A DNA stretch of 63,780 bases, the filler included, from Octopus bimaculoides (taxonomy: Eukaryota), in NCBI RefSeq assembly GCF_001194135.2. It is 6 parts of 6 records of this genome, joined end to end, with 100 filler letters (N's around TTAATTAATTAA, not from the genome) between each part and the next. Parts side by side here need not be neighbours in the genome. Positions count along the whole stretch, not along the records: positions 37,035 to 60,642 come from NC_068998.1; 5 more parts are not named here. One strand, written 5' to 3'. Positions within the stretch are counted from its first letter, which is position 1; each line of letters opens with the position of its first letter. The translations under genes were made by a program, and so were the position numbers. Below the pieces are notes generated by a model. That model was given only the letters and a program-made list of their open reading frames with translations. It ran no database searches and had not been told where the DNA came from. Positions 1-63,780 of this stretch are shown here, piece by piece.

Positions 1-124
1 CTTGCCCAGTGTGCCAGCTATTATGCATAATCAGTATTTTAATTCTTATTATTATTGTTACTATTAATATTATTATTATTACTGTTATTATTATGATTTT
101 ATGTGTAGTGTTTTGTGTTCTGTG

Positions 125-260
125 TTCAAATTCCACTGTGTTTGACTTTGCCTTCCATCCTTCCAGGGTCAATAAATTAAGTACCAGTTGAACACTGGCG
201 TCAATGTAACCAACTATCCAACTCCCCCAAATTTCAGGATTTGTATCTATAGTAGAAAGG
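125..260 (+). mobile_element. SINE family A, 3' part, followed by (ATT)n tail
   Basis: Core ttcaaattcc...tttgccttccatccttccagggtcaataaattaagtaccag and end atagtagaaagg+(att)n, shared with many copies in the window. Confidence 0.8.
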
Positions 261-302
261 ATTATTATTATTATTATTATTATTATTTTTATTATTGTTA
301 TT

Positions 303-666
303 ATTCAGCAGTTTTAATTTTATAGCGTGCTTTCACTTCGCGCCTTGGCTATGTGCTGTGGTTTGCTGTGATGCTCTTATGGTTACTGTATTGAAAGTGT
401 TTTGCATAGGATGTGTGCAGTGCCCAGTAGTGCAATTTTCTGTATGTTATATATATTTGTAAGTCCTGGTGTTTTTGTTATGTATTTGTCTGAATATCTT
501 TTTATTATACCTAAGGCACCTACTATGATAGGAATTGTTTCTGTTTTTAGATTCCACATTCGAGTTACCTCTATTTCCAGGTCTTTGTATTCTGAAAGTT
601 TCTCCATTTCTTTTAGAGAAACGTTGTCATCTGCTGGTATTGATACATCAATTAGAAAGCATTTTT
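303..666 (-). mobile_element. R4/Dong-clade non-LTR retrotransposon 3' end (family R4-a, copy 1)
   Basis: Minus-strand translation KLSEYKDLEIEVTRMW...IPIIVGALG...IQKIALLGTAHIL is the typical C-terminus of R4-type restriction-like endonuclease ORFs; the 3' UTR runs into (AAT)n; cut by a gap at 667. Confidence 0.85.
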
Positions 667-1087
667 NNNNNNNNNNNNNNNNNNNNNNNNNNNNNNNNNN
701 NNNNNNNNNNNNNNNNNNNNNNNNNNNNNNNNNNNNNNNNNNNNNNNNNNNNNNNNNNNNNNNNNNNNNNNNNNNNNNNNNNNNNNNNNNNNNNNNNNNN
801 NNNNNNNNNNNNNNNNNNNNNNNNNNNNNNNNNNNNNNNNNNNNNNNNNNNNNNNNNNNNNNNNNNNNNNNNNNNNNNNNNNNNNNNNNNNNNNNNNNNN
901 NNNNNNNNNNNNNNNNNNNNNNNNNNNNNNNNNNNNNNNNNNNNNNNNNNNNNNNNNNNNNNNNNNNNNNNNNNNNNNNNNNNNNNNNNNNNNNNNNNNN
1001 NNNNNNNNNNNNNNNNNNNNNNNNNNNNNNNNNNNNNNNNNNNNNNNNNNNNNNNNNNNNNNNNNNNNNNNNNNNNNNNNNNNNNNN

Positions 1088-1282
1088 GAGCTGGCATAAT
1101 CTTTAGCATGCTGGGCAAAATGCTTTGCAGTATTTTGTCCATCTTCATGTTCTGAGTTCTAATTCCGCTGCGGTCAACTTTGCCTTTCATCCTTTTGGGA
1201 TCAATTAAATAAGTACCAGTTACACAATGGGGTCGATGTAATCAACTTAACCCCTTCCCCCAAATTCGAGGCCTTGTGCTTC
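1088..1282 (+). mobile_element. SINE family A
   Basis: tRNA-like head gagctggcataatctttagcatgctgggc, B-box-like gagttctaattcc, family A core. Confidence 0.85.
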
Positions 1283-1301
1283 CAGTAGAAGGGGTTATTA
1301 A

Positions 1302-1470
1302 GGCAGTGAGGTGGCAGAATAGTTAGCATGCCAGGCAAAATGCTTAGTGGCATTTCGTCAATCTGTACCTTCTAAGTTCAAATTCTGCTGAGGTTAATAA
1401 ATTAAGTACCAGTGAAACACTGGGGTTGATCTAATTGACTGGCTCCCTTCCCCTAAATTTTCAGGCCTTA
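1302..1470 (+). mobile_element. SINE family A, internally deleted
   Basis: Same head and 3' end as the adjacent copy; most of the core is missing. Confidence 0.75.
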
Positions 1471-1829
1471 TTACTATTATTATTATCATTATTTTTTTAC
1501 TTTTAATCTGCATGTTTGTTACAATCACTTGCCAAGACACGCCTGGCGTCCTGGGATGAGTGAAGGATAAGAGATATTACAGTATGACTGGAAACTTGGG
1601 GAGGGGAAGTCGCAGGGGCAGTAGGAAAATATCTTCATGTAATACAACACATACATTAGAGTTGCCATGAAGGGACATGCTCAACTGGTAAAGGTCAAAC
1701 AACTAACAAGCAAATCTGTGGTATTGGGAAGAATATTTGCTGTAGCCCATCTTTTATACTAGGACAAAACAATGTACATGATAACACTTCCAATCAGAAG
1801 CCATGAGAGCCACTGCCTAGTACTGCATC

Positions 1830-1925
<96 letters not shown>
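1830..1925. repeat. (ATT)n microsatellite
   Basis: Direct reading; it explains the poly-Ile ORF. Confidence 0.95.
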
Positions 1926-1926
<1 letters not shown>

Positions 1927-2034
1927 GACGTCGCACAGTATACAATATTGTGAGGTTGTTGATTGAAGATATTGTGGTTGGGAAGTAAGCTTCTTACCAC
2001 ACAACCACGTTTATACCTATTACATTCATTGTTT

Positions 2035-2415
2035 CATGATTGTGAGGTAAGAAGCTTACTTTCAAACCACATATTTCCGGGTTCAGTCCCACAGCATGAT
2101 ACCTTGGGCAATAGTCTTCTACAATAGCCTCAGGCCAACCAAATACTTGTGAATGGACTTGGTGGATGGAAACTGAAAGAAGGCCCTCACATGTGTGTGT
2201 GTCTTTGTGTCTGTGTTTGTCCCCCACCCCCACTTGACAACTGGTGTTGGTGTGTTTATGTCCTCATAACTTAGCAGTTCACCAAAAGACCGACAGAATA
2301 AGTACAGGGTTTAAAAGGAAAAAAAAACAGGTACTGGAGTTGATTCGTTTAACTAAAAGATTCTTGAAGGTGGTGCCCCAGCATGGCCACAGTCTGATGA
2401 CTATAAAAGAAAGAT
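2035..2415 (+). mobile_element. SINE family B
   Basis: Head gtaagaagctt...ccgggttcagtccc, central (TG)n, 3' ggtgccccagcatggccacagtc and A-rich aaaag tail. Confidence 0.85.
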
Positions 2416-2424
2416 GATATCTTC

Positions 2425-2640
2425 TATCTTTTACTTGTTTCAGTCATTTGACTATGGCCATGCTGGGGCAGCACCTCAAAAAGTTTAAATCAAACAAATT
2501 GACTCCAGGACATTTTTTTAAAGCCTAATATTTATTTTATTGGTCTATTTTGCCAAACTACTAAGTCAATGGGGATATAAACACGCCAACACCAGTTGTC
2601 AAGTGGTGGTGGGGATAAACACAAACACAAAGAGACACAC
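2425..2640 (-). mobile_element. SINE family B, 3' half
   Basis: tttacttgtttcagtcatttgactatggccatgctggggcagcacc is the reverse complement of the family B 3' end. Confidence 0.85.
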
Positions 2641-2659
2641 ACACACACACGTGTGTGTT

Positions 2660-2705
<46 letters not shown>

Positions 2706-3010
2706 AGTAAAAATAAATACAAAAAAGGTGGGGTTTTTTGTATGATTGTGTATAGAGGAATATATTATTTTGCTTAAAAGAGTTCCAACACTGTCTGTTT
2801 TTTATGTTTTATTTATATTCCTGCAGAACTAATGTGGGGTATAGAATATGGAATATACAATATATAATATGATATACAATATACAATATAAAATAAAATA
2901 AAATAAAAATGGATGGCACCATGAAAGAAAGTATTGAATGTAGATGAAATATTGAGTGTTCAATATAAAGGATCAAATATATAAATATATAAATATAAAT
3001 ATATATATAT

Positions 3011-3079
3011 AAAGGCGACTCGAGTTTCAGGGCTATTTCCCTTCGTCATGGCCGGTATGACAGACTTTAACAGACTGTG

Positions 3080-3082
<3 letters not shown>
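3011..3082 (-). ncRNA. Minimal type I hammerhead ribozyme motif in a 72-bp module between (TA)n tracts
   Basis: GGC-C(A)UGACGA-AGGG/aaauag/CCCU-GAA-ACUCGAGU-C^GCC; all three stems pair, GUC triplet, one extra A in the core. Confidence 0.75.
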
Positions 3083-3118
<36 letters not shown>

Positions 3119-3327
3119 TCTAAATGACAGAGAAATAGTTTGAGGAAATTATATTTAACAATAAGAAAACTCTAATATAACAACTAATTGTTTTGTAACT
3201 TAAAAACATGTAAATAATTCATATTATCATATTTAATGATAAATAAATTACTCTTCCACAATAGCCTCAGGCCGACCAAAGCCTTGTGAATGGATTTGGG
3301 ACTTCAAAATTGAAAGAAGGCCCTCAG

Positions 3328-3780
3328 GAGTAGCTGTGTGATAAGTAGCTTACTTGCCAACCACAGAGTTCCAGGTTCAGTCCCACTATGTGGTACCTTG
3401 GGCAAGTGTTTTCTACTATAGCCTCAGACCGACCAAAGCCTTGTGAGTGGATTTGGTAGACAGAAACTAAAAGAAGCCCATCGTATGTGTGTGTGNNNNN
3501 NNNNNTAGACAGAAACTAAAAGAAGCCCATCGTATGTGTGTGTGTGTGTCTGTGTCTGTGTCTGTGTCTGTGTGTCTGTCTGTATTTGTTCCCCACCATC
3601 GCTTGACAACCAATGTTGGTGCATTTATGTCCCCATAACTTAGCGGTTTGATAAAAGAGACCAATACAACAAGTACTAGGCTTACAAAGAATAAGTCCTG
3701 GAGTCAATTAGTTCGACTAAAGGTGGTGCTCCAGCATGGCCGCAGTCAAATGACTGAAACAAATAAAAGATTAAAAGAAT
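3328..3780 (+). mobile_element. SINE family B (partial extra copy at 3255-3320)
   Basis: Full head-(TG)n-tail organisation. Confidence 0.9.
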
Positions 3781-3807
3781 TCAGAATTCAAGCTCTGTCA
3801 AGCTAAG

Positions 3808-3925
3808 TTTTTGGTCAGCTCAAGGCTATAGTAGAAGATGCTTGCCCAAGGTGCCACACAGTGAGACTGAACCCGGAACCTGGAGCTACATGGTTGAGAA
3901 GCAAGCTTCTTACCACACAGCTATG
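3808..3925 (-). mobile_element. SINE family B, 5' half
   Basis: gcttgcccaaggtgccacacagtgagactgaacccggaacc is the reverse complement of the head. Confidence 0.8.
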
Positions 3926-4019
3926 GGTTATATGAAAATATATGAAAACTCAAATAAATGTTAATATGATCATACTTGTCTTCACATGTAACCTATTTAA
4001 ATTTGTAAGCAACAACGAA

Positions 4020-4432
4020 ATTCATCATCATCATTTCACATCCGTTTTCTATGCTGGCATGGGTTGGAGGGTTTGACTGGAGCTGGACAGCTGGTGAGCT
4101 GTCCAGGACCCATGTGTGTTTTGACATGGTTTCTATGGCTGGATGCCCATCCTAACGCCAACCACAATTTAGCCCATAAGATTAGGAATACTCAGCGGGA
4201 GAGGAATGCCGGAGCCAAGCCTGTATGCAAGAATGACCACACTTTTACTTAGCCTGACATGTCTTCTCAAGCACAGCAAACCACCAGGAGTCTCGGTCCC
4301 CTGTTATCCTCTCAGTGAGGCCCAACATCCGAAGATCCTTTTTCACCACTTCATCCCATATCTTCCTGGGTCTACCTCTTCCTATGTTCCTTCCACAATT
4401 AGAGATCAACACCTTTTGATGCAACTATCATC
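4020..4432 (-). mobile_element. RTE-clade LINE 3' end
   Basis: Minus-strand GRGRPRKIWDEVV...LGLT...AVLEKTCQAK* C-terminus, 3' UTR ending ccaacccatgccagcatagaaaacggatg+(gat)n. Confidence 0.8.
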
Positions 4433-4654
4433 ACAAAATCCATGCTAAAAGGTATTCGACCCAAACAAAGCCTTCAATCTTAGTATTTATTCCCCCTACA
4501 TCTATCATCTGGCTCATTGCTTGTCTCATTTGCTATTCATTTATGCTGAAAAGCAGACTGAAAGATCTTGATGATCTTGATGATCGATGAAAGCAAACAA
4601 TCTACTGGTCTCTGTAAATTTCTAGTGAAATGATTTACAGCATTCTGAGACAGA

Positions 4655-4866
4655 AAGGTGGTGAGCTGGCAGAGTCATTAGAATACCGGTTGAAATGCTT
4701 TGCAGCATTTTGTCTGTCTTCACATTCTAAGGTCAAATTCCACCAAAGTCAACATTGCCTTTCATCCTTTCGGGGTTGATAAAATAAATACCAGTTCAGT
4801 ACTGGAGTTGATGTAATCAACTATCCTCTCCCTCAAATTCCAGGTTTTGTGCCTATAGTAGAAAGG

Positions 4867-4868
<2 letters not shown>
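4655..4868 (+). mobile_element. SINE family A with (ATT)n tail to ~4925
   Basis: Head ggtggtgagctggcagagtc, core, tail gtgcctatagtagaaagg(att)n. Confidence 0.85.
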
Positions 4869-4902
<34 letters not shown>

Positions 4903-4920
4903 GTTTATTATTATTATTAT

Positions 4921-6550
4921 TATTCAGTAGTTTTATTTTTATAACGTGCTTTCACTTCACTACCGAGCGCAGCTCTGTGTGCCTTGGGTATGTGCTGTGG
5001 TTTGCTGTTATGCTCTTATGGTTACTGTATTGAAAGTGTTTTGCGTAGGATGTGTGCAGTACCCAGTAGTGCAATTTACTGTGTTATATATATTTGTAAG
5101 TCCTGGTGTTTTTGTTATGTATTTGTCTGAATATTTTTTCATTATACCTGAGGCACNNNNNNNNNNNNNNNNNNNNNNNNNNNNNNNNNNNNNNNNNNNN
5201 NNNNNNNNNNNNNNNNNNNNNNNNNNNNNNNNNNNNNNNNNNNNNNNNNNNNNNNNNNNNNNNNNNNNNNNNNNNNNNNNNNNNNNNNNNNNNNNNNNNN
5301 NNNNNNNNNNNNNNNNNNNNNNNNNNNNNNNNNNNNNNNNNNNNNNNNNNNNNNNNNNNNNNNNNNNNNNNNNNNNNNNNNNNNNNNNNNNNNNNNNNNN
5401 NNNNNNNNNNNNNNNNNNNNNNNNNNNNNNNNNNNNNNNNNNNNNNNNNNNNNNNNNNNNNNNNNNNNNNNNNNNNNNNNNNNNNNNNNNNNNNNNNNNN
5501 NNNNNNNNNNNNNNNNNNNNNNNNNNNNNNNNNNNNNNNNNNNNNNNNNNNNNNNNNNNNNNNNNNNNNNNNNNNNNNNNNNNNNNNNNNNNNNNNNNNN
5601 NNNNNNNNNNNNNNNNNNNNNNNNNNNNNNNNNNNNNNNNNNNNNNNNNNNNNNNNNNNNNNNNNNNNNNNNNNNNNNNNNNNNNNNNNNNNNNNNNNNN
5701 NNNNNNNNNNNNNNNNNNNNNNNNNNNNNNNNNNNNNNNNNNNNNNNNNNNNNNNNNNNNNNNNNNNNNNNNNNNNNNNNNNNNNNNNNNNNNNNNNNNN
5801 NNNNNNNNNNNNNNNNNNNNNNNNNNNNNNNNNNNNNNNNNNNNNNNNNNNNNNNNNNNNNNNNNNNNNNNNNNNNNNNNNNNNNNNNNNNNNNNNNNNN
5901 NNNNNNNNNNNNNNNNNNNNNNNNNNNNNNNNNNNNNNNNNNNNNNNNNNNNNNNNNNNNNNNNNNNNNNNNNNNNNNNNNNNNNNNNNNNNNNNNNNNN
6001 NNNNNNNNNNNNNNNNNNNNNNNNNNNNNNNNNNNNNNNNNNNNNNNNNNNNNNNNNNNNNNNNNNNNNNNNNNNNNNNNNNNNNNNNNNNNNNNNNNNN
6101 NNNNNNNNNNNNNNNNNNNNNNNNNNNNNNNNNNNNNNNNNNNNNNNNNNNNNNTCTTTAATATGTTGGCCTGGTAGTTCTTTGTAGGTAGGCATTGATC
6201 TTGGGCTGCTATGATAAACCCCTCTGTTTCTGATTTCAAGCCAGAGGCCATTAACCATTGGTGGGTAAGGGCTTTGTCAATATCTGCGTTATTCGCTCTC
6301 TTTGGGTATTTGCCATTGAGAGGTTTTCCATGCCATTTTTCAGTCATAATATCTAAGGCAGCAATTTTTGCACGGGTTTTCAAGTGCTTAGCTTTTTCTG
6401 CAGGTGTTTCTAGTTTGTCTAATTCTTGAATTTGTTGCAATTGGAATTCACTTAGATAGTCCTTTGCCTGTTTTGTTACTGAGTAAGATGCTTTCTTGCT
6501 TTCATGTTTTAAGACAAGTTTTAGCATCCAGTCCTCAGAGTTTTTCAGAT
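4921..6550 (-). mobile_element. R4/Dong-clade retrotransposon, 5'-truncated (family R4-a, copy 2; gap 5157-6154)
   Basis: HQWLMASGLKSETEGFIIAAQDQCLPTKNYQANILK motif upstream of the expected CCHC finger; 3' end about 90% identical to 303-520. Confidence 0.9.
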
Positions 6551-6590
6551 AATTATTATTATTATTATTGTTGTTGTTATTATTATTATT

Positions 6591-6840
6591 GTTTCTCTTT
6601 ATCACAGGTTTCATTGGAGCTCCTACAGTTTTTCATGCATACCGGGCTTGCTACCTGCAGCCTATGGTACCATGCTATCCATTCTTTTCAGATATCTAAT
6701 ACTTTCCTGTTTATTCTGGCCATGCCAAGGAGGCAAACTTTTTTAACTGGGCACTCTATTCCAATTTCCTTTGTACTGCTCTTGATGCCTTCTGGTACTG
6801 TTCCCAAGAACCCAACAATAATTAGCACTATCTTCACCTT
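6591..6840 (-). mobile_element. R4/Dong-clade retrotransposon 3' end, second family (R4-b)
   Basis: KVKIVLIIVGFLGTVPEGIK...KKVCLLGMARINRKVLDI* (stop 6688-6690), 3' UTR, then (AAT)n at 6551-6590. Confidence 0.75.
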
Positions 6841-7185
6841 CTTATATCACCCTAGGAAAGACACCCAGCATTACTCTGGATTAAAATGGCATAGTTTGTA
6901 TATATATATATATATATATATATTTTATATATTTTTTTATATATATTACAGTTATGCTGAAACAGGGTGATACGGAAAAGTGCAGCATTGATGACAAACC
7001 ATTTGTGAAGTAAATGGTTTGCTAATTCGACTAAGCAACATGTCACATGTCTGTTTGGAAGATTCCAGGCCCAAAACTGTCATGGAAAATCGGGGGTGGG
7101 GGGTATGTGATGTTTGAATGCACCAAAAAGCTGTCAGTGGATATACTCTCTTTTGCAGAGGTCGATGCCGCATCTAACATGACCC

Positions 7186-8806
7186 ATCAGCTGAAGTTTT
7201 GATACCTTCGGGTTTGTTGTCCTACATCACTCATAAAGTAAATTTGGAGGAACTTTGGTTGTTCATTTGTGGGTAACAGGGAACCAATGAGGTGATAGAC
7301 TTGCCCTTGAACTTTGAATGTCGGCATAAATCCATGTTCAACTATCTTCTCAGATGCACCAAATGATGTCATCTGAAATGCAGGGTTTTATTGCCTGATA
7401 TTGTTCAGGAAATTTTTTGACTGGACGGAAGTGCCTTCCAGAAGATCCATAAGTGGTTAACGAGGAGCTGGTAGTACTGGCAGTCTTACCTTAACACTTG
7501 AGCAGCACATGCCATGAGTGCCATTTGGAAATTTTAAAGATATGCCGAAATGACAATTTGAGTTTAGCACACCAATTTGGATGGAATTATCATTTGTATA
7601 AGAATGGGATGGATCATATCTGAAAGTAGCTCCAGGAGTTGTGTAGAACAAATTTTTATGTGTTCTGTTTCTGAGAGCTATTCTATTGGACCTCCGTCTA
7701 ATCATTAAAACATTGTTTTAATGATTCAGCATTAAGTGCTGTAGCATGCCTTTGCTGATCTTGGGAAAGTCTCATTTCCTTCTGTATTGATATTCCATCT
7801 TATGTGCCACAGTATCTCTTTGCTGATCTTGAGAAAGCCTCATCTCACTTCTGCCTGGACACTCCATTTCACATTTTGTGACATGCATTTTATGATATTG
7901 AGAAAGTCTCATCTCCCTTCTCTCTTGAGACTCTTGCCTTTGGTTTTCTGCAATCCTCGTTGTTTTATAATTGGTGAGGTTATGTCTTTTCTTTGGTGGC
8001 ATAATTTTTTCAATATTGTCAACGAAAAATTAATAACATAGAGAAAATTATACATTAATCTCTATTTTTGTAAGCAGTTGTGTGTATGTAGTATATCTAT
8101 ATTTTTATATGCAGTGTAAATTAACCAAATAAGTAATTCATGTATGAACTGCTAATTTTACAGTAAATGTCACAATAATGATTATAAATAAATTTCTTAA
8201 TATATATATAATAAGCACGTGTATTAAATGTTAAGTTAAGGGTAAGTATGTAATTGTAAGTATCCTGCAACTTTGCAACTGCTACGATAATCATTAACTG
8301 GTAATTGAGCAATAAATGTGTATTATTATACACCTTGGACCTGACACCCCATTGTTTTTTGTCAAGAGTTTCACCTCCAACTGTTTGCTATGTCAGTCAA
8401 CACACATACACTGACACATCATTCCACTGTCGAGGCTGTAAAGATGGAAAGTTGCCGATGTATAATGTTGTTCACCTTAGGATATAAATTATTCATTTAT
8501 TTCAAATATAATCGAAATAAGATGATCTTAGTGTTATCACATTAGAATTAAAAGTGAAAGAATAAAAGTGAAACAATATTATATCACATTACAATATAGA
8601 TCTTATTCTTTCCCTTTTGACATGTAATATCAAACCAGTACCAATGTTATATTGTTTTAATCCAAATGAAAAAAAATATATATATATATGTTGACACTCA
8701 TGGGGTCTGATACTATTACCTTGTAAAATTTGATTTGATTTGGTTGAGCCATTTGAGAATGCATAGGGAACAGACAGAGAGAGACAAAGAATTTCATATG
8801 TATAGA
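7186..8806 (-). mobile_element. Helitron 5' portion with disrupted Rep N-terminal coding region
   Basis: GMCCSSVKVRLPVLPAP and MTSFGA...FMPTFKVQGQVYHLIGSLLP...PKFLQIYF Helitron motifs; EMRLSQDQQR repeats; 5' end a|TCTATACATATG...GTCTGTTCC at ~8806; 3' CTRR end not found. Confidence 0.85.
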
Positions 8807-8879
8807 TGATGGAACTCAAAGTAGGTGAAACTACCAGTAATCACACAAAAATATTGGGGTAAAAAGCCCCTTGGGTGGA

Positions 8880-10148
8880 AAAAGTGAATGGTTGTCAATG
8901 ATACATGAACCCACAGCTTTGGTAAACATGATAAACATATCTCAAAATGAAGGCCAGTTTGAAGGCCCTAAACCTGAAGGCCAATCTCGAAATGCTGAAG
9001 ATTAAGGAGATGACAGGGGACTGAGATATGTGGTACATTGCTGTACTTGAGAAGACTCAGCAAGCACAACTGAATTAAGATCCTAAAACCAAGGTGCTGG
9101 ATGAAGAGCATTAGTGTGGGTGCTGGTGCCACATGAAATAGAATCTATCAACTGTCAGTGGGGTAAGCTAGAGGTAGTAGACAGCTTCTGTTACCTAGGT
9201 GACCATATTAGTAGCAGAGGTGGATGCTCCGAGAGTGCAGCTGCAAGAATAAGAATAAGTTGGGCTAAATTCAGAGAGCTCCGACCTCTGTTGGCAACAA
9301 AGGACCTCACCCTAAGAGTGATTTACAGATTGTACGATACCTGTGTGTACACAGCTCTGCTACGCAGCAGTGAAACATGGGCTGTGATGGCCGAAGACAT
9401 GCACAGGCTTGAAAGAAATGAAGCCAGTATGCTTTGCTGGATGTGCAGTGTCAGTGTGCATGTTCAACAGAGTGTAAGCATCTTGAGGAAAAAAGATGAG
9501 CATAAGAAGCATCAGATGTAGTGTGCAAGAGAGACGACTGCACTGGTTCAGTCATGTGATGCATATGGATGAGAACAGCTGTGTAAAGAAGTGCAGGTCT
9601 CTAATTATAGTTGGGCCTCACAGAGGCAATGACTAATGACTGAGACCTTTGGTGATATATCATTCTTGAGAAGACCTGTCAGCCCAAGTGAAATCAGAGT
9701 GGTTGCCAATGCTAGTGTCATGTAACTGGCATCCATATCGGTGGCATGTAAAAAGCACCTATTGAGCATTGGGCCTCACGGAGACAAGGTGGCCGATGCT
9801 GGTGGCATGTGAAAGGCACGTTTTGGGCATTGGGTCTAATGGAGGCAATGACAAACGACTGAGACCATTAGCATTATGCCATGCTGGAGAAGAAGACCCA
9901 TCAAGCCAAGTGAAATTGTAGTTGTGACAGATACTGGTGTCATGCGACTGGCATCTATGCCAGTTGCATGTAAAAGCACCCATTACACTCTCAGAGTGGT
10001 TAGCAATAGGAAGGGCAGCCACCTGTAGAAACATCACCAAAACAGACCAGAGTCTGGTGTAGCCTCCCCCCACCCCAGCTTCCTAGCTCTGGTCAAACTG
10101 TCCAACCAATGCCAGCATGGACGTTAAATGATGATGATGATGATGATG
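8880..10148 (+). mobile_element. RTE-clade LINE fragments ending in a (GAT)n tail
   Basis: LEVVDSFCYLGDHISSRGGCSESAAARIRISWAKFRELRPLL...SETWA (C-terminal to the RT core); 3' tgtccaaccaatgccagcatggacgttaaat(gat)n; a second RTE C-terminus at ~8980-9110. Confidence 0.9.
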
Positions 10149-10274
10149 TATATCCATCCAATCCAGGCCAGCATGGACAACAGATGTTAAATGGTGACGA
10201 TGATGATGACGACACATATATGTACATACAGACAACCTGTGTACATATATACACACTCATACATACACATACAA

Positions 10275-10319
<45 letters not shown>

Positions 10320-10339
10320 NNNNNNNNNNNNNNNNNNNN

Positions 10340-10386
<47 letters not shown>

Positions 10387-11005
10387 TATAAACATGTAAG
10401 ATAGAAACATCCTTCAAAATGTATAAGTATGCATGTATGTATTCATTGGATGTATGCGTGTATGTGAGAGAGAGTGTATGTGCATGTGTGTGTGTGCATA
10501 CACATATATACATACATACATACATGCATACATGCACACACACACACACACATATATGAATGTGTATATATGTATGTATGTATGTTTGTTTCTATCATCA
10601 ACACCAACACAACCACCTGCAGCAACAGTAATGTATATGTAGTATGAGGAAGATAAGCGAATCTATTTCAATTAAAAACATATAATGTGATATCCTAGTA
10701 TATTTTAAAAGATCAATAAAATGTTTTTGATTTTAGGTCTATGAGGATTGCCTTGAGACTAAACAGCCACAACAATACAATTAGTAAGAACAATATGACC
10801 ACCACACCATCAACAATATCAGACAACCATTGCTAACATCTAAGACAAAGCAACCCACATCATCACCATTATCAATCCACTAACTATTGAATCCATTTGG
10901 TGCATGAGTGTATGTGTCTATGTGTGCTTGAGTGTGTGTGTGTATGTATGTATGAATGTGTGTGTTTGTATATGAGTGTCTCTGTGTGTATGAGTATTTG
11001 TGTAT

Positions 11006-11044
<39 letters not shown>

Positions 11045-11826
11045 TGTGTGTGTTTATGTTTAAAGTCAGGATGGACAAATTGCCTATAAAATTGTGTGAT
11101 CCTTCAACTAACTGTTATTATATAGTACTTTCTCTTTCTCAGTCCTTCGCCTTTTCATCTCATTCTCATTGNNNNNNNNNNNNNNNNNNNNNNNNNNNNN
11201 NNNNNNNNNNNNNNNNNNNNNNNNNNNNNNNNNNNNNNNNNNNNNNNNNNNNNNNNNNNNNNNNNNNNNNNTATATATATATATACATATATTTTCCGAT
11301 ATATAAACATATACATACACACAAACACACATACATATATATTCAAATACATACACACATAGGCAGAAATATACTCACACACACATATGCATATATATCT
11401 ATACGTATACTCGTACATTTTGTCGTGGCAACAACATAGAAACATACTTATGCTAAAGTATACATTTACGATCACATACTTAATAACCCTTCTCCTAACC
11501 CAACTTTAAAACAATTTGAAGAGGACCCCTGGACTATAGTCAAGAATGTGAAGTTCCATCACTAAAGAGATTGCAACAATGCAATGAAATAATTATTTGA
11601 CAATAAAAGAAATGACAACACATACAATACTGAACATTTGAACGATTAATTGTTTGACCAAAATGTTTAACATATGAGTTTGAAAAACTAGTAAAAAACG
11701 GCTGATCAATAAATTGGTTAACGGAGTAACTAACCCATTAACTGACAATAACAATAAAGGACTGAACCAATGCATGTGTTTATTACTACCGGCATTATGC
11801 CCCTCCCATGGTTCAATATATATATA

Positions 11827-12109
11827 TATATATATTTCGAGCGAGATCATTGCCAGTGCCCCTGGACTGGCTCTTGTGCGGGTGGCACATAAAATACACC
11901 ATTTTGAGCGTGGCCGTTGCCAGTACCGCCTGACTGGCCTTCGTGCAGGTGACACGTAAAAGCACCCACTACACTCTCTGAGTGGTTGGCGTTAGGAAGG
12001 GCATCCAGCTGTAGAAACTCTGCCAAATCAGATTGGAGCCTGGTGTTGCTATCCGGTTTCACCAGTCCTCAGTCAAATCGTCCAACCCATGCTAGCATGG
12101 AAAGCGGAC
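11827..12109 (+). mobile_element. RTE LINE 3' UTR, 5'-truncated
   Basis: ggttggcgttaggaagggcatccagctgtagaaac...tcgtccaacccatgctagcatggaaagcggac. Confidence 0.85.
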
Positions 12110-12244
12110 NNNNNNNNNNNNNNNNNNNNNNNNNNNNNNNNNNNNNNNNNNNNTTAATTAATTAANNNNNNNNNNNNNNNNNNNNNNNNNNNNNNNNNNN
12201 NNNNNNNNNATATATATATATATACATATTTGAACGTATGTGCG

Positions 12245-12282
<38 letters not shown>

Positions 12283-12345
12283 ATATGTGTGATTATATAT
12301 GTATATATGTACGTTTGTGTATATGCACGGATGTGCATATTTTGC

Positions 12346-12439
12346 AAGAATGCAGTTGACAGTGACTTCGAAGTTTCGGCGGCAATCCGAGGATAGCTCA
12401 TCAGGCTGAATCTTCGAAGACACTGTCAACAGCATTCTT
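12346..12439 (-). ncRNA. Hammerhead-like motif enclosed by 29-bp inverted repeats
   Basis: CUGAUGA (12404-12398), GAA-ACUUCGAAGU-C (palindromic stem III, GUC); stem II irregular. Confidence 0.55.
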
Positions 12440-13719
12440 ATATAACAGTGATAAATTTGTAGTTTACAAAAGTTTAGCATAATCCATAAAATTAATTTTA
12501 TAACCTGAGCATAAAAACAAGCTTTGATATATCGACATATACAAACAAACAGACAGATACACAAACGCACATATACAGATACAGACACAGAGGCAGACAC
12601 ACACAATATATATAACGTCCAGTGCATCCTTATACATCGAAAGAGAATGCTGTTAAGTTTTCTCACGAATTTCGTGGACTGAAGAAAATATACATGCACT
12701 GATTATATAACCTAGACATCATTTATACTAAACCACATGTATTGTGACGTAAGACGATGATTTCTGAACCAACATATGGTTTCTCTTTTAGATACATACA
12801 GGCGTACATATATATATATATATATTCGTACATATTCATATGCCCCGTATTCACGGACAATTGCCTTATTTCAGAGCTTCTTCAATATGAATGGCATTTC
12901 TGATGTTTTGTCTATGTTCCCTCAAAGGATTATTCAGTCTTGCTGTAGATATGCATGATTTGAAGTCTAGGTGACAAGCGAAAGCAGTAACTTCCACTTG
13001 AATAATCAGATCACTATCTGAGATACGTTCCCTGTGAAATGCCTGGATATCTCTTCCATCATGAAATCGCCCTGCGAGAACTTTTACACGCTGCACACGA
13101 TGAATCATACGGTTTCGGTGGGTAGATGTTACTTGCAGTTGGTTTTTTATAGGACTTTAGGTAATTGGAACGTTAAGCAGTGTACACGGTATCGTGTTTC
13201 ACACATCCAACTCTTTATGTACTCGTTGAAGTTCTGATGACGGTCAACCCAAAGCCAGCGCCTTAGGCTTTCGTGCTCAAGGCGACCCTCTTTAAAATTT
13301 GTACAACTTCCTTTACGTTTCATCCACTCAGCACTTTCCAAAGCTATTTCTTCTCTGTATTATACATTTATTAGTAGTTCTTTACATTGCCTTTTATGCA
13401 GTCTTTGTACCTATCATGTGGCTTGTGTTGATAAATATTGGTACATGACAACTCACCGTAGAACTACCGCTTTGAAATCCTGTTATCTCCCACATGCACC
13501 ACATAGCCAGCCCAGTGTTTGTGAATAGACATGAGGAGTGACTGGATAATTGTGCATCTGAATTTGCCGCTTGATATTGATTATGTGCGACAAACACTTG
13601 CGGAAGCATACACTGTACATTTTCGGAGGCATATACATGCTTCAAATAAAGCCTTTAGTACTCTCAGCCTGGTCGTTATGGTGATGCTGCGATTTGTCCA
13701 GAATCACTTTTCCAGATTC

Positions 13720-13995
13720 TCGAGCTGGCAGAAACGTTAGCACGCCGGGCGAAATGCTTAACTGTATTTCGTCTGCCGCTACGTTCTGAGTTCAAATTTC
13801 GCCGAGGTCGACTTTGCCTTTCCTCATTTCGGGGTCGATTAAATGGGTACCAGTTACGAACTGGGGTCGATATAATCGACTTAATCCGTTTGTCTGTCGT
13901 TGTTTGCCCCTCCCCTATGNNNNNNNNNNTTTGTCTGTCGTTGTTTGCCCCTCCCCTATGTTTAGCCCCTTCTGGGCAATAAAGAAATAAGATTC
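13720..13995 (+). mobile_element. SINE family A, well conserved
   Basis: gagctggcagaaacgttagcacgccgggcgaaatgc...gagttcaaatttcgccgaggtcgactttgcctttc. Confidence 0.9.
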
Positions 13996-14068
13996 TCAAA
14001 CACATCTGATGTCTTTTGAATGTGTCGATCTACAGGCGTACGTGCGTACACAAACACACGCAGGCACG

Positions 14069-14113
<45 letters not shown>

Positions 14114-14964
14114 GCACACAAACGCATATATAATTTAAGGTACAGTGTTAAAATGTGAGCTACAAATCGTTTCATGCTATGAGGGACGGTAAATCGGCAG
14201 AATAAAACATTCCACCTCTCTCCAAGCACTCCCTCACTCTCAATGCGCATGGTTTACTATTTCGTTTTTCAAATATAACTAATGATGTGCACTTACTTTG
14301 AATGACTGAGTGCTTGGAAAGAGAAGTTACGGTTTATAAATCTGTCGAAATGCCGTGTCTCCATTGCAGGAAACTTTTACTAGCTCATACTTTAACACGG
14401 TGTACCTTAAATGACATTTATCTCTCACTGGATAGATTACTTTTATTGTTGATTGCACTTTTTGTGCAAACAGTATGATGCGGCGGGTGTAAACCAGCAT
14501 ATGCTGTCGTGCCCCGCTGCTGGTATAGGGGATTGCTTTCTATACCTTGACCCAAGCATAAGGCGGGGCTCCCTTCTTTGACCTTGGAAATGAAAGGAAT
14601 GCCCCGTGTGGATCTTGTTGTGACTATATCCTCCTATGGGGAATAGGCCTTGGTAAATAAAACAAAATTATGCTTACTCATGTATGTATGCATAGCAGTC
14701 AATGTTACGTTTGTGGAATTTCAATGTTATACAGAACACTAGAGTTTATTGATGAAAGGACTCAATAAATTTATTGTTCATGGTTGTGGGAGAGAAATTT
14801 CAGATTTTGGCATTTGATACTTATTCAATTATTGCATATTAGTTTCTATATACTAGTAGTATATATATCTGTACATGACTAAGTATATGCAGGCACGCAC
14901 CCATACACAAACACAAATAAATCTATGTATATATATATTTGTATACATACATACATATATTACT

Positions 14965-15171
14965 CTTTACTCTTTACTCTTTTACTCATTTACTTGTTTC
15001 AGTCATTTAACTGCGGCCATGCTGGGGCACCGCCTTTAGTCGAGCAAATCAACCCCAGGACTTATTCTTTGGAAGCCTAGTACCTATTTTATTTATTTTA
15101 TCGGTCTCTTTTGCCGAACCGCTAAGTTACGGGGACGTAAACACACCACCATCGGCGGGACAAACACAGAC
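14965..15171 (-). mobile_element. SINE family B, 3' half with (GAGTAAAA)n tail
   Basis: (tactcttt)n followed by the family B 3' end in reverse complement; runs into a gap. Confidence 0.9.
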
Positions 15172-17209
15172 NNNNNNNNNNNNNNNNNNNNNNNNNNNNN
15201 NNNNNNNNNNNNNNNNNNNNNNNNNNNNNNNNNNNNNNNNNNNNNNNNNNNNNNNNNNNNNNNNNNNNNNNNNNNNNNNNNNNNNNNNNNNNNNNNNNNN
15301 NNNNNNNNNNNNNNNNNNNNNNNNNNNNNNNNNNNNNNNNNNNNNNNNNNNNNNNNNNNNNNNNNNNNNNNNNNNNNNNNNNNNNNNNNNNNNNNNNNNN
15401 NNNNNNNNNNNNNNNNNNNNNNNNNNNNNNNNNNNNNNNNNNNNNNNNNNNNNNNNNNNNNNNNNNNNNNNNNNNNNNNNNNNNNNNNNNNNNNNNNNNN
15501 NNNNNNNNNNNNNNNNNNNNNNNNNNNNNNNNNNNNNNNNNNNNNNNNNNNNNNNNNNNNNNNNNNNNNNNNNNNNNNNNNNNNNNNNNNNNNNNNNNNN
15601 NNNNNNNNNNNNNNNNNNNNNNNNNNNNNNNNNNNNNNNNNNNNNNNNNNNNNNNNNNNNNNNNNNNNNNNNNNNNNNNNNNNNNNNNNNNNNNNNNNNN
15701 NNNNNNNNNNNNNNNNNTATATATATATATATATATATATATTTCTCTTTCAGTGTATATGCCTATATATATCTATACAACTGAGGTGTGCAAATTTACA
15801 TTCTACATTACATCACCAAAATAATGTAGTCTTCATTTACTTCGTCTTTCACATTTGTGTTATTTTAACAAATTTTACCATTTTTTTCCCCTGATCGTAG
15901 CGATAATTTTGAAAATTGCTTCATATTCTATGACAACTCTATAATTAGAGCTCTATGAAACATATGCATAACTCTTGACGCTTATTTGGTTTTAAAAATA
16001 GTATATACATTTATACTGTTGCATTTATCAGCAGCATATTTCTAATAAAAATTTCCTAAGTTATATCACACCATTTTGTGTTTTAAATTGCGTCAATGTT
16101 TTTTGTTTTCTTTTATAGTTTCGATCTCAAATTACTGAATTCAGCTTTGTGTGGGGGTGTATCTGCAAGTATTTATCATAATTTTAATACTTATGATAAT
16201 GGAAAAAAAAAACATCAATGATCTACAAGGTTTTGTCCAAATCAATGTATACGCCTATTCCACACGCCAGGGTTCGGAAATGTTTCACAGTCTTTTTATG
16301 CGTTACATTAACCGAACAATTGTTGAACGAAACTTCGGTTCCGATATGTGACATTGCAAAGAATATGAATGAGTAACTTATAGCAGTGTCTAAAATAAAT
16401 GCGTATTTAATGACGTTGCCTTTTTGTTCGATAAAGATTAAACCAAAAATGCATAGGAAAAGATATTTCTTTCTAAACTTCCATTTAAAAATATTATTGC
16501 ATAATATTGTTCCTGTTCTAGACGATTCACAATCAAGTACGTACCATTAGTAGATAATATGATATGTATGCAAATATACCAACACCATTTATATAAATAT
16601 TTTTAATACACACACTTGGAAACTTTTATATTTCAATAAATGCAAATTGCATTTAAAAAAAGGACCGTATTTATATACATTAACCAGGTACTTAACATAT
16701 CAACATAACCAATCTAATATAAAATATTTATTTAAGAACTCGCCACATTATTTTTAATTTCGTTTCTAAAATGGAAAAAAAAATGCATTATCTACTTCGT
16801 ATCAGTTATTTACTTTTAAAGGTCTTTTATTTCAGATTAGACTACAGAATACATTACTTATTTGGTTTGTTCACTTGAAATTTTAAACGCGAATACTTTT
16901 CATTATTAACAAAAGTTATTTGAATTAATTTTTCATAAGGTAAGAAAAAACACACAAAATATCACTTGTGCTACACATCTGACAATGTCCTACATACAGA
17001 TTATAGGATAGACAACATTTAATAGTCATTGTAAATAACAATTCTCTATAGATTTCTGATATCATTTCCATAGAAGAATGACTTCGGAGAAACATCAAAT
17101 TATAATGTAAGTATACCCGTCAAAAGTATTTGTGGACTACATCAAAATTAGAAGCAGTATATCTCTCATTGTCTTCATCTGAGCGGAATTCAAGCTATGA
17201 ATACACTGT

Positions 17210-17382
17210 CTACATACATACATACATACATACATACATACATACATACATGCATAAATACATACAGCCGTACATGCATGCACACATACATAAATACATA
17301 CATACATACAGGCGTACATGCATGCACACATACATACATACATACATACATACATACATACATGATGTCTGCCAACTCGTAG
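17210..17382. repeat. (CATA)n microsatellite
   Basis: Direct reading. Confidence 0.95.
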
Positions 17383-18149
17383 ACGAATATGACTATCGTC
17401 AAAGCAATGTCTGTGCCGAATTGTAGATATAATACAGCTTCGACGACACTTCATGACCCTCTCCACCCTACTGACATGATCCAGAGTCAAGCTGAGCCAA
17501 GATGTATTGTGTTAATATGGGTTGCCATCTCAGGAATATGGGGCGGCCATGATCGCAGTCACACGCAATGATCCTTAACATTTCTGATTCCTTTTCATTT
17601 ATATCAGAGTGACCTCTTATCGACATGCGTTCATAAAACCTGAGAGGTGCCACGCTGGAATTCCTGAAGGCCGGTGTTATTGCTAGATAGTCGTTTCATT
17701 CATTCATTCTTTTGGTTTAGCTGCCAATGATCGAATCATGCCACATGTACAGGAATCCATGCTGTGTTTAAATCTAACACTGTCTTCATTTGCAAGTAAT
17801 TATGAAGCACCCCTTGTACCTACATTTGGACCTCTAGTATATTTTTCAGCATTTTCTTCACTAGATAATAATAATTCAATTACAGTCGAGCTATATTTAA
17901 TCATTATGTTGGTTATATAAACATCAGTGATACTTTACCCCAAACAGAAAATACAGGAGACACTCAGTTGTTTTCCAACTAAAACCATTGCAATGATAGA
18001 ATCCCTACCATATAATCTGCGATCCTATACACTTAAACTGAGTGAGGCGCTAATATTCATCTCTGAAATGGTTACATTTGAAGCCTTTTATGAACTATAG
18101 TCATCTTGAGTTAGTTTCAGCTACCGTGACTGTTTCCTTAATATCATTC

Positions 18150-19030
18150 CACAGTTATCTGGGTTCCAGACCTACTTTCTGCAGAAAATAGCGCACCGAT
18201 ATAGATGGAGAACAGCAGCAGCAGACTTCCCTGGGGAATGAGACCTCATGCAAGCCCTTGATACGGACCTCATCATCTAAGCTCTGATATTTCGATTTCT
18301 TTATCTGGGGCCGTGAGTTAGATCATAATGATTGATCTTGTATACTTGGAGCGGAGGCACATGTCTGGTCGCAATGATATTACCACTATATTCTCTGGGA
18401 AAACATATCTGCCCCACAGTTGCATTTTCAAGTCTGAATCTGAACGCGAAATAGGAAATAGCTTCTTTTCCGTTGCATTCGCCTTGGAAACTTTGTCAGA
18501 TTCCTTTATGAATTTGACACCCTTTATTGGTGGAGGCTGGTGTTTTTTAGCCTCGACCCTTTGCTTGCAGATCAGGCCATCGATAATTTCTTGAAGAAAC
18601 TTGTCATGATTTCGCTAGAATCGGACTTCTCCCTTTGTCGGAGAGCATCCATTGAAAATGTGGTTCAAAGTGCAAAGAGTTACTCCACACATTGCAAGAT
18701 GGATCTTTTATTTATGTATCCTAAATTTTAAGTTTGTTTGGGGTTGACAACAGGACAGTGATAGCAAGAAGTAGAAAGGGCAATCCTTCTTGGTCAGTGC
18801 ACCAAAGTTTGCTCTAGAACAGTGGGCGTTCAAGTGATTGGTCTCACTGCATTCAATGATCCTGGTGTGCAAGCTCTATGCCTTCGCCTTGTGATCCAAC
18901 GCAACTGAATCACGGATCCATTGATCTATGAGCCCTTGTCTCTGGTAATGGTGGTTTTCCACTCTTGAAGCTGAAATTTCCAAGGCCTCGTAGTCCTTGA
19001 CAAACAACTCCAACAATCTCCTGGCCTTTC
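18150..19030 (-). mobile_element. Decayed HERO-like (R2-group, RLE) non-LTR retrotransposon C-terminus
   Basis: EIVGVVCQGLRGLG; CCHC finger C-N-V/CGVTLCTLNHIFNGC...RNHD (one frameshift); RLE motif VFPENIVVISLRPDMCL...IIMI*LTAP; several stops. Confidence 0.75.
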
Positions 19031-19349
19031 CAATATGCTCATGCTTCCCTCTTTACTCTATTTACTTCTAAAGCTATGTCTTCATTTACAAGTAGCTACA
19101 AAGTTCCCCATGTTGCTCTGATAGTACCTCTACCATTTAAAAAAAAAATTCTTTGTTATGTTTTCTTGCATTCCACCCACGTGATAATAATGATACAATC
19201 ACCGTACGGCTATGAGTACTCTTTCACATATTCTATTTGTAAAACGATGGAGTCCCCGATTATTTAAATTTTTCACTTTAAATTTTTACATTCTTAAATT
19301 ATATATACTTTCTGTTTTATTTCTTAAAATGTTTTGTCAGTAATAATGT

Positions 19350-19455
19350 ATTTTAGCCTGGTACTTATTCCACCTTTCTCTTTGCCGAAACGCCAGGTTA
19401 CGATGACGCGACACACCAAGACTGGTTGTCAAGCGGTGGTGGGGCTTACAAAAAC
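19350..19455 (-). mobile_element. SINE family B fragment
   Basis: ttttagcctggtacttattc...tttgccgaaacgccaggttacg...gttgtcaagcgg. Confidence 0.7.
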
Positions 19456-20196
19456 AGTCACGAAGACATGAGCACACGCGCACACACATACACACACACA
19501 CGCAAACTAACGCGCGCACACACACACGCGCACACAAACACACACACACACACAACACACACTCACACACACACACATACACACACACAGACACACACAG
19601 ACACACACACAACAAACACTCACAAAGGTACAAACATAATAAAACACACTCATTCCTCATTGCAGGAGGCACCAAGTAAAATAGTTCCGTCTCCTGCTTC
19701 TCCAGAAACTATACAAAATGAAAGCCTATCACACGAGGAGGCTGTGCCTCAGTATGAACCCTCATCTCTGACTGCAACTAGTAATATAACATAATATAAT
19801 ATAATATGATATAATATAATATAATATTATATATATATAAATATATATATNNNNNNNNNNNNNNNNNNNNNNNNNNNNNNNNNNNNNNNNNNNNNNNNNN
19901 NNNNNNNNNNNNNNNNNNNNNNNNNNNNNNNNNNNNNNNNNNNNNNNNNNNNNNNNNNNNNNNNNNNNNNNNNNNNNNNNNNNNNNNNNNNNNNNNNNNN
20001 NNNNNNNNNNNNNNNNNNNNNNNNNNNNNNNNNNNNNNNNNNNNNNNNNNNNNNNNNNNNNNNNNNNNNNNNNNNNNNNNNNNNNNNNNNNNNNNNNNNN
20101 NNNNNNNNNNNNNNNNNNNNNNNNNNNNNNNNNNNNNNNNNNNNNNNNNNNNNNNNNNNNNNNNNNNNNNNNNNNNNNNNNNNNNNNNNNNNNNNN

Positions 20197-20228
<32 letters not shown>

Positions 20229-20794
20229 GTATACACACACACACACACACGCACACACACACACACACATATATGAGGTACAGTGCTTCTAGCTTACTCG
20301 CTCTATGCGGCTTTTCATTCGTTGATCCGTCTAGACATACACACATATGCGCGCACACACACTGACACAAACACATATATACACGCATACCTGCATATAT
20401 ATGTGTATATGATATTTATGTGTGTATCTAAAGATAAGTTACATAATATGGGGTGGCTTGTTCGCGTAAGTTTAAGACGTAATTTTCTTTTGCACAAAGA
20501 TATTTCAATATAATTTAACACAACGAAACCATAAACCATTAATGCCATTAAAAGACAATATCGGTGGACGATTAAAGCAGGAAGCAAATAGATAAAATAA
20601 TTTTCCTTCTACTCAAAACCGTGATAATCTTTAATAATTCATTTAACATAACTAATCTTTAAACTCTAGCCAAATGCGTTGCGTAGAGCATAACAAATAT
20701 AGATATACGTGCTCGCATATATCTGTGGATAAATGTATACACATATATACATATGTATGTGTTTGTGTGTATGCACATCACCCATATGCACACA

Positions 20795-20825
<31 letters not shown>

Positions 20826-20851
20826 CACATAATACACATACATATATATAC

Positions 20852-20894
<43 letters not shown>

Positions 20895-21772
20895 NNNNNN
20901 NNNNNNNNNNNNNNNNNNNNNNNNNNNNNNNNNNNNNNNNNNNNNNNNNNNNNNNNNNNNNNNNNNNNNNNNNNNNNNNNNNNNNNNNNNNNNNNNNNNN
21001 NNNNNNNNNNNNNNNNNNNNNNNNNNNNNNNNNNNNNNNNNNNNNNNNNNNNNNNNNNNNNNNNNNNNNNNNNNNNNNNNNNNNNNNNNNNNNNNNNNNN
21101 NAATATTAAGAGGCAACCAGCTAAAAGAAATATAAGAAAACACACAGTAAACAATGTACAGCCAAAGTGAAATTCCAGAATCATTTTTCAGGTATGAAAA
21201 GCGGAAATATTCCTTAAGTGATGCGTAAATATCAGGCTTTTCTACATGATTGATTCCGCATGAAGAATCATCGAGACAGAAAAAAATCGATGTTTACTGA
21301 ATTCTTTAGAGAATATAAGATTTATATTCAGCCTCAAAGAATTGTATCTTATATCATCCTAAAGACTGGAACATTGAATTCTTGGCAAACTTTGTCTTCA
21401 ACGCACAAGATAACGGAACGCATAGAAAAGTGCTTAGAGCTGGGAATAAGTCTGTGATAGACTGGCATTGTGGTTGGATTGGGGCAATTTGAAAGCATGA
21501 GATAATGTTGGCAATGGAATGTTTTGGCACCAAGCGCCAAAAGGCTTGATTCTTCAATTCAGTGGAAACGGTATGCTGCCAAAATCCAGTTATTTCTTTG
21601 AATTTCTTTTATACAACGGACCGAAAGAAAAGAAAATGTCTATGTTAAAATGAACACACGAACACACGCATATACATACATACACCAATACGCTTACATA
21701 CATATGTACATATATGTGTATACGTTTCTGGGGTATGCATTTGAATATAACATGAATGTATTCATATATCTA

Positions 21773-21882
<110 letters not shown>

Positions 21883-22314
21883 TGTGTGTATATACATATA
21901 CATATATATATTTATATATATATATACATACATATACGTTATGCACTTGCCAGTGTACGTAAGTGTATAAAGAAAACAGATGTCTGTGTGTGAGTGAATA
22001 ACTATATATGTTTGACTATGTAAGCAAGTAATTATATAAGCATATGTGCACATGTATATGCAGAAATATAGCTTTTTAGTTATTTTATACTTGTATGAGT
22101 ATACACATGTAGGCATTCGTTGTAGTTTGCCAACAGACTCATTTGCACTGCTAAGTGTTGATTTTGTTTTTTCCTTTGAAAGTCATCCATTGCTTTCATT
22201 TTCTCTTATGAAAATTAAATGTTATTTTCATTGGTGCATATGTGTGGATGTATATATATATATATATACATCCACACATATATACATATATATATCCATT
22301 TATGGATATATATA

Positions 22315-22357
<43 letters not shown>

Positions 22358-22431
22358 ATACAAATATATATAGCGATATATACAAATACACACATACATA
22401 CATAAATACATACATACATACATACATATAT

Positions 22432-22470
<39 letters not shown>

Positions 22471-23378
22471 ATGTTTTACTATTTGTTATTTGTCACGTGT
22501 AAATGAATGTAGAAGCAGCAGCAATATTTGAGATTTTCTGTTGTAGTTGCTGTAGAATGAAATATAGAAAGAACTTACAACGAACTGCGAATTATTGGAA
22601 CTCTAAAGTTAATATAAATTTAGACTGTCAAACTTATTCAGGCGTGTACAAAAGAACAGATATATGAACGCCCATGTGTGTATGTATGCGTGTGTAGACG
22701 GATAGGTAGATATACACACACACACGCACACACACACAGACATACACACACACTCACACAGATATGCACACATATAGTTTTTAAGTTATAATGTTATGTT
22801 GAGAAATAAAGGAGAAATAAAGCCAAAAGGAACAGGTTATTGCCGGGATGGCCATAATTTCGACTGTTTTTTAAACATGACAAATTCATGCCTGTATCCC
22901 CGTATGTAAGGGATATATTTCCTTTGGAATTACTTACCTAAGTTAGCTACATGCATGCATATGTACATACATACATACATACATACATACATACATAAAC
23001 ACATACATGCATATATATATACATTCATACATGCAAACACACATTCATATACAGAAACATACATTCATACATACACACATAAATTCATACATATATATGT
23101 ACATATATATATACATCTATAGATACATAGATACCCACATACCGACATGTGCACGCACACCGATATGTGCACACACACATATATGTCTTAATTTTCAAAT
23201 GCATGTTCTTTTGTTCAGCACTAAAGCAGCACAAGTAGAGTAATCTCTGATTTAGACTTCGGTAGCTGAAAATGTTCGAGCATTTCCTTTGGTCGTGTGA
23301 TTTCAGCATGATAATTGTCAACCATCATGAGTAGCTTTGAAGCTCATACTCACTCTCTCTCGCACGCGCGCACACACC

Positions 23379-23409
<31 letters not shown>

Positions 23410-23586
23410 ACATATAGTTATGTGTATACATATAGATATGTATGTATATATATATATATATATATATATANNNNNNNNNNNNNNNNNNNNNNNNNNNNNN
23501 NNNNNNNNNNNNNNTTAATTAATTAANNNNNNNNNNNNNNNNNNNNNNNNNNNNNNNNNNNNNNNNNNNNATATTGGTATATATAT

Positions 23587-23710
23587 ATTGGTGTGTTTAC
23601 GTCCCCGTAACTTAGCGGTTCGGCATAAAAACCGATAGAATAAGTACCAGGCTTAAAGAATAAGTGATGGTGTCCATTTTCACTCGACTAAAAATTCAAG
23701 GCGGTGCTCT
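23587..23710 (+). mobile_element. SINE family B, 3' half
   Basis: ggtgtgtttacgtccccgtaacttagcggttcggc. Confidence 0.8.
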
Positions 23711-24899
23711 ATTTTATCTAAACTTTGGTTCCTAATTCCAAATCTGCCCTTAGATTTCGCGTATCGAAACAATTTTATTTAGAAGCGAATTTTCTTTACT
23801 ACCGTAATGCAATATGCATATTTGTAGAAGAGAATTGCCAGTTATATGATTTAATAGCTTGCATAGTCAATTTAGCTGTTTTATGAGAACTATTCGTTTT
23901 CACCTATATATATATATATACATCATTATATTTACATATATGGAAATTCGATATATTTTGTAAAAACAAATGTATCTATATTTTTTATAAAATTAGCATA
24001 TTTTTTATAATGTTGTAGTCATCTTTGTCCAACTCAACCAAAGAAAAGACAGTAAAATGCACCAAATGTCGCTGAAATGATATTTATAATAGTCAATAGT
24101 ATTATGTTTTTGGTATAAATACATCATTAATCTACAACTTCAGTCCTTTCCGTGCTCATTCGACATCTGAAGATATAATCATAAGCATTAAAAAAAGAGG
24201 TAAGTTCAGTAAGTGTACTTTCGAAGGAACCGACTTTCTCTTCTTAGTCTCTCGAGCATATTCCCTTACTTGTTTCCCTCTTGGATACCAATAATAATCT
24301 GCTATCACATTTGAATGCCATTATCCCGGGTATATATATATATATTTTTCATTATATTTTAAATTTTGGTCGAGACACTCTCCTTGTTCTTTACTAATAT
24401 TCTCCAAATAGGCAAGAAATTATTAGTCAAAATTCCTTTTGATATGATATACTTTAAATCGCAAATACAAGCAACCGAAGGATCTTTCGGGTAACGTTTC
24501 TCGATAGAATGAGTTTCTCAGAGAGCAAGGACTCTTTCCAGTTTGAGCTGTAACTTCTCCGAATTAAGAGGTCACACGTTCGATATTACAGACCAGAAAT
24601 CAGATTGCCATAAGAAAGAATCTAATGCAGTTTCTTCAAGCCCAGCCAACCGACAGGAAACTTGGGAGGAGACCAAGAAGGAAATGGATTATATCCATTG
24701 GTCACGCTTGGGAACCCCCTAGGAAAGTTACTGGGAGTTGCTTCTTATAGAACCTTCTGTTGGATGTGCCCCACGTTTCTACCCCAACAACTCTCCCAGG
24801 AATAGTGCGTGGTAAAAATGGATGGATGGATGGATACTTATATTACATGCTAGCTTCCTAAGTTCATGGTTTCGTATTTGTTGCTGTCCATTTTTTTTT

Positions 24900-26655
24900 T
24901 TTGTAATTTCTGTGAAATATTATCTAGGAATTTATCATGAAAGATTTAAGAAAGCACTTTAAAAGTTAATCTCTCTTTAATATTCTCATTTTCGGCCCAG
25001 CAAAAACATCTTTCTTCAATTTCTATGGCTTTGGACCAGGAAATTTTTCACACGTATCTTATAAAAATGACGTGATCTTCATCAGACCAAGTTTCATATG
25101 AAATACTGAGAACAAAATGTGTTCTGCTTTTACTAAGAGGAAGTGTTTTTGATATTTGCTGTCCAATATCGAAATCTCTTCTTTCTGGACATTTCGTCTT
25201 CAGACAGCGATAAGCTTTAGCTCACTGCTCTACAAAGAAAAAAGGTATTTAATGTAACTGGTTTGCTCATTAATATGTTAATCACTTTTCAAATGTCTAC
25301 TAATCACCCAAATGTGTTCGATGTACATGAAATTTGTCAGTACTATTTTCGTGGGTTCATCACTTTCTTAAATGTACAGATTGGCACATCAATACTGAAG
25401 CAAGCACGTTCTAATTACTCAACAAAATAGAATTTAAACACTTCTATCAGTTGCTATTCACCCCATTCATTTTTATGATGCTATTTCACAAACCATTTTC
25501 ATCAAGGTGGCAAAACAATGCCACATTCCATTCTGAAGCACTTCACAGAAATTTGTTTAGCTCCATGGAAACTAAATTTTAATCCCAGAGGAGCAGGCTA
25601 TATTGATTCAACCTAGTTCCCTTCGAATTCTGCTGAGATCTTTGAAAGATTTAAATCACACATTAACTCATATAAATTAGACCAGGTGTAAGTAGACTGT
25701 GTATACGTTTTATCCTTAGTGCTTTCCTGTGGAATGCAGTTGTCAGGTTCGATAATAACATCTAAGCCATTGAACAAGGAAAGCGGTACTATGGCTTCAA
25801 GCAAATTTGAGGAGTTTCTTTCTGATTGTTAGCTGCCTCCAGAAATATCAAACATACAAATTTACCAATCTACAGGATGGTTCCTAAGCTTTCACCCGAA
25901 CCACTGAAACATACATGATGACTCTCCACTAGTGACTAACGAAGATCGTCACTGACCTTTAAGAATATGGTGAGCAAATTTATTTTTTACATTTTTTGCA
26001 CTTGTGGCTCCGCTGGTGACTAATGAACCCAGCCCTTAATAAACTTGATAAACACACACGCGCAGATATTCAGATATTGCAGACCAAGCTTCTTCCAATC
26101 CCATTATACAATTAGACCACTGTCCTATATTTACAACGCATGTTCAGCAAAATGGTAGGCGACTATGATTTCACTTCATCACCCATTTTCTCTTCAAAAT
26201 AGATGAAAAATGATTTTACAAAACCTGTAACAGGTTCCATTTGGGTTCTTATCACAAAAGATCCACAAATATCCGGAAAACATCCAGCTGATCCGCACAT
26301 TCTCCGCTATTAGTATTAGTCACGTTTGATCCCAATCCTTATCATATCGCATTTACAATATATGGTAATATATAGTATTTCATCACTGTCTGTCGATCAG
26401 ATCAAGATTATGGACAAGCAAGGTATAATTAGCAAGTCATGTTTTTTTTTTATTAATCAGAGAAGATCTAGGATTATTTTATCCAATGCGGACATCCTTT
26501 TCCTCTTTAATTGGAAATGATGAATTTCTGGGCATCGTTTGGCTGAGGTAGATCCAGCAGTATGATAGACGTCTTCTTGTCCACCTAGTTAAAGTGGCTA
26601 CTTCAGCAGGATGCATATCGATACTTAAGTAGATCATTGCTGTCCGTGTTAAATG
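24900..26655 (-). mobile_element. Chapaev3-like (CMC superfamily) DNA transposon relic
   Basis: Frameshifted motifs in the expected order: ICGSFVIRTQ..VTGFVK..YFEEKMGD; RNHPVDW*IC; LYELMCDLNLSKISAE..GTRL; HIWVIS..LKVI; ILFSVFHMKLGLMK; KFPG..VFAGPKMR. Possible terminus CACGG after TAA near 26655. Superfamily name is from recall of the PLHIKLGLMK family. Confidence 0.7.
25910..26104 (-). repeat. 195-bp element, copy 1, interrupting the transposase relic
   Basis: 9 mismatches by eye versus 29075-29269, same end points. Confidence 0.9.
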
Positions 26656-27060
26656 TGTGTGTGTGTCTGTGTGTGCGTTTGTGTGTGCGTCTGTGTGTGT
26701 GTGTGTGTGTCTGTGCGGATATATATGTATATGTAAATACATATATATATATATATATATGCATGCATATACCTTTATATATAAGTACATATAAATACAC
26801 ACACACACCTATCTATATAGGTACATAGATGAATACATTACTTAGATAAAATGATGCAGATGTACTTATATATATATATATATATATATACTTATATATA
26901 TGTACATATATATAAATATATATATAAATGAGAGGAAAAGACAATTTTTTTTTTCTTTTGCCCTTATTTATAAATGTTTATAATTTTCACCTCAAAAGGT
27001 ATTTTAGTGTGCTGGCCACTGATAGAATTTTTTGGGAAAAATGTTATACTTAGACGTATA

Positions 27061-27096
<36 letters not shown>

Positions 27097-27174
27097 TGAA
27101 TGTATGTATGTATGTATGTATGTATGTATAGATAGATAGATATATATATAGATATAGATAAGCTGACCACTACA

Positions 27175-27350
27175 TTTATATTTTTTCTCCTTGTTTTTCT
27201 CCTTGTTTCTTTGTGTTCCTTTCAGTTGAAGAGCATAGGCTCGAAACTTCAAAGACTTTCTCTATTCCCAAGCGTTAAACTAATACATCCATTTGTTGTT
27301 TACACCACTTGTCTTCGTGTGTTGTTTTTTTTTTCGTAAATTCTCCTATA
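27175..27350 (+). mobile_element. Penelope-like pseudo-LTR-type fragment with a degenerate hammerhead motif
   Basis: CUUU-CAGUUGA-A-GAGC/auag/GCUC-GAAAC-UUC-AAAG at 27218-27254; flanked by TA-rich repeats; PLE origin is inferred. Confidence 0.5.
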
Positions 27351-27462
27351 GATATATATGTATATATACATATAAGAGGGATGACCACTAAGTGGACGTT
27401 CATTTTGCTAGAGATGGACCACCTATGGTCTGACCACTAAAAGATACAAAATATAAAGATTA

Positions 27463-27533
27463 ATCAAAGACCGGTTTCGTTGTCACCACTTACGTAATTA
27501 CTTACGTAATTGTCCGCAGCTCTTCAGTATAAT
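27463..27533 (-). ncRNA. Type I hammerhead ribozyme motif (left arm of foldback)
   Basis: AUUAUA-CUGAAGA-GCUG...CAAC-GAA-ACCGGU-C^UUUGAU; canonical core, GUC at 27471-27469. Confidence 0.75.
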
Positions 27534-27614
27534 CATACCGAAGAGTTGCTGACAATAACGTAAGTGATTACGTAAGTAACTACGTAAGTGGTGACAACGA
27601 AACCGGTCTTTGAT
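27532..27614 (+). ncRNA. Type I hammerhead ribozyme motif (right arm of foldback)
   Basis: AUCAUA-CCGAAGA-GUUG...CAAC-GAA-ACCGGU-C^UUUGAU; U4C core change, GUC at 27606-27608. Confidence 0.7.
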
Positions 27615-27651
27615 GTGCAGACACATACATACATACATACATACATACATA

Positions 27652-27894
27652 TTGGGTTGGTGCATAATTATTGCGGCTTTTTTGCAACTAATTTTATTCA
27701 ACTAGAACAATACCAACATGTAAAAAAAACAACTTTAAATGATTATTCCGGCATCTACTTCAATTACTGCTTCCAGACGGCCAAACCATAATTTAAAGAT
27801 ATTTTTGCTAAATACTGTCATTGTTTTTGTTGAATAAAATTTGTTGAAAACAAAAAAAAAAAAAAAAAGCCGCAATAATTATGCACCAACCCAA
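27652..27894. mobile_element. Mariner MITE (243 bp)
   Basis: TIR TTGGGTTGGTGCATAATTATTGCGGCTTTTTT at both ends, TA flanks at 27650-51 and 27895-96, inside (CATA)n. Confidence 0.95.
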
Positions 27895-27914
27895 TACATA
27901 CATACATACATACA

Positions 27915-28298
27915 TTGTTAGCACTACGTCGCTTACGACGTCGAAGGTTCCAGTTGATCCGATCAACGGAACAGCCTGCTCGTGAAATTAACGTGCAAGT
28001 GGCTGAGCACTCCACAGACACGTGTACCCTTAACGTAATTCTCGAGGATATTCAGCGTGACACAGTGTGACAAGGCTGACCCTTTGAATTACAGGCACAA
28101 CAGAAACAAGAAGTAAGAGTGAGAGAAAGTTGTGGTGAAAGAGTACAGCAGGGTTCGCCACCATCCCCTGCCGGAGCCTCGTGGAGCTTTAGGTGTTTTT
28201 CGCTCAATAAATACTCACAACGCCCGGTCTGGGAATCGAAACCGCGATCCTATGACCACGAGTCCGCTGCCATAACCACTGGGCTATTGCGCCTCCAC
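27915..28298 (-). mobile_element. SINE family C, full length
   Basis: Head GGAGGCGCAATAGCCCAGTGGTTATGGCAGCGGACTC...GGTTTCGATTCC with A/B boxes; close to 61495-61880. Confidence 0.9.
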
Positions 28299-28787
28299 TC
28301 TACATACATACAAATGAGGAAACAATCTTAGAAGAAAAACGACGAGCAATGTTGGTGCAGTAAAGAATATGTAATTAATAACAGCAAACGAAAGATGTGT
28401 ATGGGTGAGAACTAAATACGAAAAGAATATAAATAATAATAATAATAATAGTAATACGACAAAATTTAAGAGACAGTGGCAACAATAACAACAACAGCTA
28501 TAACAGCTAAAAGAAACTGTCAGTTGAGAGAAAGGGGGGAGAAGTGGAGAGAGGGTGTGTAAAATAAGCAGAGAATGAAGGTAAAGGATATTTCGAAAAG
28601 GTCAGTTCTTTCCAGAGCCAGACAGCTGTTATTTACCTATATAGATAAAGTTACATATTTACATATATACATGCACACGTATGTATGTATGCATGTATGT
28701 ATGTATGTATGTATGTATGTATGTATGTATGTATGTATGCTTGTATGTATGTATGTAAATATATATATAGGGAAAGAGAGAGAGAAC

Positions 28788-28843
<56 letters not shown>

Positions 28844-29074
28844 TACAAGCAAAGTGCAAGATATCCAGCTGAGTAGGAGGGCAACGGGTCTTAGTATACG
28901 AGTTAGCCTTCTCCTAGAGGAATCCCTTGGCAAAGACCAGGGATCATCCCTGATGCCCAGTGCGCTACAGCCCCCTCGGCCACTAACACGAGTATTCCTA
29001 AGTACCGACGCACACATACATACATACATACATACATACATACATACATACATACATGCATACATACACACATA

Positions 29075-29269
29075 CATACATGATGACTCTCCACTAGTGA
29101 CTGACGAAGATCGTCACTGACCTTTAAGAATATGGTGAGCAAATTTATTCTTTACATTCTGTACACTTATGGCTCCGCTGGTGACTAATGAACCCAGCCC
29201 TTAATAAACTTGATAAACACACATGCGCAGATATTTAGATATTGCAGCCCAAGCTTCTTCCAATCCCAT
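29075..29269 (-). repeat. 195-bp element, copy 2, adjoining (CATA)n
   Basis: About 95% identical to 25910-26104. Confidence 0.9.
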
Positions 29270-29754
29270 ACGTTTTCAAGCAGCTAGTTTAAATTTTGTT
29301 TTCTCGCCATAATAGCAATAGCGAAAGAGGTGATATGATATGGAAGACGCGTGGAAGAGGTGTCGCATCAGGCATCTACGTCTCCGGACATGCTTTAGTG
29401 AATCCCTCTTTATATCACCTAAGAGTAAAAGCATGTCTGGAGAGGAAATGCCTGATGGTAAAAAAGTACGAAAGAAAATGGAAGAAAGTAGCCCGAATGT
29501 TGAGTATGTAAGTGCCAAATTAAGCGGAGTAAAAAAAAATAAATGAGACAATAAACGGTGCAACGCAAGAATGTGGTTGGTGGAGTCAAAGCCATTCCGC
29601 GTCCATTAATTTTTTGTTTCTCATTTCTCATTCGCAATTATAATATATTTATTCATGTAATATCATTTGATAAGTCCCCGACCCCATTTGTCCCTTGTAT
29701 TGTCTCCGTTTTGTTTAACCCTTGTGGTTTTAATAAAATCATCTCTTTATTCTT

Positions 29755-29966
29755 TACTCTTTCACTTGTTTCAGTCATTTGACTGCGGCCATGCTGGAGC
29801 ACCGCCTTTAGTCGAGCAAATCAACCCCCAGGACTTATTCTTTGTAAGCCTAGTACTTATTCTATCGGTGTCTTTTGCCGAACCGCTAAGTTACGGGGAC
29901 GTAAACACACCAGCATCGGTTGTCAAGTGATGTTGGGGGGACAAACACAGACACACAAACACACGC

Positions 29967-30025
<59 letters not shown>

Positions 30026-30225
30026 CATATATANNNNNNNNNNNNNNNNNNNNNNNNNNNNNNNNNNNNNNNNNNNNNNNNNNTCAGTTTCCGTCTACCA
30101 AATCCACTCACAAGGCTTTGGTCGGCCCGAGGCTACAGTAGAAGACACTTGCCCAAGGTGCCCACACAGTGGGACTGAACCCGGAACCATGTGGTTGGCA
30201 AGCAAGCTACTTACCACACAGCCAC
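29755..30225 (-). mobile_element. SINE family B, full length (gap in central microsatellite)
   Basis: Both halves are near the in-window majority sequence. Confidence 0.9.
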
Positions 30226-30659
30226 TCGTTTCAATTCACGAAGAATTTAAACGTTTTTTTTTTTTTCATTTTTTCGACAACAAACACTCCTTGCTCTGCT
30301 TGTTTCCTCCATTAGTGGAGCTAACAAGTATTGCTTTCCCTATCGACATCCCATATTTCATATGTTTTCAACGTGAACTTTACACAATCGTAGTCTTGGT
30401 TTCTTCGGGGGAAGATTTCCACAAACAAGTTCACCATATAGCATCCGCTTAGTGATCCTCCGATCATTCATCAAAACAAGGATGGTTGTGCACCATCGCC
30501 TCAATGCTCTAGACGTTGGCTTCCCTCAAGACCTCCATGTCTGCATCCTTGTCATCCCTGGGCGGGGTGGTCACAGCTGGTTTGCCTTTGATCATAGATC
30601 TACCTGATCAAGCTTGAATTGCGGCTGATCAACATTATAATAAATTACAAATTTTATAG

Positions 30660-31374
30660 TACCAACAACAGCATCAGCAAGTCCATTACCACCAATGCCA
30701 ATACCAATATCACCACAACCACCATCATACCGCCACCAGCACAAGCAGCAGCATCACTAACATCATCAGCTTCCCACCACAACTACCATCACTATCACCC
30801 CAAAACCGACATAAACACTACCACCAACACAACCACCACAACCAACACCATCACCACAACCACCATCATCACCACAACTACCACCACCAAGACTACCACC
30901 ATTACTACCACCACCGCTACCACTACCACTGCTACTACTGGCGGGCCACTATCAAACCATTACTAACCTCACTATCATCACCAAATCCACCAACAATACC
31001 ACCATGGCCACTACTACAATTACTGCTACTACTACTTCTACTACTACCATTGGAACCACCAGAACCATCACCACTACCATAACCATTTCAACCAGCACAA
31101 GCAACAGTACCATTAACACCATCAACCACATCACCATTGCCACAAAAACCATGGACACGATCAACACCACCATCACGACCATCCCTACTATCACTACTAC
31201 CACTGGCACCACCACCACCACCACCACCATTACCACATTCCTACCACTACTACCAACGCCAACGCCGCCACAACCACTAGCGCCAGTAGCACCAATAATT
31301 CTGGTACTAGCACTGCTATTACGACCCAACCACCACGAACGACACCAGCAACACCACCACCACCACCACCACCA
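30660..31374. repeat. Degenerate (ACC/ACT/ATC)n trinucleotide low-complexity tract
   Basis: Direct reading; gives Thr-rich and Val-rich spurious ORFs. Confidence 0.9.
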
Positions 31375-31497
31375 NNNNNNNNNNNNNNNNNNNNNNNNNN
31401 NNNNNNNNNNNNNNNNNNTTAATTAATTAANNNNNNNNNNNNNNNNNNNNNNNNNNNNNNNNNNNNNNNNNNNNTATATATATATATATATATATGC

Positions 31498-31855
31498 GCA
31501 TGCGTGGCTGTGTGGTAATAACTTGCTTACCAACCACATGGTTCCAGGTTCCGTCCCACTGCATAGCACCTTGGGCAAGTGTCTTCTTGGGCCAACCGAA
31601 ACCATATATATATATGTGTGTGTGTGCGTGTGTGTCTGTGTCTGCTTGTGTGTTTGTTTTTGTCCTCCCAACATCACTTGTCAACCAATGCTGGTGTGTT
31701 TATGTCCCCATAACATAGCGGTTTGGCAAAAGAGAACGATAGAATAAGTATTATGCTTACAAATAATAAGCCCCGGGATAGATTTGCTCGACTAAAGGTG
31801 GTGCTCCAGCATGACCGCAGTCAAATTACTGAAACAAATAAAAGAATAGAAGAAT
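31498..31855 (+). mobile_element. SINE family B, full length
   Basis: gcgtggctgtgtggtaa...ggtgctccagcatgaccgcagtc. Confidence 0.9.
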
Positions 31856-31980
31856 ATCCATCCAAAGTGTAACTTATTGTCTTTTTTTATCGTACTCTGT
31901 CCACTTTTTGTTCTCTGTACCTGCCATTCACTGCTTGACGCTTACCACCTTCCTACACTTGGATCCCTGGAATATATATA

Positions 31981-32017
<37 letters not shown>

Positions 32018-32044
32018 GGACAGGCCACTTATCTNNNNNNNNNN

Positions 32045-32095
<51 letters not shown>

Positions 32096-32556
32096 AAAGA
32101 GAGAGAGAGAGAGAGAGAAAGACGTACATAGAGAATCCCGTTATAAAAGAGGATGTAAAGATGTGTGCACATGTAATTAGGAATGAAACCTGCATTTTCA
32201 AAAAAAAAAAGAAAAAAGAAGAAAAAAAGAAAAAGAAAAGATATCAGGTGGAGTTGATTCCATTGTCTGAAGACATTTGAAAACCAGTTTGTGTAGAATT
32301 AGTTTCTTCTGAGCAAATAAAAGCCAATTGTGAGGTCAGAAACTGGAGCTGTTGTTAGCTTGTTTGAGCAATTCATCTAGAAAGATAACCCAGTGACTGA
32401 GTGATTCCAATACTAAACCACTGGCACCAGTGCATGTGTCCTCAATTAGTTTGAGCACTGTTGCCATTGTTACCAACTAGTTTGGAATGAGCCAATGAGA
32501 TGCGCCCTTTGTATGTTCACCAGAACTGTTAAAAATAGCTCCCAATGTTCCCTTAA

Positions 32557-33104
32557 CCCTTTCAATACCAACCTACCCAAGATTGCCTTTGGTTCAGGAT
32601 ACAAATTTCCTGTTTTAAAGAAATCTGAATTAAAACCTTCACTCAAAATTCATTATTAATTTGTCTTCTAAACACCAGCTTTTTAATTAGTTATTTTACT
32701 AAATTCTTCATTATTTCCAAAATTAATTGCAACGGCTATTGCAATTAATTGCAATAGCTTGCTTACCAAACACATGGTTCCGGGTTCAGTCCCACTACGT
32801 GACACCTTGGGCAAGTGTCTTCTACAGCCTCGGGCCGACCAAAGCCTTGTGAGTGGATTTGGTAGACGGAAACGTCTGTGTTTGTCCCCCAATATCGCTT
32901 GACAACCGATGGTGGTGTGTTTATGTCCCTGTAACTTAGCGGTTCGACGAAAGAGACGGATAGAATAAGTACTAGGCTTACAAAGAATAAGTACTGGTGT
33001 CGATTTGCTCGACTAAAGGCGGTGCTCCAGCATGGCCGCAGTCAAATGACTGAAACAAGTAAAAGAGTAAAGGCAATTTCAACAAAAAAACGGTAACAAA
33101 AGGG
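32557..33104. mobile_element. piggyBac-type MITE interrupted by a SINE B
   Basis: TTAA|CCCTTTCAATACC ... GGTAACAAAAGGG|TTAA (TTAA at 32553-56 and 33105-08). Confidence 0.8.
32755..33072 (+). mobile_element. SINE family B nested in the MITE
   Basis: Family B sequence with short central region and gagtaaa tail. Confidence 0.9.
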
Positions 33105-33239
33105 TTAAGTTATTATGTCGCCTTAAAAAGAGATTGTCATGGTTGTACTGCCGTTGATCATAGATCTGCTAAGTTAAGGTTTGCCTTGGGCTAAACACCA
33201 ACAAATAATTGTTTTGAGCGAGCCAGAAATGTAGTCTCT

Positions 33240-33470
33240 ATGACTCACATGTGAGAAATAGCAGCCAAATCCCTCCCTAAATTGCAATGTACTGTCTTAG
33301 AGAAAGGCATGTTGGATAATCTGGTGTTGGGGTTCCCTGCATGCTTGTGGGCAAAAACAATATGGGGTGGTCACGGACAGAATGTCTTTGTTCCTATATG
33401 CCTGCTTGATCTGGAAGTGACCTGGGATTAAACAACAACAACAACAATAATAGCAACAACAAAAACAGCA
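33240..33470 (+). mobile_element. Unclassified retroposon 3' end with (AAC)n tail
   Basis: ggtcacggacagaatgtctttg...gacctgggattaaacaacaac; related pieces at ~30570-30615, ~33135-33210 and ~34955-35015 (minus). Confidence 0.5.
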
Positions 33471-33602
33471 ACAACAGCTGTTTTTGAATGAATTGGAAAA
33501 TAATTACACTGCTAAACATTTTTATAGAAAACCCTGTCGTCTCTAAAGGTTAAAGACAGCAAGACTAGACTTGCAGTCAGTGTGGCAGAAATAAATATAT
33601 AA

Positions 33603-33650
<48 letters not shown>

Positions 33651-34119
33651 TCACAAAGTTTATTTTTATTATTTCTGCTAGAATATCATGATTGATGTAC
33701 TTGATTTTCGAGGACGCAGTGTAAAACACATTGAATAAGAAGGGCTGGTTGGCATAGTGTCCAAACTGTACAATCATCAGTTAATTTGGTCAGTCGTCGT
33801 AGACGATGTAAACAAATGTTTCTAATTAATTACCATAGGTTGTAATAGTATCCGAGGAACACCAAGAGTATCTTGTATAACAACGGAACACCCCCCCCCC
33901 CCCCCCACCATCTTGCTACCCCACCTTACTCTGCCCTGCCCTGCCTTATATCATATTTGTATGCCACAAAATGAAAACCAGGCTTGGTTTACCAGCCGTT
34001 GGTCAGGAATGAGTTACTCCAAGTGCTGGAAATCACAGCTATTCAGCTTTTTTTTATGTATTAAAAGGCAGTCTTCGTTTGTATTGAATCCTGTAATTTA
34101 TCACTTCCAGTGAATCAAC

Positions 34120-34162
<43 letters not shown>

Positions 34163-34604
34163 TAGATAGATATATAAATTTAAATAATAAGGGTGAAAAA
34201 TCGAATATTAATTTGATTAATATCAATTTAAAACCAGTGATCTATCATATTGAAAAAATCTGAAGATTCAGAAAAATTATATTACATCCCCCTTATATGT
34301 ATATATAAGACATACACACACACACATATATANNNNNNNNNNNNNNNNNNNNNNNNNNNNNNNNNNNNNNNNNNNNNNNNNNNNNNNNNNNNNNNNNNNN
34401 NNNNNNNNNNNNNNNNNNNNNNNNNNNNNNNNNNNNNNNNNNNNNNNNNNNNNNNNNNNNNNNNNNNNNNNNNNNNNNNNNNNNNNNNNNNNNNNNNNNN
34501 NNNNNNNNNNNNNNNNNNNNNNNNNNNNNNNNNACACACACACACACACACACACACACGTAGAAATATATATATAGACACGCACACATATATATATTTT
34601 GATA

Positions 34605-34657
<53 letters not shown>

Positions 34658-35404
34658 GCAGATAGACATATATATGTAGTGTAGATAGATATACATTTAT
34701 TTATCTATATACATAGCCAGATACATGCTTTCACACAGGTATATACAGATAAATGGGTACACTCACATATATATATATATATGAATATATACATATACAG
34801 GTACATGCATATATAGATAGCTACGTAGATATTTATGTGGTGCAAAGGTTAAAATCAGCAATAATGTTATTTGTAAAGATATGAATTTTTAACATGAATT
34901 TTCTGTTTCAATACTAATCAACACTGTTTTTGTTGTTGTTGCTGTTTTTCTTCTTTAGCCCCCCTCCCCCCACACCCCAGGTCAGCTCTGATCAAACAGA
35001 ATTATGAATCAAAGACATGAGCAACGACGGTCATCACCATCGTCATCGTCGTCGTCATAGTGTGATGCCCACTTTTCTGTGCTTGCATGGGTTAGACAGA
35101 ATTTGCTGGGGTAGATTTTCTGTGATGGGATGCTCTTACTGTCACTTACTCTCATCTGTATGACTGTGATGCTCATTTACAGCCAACACAATATCAGGAC
35201 AGGGTGAACACACATACATATACATACACACAAACAATAGGTTTCTTCCAGTCTCCATCTATCAAACCCACACACAAGGCCTTAGTCGGCTTGGGGCCAT
35301 AATAAAAAAAAAAGACATTTACATTCTAAGTTCAAATCCTTCTACGTTTGACTTAACCATTCACCCTTTCCAGAGTGGATTTGAACAGCCTGAGTCCCCC
35401 ACAC

Positions 35405-35737
35405 AATATACTACCAGCACTCCGTCGTTTACAACGACGAGGGTACCAGTCGATTCAATCAACGGAACATCCTCTTCAAGAAATTAATGCACAAGTGGCC
35501 AAGCACTCCACAGACACATGTACCCTTAATGTAGCTCTCGGAGTGATTCAGTGTGACACAGAGGGTGACAAGGCTGGCCTTTCGAAATACCAGTGCTACT
35601 CATTTTTGCCAGCCGATTAGACTGGAGCAATGAGAAATAATGTGTCTTGCTTAAGGATACAACGCATCACCAGGAATTGAACTCACGGCCTTACGATTGT
35701 GAGCCGAATGCCGAACCACTAAGCCGCGCGACATCCC
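35405..35737 (-). mobile_element. tRNA-derived SINE sharing its 3' half with family C but with a different head and body
   Basis: 3' part matches family C; head GCGGCTTAGTGGTTCGGC...GAGTTCAATTCC, then tccttaagcaagacac. Confidence 0.75.
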
Positions 35738-35837
35738 TGCACAAATCTATGGCTTTGTACCTCTGTTAGAAGTTGTTTGTTAGAAATAGCTATTGTGTGA
35801 TAGAAATGGTAGCGCTAAACTGAAATACCTTGTATCT

Positions 35838-36265
35838 TTTAACCATATTTCTGCTTGATGTACACTGTCTTTGCTTCGGTGAATTTTGAAATCATCATTT
35901 AACACCCGCTTTCCAAGCTAGCATGGGTTGGACAATTTGACTGGGGACTGGCGAACCAGATGGCTACACCAGATTCCGATCTGATCTGGCAGAGTTTCTA
36001 CAGCTGGATGCCCTTCCTAACACCAACCACTCCGAGAGTGTAGTGGGTGCTTTTTACATGTCACCGGCACGAGGGCCAGTCCGGTGGTACTGGCAACAGC
36101 CATGGTCAAATGGTGTCGTTTATGTCCTACTTGCACAGGAGTGCCACCAAAATAACGAAGAATTTAATAAGACAACTTTGACATGATTAAATTGGTGTTT
36201 GGAACACACATTAAGATGAAATTTTGGTGGAAGGTTTTAATTTAAATTATTTTAAAACAGAACTA
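35838..36265. mobile_element. Second, degenerate copy of the piggyBac-type MITE, split by an RTE 3' end
   Basis: 36140-36260 is a reverse-complement homologue of 32600-32715. Confidence 0.6.
35890..36145 (-). mobile_element. RTE LINE 3' UTR (same family as 11827-12109)
   Basis: atcatcatttaacacccgctttccaagctagcatgggttggacaatttgactg. Confidence 0.85.
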
Positions 36266-36390
36266 AATGTGTGTGTGTGTGTGTAGATCTCCTTCCCTCT
36301 CTCTCTTGTGCTCTCTCTTTCTCTCTTTTGACCTCTCCCTTGCACTCTCTCTCTCTCTTACTCTCTCTTTTTTCCTCTCCTGCTCACTCC

Positions 36391-36436
<46 letters not shown>

Positions 36437-36458
36437 CTAGCACCCAGTACATTCTATA

Positions 36459-36630
36459 AAGTGGCTGGCATCAGGAAAGGGTATCCAGCCACAGAAACCA
36501 TGCCAAAGCAGACAAGTAGAGTCTGGTGCAATCTTCTGACTTTGCATCTCTTGTCAAACCACCCAATCCGTACCAGCTTAGAAGGAAGATGTTCAATGAT
36601 GATGACCACGATGATGATGATGATGATATT
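36459..36630 (+). mobile_element. RTE LINE extreme 3' end with (GAT)n tail
   Basis: ggcatcaggaaagggtatccagccacagaaaccatgccaaa...(gat)n. Confidence 0.75.
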
Positions 36631-37298
36631 GATATATAACTTAAACATACACCCCCTCCCCCACATTTTTTAACACATCCCTTCCTTGCTACGTCATCAC
36701 AGAGACGACATAGCATGAAACTTAGAGTGGTGACTGAAGTTTCATCTTTCATTAAACGTGTGTATAAGTATGTGTGTGTGTGTGTGTGTGTATGTAAGTA
36801 TAAGCCCGTGTATGTGATAAGTGAGTGAATATGTATGTGAACAGAATTGTATACATTATTCATGATCTGCTGGTTTTGTACAATTGGCTTTTCTTTTTTA
36901 GACTGCTTCACCGTATGTTATCTTCTGCATATATNNNNNNNNNNNNNNNNNNNNNNNNNNNNNNNNNNNNNNNNNNNNTTAATTAATTAANNNNNNNNNN
37001 NNNNNNNNNNNNNNNNNNNNNNNNNNNNNNNNNNATATATATATATATAAAGGTACATATATGTATATACATGTATACATATGTATATAAATATGTGTGT
37101 GCATATTTGTATGTATGTTTATATCTTTGTATTAGTGTGTGGGTATATTAGTGACAGGAAGAGAGAGATGAAAAAACTCATTCATCACAAATTCATAACA
37201 GCACAAGCGGGCGCACACACGCACTCACACACACGCACTCACACAAAACACACGCATGCATACATATATATCTACATACCTACCTACCTACGTATATA

Positions 37299-38193
37299 TT
37301 AGGTTGTTTCACATGAAATGTCGCATTTTTATGTCATTTAAAAACTCAATTTTGTATATCTTGCATTTAATCTTGACTCTTTCTCTTTCCCAACAATATT
37401 GGTATGCAAAATTCGTAACCACAGACCTTATGAAAATGATATCAACCAAACTATGTTGAGTGATTTTCTCGTATGAGTACAAACTGTGTCACTTTGCCGC
37501 AGAAGCTCTACGGACTATCATAACGGTTTTGTTGACCGCAGAATTGTTCAGAGATGGTTCCTAAGTTCTTGTTCAGGAGATGATAACCTTGAAAATAAAG
37601 TAAGTGATAGGCAAAAATCAGTTATTCGGCATGATGGATTAAATGCTTTGGTTGAACAAAATCCGAGAACAAAGGTTCGAAAACTTTCATCAGAACCCCA
37701 AACATCTCGCACAACTGTTTTGGACACCTGTGAAAAAATTGGAATAGTCAAGAAAACGGATAGGTTTGTTCCACATCAACTGAACGAGATTAAAAAAAAA
37801 ACAGACGCCTCGAAGTCTGCTCCTTATTGCTTTCTCGACTGGAGAAAGACCATTCGAAAAAGAAGCAGCCCAGACTAATGAATAGCGAAGGCCCAATTTA
37901 GCTCCACGACAAAGTTGCAAAGCCTGAATTATGAGATTTTGCAACATCCTCCCTATTTCCCTGATATCTCTCCTACTGATTATCACTTATTGAAGTATTT
38001 TGAACTTTCGTAAGAGATAACTGAAGCATTCGGACTGTTTATCACAGCAAAACATGAATTTTAAAGTGAAACGTTTCGTAAATGTCATAAATGAACATCG
38101 ATCATACTATGATTAAATAAATCAGTTCTCTAACACTTCTGAAACATTTTATTGTTACCTTCTAAATACGACATTTCATGTGAAACAACCTAA
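37299..38193 (+). mobile_element. Mariner transposon, internally deleted (895 bp)
   Basis: Perfect 25-bp TIR TTAGGTTGTTTCACATGAAATGTCG, TA at 37297-98 and 38194-95; HTH-region remnant, FVPHQL and PPYFPDISPTDYHL motifs; central catalytic region missing. Confidence 0.95.
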
Positions 38194-38509
38194 TACTTAT
38201 ATGTTGTTGTGTGTGTGTGTGGTGGTTGATGTGTGCGTGTGTCTCCGTTAGTGTACGTATATATTTAATAAGAGCCAATGAAACAATGCTCTGTTTTACA
38301 CAATTCAATCAAGTATGAGTGGATCAATTTAATAACTTCAATCAGATATGAACGGATCAATTTAATTACTTTACCTCTTTTGGTTTGGAGATATATTGAA
38401 TGACTGATCTGTTCAACTATATACTATGATCATGGTCATTTTCATTTTTTGTGTTACTTTTTTGTTGCCACAACAGTTGTTATTATTGTTGACTAGTCGT
38501 AAGTATGGT

Positions 38510-38850
38510 AGCATCGTTAGCACGCCGGGCACAATGTTTAGCGATATTCCGTCGCAACGCTCTGAGCTCAATTTCCTCGGAGGTTGGCTTTGCCTCTTAT
38601 CCGTTCTGGGTTGATAAATTAAGTAACAGTCAAACACCGCGGTCGATGTGATCGTATTTAAATCTAAAGATATATTTTCTAAAGGCGGCGAAAATGCAAG
38701 ATCGTTGAAATGTCAGACAGGATGCTTTGCTGTGTACATTTCGTCCTTCCGACCTGTGAGTTCAAATTCCTTTGATGCTTACATTGCATTTCGTCCTTAC
38801 ATGATGTGTTACTAATGCACCAGTCAAGTATTTTAGTCGATTAGTTTATT
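38510..38850 (+). mobile_element. Two tandem SINE family A copies (second degenerate)
   Basis: tcgttagcacgccgggcacaatg... at 38515 and aaggcggcgaaaatgcaagatcg at 38683. Confidence 0.7.
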
Positions 38851-40267
38851 CTTTATTTATTTATTCTCTCAGAAACGTCTCTCTCTTTCGTCGCTAGATG
38901 GATTATTGTGAGACAACTCACAACCTTAATTTCTCCAGGAATGCAGAAAAGTTAAGCAAGAGGTCAGCTTTACAGGCCGCTAGGCAAAAGATACACTGGA
39001 GCCTTTACACGCACGCCAATGTGTACATAGCTTATCCTTGGTCCTATAGAAACTCACGGCCACTGGACACTCAAGGGCGCTGGACACTCGGTACCCCCCA
39101 AACACCACCACTACCACCAGGCAACTGCTCTCTATGCACATACCTGAAGTCGGCACTGCTAGTAAAATCTTATCATGAAAACTGCTGTATAACTAAAATC
39201 ATTGATAGGTGGGGTAATAAACAGTTGTTAGTTGTACAGATGTTAGTAAATTGTGCATTAATTTACTCGACTAAATTCTAGTTCAATTATAACGTTTTCT
39301 TATAATAAATGTCAGAATTTACGACAAAATACAACTGCTATTGACAATAAACCGTAATGATGATTCCTGACATTCATAATATATATTTAAAGATAACATT
39401 TCATCAACATTGTAACATTTCTAGAAGGATATTGATAATAAAGGAAACGGAAAATTTCAATAACCTAAACTTTTTATCACTTGAATTCATCGTCTGGATT
39501 TAGCGAACGGAAGAATATTCAGAGTAGAAGATACGGTCGTTAGTGGGAAAAAAGCCCCAATATTGAATTTCTAATGTATTTTACAACTGGTTTGAGATCT
39601 GACATTTACAAACCAACAATGAATATTAGTGAATACTTTTGATAAATTGTTCTTTCGTACTTCCTTCTGGTTGAAGTGAATGATCTTGTGTCAAATAATA
39701 AACAGAATAAAACCTGCAATGAATTTGTGGCAAAATACATCGGATGATATTTCATCCGCTAATCTGGTGTTAGTTCGAAAGTTTGATTTATGATAATTGT
39801 GATTTGAGTTAATTTTACACATTAGTGATTTATATATATTATATTTGGCTCGGTACGAAGATAAAGGCAGTACATTTATCACATTCTTACGTGATATATT
39901 GTTCAATGTGTTTATCTGTTCTAAGTAAATAATGTATCTTGATTTTGTTATGACTCAGTATGAGGTTCAACATTGATCATAATTTTGCAGAGTTAACACC
40001 ACGTATTTAAGGTATAGGCGTCAATTCGTATCATTGTTCATTCGGAAGTATTTAATGTGCTAATCTACATGTACACTGGAATATTTATTGTCAGTGAAGA
40101 TATGTTTAACTTCAAAGACAATCGGAAGGCTTATAGATCAATGTCAAAACAAAATTAGGTGTAGTTAGTTTTCACTACCTGAAACATGATTGTGATCCCA
40201 TTTATGGCATCATCATAGGTAATCTGTGGATAACCAACGCTGGTCGAATGTCTGAAATTCGCGATCC

Positions 40268-40430
40268 GTGTTGGTGTGTTTACGTCCCCGTAAATCAGCG
40301 GTTCAGCAGAAAGAGCCCGACAGGAATAAGCACAAGGCTTTAAAAAACGTAAGTACTCAGGTCGTTTCACTCGACTAAAATTTTTTCAAAGCGGGGCCCC
40401 AGCATGACCACGATCTAACAAGCAAAACGG
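40268..40430 (+). mobile_element. SINE family B, 3' half
   Basis: ggtgtgtttacgtccccgtaaatcagcggttc...gggccccagcatgacc. Confidence 0.75.
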
Positions 40431-41220
40431 AAGGGTGGAAAAGTATACATATATATGTATACATTCATTCATTCACATAAATTCTAACAAGAAAATTGTA
40501 TCTTACAATTTGCTTTTTATGATATTATCATTGGCTACAAGCTTCTATGATTTCAGTCTTTGTTATAAATTTTATTATCGCCAAGAAATGTGCTTTAAAC
40601 ACATACCTTCTATGAATCATAAACATTGAAATTCTTTCCAACATATATTTTTGAATGCTTTGCTTTATTTTTGTTATATTTCATAGCTATAGTGATAATA
40701 CAAGGAGATCGTTCGAATGGAAATTATAGTCTTATATTTTTTTATTCTGTCAGCATTAATGTCTATCATTTTGAGAGTAAATCATTTCTGTTTCCGTGAT
40801 ATAGGAAATCGATTTATGAATTGATTAGACATCTCTGGTTTTATATTTGATTCCATTTAATACAGGGCAAGTGACAGAAACCTACAATACGATTTCTATC
40901 ATTCTTTACGGTCTAAAATTTCGTATAACATCCGAGAATTTCGTGGGGGTGTTTACATGTCTAAATAGAATATTAATTGCATCGATAGCGCCTGACTTGG
41001 AGTGTCTGCGAAGGTCATAGACTATGCCCTTTCCGCCAAACTCAGCAAATTAAAAGAAAAGCATTTGCCTACTGGTCCAAATTAATGACAATCGTTAGAC
41101 ACATTAGTTTCAATTTTTGGCACAATGCCAGAAATTTTAAAGGTGCGTAACTGGTACTTATTTCTATCGACCCCGACAAGATAGGCAAATTCGATCTCGG
41201 TGGAATTTCTACTCAGAACG

Positions 41221-41418
41221 CAAATATGATTCTATGTTTAAGAGATGAGGAATTATGTACATTATTTACATTATTTACATTTGACGGGTATTTGTCCTCA
41301 TCTTGTTTGTTGTTAACACAACGTTTCGGCTGATATACCCTCCAGCCTTCATCAGGTGTCTTGGGGAAATTTCGAACCTGGGTTCTCATTCCTAAGGTAT
41401 TTTTTGATGTTGTTGTTG

Positions 41419-41454
<36 letters not shown>

Positions 41455-41526
41455 TCACTGCCTGGAATCGAACTCAGAATCTTGGGGTTAATAGCCCGCG
41501 CTCTTAACCACTACGCCATATGCCCG
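41221..41526 (-). mobile_element. tRNA-headed SINE-like element carrying a minimal hammerhead ribozyme
   Basis: A box TGGCGTAGTGG (41518-41508), B box GAGTTCGATTCC (41475-41464), (AAT)n, HHR, 3' hairpin AGATGAGGA/TCCTCATCT. Confidence 0.85.
41315..41360 (-). ncRNA. Minimal type I hammerhead ribozyme motif
   Basis: GACAC-CUGAUGA-A-GGCUG/gaggguauau/CAGCC-GAA-ACGU-U^GUGUU; predicted cleavage between 41320 and 41319. Confidence 0.85.
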
Positions 41527-43647
41527 TAAAGACGAACGAAATGCCGCAAAGCATTTTGATCTGTGTGCTAACGCTTCTGTCAGCTCATTGCCTTAAACAT
41601 TAGATACATTGCTTCTATAAACTTAATATTTCTTCTTTCATACATTTTGTAACAATTATTCTTGTTGTTGTTGTTGTAATTATGCCTAATTCCAAAACGG
41701 TCAAGTGAACTTATGATCAAATTGTTGCAGCAGTATTTACATGGTGTGGTAACTCATTATTTCATTATTTGTGTGTGTCTGTGTCCGTGTATGAGTGTGT
41801 GTGTCTGTGTGTATCTGTGTGTGAGTGTGTGAGCGTTTGCGTGTGTGTGCCTGTATGTATATTGTCACGTAGATCATCACAATAAAGTTGTCTCTTCTCT
41901 CTTTGTCTCTTACTCGCCATAAGTCTGGTGCCATATTTAAAGGGCTTTAAATTAATAAGCCTGTTTAAGCATCCCCGAATATGTTTTCAGTATACAGACC
42001 GACAGTCAGACGGGTGGACGGACGGACGGACAGGCAGACAGACAAACAGAAAAATAAATAGAGTGATAGTTTTGAAGACTCAGCTGAGTGACATTTTAGA
42101 GAATCAATTCACAGATTCAAAGATGTCATTCATTCGTCTAGTATCAAATTTAATCTATCGTATTTTACAAGGTGTTTTCCTTTCTCGTATACACAGCGAA
42201 AGAGAAACGTATACAAGGTCTTGTTCCTTAATATCAAGATTATAAAGACAAGGAGCACTCACTCGTAATTCAATTAGAAATAATCCCTTGTGAAACTATC
42301 TCTATCTCGTTGCTCGGCATATTAGTCAGTTCCCCCTCAGTGTCATATACTACTATTTCCAAAGAAGAATGGTATTTATATATTCCCGATGTAGATATAC
42401 TATGTCTGAATATATACAATAGAAAGATATTCATTGCTGGAAAGGTTTTTTGCCAGTAGCATGCTCTGTAGAGATAATCACACTTTAAATCTCAGTTCAT
42501 ACCTCGGGTAATTAAATGATATCTATTTTCCTAAAGATAAAATGACTTTGTTAGGCAATTAAATGTTAAAACTAAAAGAAAAAAATCTGCTTTGATTGTC
42601 CATATGAATTTGATACAAAAATTAGATAAACGAATGGGAATCGTGATTAAATGCCTCGTTAAAAACACTCACGAAAGTACTGAAAACGAAATACTATCAT
42701 AATGTAAATGAAACATTTGCAGGTTAAAGTGGTTAGTAATAAACGATTTTAGTATTTGGTCTGATATGAAGCTGCCAATATTGTAATATAAATGTTGATT
42801 TCTTTGGACGTTCTTAGATGAGATGATTAAGGGAATTGGCTGAAAGCAATTCGCTTAATTCCTCTGCTATACAATTTTTTTCATTTCGCGGATTAACTAA
42901 ATGTCTCGTTCAAGAAGACAGAACTTAAACTAGGATTGATAGTGATGAGGAATGTATTGCATATATATATTTATTCACGTTATTGTCAGGCGACTTCATC
43001 CATAAGCACAAACGCACACATACACACACACACACACTCCCACAAGCAACCAACAAACACCCGCCAACACGCACATTCAGAAATATATATATTTGCATCC
43101 CAACATACGAACATTCGCGCTCATACAAACGTTTGTACGCAAACATAGATGTATGCCTGTGTTTATATATACTCACACGCAACAAATATATATACATATG
43201 TGTGTGTATGTATATATGTGTATATATGTATATATAGTAGAAGCAGCTCAGTTACCGGAATAAAACTTTAAGAGAGAAAGAAGTAGTCTATACATATAGA
43301 ATTGAACATATGCGTATGTATTTGTGCATCATGGATACAGTTATGAATGCATATAGAACGTGATGCTATCGCGTTTGTATTAAGCTATATGTGTGTGTAT
43401 GTGAGTACTCGTTAATGCGTGCCTTCATGTGTTGTGTGTGTTTTGTATATCTTTTTTTTTATTAAAATTTGGAAAGCGATAAATAAGATTTCAATACATT
43501 AAAATTTACATTTAAATGAATGTTAACGAACCACTCAAAAACCCGAGTTTAGCGCGACGTGTCCATTTTGTCGACCTATGACGGATAACAAACATAGTTA
43601 ACTTCAGCGAGATTGAATCTCTGCATGTGAATGCAGCATCAATTATT

Positions 43648-43872
43648 GGTTTCAAATTTTGGCACAATGCCAGCGAGTTCAGTGGTGGTGATAGTGGTAG
43701 GGTTTAAGTCAATTACATGGACACTATTGCTGAAGTGGTGCTTATTTTATCGCTCACGAACGGTGAAAGGTAAAATCAGCCTCGGCGAAGTTTGAACTCA
43801 GAATGTAAAAACAGACGAAATGCCGCTAAGCATTTGGTCCTCCAGGCAAACGATTCTGCCCGCTTACCACCT
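43648..43872 (-). mobile_element. SINE family A
   Basis: Reverse complement of family A. Confidence 0.8.
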
Positions 43873-43898
43873 TATTGCCCATTAATATCAAGTCCTAT

Positions 43899-44108
43899 TT
43901 AAGGTGGTAAGTCATCAGGATCGTTAGCACAACGGCTAAAATCTTAGCTGTATTTCCTGCGTCTTCACGTTCTGAGTCGTTATGCCACAGTCGTTATGTC
44001 TGTCATCCTTTCAGAGTCGATAAAATAAGTTTCAGATGAGGGCTGGGGTCGGCGTAATCGACTAGCTCCTCCTTCGAAATTGCTTGCCTTGTGTCAAAAT
44101 TGGAAACC
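43899..44108 (+). mobile_element. SINE family A
   Basis: taaggtggtaag...catcctttcagagtcgataaaataag...gtcaaaattggaaacc. Confidence 0.75.
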
Positions 44109-44900
44109 AACATTATGTTGGATTTATGTTGAGTTAGACGTTCGTATTCGGTCTACTATTGTTAAATATCTTGCAAATATTTTTGCTTCACCAATATTTC
44201 GTTGTGTGGATTTGAAAATATCTTTAAAACGTAATGTGTAGAACATATTTCGTGCATATAGTGATGCAAGAACAATGTCATTTCTTCATCAAACATTTTT
44301 GATAAGTAAAAAGCACGTGGAGTTAACTCTGTTATAATATAGAAAAAACAAGTTCTGGAACAAAAGGGCGCAACGGTTATGTTAATGATTGAAATTATTA
44401 TGCAACTGAGAAAATTAAAACATTAAATATGACTTTTACTATTTTTAATATTCGAGGAGAAGCTTTGTTTCATTTTAGCACTTTAAATGTTTCGAACTTT
44501 CACCTGTCATCTCTACTGTGTCACGCATATTTAAATTACAGACAGATTACATTCCTAATAGGGAAGCAGTGTTAAGACTGTGTAATTTGAATTTTAAAAT
44601 CGAAGTCCGAACATCTGCGTCTCTATGATTCTAAGATAAAGCTTATGGATTTTATGGATACGAATTCTTTAGGAAAGTTACTTACTGAGTAGAGGTCTTG
44701 CATTTGTATTCATCTGAAGGTTTGTTGCTCTTTTTTTGTATGTATTCAGTAGTCTAATGCATACACACATAGACACACAGAAACTCACACATACACTCTC
44801 CCATAGTAACCTATGTATGTATAATTATATGCACAAATACATGCACTTACATATACATACACGAATATAAAAACCAATATTTAGGCAACAATATATACAT

Positions 44901-44953
<53 letters not shown>

Positions 44954-45703
44954 CATATGCGTACATATATACATACACCGATCAACATACACACTTATTC
45001 ACTTATATATATATATATATATATNNNNNNNNNNNNNNNNNNNNNNNNNNNNNNNNNNNNNNNNNNNNNNNNNNNNNNNNNNNNNNNNNNNNNNNNNNNN
45101 NNNNNNNNNNNNNNNNNNNNNNNNNNNNNNNNNNNNNNNNNNNNNNNNNNNNNNNNNNNNNNNNNNNNNNNNNNNNNNNNNNNNNNNNNNNNNNNNNNNN
45201 NNNNNNNNNNNNNNNNNNNNNNNNNNNNNNNNNNNNNNNNNNNNNNNNNNNNNNNNNNNNNNNNNNNNNNNNNNNNNNNNNNNNNNNNNNNNNNNNNNNN
45301 NNNNNNNNNNNNNNNNNNNNNNNNNNNNNNNNNNNNNNNNNNNNNNNNNNNNNNNNNNNNNNNNNNNNNNNNNNNNNNNNNNNNNNNNNNNNNNNNNNNN
45401 NNNNNNNNNNNNNNNNNNNNNNNNNNNNNNNNNNNNNNNNNNNNNNNNNNNNNNNNNNNNNNNNNNNNNNNNNNNNNNNNNNNNNNNNNNNNNNNNNNNN
45501 NNNNNNNNNNNNNNNNNNNNNNNNNNNNNNNNNNNNNNNNNNNNNNNNNNNNNNNNNNNNNNNNNNNNNNNNNNNNNNNNNNNNNNNNNNNNNNNNNNNN
45601 NNNNNNNNNNNNNNNNNNNNNNNNNNNNNNNNNNNNNNNNNNNNNNNNNNNNNNNNNNNNNNNNNNNNNNNNNNNNNNNNNNNNNNNNNNNNNNNNNNNN
45701 NNN

Positions 45704-45739
<36 letters not shown>

Positions 45740-45999
45740 GTATATATAGCCATGAATAGATGACCGTTGATTGACTGTTTTTATGTGATTAATAATTGAT
45801 TAATGTTTAATTGAATATTATTGGATATGTAGAATGATGAAAATAAGATCAGATCATGAAAACAAATATATGAATCGACCTTTGGGAATCTATTACTGCG
45901 GTGATATGGAAGCGTGTAACCGAATAATATAAGTTGCGAAGATTTAAAGTGACTATGGACAGCAAACAAAATGAACGATTGGAGTTAAACAGTGAAACG

Positions 46000-46215
46000 A
46001 ATATAAAACATTATTTTCTACTCTAGGTACAAGGCCCAAAATTTTAGGTGGAGGGGGCAGTCTATTAGATCAACCCTAGTATCCAACTAGTACTTAATTT
46101 ACCGACCCCGAAAAAGTTGACCACGGCGGAATTTGAACTCAAAATGTAAAGACAAACGAAATACCGCTAAACATTTTGCCCGGCGTGCTAACGATTTTGA
46201 CAGCTTGCCGCCTTA
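46000..46215 (-). mobile_element. SINE family A
   Basis: Reverse complement of family A, small core deletion. Confidence 0.85.
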
Positions 46216-47014
46216 CGAATAATACAATATTAACATGGTATTGCATTGAAAATGTATTCATAGAAATCGGAAAATAATAGAAATTAAATTCAAACGCATA
46301 AAAGAAAATATAACTCTTAAAAGCGTGGGAGTAAAAGTGTAGAGTAGTAGTGTTAAATAATTTTTAAAAACATAAACAAATTGTGATGATACTAATACCG
46401 GTAATCATAATAACAATAGTAATAATAAAAATGATACCTATATTTTATGAAAAATTTTCAGCTATTTTAAAAAATGGTCTAGTGATGTTAAAAAAACATT
46501 CTATATGATTTCAACAAATGTATTTTTAAAAAAGTCTCCTTAAAAGTTTTTATTGATGACGAGTTATTTTCCAACAAAAGTTTTTAAATATTCTTCAATA
46601 GAATTATCAAGAGATTTTGAAAAAATAATTCAACAAATATATTTTTCATGCGAAATAGCAGGGCCAAAAGAATTTGGGGAGTGAAATTCATAAAGTTAAG
46701 TGTATAAAGAATGGAAGATAATGATTTAATATAAGAAATAATAGCTGGAAGTTGAAAAATAGTGATGGATATGAAAATAGTAACAGTGAAGAAGCTAATA
46801 AATTAATGATGGGGATGCTGAAAATAGGACATATTTTTAGAAAAGTCGGGGACGAAGACGTTAAAGATGCGATTGTTGTATGTTCTATACATATGTGTAT
46901 ACACATAAGTCGGTTAACGCATTTTGGTTTAAGGTAATATCACTGCATAAAAGAAGATACGAGCAGTGATAAAAATAGGATATTAAAGGAAATTGCATGT
47001 TACGAAATTGATAT

Positions 47015-47349
47015 CAGTGGTTCTCAACCAGTGCCCAAATTGTCCCTGAAGGTCCATATACGATTTGGTGGGGTTGGGGATCAACGTAAGAAAATAGTGA
47101 TTTGGGAATGCATAAGAGGTCCTGAAAATGTTTTCCTTTAGATTTATGTATTGGTATTTATTGCAAAAAACCACTAGGTTTCTTTATCTAACATTTCACA
47201 TATATTATAACCTACACGGAAAACAAAATAGGAACTTTGAGAGAAGTTTCTATAAAACTAATTTTTAAACATTGAATGACTATGAGAGTCCACCAGAATG
47301 AAATAGTAATCAAAGGAGTCCATAAGCCAAAAATGGTTGAGGACTCCTG
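47015..47349. mobile_element. hAT (Charlie-like) MITE
   Basis: TIR CAGTGGTTCTCAACC / GGTTGAGGACTCCTG; degenerate 8-bp TSD attgatat/atttagag. Confidence 0.75.
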
Positions 47350-47644
47350 ATTTAGAGGATAATTAATCGATTATCTTTTGAAGAATTTGAGAATGCGATT
47401 ATAATTTAGTAATTTTGTTTTCCTAGCACAGGATCGGCTTGTTAAAAGTATTTATAAAAAGATACTAATTCTGATGATGAGTTCCCGTCCGTGATTTCGT
47501 GCAATAAAATGGTTATGTTTTTCTGCGGTGCAGTAGTTTCTGTGAAAATGTTGACGTTGTCCAACGTTTTCTACTTCATCATGCCATGGTTTTCAAAGAA
47601 AAGATGTGCTTGACTAGGTTTGTGCCGGCTCTTATTCTTTTCTA

Positions 47645-48050
47645 CTCTAGCCACAATTTGGAGAGAGGGGGCCAGTCGATTAGTGCGCAACTGGTACCTA
47701 ATTTATTGACCACGAAAGAATGAATAGCAAAGTCGACCTCAGCGGAATTTGAACTTAGAACGTAAACGAAGACAGACGAAATACCGCTAAGCATTTGGCC
47801 CGGCGCACTAACTTTTTTGCCAGCTCGCCGCCTTGTTTTAAACTTTTGGCACAAGGCCATCAATTTCAGGGTCAGGGTAAGTTGATTACATCGACCTCAG
47901 TGAGCAACTGTTACTTATTTTATCGACTTTGAGAAGATAAAAGTCAAAGTTTCCCTCGGCGAAATTTGAACACAGTCCGCGAAGAGGGACGAAATGTCGC
48001 TAAGAATTTTTGCCCGGTGTGCTAACGACTGTGTCAGCTCGCCACCATGT
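47645..48050 (-). mobile_element. Two tandem SINE family A copies
   Basis: Heads end at ~47833 and ~48047. Confidence 0.85.
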
Positions 48051-50044
48051 CGGCTCTTCTTAATGACTTTCTGAGAGAGAAAATGCATTGTTTGAGACTG
48101 GACTTGTATATAGTGACGGTGAATGATTGATCCTCTTCATAAATAAACAAGTAAATATAGAAATTGATATGTATGTGTGCGTATTTGTGTATATAGGTTT
48201 GTCTGTCACTTCATTGCTCTTTTAAACTCATTTTCACTATGGACATCAAATAACTGTATACTGTAAGTGCTTTATTTAGGTGTGAAGGCAAGGAAGTTGC
48301 CCACATTTAAGTAGGTGTTTATAGTAATGTTTAAGTCATAGGCTAATAAGTTTGAATTCGCACTCTACTGATGAGAAAATGGGGAGCAAATTAAGGGTCC
48401 ATTGATAAGCATATAATACTCGCTGCTCTTATTATCTTAGAAAGAGAGGAACAGTCAGTCCATTGAGCGCGTATAGCAGAAACACGACTTGGAGACTTCA
48501 ACCAGCATTCTCATGCTCAAAGCGCAAGAATGACCGTCATAAATCTATCCGGTTATATGCGGTCATTGAAAAGCCAAAACATCAAATATTTTATCGTCAA
48601 ATGGACAGCGTTAGAACACGGATAAATTTAACAGACTTAAGAAGATATTAAACATTTTGCGATCAGGAAGCACATCCAACTTGCTCAACCATCTCGAAAT
48701 CAAGGTTAGAAAAAAAAACATGTATTTACCGACTGAAAGCCTAGCGGAGAGTAAACTCCTCAAAATCCAAAGTATCACGAGAAAACCAGCCTCAAACTTA
48801 CATGCCGTCTATTATTCACATGTTTTGCCAACTCAACTTAAGAGTTATTCAATCTACCATCTTCTTAATATTCATCTATGCTATGAATAGAATTTCTAAT
48901 TTGTATGTATGTGTTCTCAGATATCGTTGGATGTATATCTCATTCGTACCTTCAACAGCTTAGCCCCATCCTTACATAAAATACTACAGACAGTAGTATC
49001 ATTGTTACTTCACTTGCAATATCACTGTTAACAATATTTTTATTTTCATAACCATTCGTATTTTTACAATATTTATCGACTCTTCTCATCAACGTATATC
49101 ACTCAAAATCTACTTTATGTAGTCACTCCTCATACGCATATGCAGTCTCTTTTTCCCATGTCAAATCTTTTTCTTTTTTTTTTTTGCTTGCGGAATTTTT
49201 TTTTTTTTTCACAATAATACTCAAGAGATATTCTTAGACATTTTTTTTAAAGATTAACATAAAGCCATAATGTACACAACTTCTTTACAGACATATTTTT
49301 TAAGGAAATCTTTTCGTAAAATTTCGTATCTAGAATATTTACTTTTGAGAATCACTTGAGAATTTTCTAGAACTTTCGAAGAAATGGGTCAAAATATCAG
49401 TATGATTATGACAAACAGCATCATCATTATTAGCAAAATCATTAATACTATTATACTTTGCTATCCATCATTTCTTTAATTTTCATATTTATTCATCATC
49501 TATTCGCCGCCTTTAGATTTTTACGTTTCTTACTTGCTACCTTCTAGATATCTAGATACACTTTTTCATCAGCATATATTTGTGTGTGTCTCCCTGTGTG
49601 TGTTTTGTACGGGCATGTCTGTTATAGTAAATCAGCGACGAGAAATGATATTCTTCTACTTGTTTCAGTCATTTGACTGCGGCCATGCTGGAGCACCACC
49701 TTAAAGGGCTTTAGTCGAAAAGTCCTTATATATATATATATATATATATATATNNNNNNNNNNNNNNNNNNNNNNNNNNNNNNNNNNNNNNNNNNNNNNN
49801 NNNNNNNNNNNNNNNNNNNNNNNNNNNNNNNNNNNNNNNNNNNNNNNNNNNNNNNNNNNNNNNNNNNNNNNNNNNNNNNNNNNNNNNNNNNNNNNNNNNN
49901 NNNNNNNNNNNNNNNNNNNNNNNNNNNNNNNNNNNNNNNNNNNNNNNNNNNNNNNNNNNNNNNNNNNNNNGTTATTAGAGGAATTTAGATTCATCTTTTG
50001 CTCTGAAAAACTGTTCGAATGCTTCAATTACCACTTTTCTATTT

Positions 50045-50290
50045 AAGCCCAAAATGTTTAAATAAGTGATGATCAGAAGAGGAAATATTAGGGGAATAGG
50101 GGGAATGTTGCAAAATCTCATAACTCAGACTTTGAAACTTTTGGACCGCAGCTTGGGGGGTGGGGCGTGAAGACGTATATTGTCGTGGAGCAAAATTGGG
50201 CCCTTTCTATTCATTAGTCTGGGTTGCTTCTTTTTCAAAATGTCATGCATACTATCAATTTCCTGGCAATTCGATGTTGCTGTTAGTATA
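50045..50290 (-). mobile_element. Mariner transposase fragment, same family as 37299-38193
   Basis: LKKKQPRLMNRKGPILLHDN...EILQHSPYSPNISSSDHHLFKHF; supplies part of the segment deleted in the other copy. Confidence 0.85.
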
Positions 50291-51047
50291 AGAAAAAAAG
50301 AAACTCTGGAATATTACATCCACGAATCCTGGTGATTAAGTATTCAAACATTTTAACATTTTACACATATATTTATAACATCCAGTCATTCCGCTTTCCC
50401 AAGCGAATGTTTTATACGTATACGTTTTAGTCTTCTCAAATTTATGACATTTCGAATTGAAATAGCTTCAATCACTCATGCTACAAAGATATTTTATTGG
50501 ACAACCAAGGTGGTTATGTGGAATTTATTTCAAATAGTTGATCGTTGGGGGAAGACTATTTCCATGTTTTAACCATTTCATATTTCAATCAAATAATGGA
50601 ATGTTATGGTGTGCATAATCTGTTAAATAAGAAATTAAATGACATTTTTTAACGGTTATTGAAAGACCACCTACGTAGCCGTGGCTCACTGTCAGAATGG
50701 AAAATCACTATCAATATCAAACGACATTTTAAACATGAATTGTAATTCCCTAAAGAGAGCGGTATCATTTCAAAGCAATCTAATCTGACAACAATGGCCG
50801 GAGGAGAGCCGAATTCATTTTATCAACGATAAGATTATGAAATAAAAGGCAATTATTAAAATCATTAACTGCAAGCAATGGAAATAAATGTTGATTAGGA
50901 TTGCAGGCATAAGCAGTTATTTCATATAATGTTTAATTAATTTTGTAATCCTGTTCAAATGACTAAAGTTCATTTGATTTTACAAAGAAACAATAACCTC
51001 AGTATTTTGATATAAGTTAGTAAAGTTTAGAATAGGCAAAGGAACGT

Positions 51048-51170
51048 GAGCGTGGCTATGTGGTAAGTAGCTTCCGGGTTCAGTCCTACGCACTTCGGCA
51101 AGTGTCTTTTATTATAACCTCAGGTCGACCAAAGCCTTGTGAGTGGATTTGGTAGAGGCAAACGTGGTAA

Positions 51171-51202
<32 letters not shown>

Positions 51203-51425
51203 GCACGCGTGCGTGTGTGTGTATGTGTGTTTGTCCTCATTCCACCGCTCGACAACCCGTGCTAATGTATTTACGACCCCCATAAATTAGCGGTTCGGCA
51301 AAAGACCGATAGAATATTACCAGGTCTTAAAAAGGTACTGGGGTCGATTCATTCGATTAAAAGTTCTTCAAGGCGGTGCCCCAGCATGGTCGTATTCCAA
51401 TGACAGAAACAAGTAACAGATAAAC
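51048..51425 (+). mobile_element. SINE family B, full length
   Basis: gagcgtggctatgtggtaag...ggtgccccagcatggtcg. Confidence 0.9.
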
Positions 51426-51564
51426 GTTAAACGGAACACACTTCCCATTCGAGCGTATAATTGAATAAAAAGAAGTATTTAACACAATCACAGCAGACAT
51501 CAAAATCTATACAGAATCAAGCATAATGTTGCGTGTTACTGAACTGCACCAGGAAGGCAGCCAG

Positions 51565-51765
51565 CTGACAGATTGTTACAGCATCGAAAAAGACTTTACG
51601 CTGCTTCTATTGACACTTAGTTCAAAGGTGGAGATGAACTTTGATTTTCATCCTTTTGGAGTTGATAAACAAAGGTACCAGCCACATACCGGAGTGGATA
51701 ATACTGACTAAGCTCCTTCGCCACAAAATTGCCAGCTGTTTGTCTTAAATTAGAAACCGATATTA
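51565..51765 (+). mobile_element. SINE family A, degenerate
   Basis: ttcatccttttggagttgataaac core. Confidence 0.6.
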
Positions 51766-52157
51766 AGTCACGCCACTTTAAGTGCTTCATACAAATTCTA
51801 CCGAGATCATTTTTGCTCTCCATCATTTCGTGTTAATAAATTAATTACAGTAAACAACTAAGCTATAATCCAGGGTTTCTATATATATTTGTGTCAGAAT
51901 TTTATTGCAATCTGTAGTATTAAACATATGAATCACACAGAGAAATTGTATTGTCCTGCAGATATTTTTGTGAATATATATCTATTGCCCTTTTATCTCT
52001 AGTAATATTTTTCACTTGGACATAACTGATATTGGTTATTTATAATTGACCAACATAATTTCTCCAAATAACTATTCTAACTCAATTAGACCAACAATTT
52101 TGAGGGGAGAGGGATATGTCGGTTACATCATCCCCAGTACTTCATTGGTTTTCTTTC

Positions 52158-52238
52158 TATCTTCTTCTTCTTCTTCTTCTTCTTCTTCTTCTTCTTCTTC
52201 TTCTTCTTCTTCTTCTTCTTCTTCTTCTCCTTCTTCTC

Positions 52239-52273
<35 letters not shown>

Positions 52274-52349
52274 TATTATTTTTATTTTTATTATTATTAT
52301 TATTGTTGTTGTTGTTGTTGTTGTTGTTATTATTATTATTATTATTGTT
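52158..52349. repeat. Compound (TTC)n-(ATT)n-(GTT)n-(ATT)n microsatellite
   Basis: Direct reading. Confidence 0.95.
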
Positions 52350-52835
52350 TTTTTCTTCTTTATTCAACTTTTCTTCCATTTCTCGCCGAGTGTTTTCCGT
52401 GCACCTAGAGTAGAGAAGCTAATTGTATGCATTCCCAGTTTACACACGCAAATTCACAGGTAAAATATGTATTTAAAAAAATTAATAAATAAATAAATAA
52501 ATTCATGAATGGATGTTATTTTCACAGCGATAATGCTCTTCTCAGTACATGAGTCGTTCCAGTTAACACGACTTTTTGCACTTCCTGTAGGGATGGTAAG
52601 CCTGGTATCATTTTCAAATAGGTCTCAGTAACTTTTTTTATCATTCCTAGAGATCCTACAATCACTGCTACGGTAGTCGCCTTGAGATGCCACATTTTTC
52701 AATTTCTTTTAGCAAGTCTTTATATTTACTGATCTTGTCAAATTCTTTCGCCGCTATATTATGATCGCAAGGAATACTCATATCAATTAATAAACACATT
52801 TTCTTTGATCATTTATAATAATATCCGGTTTACTA
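52350..52835 (-). mobile_element. R4/Dong-clade retrotransposon 3' end, third family (R4-c)
   Basis: IKASKPDIIINDQ/MCLLIDMSIPCDHNIAAKEFDKISKYKDLL/WHLKATTVAVIVGSLG...VQKVVLTGTTHVLRRALSL* (stop 52522-24), two frameshifts, 3' UTR into (AAT)n. Confidence 0.85.
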
Positions 52836-53467
52836 GCTTTTATAGAAAGCCCAGTATACTCATCATGCCTACTCGTCTAATAAGGGTACACTATGCACAT
52901 GCATCACAATCATATGTGCGCGATATGGTGATCTCATATCAAGATAAACAGCGTGTGACCTTGTAGGTGGGGCCCAGTTAGAATTTTCTTCAAGTCGAGT
53001 AGCCCATCCTGCTCAAAACGTCCCTAAATAAGGTTTGTTTAAGGATGATGAACAAAACACCCATGCTTCCAGAGATGAATTGTTCAAACCTCAAAGAATT
53101 CCTCTCAACACATGGCTACGATGCTCCCCTACACCTTCTGCTCGTGATCAGAGATGCAAATATTGTCAGCCAACAATATCAACGAAAATTGTTGAAACTC
53201 TTGCAGACATTCCTCTAGAATAGCTTCAGTCGAATGACAGAAACCAATATAATAATTAAAGTCGGCCCATCCAAAATATTTACGCACAATGTTATTATGA
53301 TACTTATATTCTGTCATTGTTATATTTCGTAAATTAAGCAGTGTAATAACTTGTAATGATTTAATTTGAACGTTAATTGTCATTTTTCGTGATAAGCTGT
53401 TTCTCTCCACGTCCTGATGTCATAATGCAGATGAGGCAAGTTGGATCTCAATAATAAACTGAAAATA

Positions 53468-53680
53468 CGGCAGCGAGCTGGCAGAAACATTAGCACACCG
53501 GGCAAAATGCTTAGTGGTGTTTCGTCGGTTTTTATGCCGAGGTCGACTATGTCTTTCATCCTTTCAGGGTCAATAAATTAAGTACCAGTTGCATACTGAA
53601 GTCGATCTTAATCAACTGCCTCCCCCCCCCCTAAAAAAAAATTCGAGCCTTGTTCCTAGAGCAGAGAAGAATAATGAACT
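53468..53680 (+). mobile_element. SINE family A
   Basis: ggcagcgagctggcagaaacattagcacaccgggc, family A core. Confidence 0.85.
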
Positions 53681-54182
53681 GAAAATTTTCTATTCTTTAG
53701 TTCATATGATACGTATTTCATTCAACTAGAAACTGCCGCAATTTCTTGGAGGAAAATTATCAAAAATGACTTGTGGTATTTAATGATGTTACATCATTTC
53801 ACAAACACAAGCTCGCTGTGGTCAACTTTGTCTTTCATTCTATCAGTGTTGATAAAATAATTACTAGTGAAGGAGTTGGTTAGACGTAATATATTACATT
53901 CTTTTCTCAAACTATCCAGCATTGTGTCAGACGTAAAAATCAATATTTTGTCTAGAAATGAAGTGGTGTATATAAAACGGTTAAAAACAAGAAAAACAAA
54001 ATATTTAATCTCCTTCTGATTTTTCAAATGATTCCGACGTCAACTTAGTCTTTCATATAATCATATCTTCAACTTAATTCAATCAACTATGATATCGTGT
54101 CAATATTTGTGGCTTTATACATCTCATACAGATGCTAAAAATGTATGGTAGAGAATATATGAATGTATGTGTACATACATAC

Positions 54183-54219
<37 letters not shown>

Positions 54220-55399
54220 CGTGTGTGTATGTATTTTTATTATGGTAGTTTTTACTTTAAGAGTCCCTCCTAGCGTGAGGCATTTATGTATAGTACAGCC
54301 CTTAATATGAATAAATATATTTATAGGGAATATGAGGTTTTTCACGCTAACTACTTGATAAATTCTTATAAAGATTTGATCTTATATTTAAATTATATAT
54401 ATATATATATACACACACACACGGGTGTGTGATTGAGTGTGTGTGTGTGCGTGTGTGTGTGTGTAGGTGTGTGTGTGTAAACTTTATCACATGTACTTCT
54501 AACTTTGACACTGTATTTTATAAGAAAATGCGACAAAACTACGGCCTTGGGGAAATTAACTAATACAAATACGTTACCAGTCATCAATATAGGCGCGTTA
54601 TTTTCACAACGATTTTCTCAATAATTTAAGTTGATTTACACCTTTCCAACAACAAAAATCGTTTGAAGATATCTTGAAATAGCAATTTTAGTTTTCTAGA
54701 ACCACATCTTTTGCATTAATTTTCTAGTTTCTCTTCCAATCAATATCAATGATTTTCATACACAAGATTATTTTTATAAATACATCTATTACATAGAAAT
54801 ATTTTTACGCTGGGGGATTAAAAAAATTACATTATTATTTTATTATATTCATTTACTCCCAACTGTTTCAAAATTCTATTTCCCAGAGGTATATAAAATA
54901 TTTTCCAAACACAAACACACACAGATTATATATATATATATACANNNNNNNNNNNNNNNNNNNNNNNNNNNNNNNNNNNNNNNNNNNNNNNNNNNNNNNN
55001 NNNNNNNNNNNNNNNNNNNNNNNNNNNNNNNNNNNNNNNNNNNNNNNNNNNNNNNNNNNNNNNNNNNNNNNNNNNNNNNNNNNNNNNNNNNNNNNNNNNN
55101 NNNNNNNNNNNNNNNNNNNNNNNNNNNNNNNNNNNNNNNNNNNNNNNNNNNNNNNNNNNNNNNNNNNNNNNNNNNNNNNNNNNNNNNNNNNNNNNNNNNN
55201 NNNNNNNNNNNNNNNNNNNNNNNNNNNNNNNNNNNNNNNNNNNNNNNNNNNNNNNNNNNNNNNNNNNNNNNNNNNNNNNNNNNNNTATATACACATGCAC
55301 TCACATATATATATATACAAACACATACACTACACACACACATATATATACATACACACATATTTGTATATATTTATATATATATATATACATCATGTA

Positions 55400-55800
55400 T
55401 GTGGGCTAAGTAGCTTGTTTCCCAATCACATGATACCTGGTTCATTCTCACTGCGTGGCACCTTGGGTTAGTTTTTTGTTGCTATAGCCTCCGACAAGCC
55501 AAAGCCTTGCGAGGGGATTTGATAGACTTGACGGAAACTGAAAGAAGCCTGCAGTATATTTGTATATGTATTATCTATTTTCTGTGTGCCTTGTGCCTGT
55601 ATTTGTCGTCACCACATCTTGACAACTGGTATTGATGTACTTACGTCCCCGTAACTTGGCGGTTCGGCAAAAGAACCGATAGTATAAGTACCAAGCTTAA
55701 GCAAGGCAAGTTCTGGGGTCAATTTGTTCAACTAAAAACCTTCGAGGCGATGCCCTAGCATGGCCGCACTCAAATGATTGAAACATGAAAGATAAAAGGT
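55400..55800 (+). mobile_element. SINE family B, full length
   Basis: Head, body and tail all recognisable. Confidence 0.85.
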
Positions 55801-55885
55801 GTGTATGTATGCGTGCGCGCAGGTGTGTGTGTGTGTGACAATTCAAATAAATAAGGAGAATTTTACTGCACAGTTTTTATTACAG

Positions 55886-56068
55886 TATATTCTCTTAAAC
55901 CTCTGTCCGACAGACGTTCAAACATTAATATTCAAACATTAACATTGACAAAGCCTTGACCAGGATGAAATCTGAATGGAAATGAACCAGTAAGATGTAA
56001 AGAAGCACCACATAAGAAAATATCCATGCGGTAGAAACATGTCGGACAGAGGTTTAAAGAGAGTATAT
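55886..56068. mobile_element. MITE with TA-flanked TIRs (Tc1/mariner-type)
   Basis: Perfect 17-bp core TAAACCTCTGTCCGACA / TGTCGGACAGAGGTTTA, extending imperfectly to ~28 bp. Confidence 0.8.
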
Positions 56069-56159
56069 ATGTAGTCCTTAGTGGCTAAATAAGAATTAAA
56101 TTTCTTGCCGAACAGCCACACAGATCATTTGTTTTTAGTGATCAAATGTTTGTGTTCGC

Positions 56160-56347
56160 ATAAGCTTACTCTCTCCATAAAATCGACATTACCTGTACAG
56201 GTGCACTGTATGCCACATGTCAGATGACGAAATGATCGCAGAGCAACGTGAAATGAAGTGCTTTGCTCAAGAACACAACGCAACACCCGATCTGGAATCG
56301 AAACAACGATCTCACAATTACCCTAACCACTAAACCATGCGCCTTCA
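56160..56347 (-). mobile_element. tRNA-derived SINE related to the head of 35405-35737
   Basis: GCGCATGGTTTAGTGGTTAGGG...GTTTCGATTCC, gtgttcttgagcaaagcacttcatttcacgttgctc. Confidence 0.7.
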
Positions 56348-56519
56348 TACACACACAAACACACACATACTGTGATAGAGTACGAAGAAGTGTGAGGTAG
56401 AAGGAGAAAGAGAGTGAGAGAGAGGGACTTCTTTCTTTATTCATATAAATATGCAAAATGATAAACACCAGTTGAAAACGCAAATAAAATTGAAAAAGAG
56501 ATCAGTGTGAGTCAAGGAG

Positions 56520-56586
<67 letters not shown>

Positions 56587-58289
56587 NNNNNNNNNNNNNN
56601 NNNNNNNNNNNNNNNNNNNNNNNNNNNNNNNNNNNNNNNNNNNNNNNNNNNNNNNNNNNNNNNNNNNNNNNNNNNNNNNNNNNNNNNNNNNNNNNNNNNN
56701 NNNNNNNNNNNNNNNNNNNNNNNNNNNNNNNNNNNNNNNNNNNNNNNNNNNNNNNNNNNNNNNNNNNNNNNNNNNNNNNNNNNNNNNNNNNNNNNNNNNN
56801 NNNNNNNNNNNNNNNNNNNNNNNNNNNNNNNNNNNNNNNNNNNNNNNNNNNNNNNNNNNNNNNNNNNNNNNNNNNNNNNNNNNNNNNNNNNNNNNNNNNN
56901 NNNNNNNNNNNNNNNNNNNNNNNNNNNNNNNNNNNNNNNNNNNNNNNNNNNNNNNNNNNNNNNNNNNNNNNNNNNNNNNNNNNNNNNNNNNNNNNNNNNN
57001 NNNNNNNNNNNNNNNNNNNNNNNNNNNNNNNNNNNNNNNNNNNNNNNNNNNNNNNNNNNNNNNNNNNNNNNNNNNNNNNNNNNNNNNNNNNNNNNNNNNN
57101 NNTATGTATGTATATCGAACAAACTACGGAAAAATACCTTCAAAGGGGTGTGTAAAACATCCGATTCACTGGTACGTCAGTTGAATGTCACATGAATAGG
57201 GTTATAATGCAAATTACAAGCAATAAATTAAATAGAGAGATTCAGTCGATAATCCAAAAATTTATTTATATTATAATATAACATAATATACTATGAATAT
57301 AAGGTAATATGACATTAGATAAATCATTAAAAATCAAAAGAGCCTAAAATTTGTTTCAACTTATATACATTATTTGATTTATAAACAATTCATATCCATT
57401 TATATGAATCTTCAGACGGAATTCCGTGTGAAAGGACGGCTGGATTGTAAAAAAAATTAATTCAAATATCTATGTGCGCATTAACTTTTCAACTACATAA
57501 CAATTACATTAAAAAACAAAATTATAACGGACAAAATAATTAAGTAAATAGAATCTACAACTATCGAAATATATTTCTATATATCTCAGATAATATTAAT
57601 CCAAATTCGTTTAGGTCGAAAACAATCTTTGGTTATTATAATAACATACACCAGCAATATATAAGTATATAAATTAAGTATCAGGGTCTTAATCTAGAGC
57701 CTGTAATAAAACGTGTAAAGAAACATAAAAGATAATATGGTATTATATTGGTAACAACTCTTCTTTTTATTTAAACATTAGGGTTGGGTTTAGAGTTATA
57801 AAACAAAGTTGTTTAAAATGACTAACAAAAAATATTCTTTATTTACTTTGTTCCTAATGTATTTAATATATCATAATATTAATTCATCCTTATAATATCT
57901 TATTGTATTTTTATACACACTCAAACTCTTTTGAGTTTTAGCGCTCGCAGTTTCAACAGTTTGTTTCCCCTCATGAGAAAACGGGAAGCACGCTAACTCT
58001 TTAACCCGGAGTAAATTGCAGTTTCCCCTGAAGTGAAACGAAACCTCATTGGTTAAGTCTCGAAATCATATGTTAGGGTCTTATGAAATTATTTTATTCT
58101 GCAAGTTTTTTTCTCGTTGCAGAAAGATGTTGCCGCACCCAGTCATTTGAACATCTCATGTGGTTGGTTATTTTGCATGGTTATTCAAGTTATATATTTA
58201 GCCCTTAATTCTAGCATCTGCAGCTGTTATTTGCACCGAAGACAGTAGGTGGAGAAAGGAAAAACGCCGACACCCTAGGATAAAGACGT

Positions 58290-58848
58290 TCTTCAACCAC
58301 TGAGGTGTTCTTATTTGTTTGGTGAGATATGAAATGTTTAGTCCACATTAAAGTTTTTAGCCCAAAACAAACGATAACAAAGGATTTATTCTGCGAGCAG
58401 CTAGAGCGGCTTAAGGCAGTTCTAGAAGAAAAACGACCATTTTTGGTTTCAAGTCAAAAGGTGTTCTTCCATCAGGATAATGCTCGGCCACATGCCGCGA
58501 GGATGGCATTCTAAAGGTTAAATCAGTTTCAATGGGAAACGATGCCTCACCCACCATATTCGCCAGACATTGCTCCATCTGGTTATTATTTATTCCGCAG
58601 TCTTCAAAATTATTTGGACAGAAAAAATATGAATTCTGTAGACGAGTTCAGAACAGTACTCGAGGAGTATTTTTTGTCACGGACAAGTTAATTTTGGAAG
58701 AGGGGCCTTGCAAGTCTACCAGATAGATGGAAGAGCATTGTAGAAAATTAAGTAGAGTATATTTTAGATCTAAAAATATCTTTGTTTATCTTAATTTTGA
58801 AAAATAAAAGAAGTATAAAAAACCCACATTATTTATGGGATGACCCAA
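58290..58848 (+). mobile_element. Mariner transposon 3' half with right TIR
   Basis: VFFHQDNARPHAA...HPPYSPDIAPSGYYLFRSLQN...GLASLPDRW; ends gggatgacccaa|ta. Confidence 0.9.
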
Positions 58849-58864
58849 TATACTATATATATAG

Positions 58865-59125
58865 GTGCCGGCGTGACTGTGTGATAAGAAACTTACGTCT
58901 TAACCACATGGTTGTGGGTTCAGTCCCACTACGTGGCACCTTGGGAAAGTCTCTTCTGGTATAGCCTCGGGTGGACCAAAGACTTGTGAGTGGATTCGGT
59001 AGATGGAAACTGAATGAAGCCTGTCATATACATACATGCATGTGTATGCGTATGTCTTGCTGTGTTTACGTCAAGTCGGTGCCCCAGCATGGCCGCGATT
59101 AATCAATTGAAATAAGTAAAAGAAA
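58865..59125 (+). mobile_element. SINE family B, internally deleted
   Basis: Head to body, then a jump to ggtgccccagcatggccgc. Confidence 0.8.
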
Positions 59126-61065
59126 AGATAAAGGATACACACACACACACACGCACACATACATACATACACACATACATAGATACATACATACATATAT
59201 ATGTGAACCAAGCTCATGAATATCNNNNNNNNNNNNNNNNNNNNNNNNNNNNNNNNNNNNNNNNNNNNNNNNNNNNNNNNNNNNNNNNNNNNNNNNNNNN
59301 NNNNNNNNNNNNNNNNNNNNNNNNNNNNNNNNNNNNNNNNNNNNNNNNNNNNNNNNNNNNNNNNNNNNNNNNNNNNNNNNNNNNNNNNNNNNNNNNNNNN
59401 NNNNNNNNNNNNNNNNNNNNNNNNNNNNNNNNNNNNNNNNNNNNNNNNNNNNNNNNNNNNNNNNNNNNNNNNNNNNNNNNNNNNNNNNNNNNNNNNNNNN
59501 NNNNNNNNNNNNNNNNNNNNNNNNNNNNNNNNNNNNNNNNNNNNNNNNNNNNNNNNNNNNNNNNNNNNNNNNNNNNNNNNNNNNNNNNNNNNNNNNNNNN
59601 NNNNNNNNNNNNNNNNNNNNNNNNNNNNNNNNNNNNNNNNNNNNNNNNNNNNNNNNNNNNNNNNNNNNNNNNNNNNNNNNNNNNNNNNNNNNNNNNNNNN
59701 NNNNNNNNNNNNNNNNNNNNNNNNNNNNNNNNNNNNNNNNNNNNNNNNNNNNNNNNNNNNNNNNNNNNNNNNNNNNNNNNNNNNNNNNNNNNNNNNNNNN
59801 NNNNNNNNNNNNNNNNNNNNNNNNNNNNNNNNNNNNNNNNNNNNNNNNNNNNNNNNNNNNNNNNNNNNNNNNAAGAAAAGATAAAGGATACACACACACA
59901 CACACGCACACATACATACATACATACATACATAGATACATACATACATATATATGTGAACCAAGCTCATGAATATCAACGTCTTCGACAAGAGACGGAG
60001 ACAACTTTGCTCTCTAATGTAAATCGTTACTATGACCAGAGATATGCATTGGACTTGTAAATAATATGTTCTACATTTACTAATTGAATTTAGCCAGTAG
60101 AAGTATAGGATAGCGCCGACTTTACTTGTATTTCAAATCAACATTAATCGGACGGTCGATTCACGGGTAAGTCCGCATTTCGTTCATAACAATCAACTCT
60201 TAATATCGACATTTTCGTGAAAAATATATGGTTATTGCAACTGTACATGAAGTAAGTTCGCAAATCATGTTTTCTGTGTGATATTTGCTAACAAATGTTT
60301 ATTCTCAAGACACCGATCGTCAATACATCGTCATGAAAATAGGCGTTTTTCTTATAGAGAACGAGTACGCCATTCAACCTGCTACTATTTTAAAAGCATT
60401 ATTTTCAGTTCGATGGAAAAGCCACGCACACACACGCACATACACACACACACACACACACACAAACACATACACACACACACTCACACACAAAATAGAC
60501 TGAGAAGCTGATATTCAAGTCAATTATTAACAAAGTACTCCTTGGAGCAATTACATTGATTGTATTACATTCTAGTTATATAACGTCTGTCTGTGTGATG
60601 AAAATCAACACTGTTCTATATACATAAATATATACATATATANNNNNNNNNNNNNNNNNNNNNNNNNNNNNNNNNNNNNNNNNNNNTTAATTAATTAANN
60701 NNNNNNNNNNNNNNNNNNNNNNNNNNNNNNNNNNNNNNNNNNAAGTACTTGTATCCATATTTTTTCTTCCCATGGTGCATCCAGCGTTTCTTTCCGTTTC
60801 AGTTTTACACTTGAAGACATATGTCATAGCCTCGAGTCATTTATAATTATTTATAATTATTCGTTGAGCACTCTCAGCGAAGATATGCATGCATGCATGC
60901 ATGTGTGTATGCGATAAATGCATGCATGGATGGATGCATGCATGCATGTATGTAGGTATGTCGTTATTAAGTTTTATTTCAAGATTTCATGCCAATAGAG
61001 AAGGAGTAGGTTTCTAACCTAGATCCAAGGCTCCTTCATTGGAATTTCAATATTAACAACAGGAT

Positions 61066-61285
61066 AAGCGGCGAGCTGGCAGAAACGTTAGCACGCCGGG
61101 TGAAATGCTTAGCGGTATTTCATCTGCCGTTACGTTCTGAGTTCAAATTCCGCTGAGGTTGACTTTGCCTTTCATCCTTTCGGGGGCGATAAATTAAGTA
61201 TCAGTTTTATACTGGGGTTGATCTAATCGACTGGCCCCACCTCCCCCAACATTTCGGGCCTTGTGCCTAGAGTAGAAAAAAATAT
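61066..61285 (+). mobile_element. SINE family A, well conserved
   Basis: taagcggcgagctggcagaaacgttagcacgccggg...ttgtgcctagagtagaaa. Confidence 0.9.
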
Positions 61286-61494
61286 TAACTGCAGGGTATT
61301 TTTGCATGCATGCATGTATGTATGTATGTATGTATGTATGTATGTATGGTTGTGCGTTCGCAGTGAGGCGACTTTAACGCAGACTTGTACTCCCGGAGGT
61401 GAGTCTCTTAGGTGCACCCACGGTCATTCGTGACGGACGGAGTCGAGTTTTTTTTAATGTGTGTATGTATGTATGTTTGTATGTATGTATGTAT

Positions 61495-61880
61495 GGAGAC
61501 GCAATGGCCCATTGGTTAGGGCAGCGGACTCGCGGTCATAGGATCGCGGTTTCGATTCCCAGACCGGGCATTGTGAGTGTTTATTGAGCGAAAACACCTA
61601 AAGCTCCACGAGATTCCGGCAGGTGATGGTGGCGAACCCTGCCGTACCCTTCCACCACAACTTTCTCTCACTCTGACTTCCTGTTTCTGTTGTGCTTGTA
61701 ATTCAAAGGGCCAGCCTTGTCACACTGTGTCACGCTGAATCTCCCCGAGAACTACGTTAAGGGTACACGTGTCTGTGGAGTGCTCAGCCACTTTCACGTT
61801 AATTTCACGAGCAGGCTGTTCCGTTGATCGGATCAACTGGAACCCTCGACGTCGTAGGCGACGGAGTGCCAACAACAACA
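61495..61880 (+). mobile_element. SINE family C, full length
   Basis: GGAGACGCAATGGCCCATTGGTTAGGGCAGCGGACTCGCGG...GTTTCGATTCC head; (caa)n tail; embedded in (TATG)n. Confidence 0.9.
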
Positions 61881-62114
61881 AATGTATGTATGTATGTATG
61901 TATGCATGTATGTATGTATGTATGCATGTATGTATGTATGTATGTATGTATGTATGTATATATGAATGCCTGCATGTATATATGCAGATTTGTATGTTTT
62001 GCTTTATGTATATATTCTCATGCATATAGTTGCATATCTAGACATGTTTGCTCATATATATATTTAACTGATAAGCTTCTGGAAAGTTTTACAGATTTTT
62101 ACAGTTCCATTAAC

Positions 62115-62225
62115 TATTAGTCCTGCGGTCGATTTGTTTGACTAAAACCCTTCAAAGCGGTGCCCCAGCATGGCCACAGCCAAATGAGTGAAACAAGTAA
62201 ACGAATGAAAAGATTAAAAGAAAAT
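62115..62225 (+). mobile_element. SINE family B 3' end
   Basis: gtcgatttgtttgactaaaacccttcaaagcggtgccccagcatggcc. Confidence 0.8.
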
Positions 62226-62595
62226 GACACACAGGTACTCGTATATTTGTATGAAGGATGCAAGTATATTATCGCTGTATTGTGCAAGGTACTGGCCAGT
62301 GTAAGATAATATTGAAATAATCTTGCCAGCCTCGGGAATCTGAGGTTTGTACTCGTAAATTAATACAGATTGCTAGAGGATTCCGAATCATCAGTGTTCA
62401 GAAAAACGGTGTGGTATTTATAGCTGATATCTGTGATAAACACATTTTATATTTACAACGAGAATATTTCTTCGTGAAATGCTTTAGCAAAGGGCTCAAT
62501 GGAAAGGAATGATCTCAATTTTTAGAGCAAAATATCTTTTATGATTTGCTTGCTTCAGTCATTGGTGTGCCGCCATGCAGGAGTGTTGCCTTATA

Positions 62596-62653
<58 letters not shown>

Positions 62654-62679
62654 GTGTGTCTGTCTGTCTGTCAATCTGA

Positions 62680-62795
62680 TTGTCTGTGTTTCAGCTTGCC
62701 TTTTTCTGCCGAACCACAAAGTTATGACGACGTAAGCAAACCAACGCTGGTATTCAAGCAGTGGTGGGAAACAAATGCAAATATAAACACGCGCG

Positions 62796-62834
<39 letters not shown>

Positions 62835-62990
62835 TCGCGCATTTAGATATAAGAGAGGCTTTCACATGAATTTCACAAAGCATTGATCGGCTCAGGGGTA
62901 TAGTAGAAGACACTTGACCAAAATGTCGCGCAGTGGGACTGAACACGAAACCACATGGTTACAAAGCGAGCAGCGTAAACACATTAGTCA
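62680..62990 (-). mobile_element. SINE family B, degenerate
   Basis: tttctgccgaaccacaaagttatg...gtagaagacacttgaccaaaatgtcgcgcagtgggactgaac. Confidence 0.75.
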
Positions 62991-63714
62991 TGCATAGTAC
63001 TCTGCGTAGAATCATTAAAATAAATGAAGTATTATTATGAGCTAAATCTGAATTAAATTATTTTTGATTTTGAAGAATGAGCTCTTTCAACTGTATAGAT
63101 TTTTGCACACGAGGAGGTGATCTTTGACATCTCTGTAGATTTTGTGTGCTTTCAGCCGATTCCGGTGGCTTCTAAGGCTGTGGCAACATTAAAGGTCTCA
63201 TACGAGTTACTCTAATACCTGCTAATGAGAAATATCAAAATAAATATCAGAAAAATGCTCAGACGATGGCTACAGACAAGTTCTGTCTCTCGTCTGTTGT
63301 CGACCAAATATCATCATAGTTTCGACTCCTTCCGACAATATTGTTGAATTTGGTGGTGTTCGCAACATAAGCTTTCAGAGTATAAATGAATGGATATGAT
63401 AGATGGAGATGAAGAAGGGCAGACAAAATTGAGACCAGTACAATAACAAGGTGATGTCTGTAGATCGAATGGTGAACAAAAAGACGAATAATGAGAACAG
63501 CTAAATAGTTACATAATAAAAACACAAATAGGCAAGGATAGTAACAGAAAAATACAAAACGACACCGAAAGATATTCGTATGCATAGAATATCTTTCGAC
63601 TTATCGACAAAAATAAGACGAGTTGTGCAAAATAAACACAAATATGAATAATGTAGTTAACCAATATTTGGAACTCCTTCACATTTTGAAAGAGAAAGCT
63701 ATAACTTGACTGAG

Positions 63715-63780
<66 letters not shown>

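What the first reader, a model, noticed from the sequence alone, without database searches (positions are those of the whole stretch)
41221..41526. A tRNA-headed (Pol III) SINE that carries a hammerhead ribozyme instead of a LINE-type tail
Seen: a discrete 306-bp insertion splitting an older SINE A, with no evident TSD (only a CG microhomology). Sense strand order: tRNA-like head with A and B boxes (Asn/Ser-like, uncertain), (AAT)n(AAC)n spacer, canonical CUGAUGA core with 5-bp stems I and II and a loop-less ACGU stem III that can only form between two molecules, GUU cleavage site, then a 9-bp hairpin AGATGAGGA/TCCTCATCT, and no poly-A or simple-repeat tail. The sense strand has no T4 run, so Pol III could read through it all. 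Known: such HHRs mark Penelope-like elements and cleave as dimers; Schistosoma Sm-alpha is a precedent for a SINE-like repeat with an HHR. Inference: a Penelope-mobilised SINE or Pol III retrozyme; I know of no description in cephalopods but cannot check novelty.
Basis: partly seen in the sequence, partly recalled or inferred. Interest (0 to 1): 0.9.

Follow-up and report, generated by a model that had tools for sequence, protein, structure and literature searches.

The report
Octopus SINE carrying a hammerhead ribozyme
A 306-base mobile element in an octopus genome joins a tRNA-like promoter head to a tail carrying the minimal hammerhead ribozyme typical of Penelope-like retrotransposons, which suggests that this short parasite borrows the Penelope copying machinery rather than that of a LINE.

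Summary
Window 41221-41526 (sense on the minus strand) is one clean 306-bp insertion into an older SINE. Only a CG is shared at the junctions, and there is no poly-A.

- **Layout:** a tRNA-like head with canonical A and B boxes, starting at tRNA position +1; an (AAT)9/(AAC)4 spacer; a complete minimal hammerhead; then 99 nt with a 9-bp hairpin.
- **Hammerhead:** it shows the extra features reported for Penelope-like-element (PLE) ribozymes. These are an unpaired base after CUGAUGA, a G10.1-C11.1 pair, and a palindromic loop-less ACGU stem III. About 0.0005 such motifs are expected by chance in this piece.
- **Other copies:** three Octopus bimaculoides protein models contain further copies. One spans ribozyme, spacer and head contiguously, so the head-ribozyme linkage belongs to a family.
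- **Best reading (inferred):** a Pol III-transcribed SINE copied in trans by a PLE reverse transcriptase. The distance from cut site to 3' end (99 nt) resembles the internal initiation site of an Anolis PLE.

I could not fetch any octopus PLE or any DNA of other copies. Copy number, the autonomous partner, cleavage activity and novelty against Dfam/Repbase remain untested. The "retrozyme" reading is not supported, because there is no tandem array.

The parts
41221..41526 (-). Whole 306-bp element (the boundaries can shift by 2 nt because of the CG shared at both junctions)
   Evidence: A single gap in the alignment with four other SINE A copies. It is a single copy within the piece.
41451..41526 (-). 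tRNA-like head. tRNA position +1 falls at 41525. The anticodon-loop equivalent reads CUAUUAA.
   Evidence: Rfam tRNA model positions 8-63 align to 41518-41462 at 10.7 bits, below the threshold. ARAGORN is negative.
41508..41518 (-). Pol III A box TGGCGTAGTGG (11/11 against TRGCNNAGTGG)
41464..41474 (-). Pol III B box AGTTCGATTCC (10/11 against GGTTCGANNCC)
   Evidence: It is part of the only canonical A+B pair in the piece.
41409..41450 (-). Internal microsatellite spacer (AAT)9 AAA (AAC)4. Its length varies between copies.
   Evidence: The copy in A0A0L8FR24 lacks the (AAC)4-encoded VVVV segment.
41361..41408 (-). Body upstream of the ribozyme. It contains a second B-box-like GGTTCGAAATT at 41378-41368.
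   Evidence: It is conserved at the peptide level in P0001 and P0003.
41315..41360 (-). Minimal type I hammerhead. Helix I is 41360-41356 / 41319-41315. CUGAUGA is 41355-41349. The unpaired A is 41348. Helix II is 41347-41342 / 41333-41328. GAA is 41327-41325. The palindromic ACGU (stem III, loop-less) is 41324-41321. U17 is 41320. The predicted cut is 41320|41319.
   Evidence: The descriptor scan finds 1 hit against 0.0005 expected. The helix II hairpin appears in all predicted folds.
41286..41314 (-). AC-rich stretch immediately 3' of the cut site. It includes the 5' arm of the hairpin.
   Evidence: It is compared with the AC-rich stem-loop where the Anolis PLE reverse transcriptase initiates (PMC11167929).
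41243..41303 (-). 9-bp hairpin AGAUGAGGA / UCCUCAUCU enclosing three 9-nt repeats (AATGTAAAT x2 and AATGTACAT, 41281-41255)
   Evidence: Predicted fold (z = -0.98, not significant on its own). The P0001 copy has one repeat fewer and a shortened 5' arm.
41221..41242 (-). 3' terminal 22 nt CTTAAACATAGAATCATATTTG, with no poly-A and no simple repeat. The 3' end lies 99 nt from the ribozyme cut.
41103..41220 (-). 3' part of the host SINE A (the older tRNA-derived SINE that received the insertion)
41527..41594 (-). 5' part (head) of the host SINE A

Best explanation
This is one copy of a dispersed, composite, non-autonomous retroposon family of Octopus. It combines a tRNA-derived Pol III promoter head, an internal microsatellite, and a roughly 190-nt 3' module taken from a Penelope-like element (PLE). 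That module holds the PLE-type minimal hammerhead and the sequence just downstream of it.

Proposed mechanism (the steps are inferred unless marked as shown):
1. Pol III starts at the head. The 5' end of the insertion coincides with tRNA +1 (shown).
2. Pol III reads through the whole unit, because the unit has no T4 run (shown), and stops in flanking DNA.
3. A PLE RT/GIY-YIG protein supplied in trans binds the ribozyme-proximal module, nicks a target, and starts reverse transcription internally, about 100 nt past the ribozyme cut site. This step defines a 3' end without poly-A and leaves little or no target-site duplication (both shown).
4. The template must be uncleaved RNA, because the copy contains both sides of the cut site (shown).

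The ribozyme can fold actively only as a dimer through its ACGU palindrome. It is most likely carried as part of the PLE recognition module, or as a protein-assisted processing signal, rather than as the agent that makes the SINE's ends.

Likely origin: a 5'-truncated PLE copy landed in the (AAT)n tail of a simple tRNA SINE.
For: - Clean single insertion with defined ends.
- Canonical A and B boxes, with the 5' end at tRNA +1.
- No TTTT in 306 nt of sense strand.
- A complete hammerhead with the three features that Cervera & de la Pena 2014 (PMC4209133) reported as emerging in metazoan PLE ribozymes beyond their search descriptor. [quoted passage not shown] Chance expectation is 0.0005 per piece.
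- Family status and head-ribozyme linkage. Copies occur in O. bimaculoides A0A0L8FV75 (= 41389-41225, 82% aa identity), XP_052825882.1 (head start plus 41350-41282) and A0A0L8FR24 (= 41310-41495, contiguous).
- Back-translation of XP_052825882.1 (…P-M-G-I-W-H-S-G) suggests that its similarity to the element begins at the same (C/T)GGGCATATGG 5' end, with an unrelated upstream flank. This is weak evidence from one copy.
- The layout matches the only PLE studied in vitro (PMC11167929). There, the ribozyme sits just upstream of the RNA region needed for insertion. Reverse transcription starts internally 85-92 nt past the cut, in an AC-rich stem-loop, without homology to the target. Uncleaved RNA is the substrate, the ribozyme needs the protein, and the nuclease prefers ATT-rich DNA.
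- PLE terminal repeats suffice in cis for trans-mobilisation of foreign cargo in Adineta vaga (PMC3846280).
- Octopus vulgaris has 30 recently active Penelope families and about 900 unclassified SINE families (PMC13282606).
Against: - No octopus PLE was retrieved, so the defining SINE-partner test (a shared 3' module) was not done.
- Only four copies are known to me, three of them seen only as peptides.
- The tRNA resemblance is weak by covariance model (10.7 bits).
- The hairpin and overall fold are not statistically exceptional.
- The comparison of distances rests on one lizard PLE.
- The insertion site (ACG|TAAAG) is only moderately AT-rich.
- The hammerhead core is altered at CpG sites in the O. 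bimaculoides copies, so conservation among copies does not argue for function.
- Rfam hammerhead models do not match.
Confidence: 0.55

Rival explanations
1. The unit is a severely 5'-truncated or solo terminal fragment of a PLE whose pseudo-LTR itself contains a tRNA-like sequence and a microsatellite. The 306-bp unit would then be PLE debris and not an independently transcribed SINE.
For: Every PLE insertion, however truncated, ends with pLTR, ribozyme and about 100 nt (PMC11167929). Most min-HHRs in animal genomes are solitary and were attributed to truncated PLEs (PMC4209133). Small-RNA-like promoters inside the repeats of non-autonomous elements are known, for example Cassandra and Helenus/Ajax (PMC10886601).
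Against: The 5' end coincides with tRNA +1. It appears to be the same in a second copy with a different upstream flank (XP_052825882.1 by back-translation). This fits a fixed transcription start better than random truncation. No RT/EN coding remnant adjoins the unit.
Confidence: 0.15
2. It is an ordinary LINE-dependent tRNA SINE. Its tail derives from a LINE 3' end or from unique sequence, and the hammerhead is a passenger or a chance motif with no link to PLEs.
For: tRNA SINEs are extremely abundant in Octopus, and LINEs (Dong-R4, CR1, RTE, L1-Tx1) are recently active (PMC13282606). At 0.0005 per 21 kb, a 2.7-Gb genome would still hold some tens of chance matches to my descriptor (extrapolated). 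The ribozyme is decayed in other copies.
Against: There is no poly-A, no terminal microsatellite and no TSD of usual length. The motif carries the PLE-specific extras rather than just the CUGANGA...GAAA boxes. The spacing from cut site to 3' end matches the PLE layout. Nothing in the piece resembles the tail.
Confidence: 0.15
3. It is a non-LTR retrozyme. In that reading, tandem units are transcribed, cut by the ribozymes into monomers, circularised by a tRNA ligase, and the circles serve as transposition intermediates.
For: The size (306 nt) and low G+C fit the 170-400-nt animal retrozymes (PMC7229834). Retrozymes were recently argued to be non-autonomous derivatives of PLEs (bioRxiv 10.64898/2026.07.22.740005).
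Against: There is one copy and one ribozyme at this locus, with no tandem repeat. The insertion ends lie at tRNA +1 and 99 nt past the cut, not at the cut site. Retrozymes as described carry canonical type I ribozymes and no tRNA-like head.
Confidence: 0.05
4. It is a chance juxtaposition. A short tRNA SINE ending in (AAT)n and an unrelated ribozyme-bearing fragment would have inserted next to each other at this locus.
For: Head plus (AAT)n(AAC)n alone looks like a complete simple SINE with a microsatellite tail.
Against: The same junction (body, spacer, head) is present in a second genomic copy in another assembly (A0A0L8FR24). A third model joins head and ribozyme. The 306 bp form one gap relative to the host SINE.
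Confidence: 0.03

Closest known systems
Sm-alpha / Sj-alpha SINE-like elements of Schistosoma (Ferbeyre et al. 1998; Laha et al. 2000, as summarised in PMC6765202 and PMC8490949)
   Same: A short non-autonomous repeat (about 335 bp) that combines a Pol III-type promoter with a type I hammerhead.
   Different: Sm-alpha has a canonical, efficient hammerhead with a closed helix III. It occurs largely in tandem or satellite arrays, and cleavage separates units from the promoter. The octopus unit has a loop-less PLE-type minimal ribozyme, is dispersed as a single unit, and was copied uncleaved.
Minimal hammerheads in the pseudo-LTRs of Penelope-like elements (Cervera & de la Pena 2014, PMC4209133; Lunse et al. 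2017, not held in the library)
   Same: CUGAUGA core, an unpaired nucleotide before helix II, a G10.1-C11.1 pair, a short helix I (5 bp), palindromic 15.2-16.2 with no loop III, and hence activity only as a dimer.
   Different: Here the motif sits behind a tRNA-like head in a 306-bp unit with no RT/EN reading frame. Association with a PLE is not shown.
PLE 3' recognition and initiation module (Poseidon of Anolis carolinensis, Frangieh et al. 2024, PMC11167929)
   Same: The ribozyme is followed by an AC-rich stem-loop region. The copy ends about 90-100 nt past the cut, with no homology to the target. Uncleaved RNA is the template.
   Different: This is a vertebrate element with no sequence similarity tested. 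In Anolis this region is the start of the ORF. Here it is only a 58-codon open frame of uncertain meaning.
Classical tRNA-derived SINEs (SINE2) with LINE-derived tails, including the octopus SINEs of Ohshima & Okada 1994
   Same: A tRNA-like head with A and B boxes, length under 500 bp, dispersed copies, and nesting in other SINEs.
   Different: There is no LINE-type tail, poly-A or terminal simple repeat, and only a 0-2-bp duplication. The microsatellite is internal. The presumed partner is a PLE.
Animal non-LTR retrozymes (PMC7229834; bioRxiv 10.64898/2026.07.22.740005)
   Same: Small, AT-rich, non-coding, ribozyme-bearing, and thought to depend on PLEs.
   Different: Retrozymes are tandem, circularise, have no tRNA head, and mostly carry canonical type I ribozymes.
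Cargo mobilised in trans between PLE terminal repeats in Adineta vaga (PMC3846280)
   Same: Shows that PLE cis-sequences suffice for copying foreign sequence.
   Different: That cargo was Pol II genes flanked by two pLTRs with an 8-bp TSD, not a Pol III SINE with one 3' module.

Membership tests
tRNA-derived SINE (SINE2) | Internal Pol III promoter: A and B boxes at tRNA-like positions in a tRNA-related 5' head | tested here: met
   A box matches 11/11 at +8 and B box 10/11 at +52, with 33-nt spacing. The partial cloverleaf alignment scores 10.7 bits, so the tRNA descent itself is only weakly supported.
tRNA-derived SINE (SINE2) | Short, non-coding, dispersed multi-copy family with defined ends | tested here: inconclusive
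   The unit is 306 bp. There are four copies (this one plus three in O. bimaculoides protein models). The 5' end appears shared in one further copy. Copy number genome-wide is unknown.
tRNA-derived SINE (SINE2) | 3' tail shared with an autonomous partner (LINE), or poly-A/simple-repeat end | tested here: not met
   There is no poly-A and no terminal repeat. No similar tail occurs in the piece. A partner could not be searched, because no cephalopod genome is reachable with these tools.
tRNA-derived SINE (SINE2) | Target-site duplication | tested here: not met
   Only CG is shared at the two junctions.
tRNA-derived SINE (SINE2) | Transcription by RNA polymerase III | not testable with these tools
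   Only the permissive features are shown: the boxes and the lack of a T4 run.
Hammerhead ribozyme, PLE-type minimal variant | Catalytic core C3-U-G-A-N-G-A9 ... G12-A-A14, with cleavable UH at 16.1-17 | tested here: met
   CUGAUGA ... GAA, A15.1, U16.1, U17.
Hammerhead ribozyme, PLE-type minimal variant | Helices I and II flanking the core, with a G10.1-C11.1 closing pair | tested here: met
   Helix I has 5 bp (one G-U). Helix II has 5-6 bp starting G-C. Helix II is predicted in every fold.
Hammerhead ribozyme, PLE-type minimal variant | [quoted passage not shown] | tested here: met
   The extra A is at 41348 and the ACGU palindrome at 41324-41321.
Hammerhead ribozyme, PLE-type minimal variant | Match to curated Rfam hammerhead covariance models | tested here: not met
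   No hit even at E <= 10 on an 81-nt stretch. Those models require a closed helix III.
Hammerhead ribozyme, PLE-type minimal variant | Self-cleavage (as dimer or protein-assisted) | not testable with these tools
   The cofold minimum-energy dimer is not the double hammerhead. An assay is needed.
Hammerhead ribozyme, PLE-type minimal variant | Location in the pseudo-LTR of a PLE | not testable with these tools
   No octopus PLE sequence could be fetched.
Penelope-like element (autonomous) | ORF with telomerase-like RT and GIY-YIG endonuclease | tested here: not met
   No such ORF exists in or next to the unit. ORFs of at least 70 aa in the piece give no RT/EN Pfam hit among those tested. Six-frame profile scanning of the whole piece was not done.
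Non-LTR retrozyme | Head-to-tail tandem units, each with a hammerhead, giving circular RNA | tested here: not met
   A single unit with no tandem copy. Circular RNA is not testable.
Sm-alpha-like SINE | Canonical type I hammerhead with closed helix III, together with a Pol III promoter, in tandem/satellite arrangement | tested here: not met
   The promoter is present, but helix III is loop-less and the unit is solitary.

The most novel reading that the evidence does not exclude
This is the first recognised class of SINE that parasitises Penelope-like elements instead of LINEs. In this reading, a Pol III tRNA head drives transcription of a portable PLE module (minimal hammerhead plus the downstream internal-initiation site). 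If so, part of the very large population of solitary min-HHRs in invertebrate genomes, so far written off as truncated PLEs, would be such SINEs. The roughly 190-nt module would also define the minimal cis-signal that a PLE reverse transcriptase needs.
Probability: 0.4. Interest if true: 0.75.

Novelty: new variant of a known kind. Interest (0 to 1): 0.6.

Why it matters
SINEs are defined by their dependence on LINE machinery. A SINE family that depends on a PLE would add a third kind of host-parasite pair among retroelements.

It would give a natural minimal template for studying how PLE reverse transcriptases recognise RNA and start synthesis internally. That mechanism has been seen so far in one in-vitro system.

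It would also bear on the open question of what PLE hammerheads are for. Here the ribozyme is retained in a unit that must be copied uncleaved.

Practically, it would help to classify part of the roughly 900 'unclassified SINE' families reported for Octopus vulgaris. Two O. bimaculoides gene models appear to include copies as coding exons, so the family also matters for annotation.

Tried and rejected
- **Rfam.** I ran gathering and permissive thresholds on the piece and on short sub-stretches. There was no hammerhead hit and only a sub-threshold tRNA hit.
- **ARAGORN.** Default settings found nothing. Relaxed thresholds gave only a nonsensical fold that borrows flanking sequence.
- **Other copies in the piece.** There are none. 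Only the microsatellite matches elsewhere.
- **Exact-pattern DNA scans.** Two patterns were run against viral contigs, two against metagenome contigs and two against prokaryotic genome contigs. All returned 0, as expected for collections without cephalopods.
- **Protein-space detour.** The sense ORF gave two O. bimaculoides hits. A five-frame composite of the 3' module gave one. A six-frame composite of the head gave none.
- **Fetching DNA of those copies.** This failed. The gene range was over 100 kb for XP_052825882.1 and there was no record for A0A0L8FV75. Look-ups of the window's own ORFs also failed.
- **Dimer prediction.** The minimum-energy dimer is not the double hammerhead, so thermodynamic prediction neither supports nor refutes dimer cleavage.
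- **Fold significance.** The z-score is -1.7 for the 3' module, -1.0 for the hairpin region and -2.1 for the whole unit. These are not decisive.
- **Pfam on neighbouring ORFs.** Nothing significant. My impression of a mariner-like remnant at 37486-37986 was not confirmed.
- **Literature.** Eight searches found no description of a tRNA-headed SINE with a hammerhead in cephalopods or of any SINE mobilised by a PLE. Lunse et al. 2017 and Ferbeyre et al. 1998 are not held.
Full report
**What is there.** The finding lies on the minus strand. Read 5' to 3' from 41526 to 41221, the unit has five parts:
- a 76-nt tRNA-like head;
- a microsatellite, (AAT)9 AAA (AAC)4;
- a 48-nt body;
- a 46-nt hammerhead motif;
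- a 94-nt tail that holds an AC-rich stretch, a 9-bp hairpin enclosing three 9-nt repeats, and a non-repetitive 22-nt end.

The piece is AT-rich (31% G+C) and crowded with old SINE copies.

**It is a discrete insertion.** I aligned 41080-41640 with four other copies of the surrounding repeat ('SINE A': 43620-43900, 45985-46240, 47810-48075, 47600-47860). The result is one uninterrupted 306-column gap. The host consensus CTCAGAACGTAAAGAC is split into ...AGAACG and TAAAGAC..., and only CG is present on both sides. So the unit arrived as one piece, in the same orientation as its host, just upstream of the host's B-box-like GAGTTCAAATTCC. It has no poly-A, no terminal simple repeat and at most a 2-bp duplication.

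**The head.**
- TGGCGTAGTGG (41518-41508) fits the A-box consensus at all 11 positions.
- AGTTCGATTCC (41474-41464) fits the B-box consensus at 10 of 11 positions, 33 nt further on.
- This is the only canonical A+B pair in 23.6 kb on either strand.
- The Rfam tRNA model aligns D-arm, anticodon arm and T-arm at only 10.7 bits against a threshold of 29. ARAGORN calls nothing sensible. It is therefore a tRNA-derived promoter region and not a tRNA gene.
- The anticodon-loop equivalent reads CUAUUAA.
- The alignment places tRNA position 8 at 41518, so position +1 is 41525. The insertion therefore begins at the position where a Pol III transcript of a tRNA-like gene would begin.
- The sense strand has no TTTT. 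The first one is 161 nt downstream at 41060.

**The ribozyme.** The motif is 41360-GACAC CUGAUGA A GGCUGG AGGGUAUA UCAGCC GAA ACGU U | GUGUU-41315.
- I wrote a descriptor from the features that Cervera & de la Pena (PMC4209133) list for metazoan PLE minimal hammerheads. It requires the core boxes, helix I of at least 4 bp, helix II of at least 4 bp closed by G10.1-C11.1, an optional unpaired base after A9, palindromic 15.2/16.2 with no loop III, U16.1 and H17.
- It hits once in the piece, here. In 2000 first-order Markov simulations of the piece it hits 0.0005 times per simulation.
- The authors stress that three of these features emerged from their data and were not imposed by their search: the extra nucleotide, the G-C closing pair and the palindrome. 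All three are present here.
- Because ACGU is self-complementary and has no loop, helix III can form only between two RNAs.
- Thermodynamic prediction reproduces helix II in every fold. It does not choose the double-hammerhead as the best dimer, so activity remains to be tested.
- Rfam's hammerhead families do not match. This is expected, since they model a closed helix III.

**It belongs to a family, and head and ribozyme travel together.** No cephalopod genome is reachable with the DNA tools, and six pattern scans of the viral, metagenome and prokaryote collections were empty. I therefore translated the unit and searched protein space. Three Octopus bimaculoides models contain copies:
- **A0A0L8FV75** (51 aa) equals 41389-41225 in the sense frame at 82% identity. 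It has one 9-nt repeat fewer.
- **XP_052825882.1** (a dystrobrevin-beta isoform X1 model) starts MPMGIWHSG. This is the head GGCATATGGCATAGTGG. It continues EGWRVYQPKCCVNNKQDEDKYPS, which equals 41350-41282.
- **A0A0L8FR24** (a NUP42 model) ends with the antisense translation of 41310-41495 in one stretch. That stretch runs from the ribozyme through body and spacer into the head.

Head-ribozyme linkage is thus a property of the family, and the organism is an Octopus or a close relative. In XP_052825882.1 the residues before G-I-W (P-M) back-translate to CCN-ATG, against TTT-ACG in the window. Similarity therefore seems to start at the same (C/T)GGGCAT. This is a weak hint of a fixed 5' end.

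The other copies differ from the window copy at the CpGs of the ribozyme: CCG to CTG in stem II, and CGT to TGT or AGT in the ACGU palindrome. This is ordinary decay of inserted copies and says nothing about the master copy. The window copy keeps both CpGs and an intact motif.

**How it most likely works.** The 3' end of the insertion lies 99 nt past the predicted cut (41320|41319). The only PLE reconstituted in vitro is Poseidon of Anolis (PMC11167929). Its properties are as follows:
- The ribozyme sits at the pLTR-ORF junction.
- The RNA needed for insertion begins within the ribozyme and extends about 150 nt downstream.
- Reverse transcription starts internally, 85-92 nt past the cut, in an AC-rich stem-loop and without homology to the nicked DNA.
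- Ribozyme mutants insert normally, so uncleaved RNA is the substrate.
- The ribozyme cleaves only when the protein is present.
- The nuclease prefers ATT-rich DNA.

The octopus unit has the same order: ribozyme, AC-rich stretch with stem-loop, then the end of the copy. It has the same lack of poly-A and of target homology, and it must have been copied uncleaved.

I therefore favour a Pol III-transcribed SINE whose 3' module is recognised in trans by a PLE protein. Three points make this plausible:
- PLE terminal sequences can mobilise foreign cargo in trans (PMC3846280).
- Penelope families are recently active in Octopus vulgaris (PMC13282606).
- The internal (AAT)n is just what would remain if a truncated PLE copy had landed in the microsatellite tail of a simple tRNA SINE.

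All mechanistic steps are inference. What is shown is the anatomy, the defined ends and the family linkage.

**Rivals.**
- **Truncated PLE whose pLTR contains a tRNA-like sequence.** This would also end with ribozyme plus about 100 nt. The coincidence of the 5' end with tRNA +1 argues against it, but only a genome-wide census can settle it.
- **LINE-dependent SINE with a passenger or chance hammerhead.** At my descriptor's chance rate a 2.7-Gb genome would still contain some tens of random matches. Against this reading stand the PLE-specific extras, the end structure and the spacing.
- **Retrozyme.** This fails on the lack of any tandem copy.
- **Chance juxtaposition of two insertions.** This is nearly excluded by the second and third copies.

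**Known or new.** Schistosome Sm-alpha/Sj-alpha elements are the precedent for a Pol III-type SINE-like repeat with a hammerhead. They carry a canonical ribozyme and are tandem. Animal retrozymes were recently argued to be non-autonomous PLE derivatives but have no tRNA head. In eight full-text searches I found no report of a SINE mobilised by a PLE, nor of a hammerhead-bearing SINE in cephalopods. The recent O. vulgaris repeat annotation lists about 900 unclassified SINE families without mention of ribozymes. Dfam, Repbase and SINEBase could not be consulted. I rate it a new variant of known kinds, with moderate-to-high interest that depends on finding the PLE partner.

Noticed in passing
window 41103-41594 (split), 43645-43876, 46010-46215, 47681-47839, 47832-48048; inverted copies at 43921-44110, 53462-53672, 38514-38653: At least eight copies of one old tRNA-derived SINE ('SINE A'; sense strand AAGGCGGCGAGCTG...GAGTTCAAATTCCGCCGAGGTCGAC...) lie within 16 kb at 67-78% pairwise identity. 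Two of them abut each other at 47681-48048.
   Followed up: partly
window 40266-40406, 51076-51424, 55376-55800, 58848-59127: A second SINE-like family (...GGTTCAGTCCCACTGCGTGGCACCTTGGG...) is present in four copies at 70-78% identity.
   Followed up: no
window 41213-41389 (minus): The whole 3' module of the element is one 58-codon open frame that ends just outside the insertion. Only 3.5% of shuffles of that stretch keep an open frame. In the Anolis PLE the corresponding region is the start of the RT ORF, so this could be a remnant of a PLE coding 5' end. It could equally be chance.
   Followed up: partly
Octopus bimaculoides XP_052825882.1 (dystrobrevin beta isoform X1) and A0A0L8FR24 (NUP42): Copies of the element supply the predicted first coding exon of one gene model (sense) and the C-terminal 55 residues of another (antisense). 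This is either exonisation of the SINE or an annotation artefact.
   Followed up: partly
window 41368-41378 (minus): A second B-box-like motif, GGTTCGAAATT, lies in the body 10 nt upstream of the hammerhead. Its meaning is unknown.
   Followed up: no
window about 45020-45700, 49730-49970, 54930-55290, 56540-57100, 59230-59870: Runs of N (2401 in all) sit almost entirely inside (TA)n, (CA)n or (GA)n microsatellites. The sequence either side of the last gap is duplicated at 99% identity (59120-59224 = 59873-59977). This is typical of a draft short-read scaffold.
   Followed up: no
window 52160-52360: A long compound microsatellite, (CTT)n then (ATT)n/(ATC) then (GTT)n then (ATT)n. It is the only other place that matches the element, through its spacer.
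   Followed up: no
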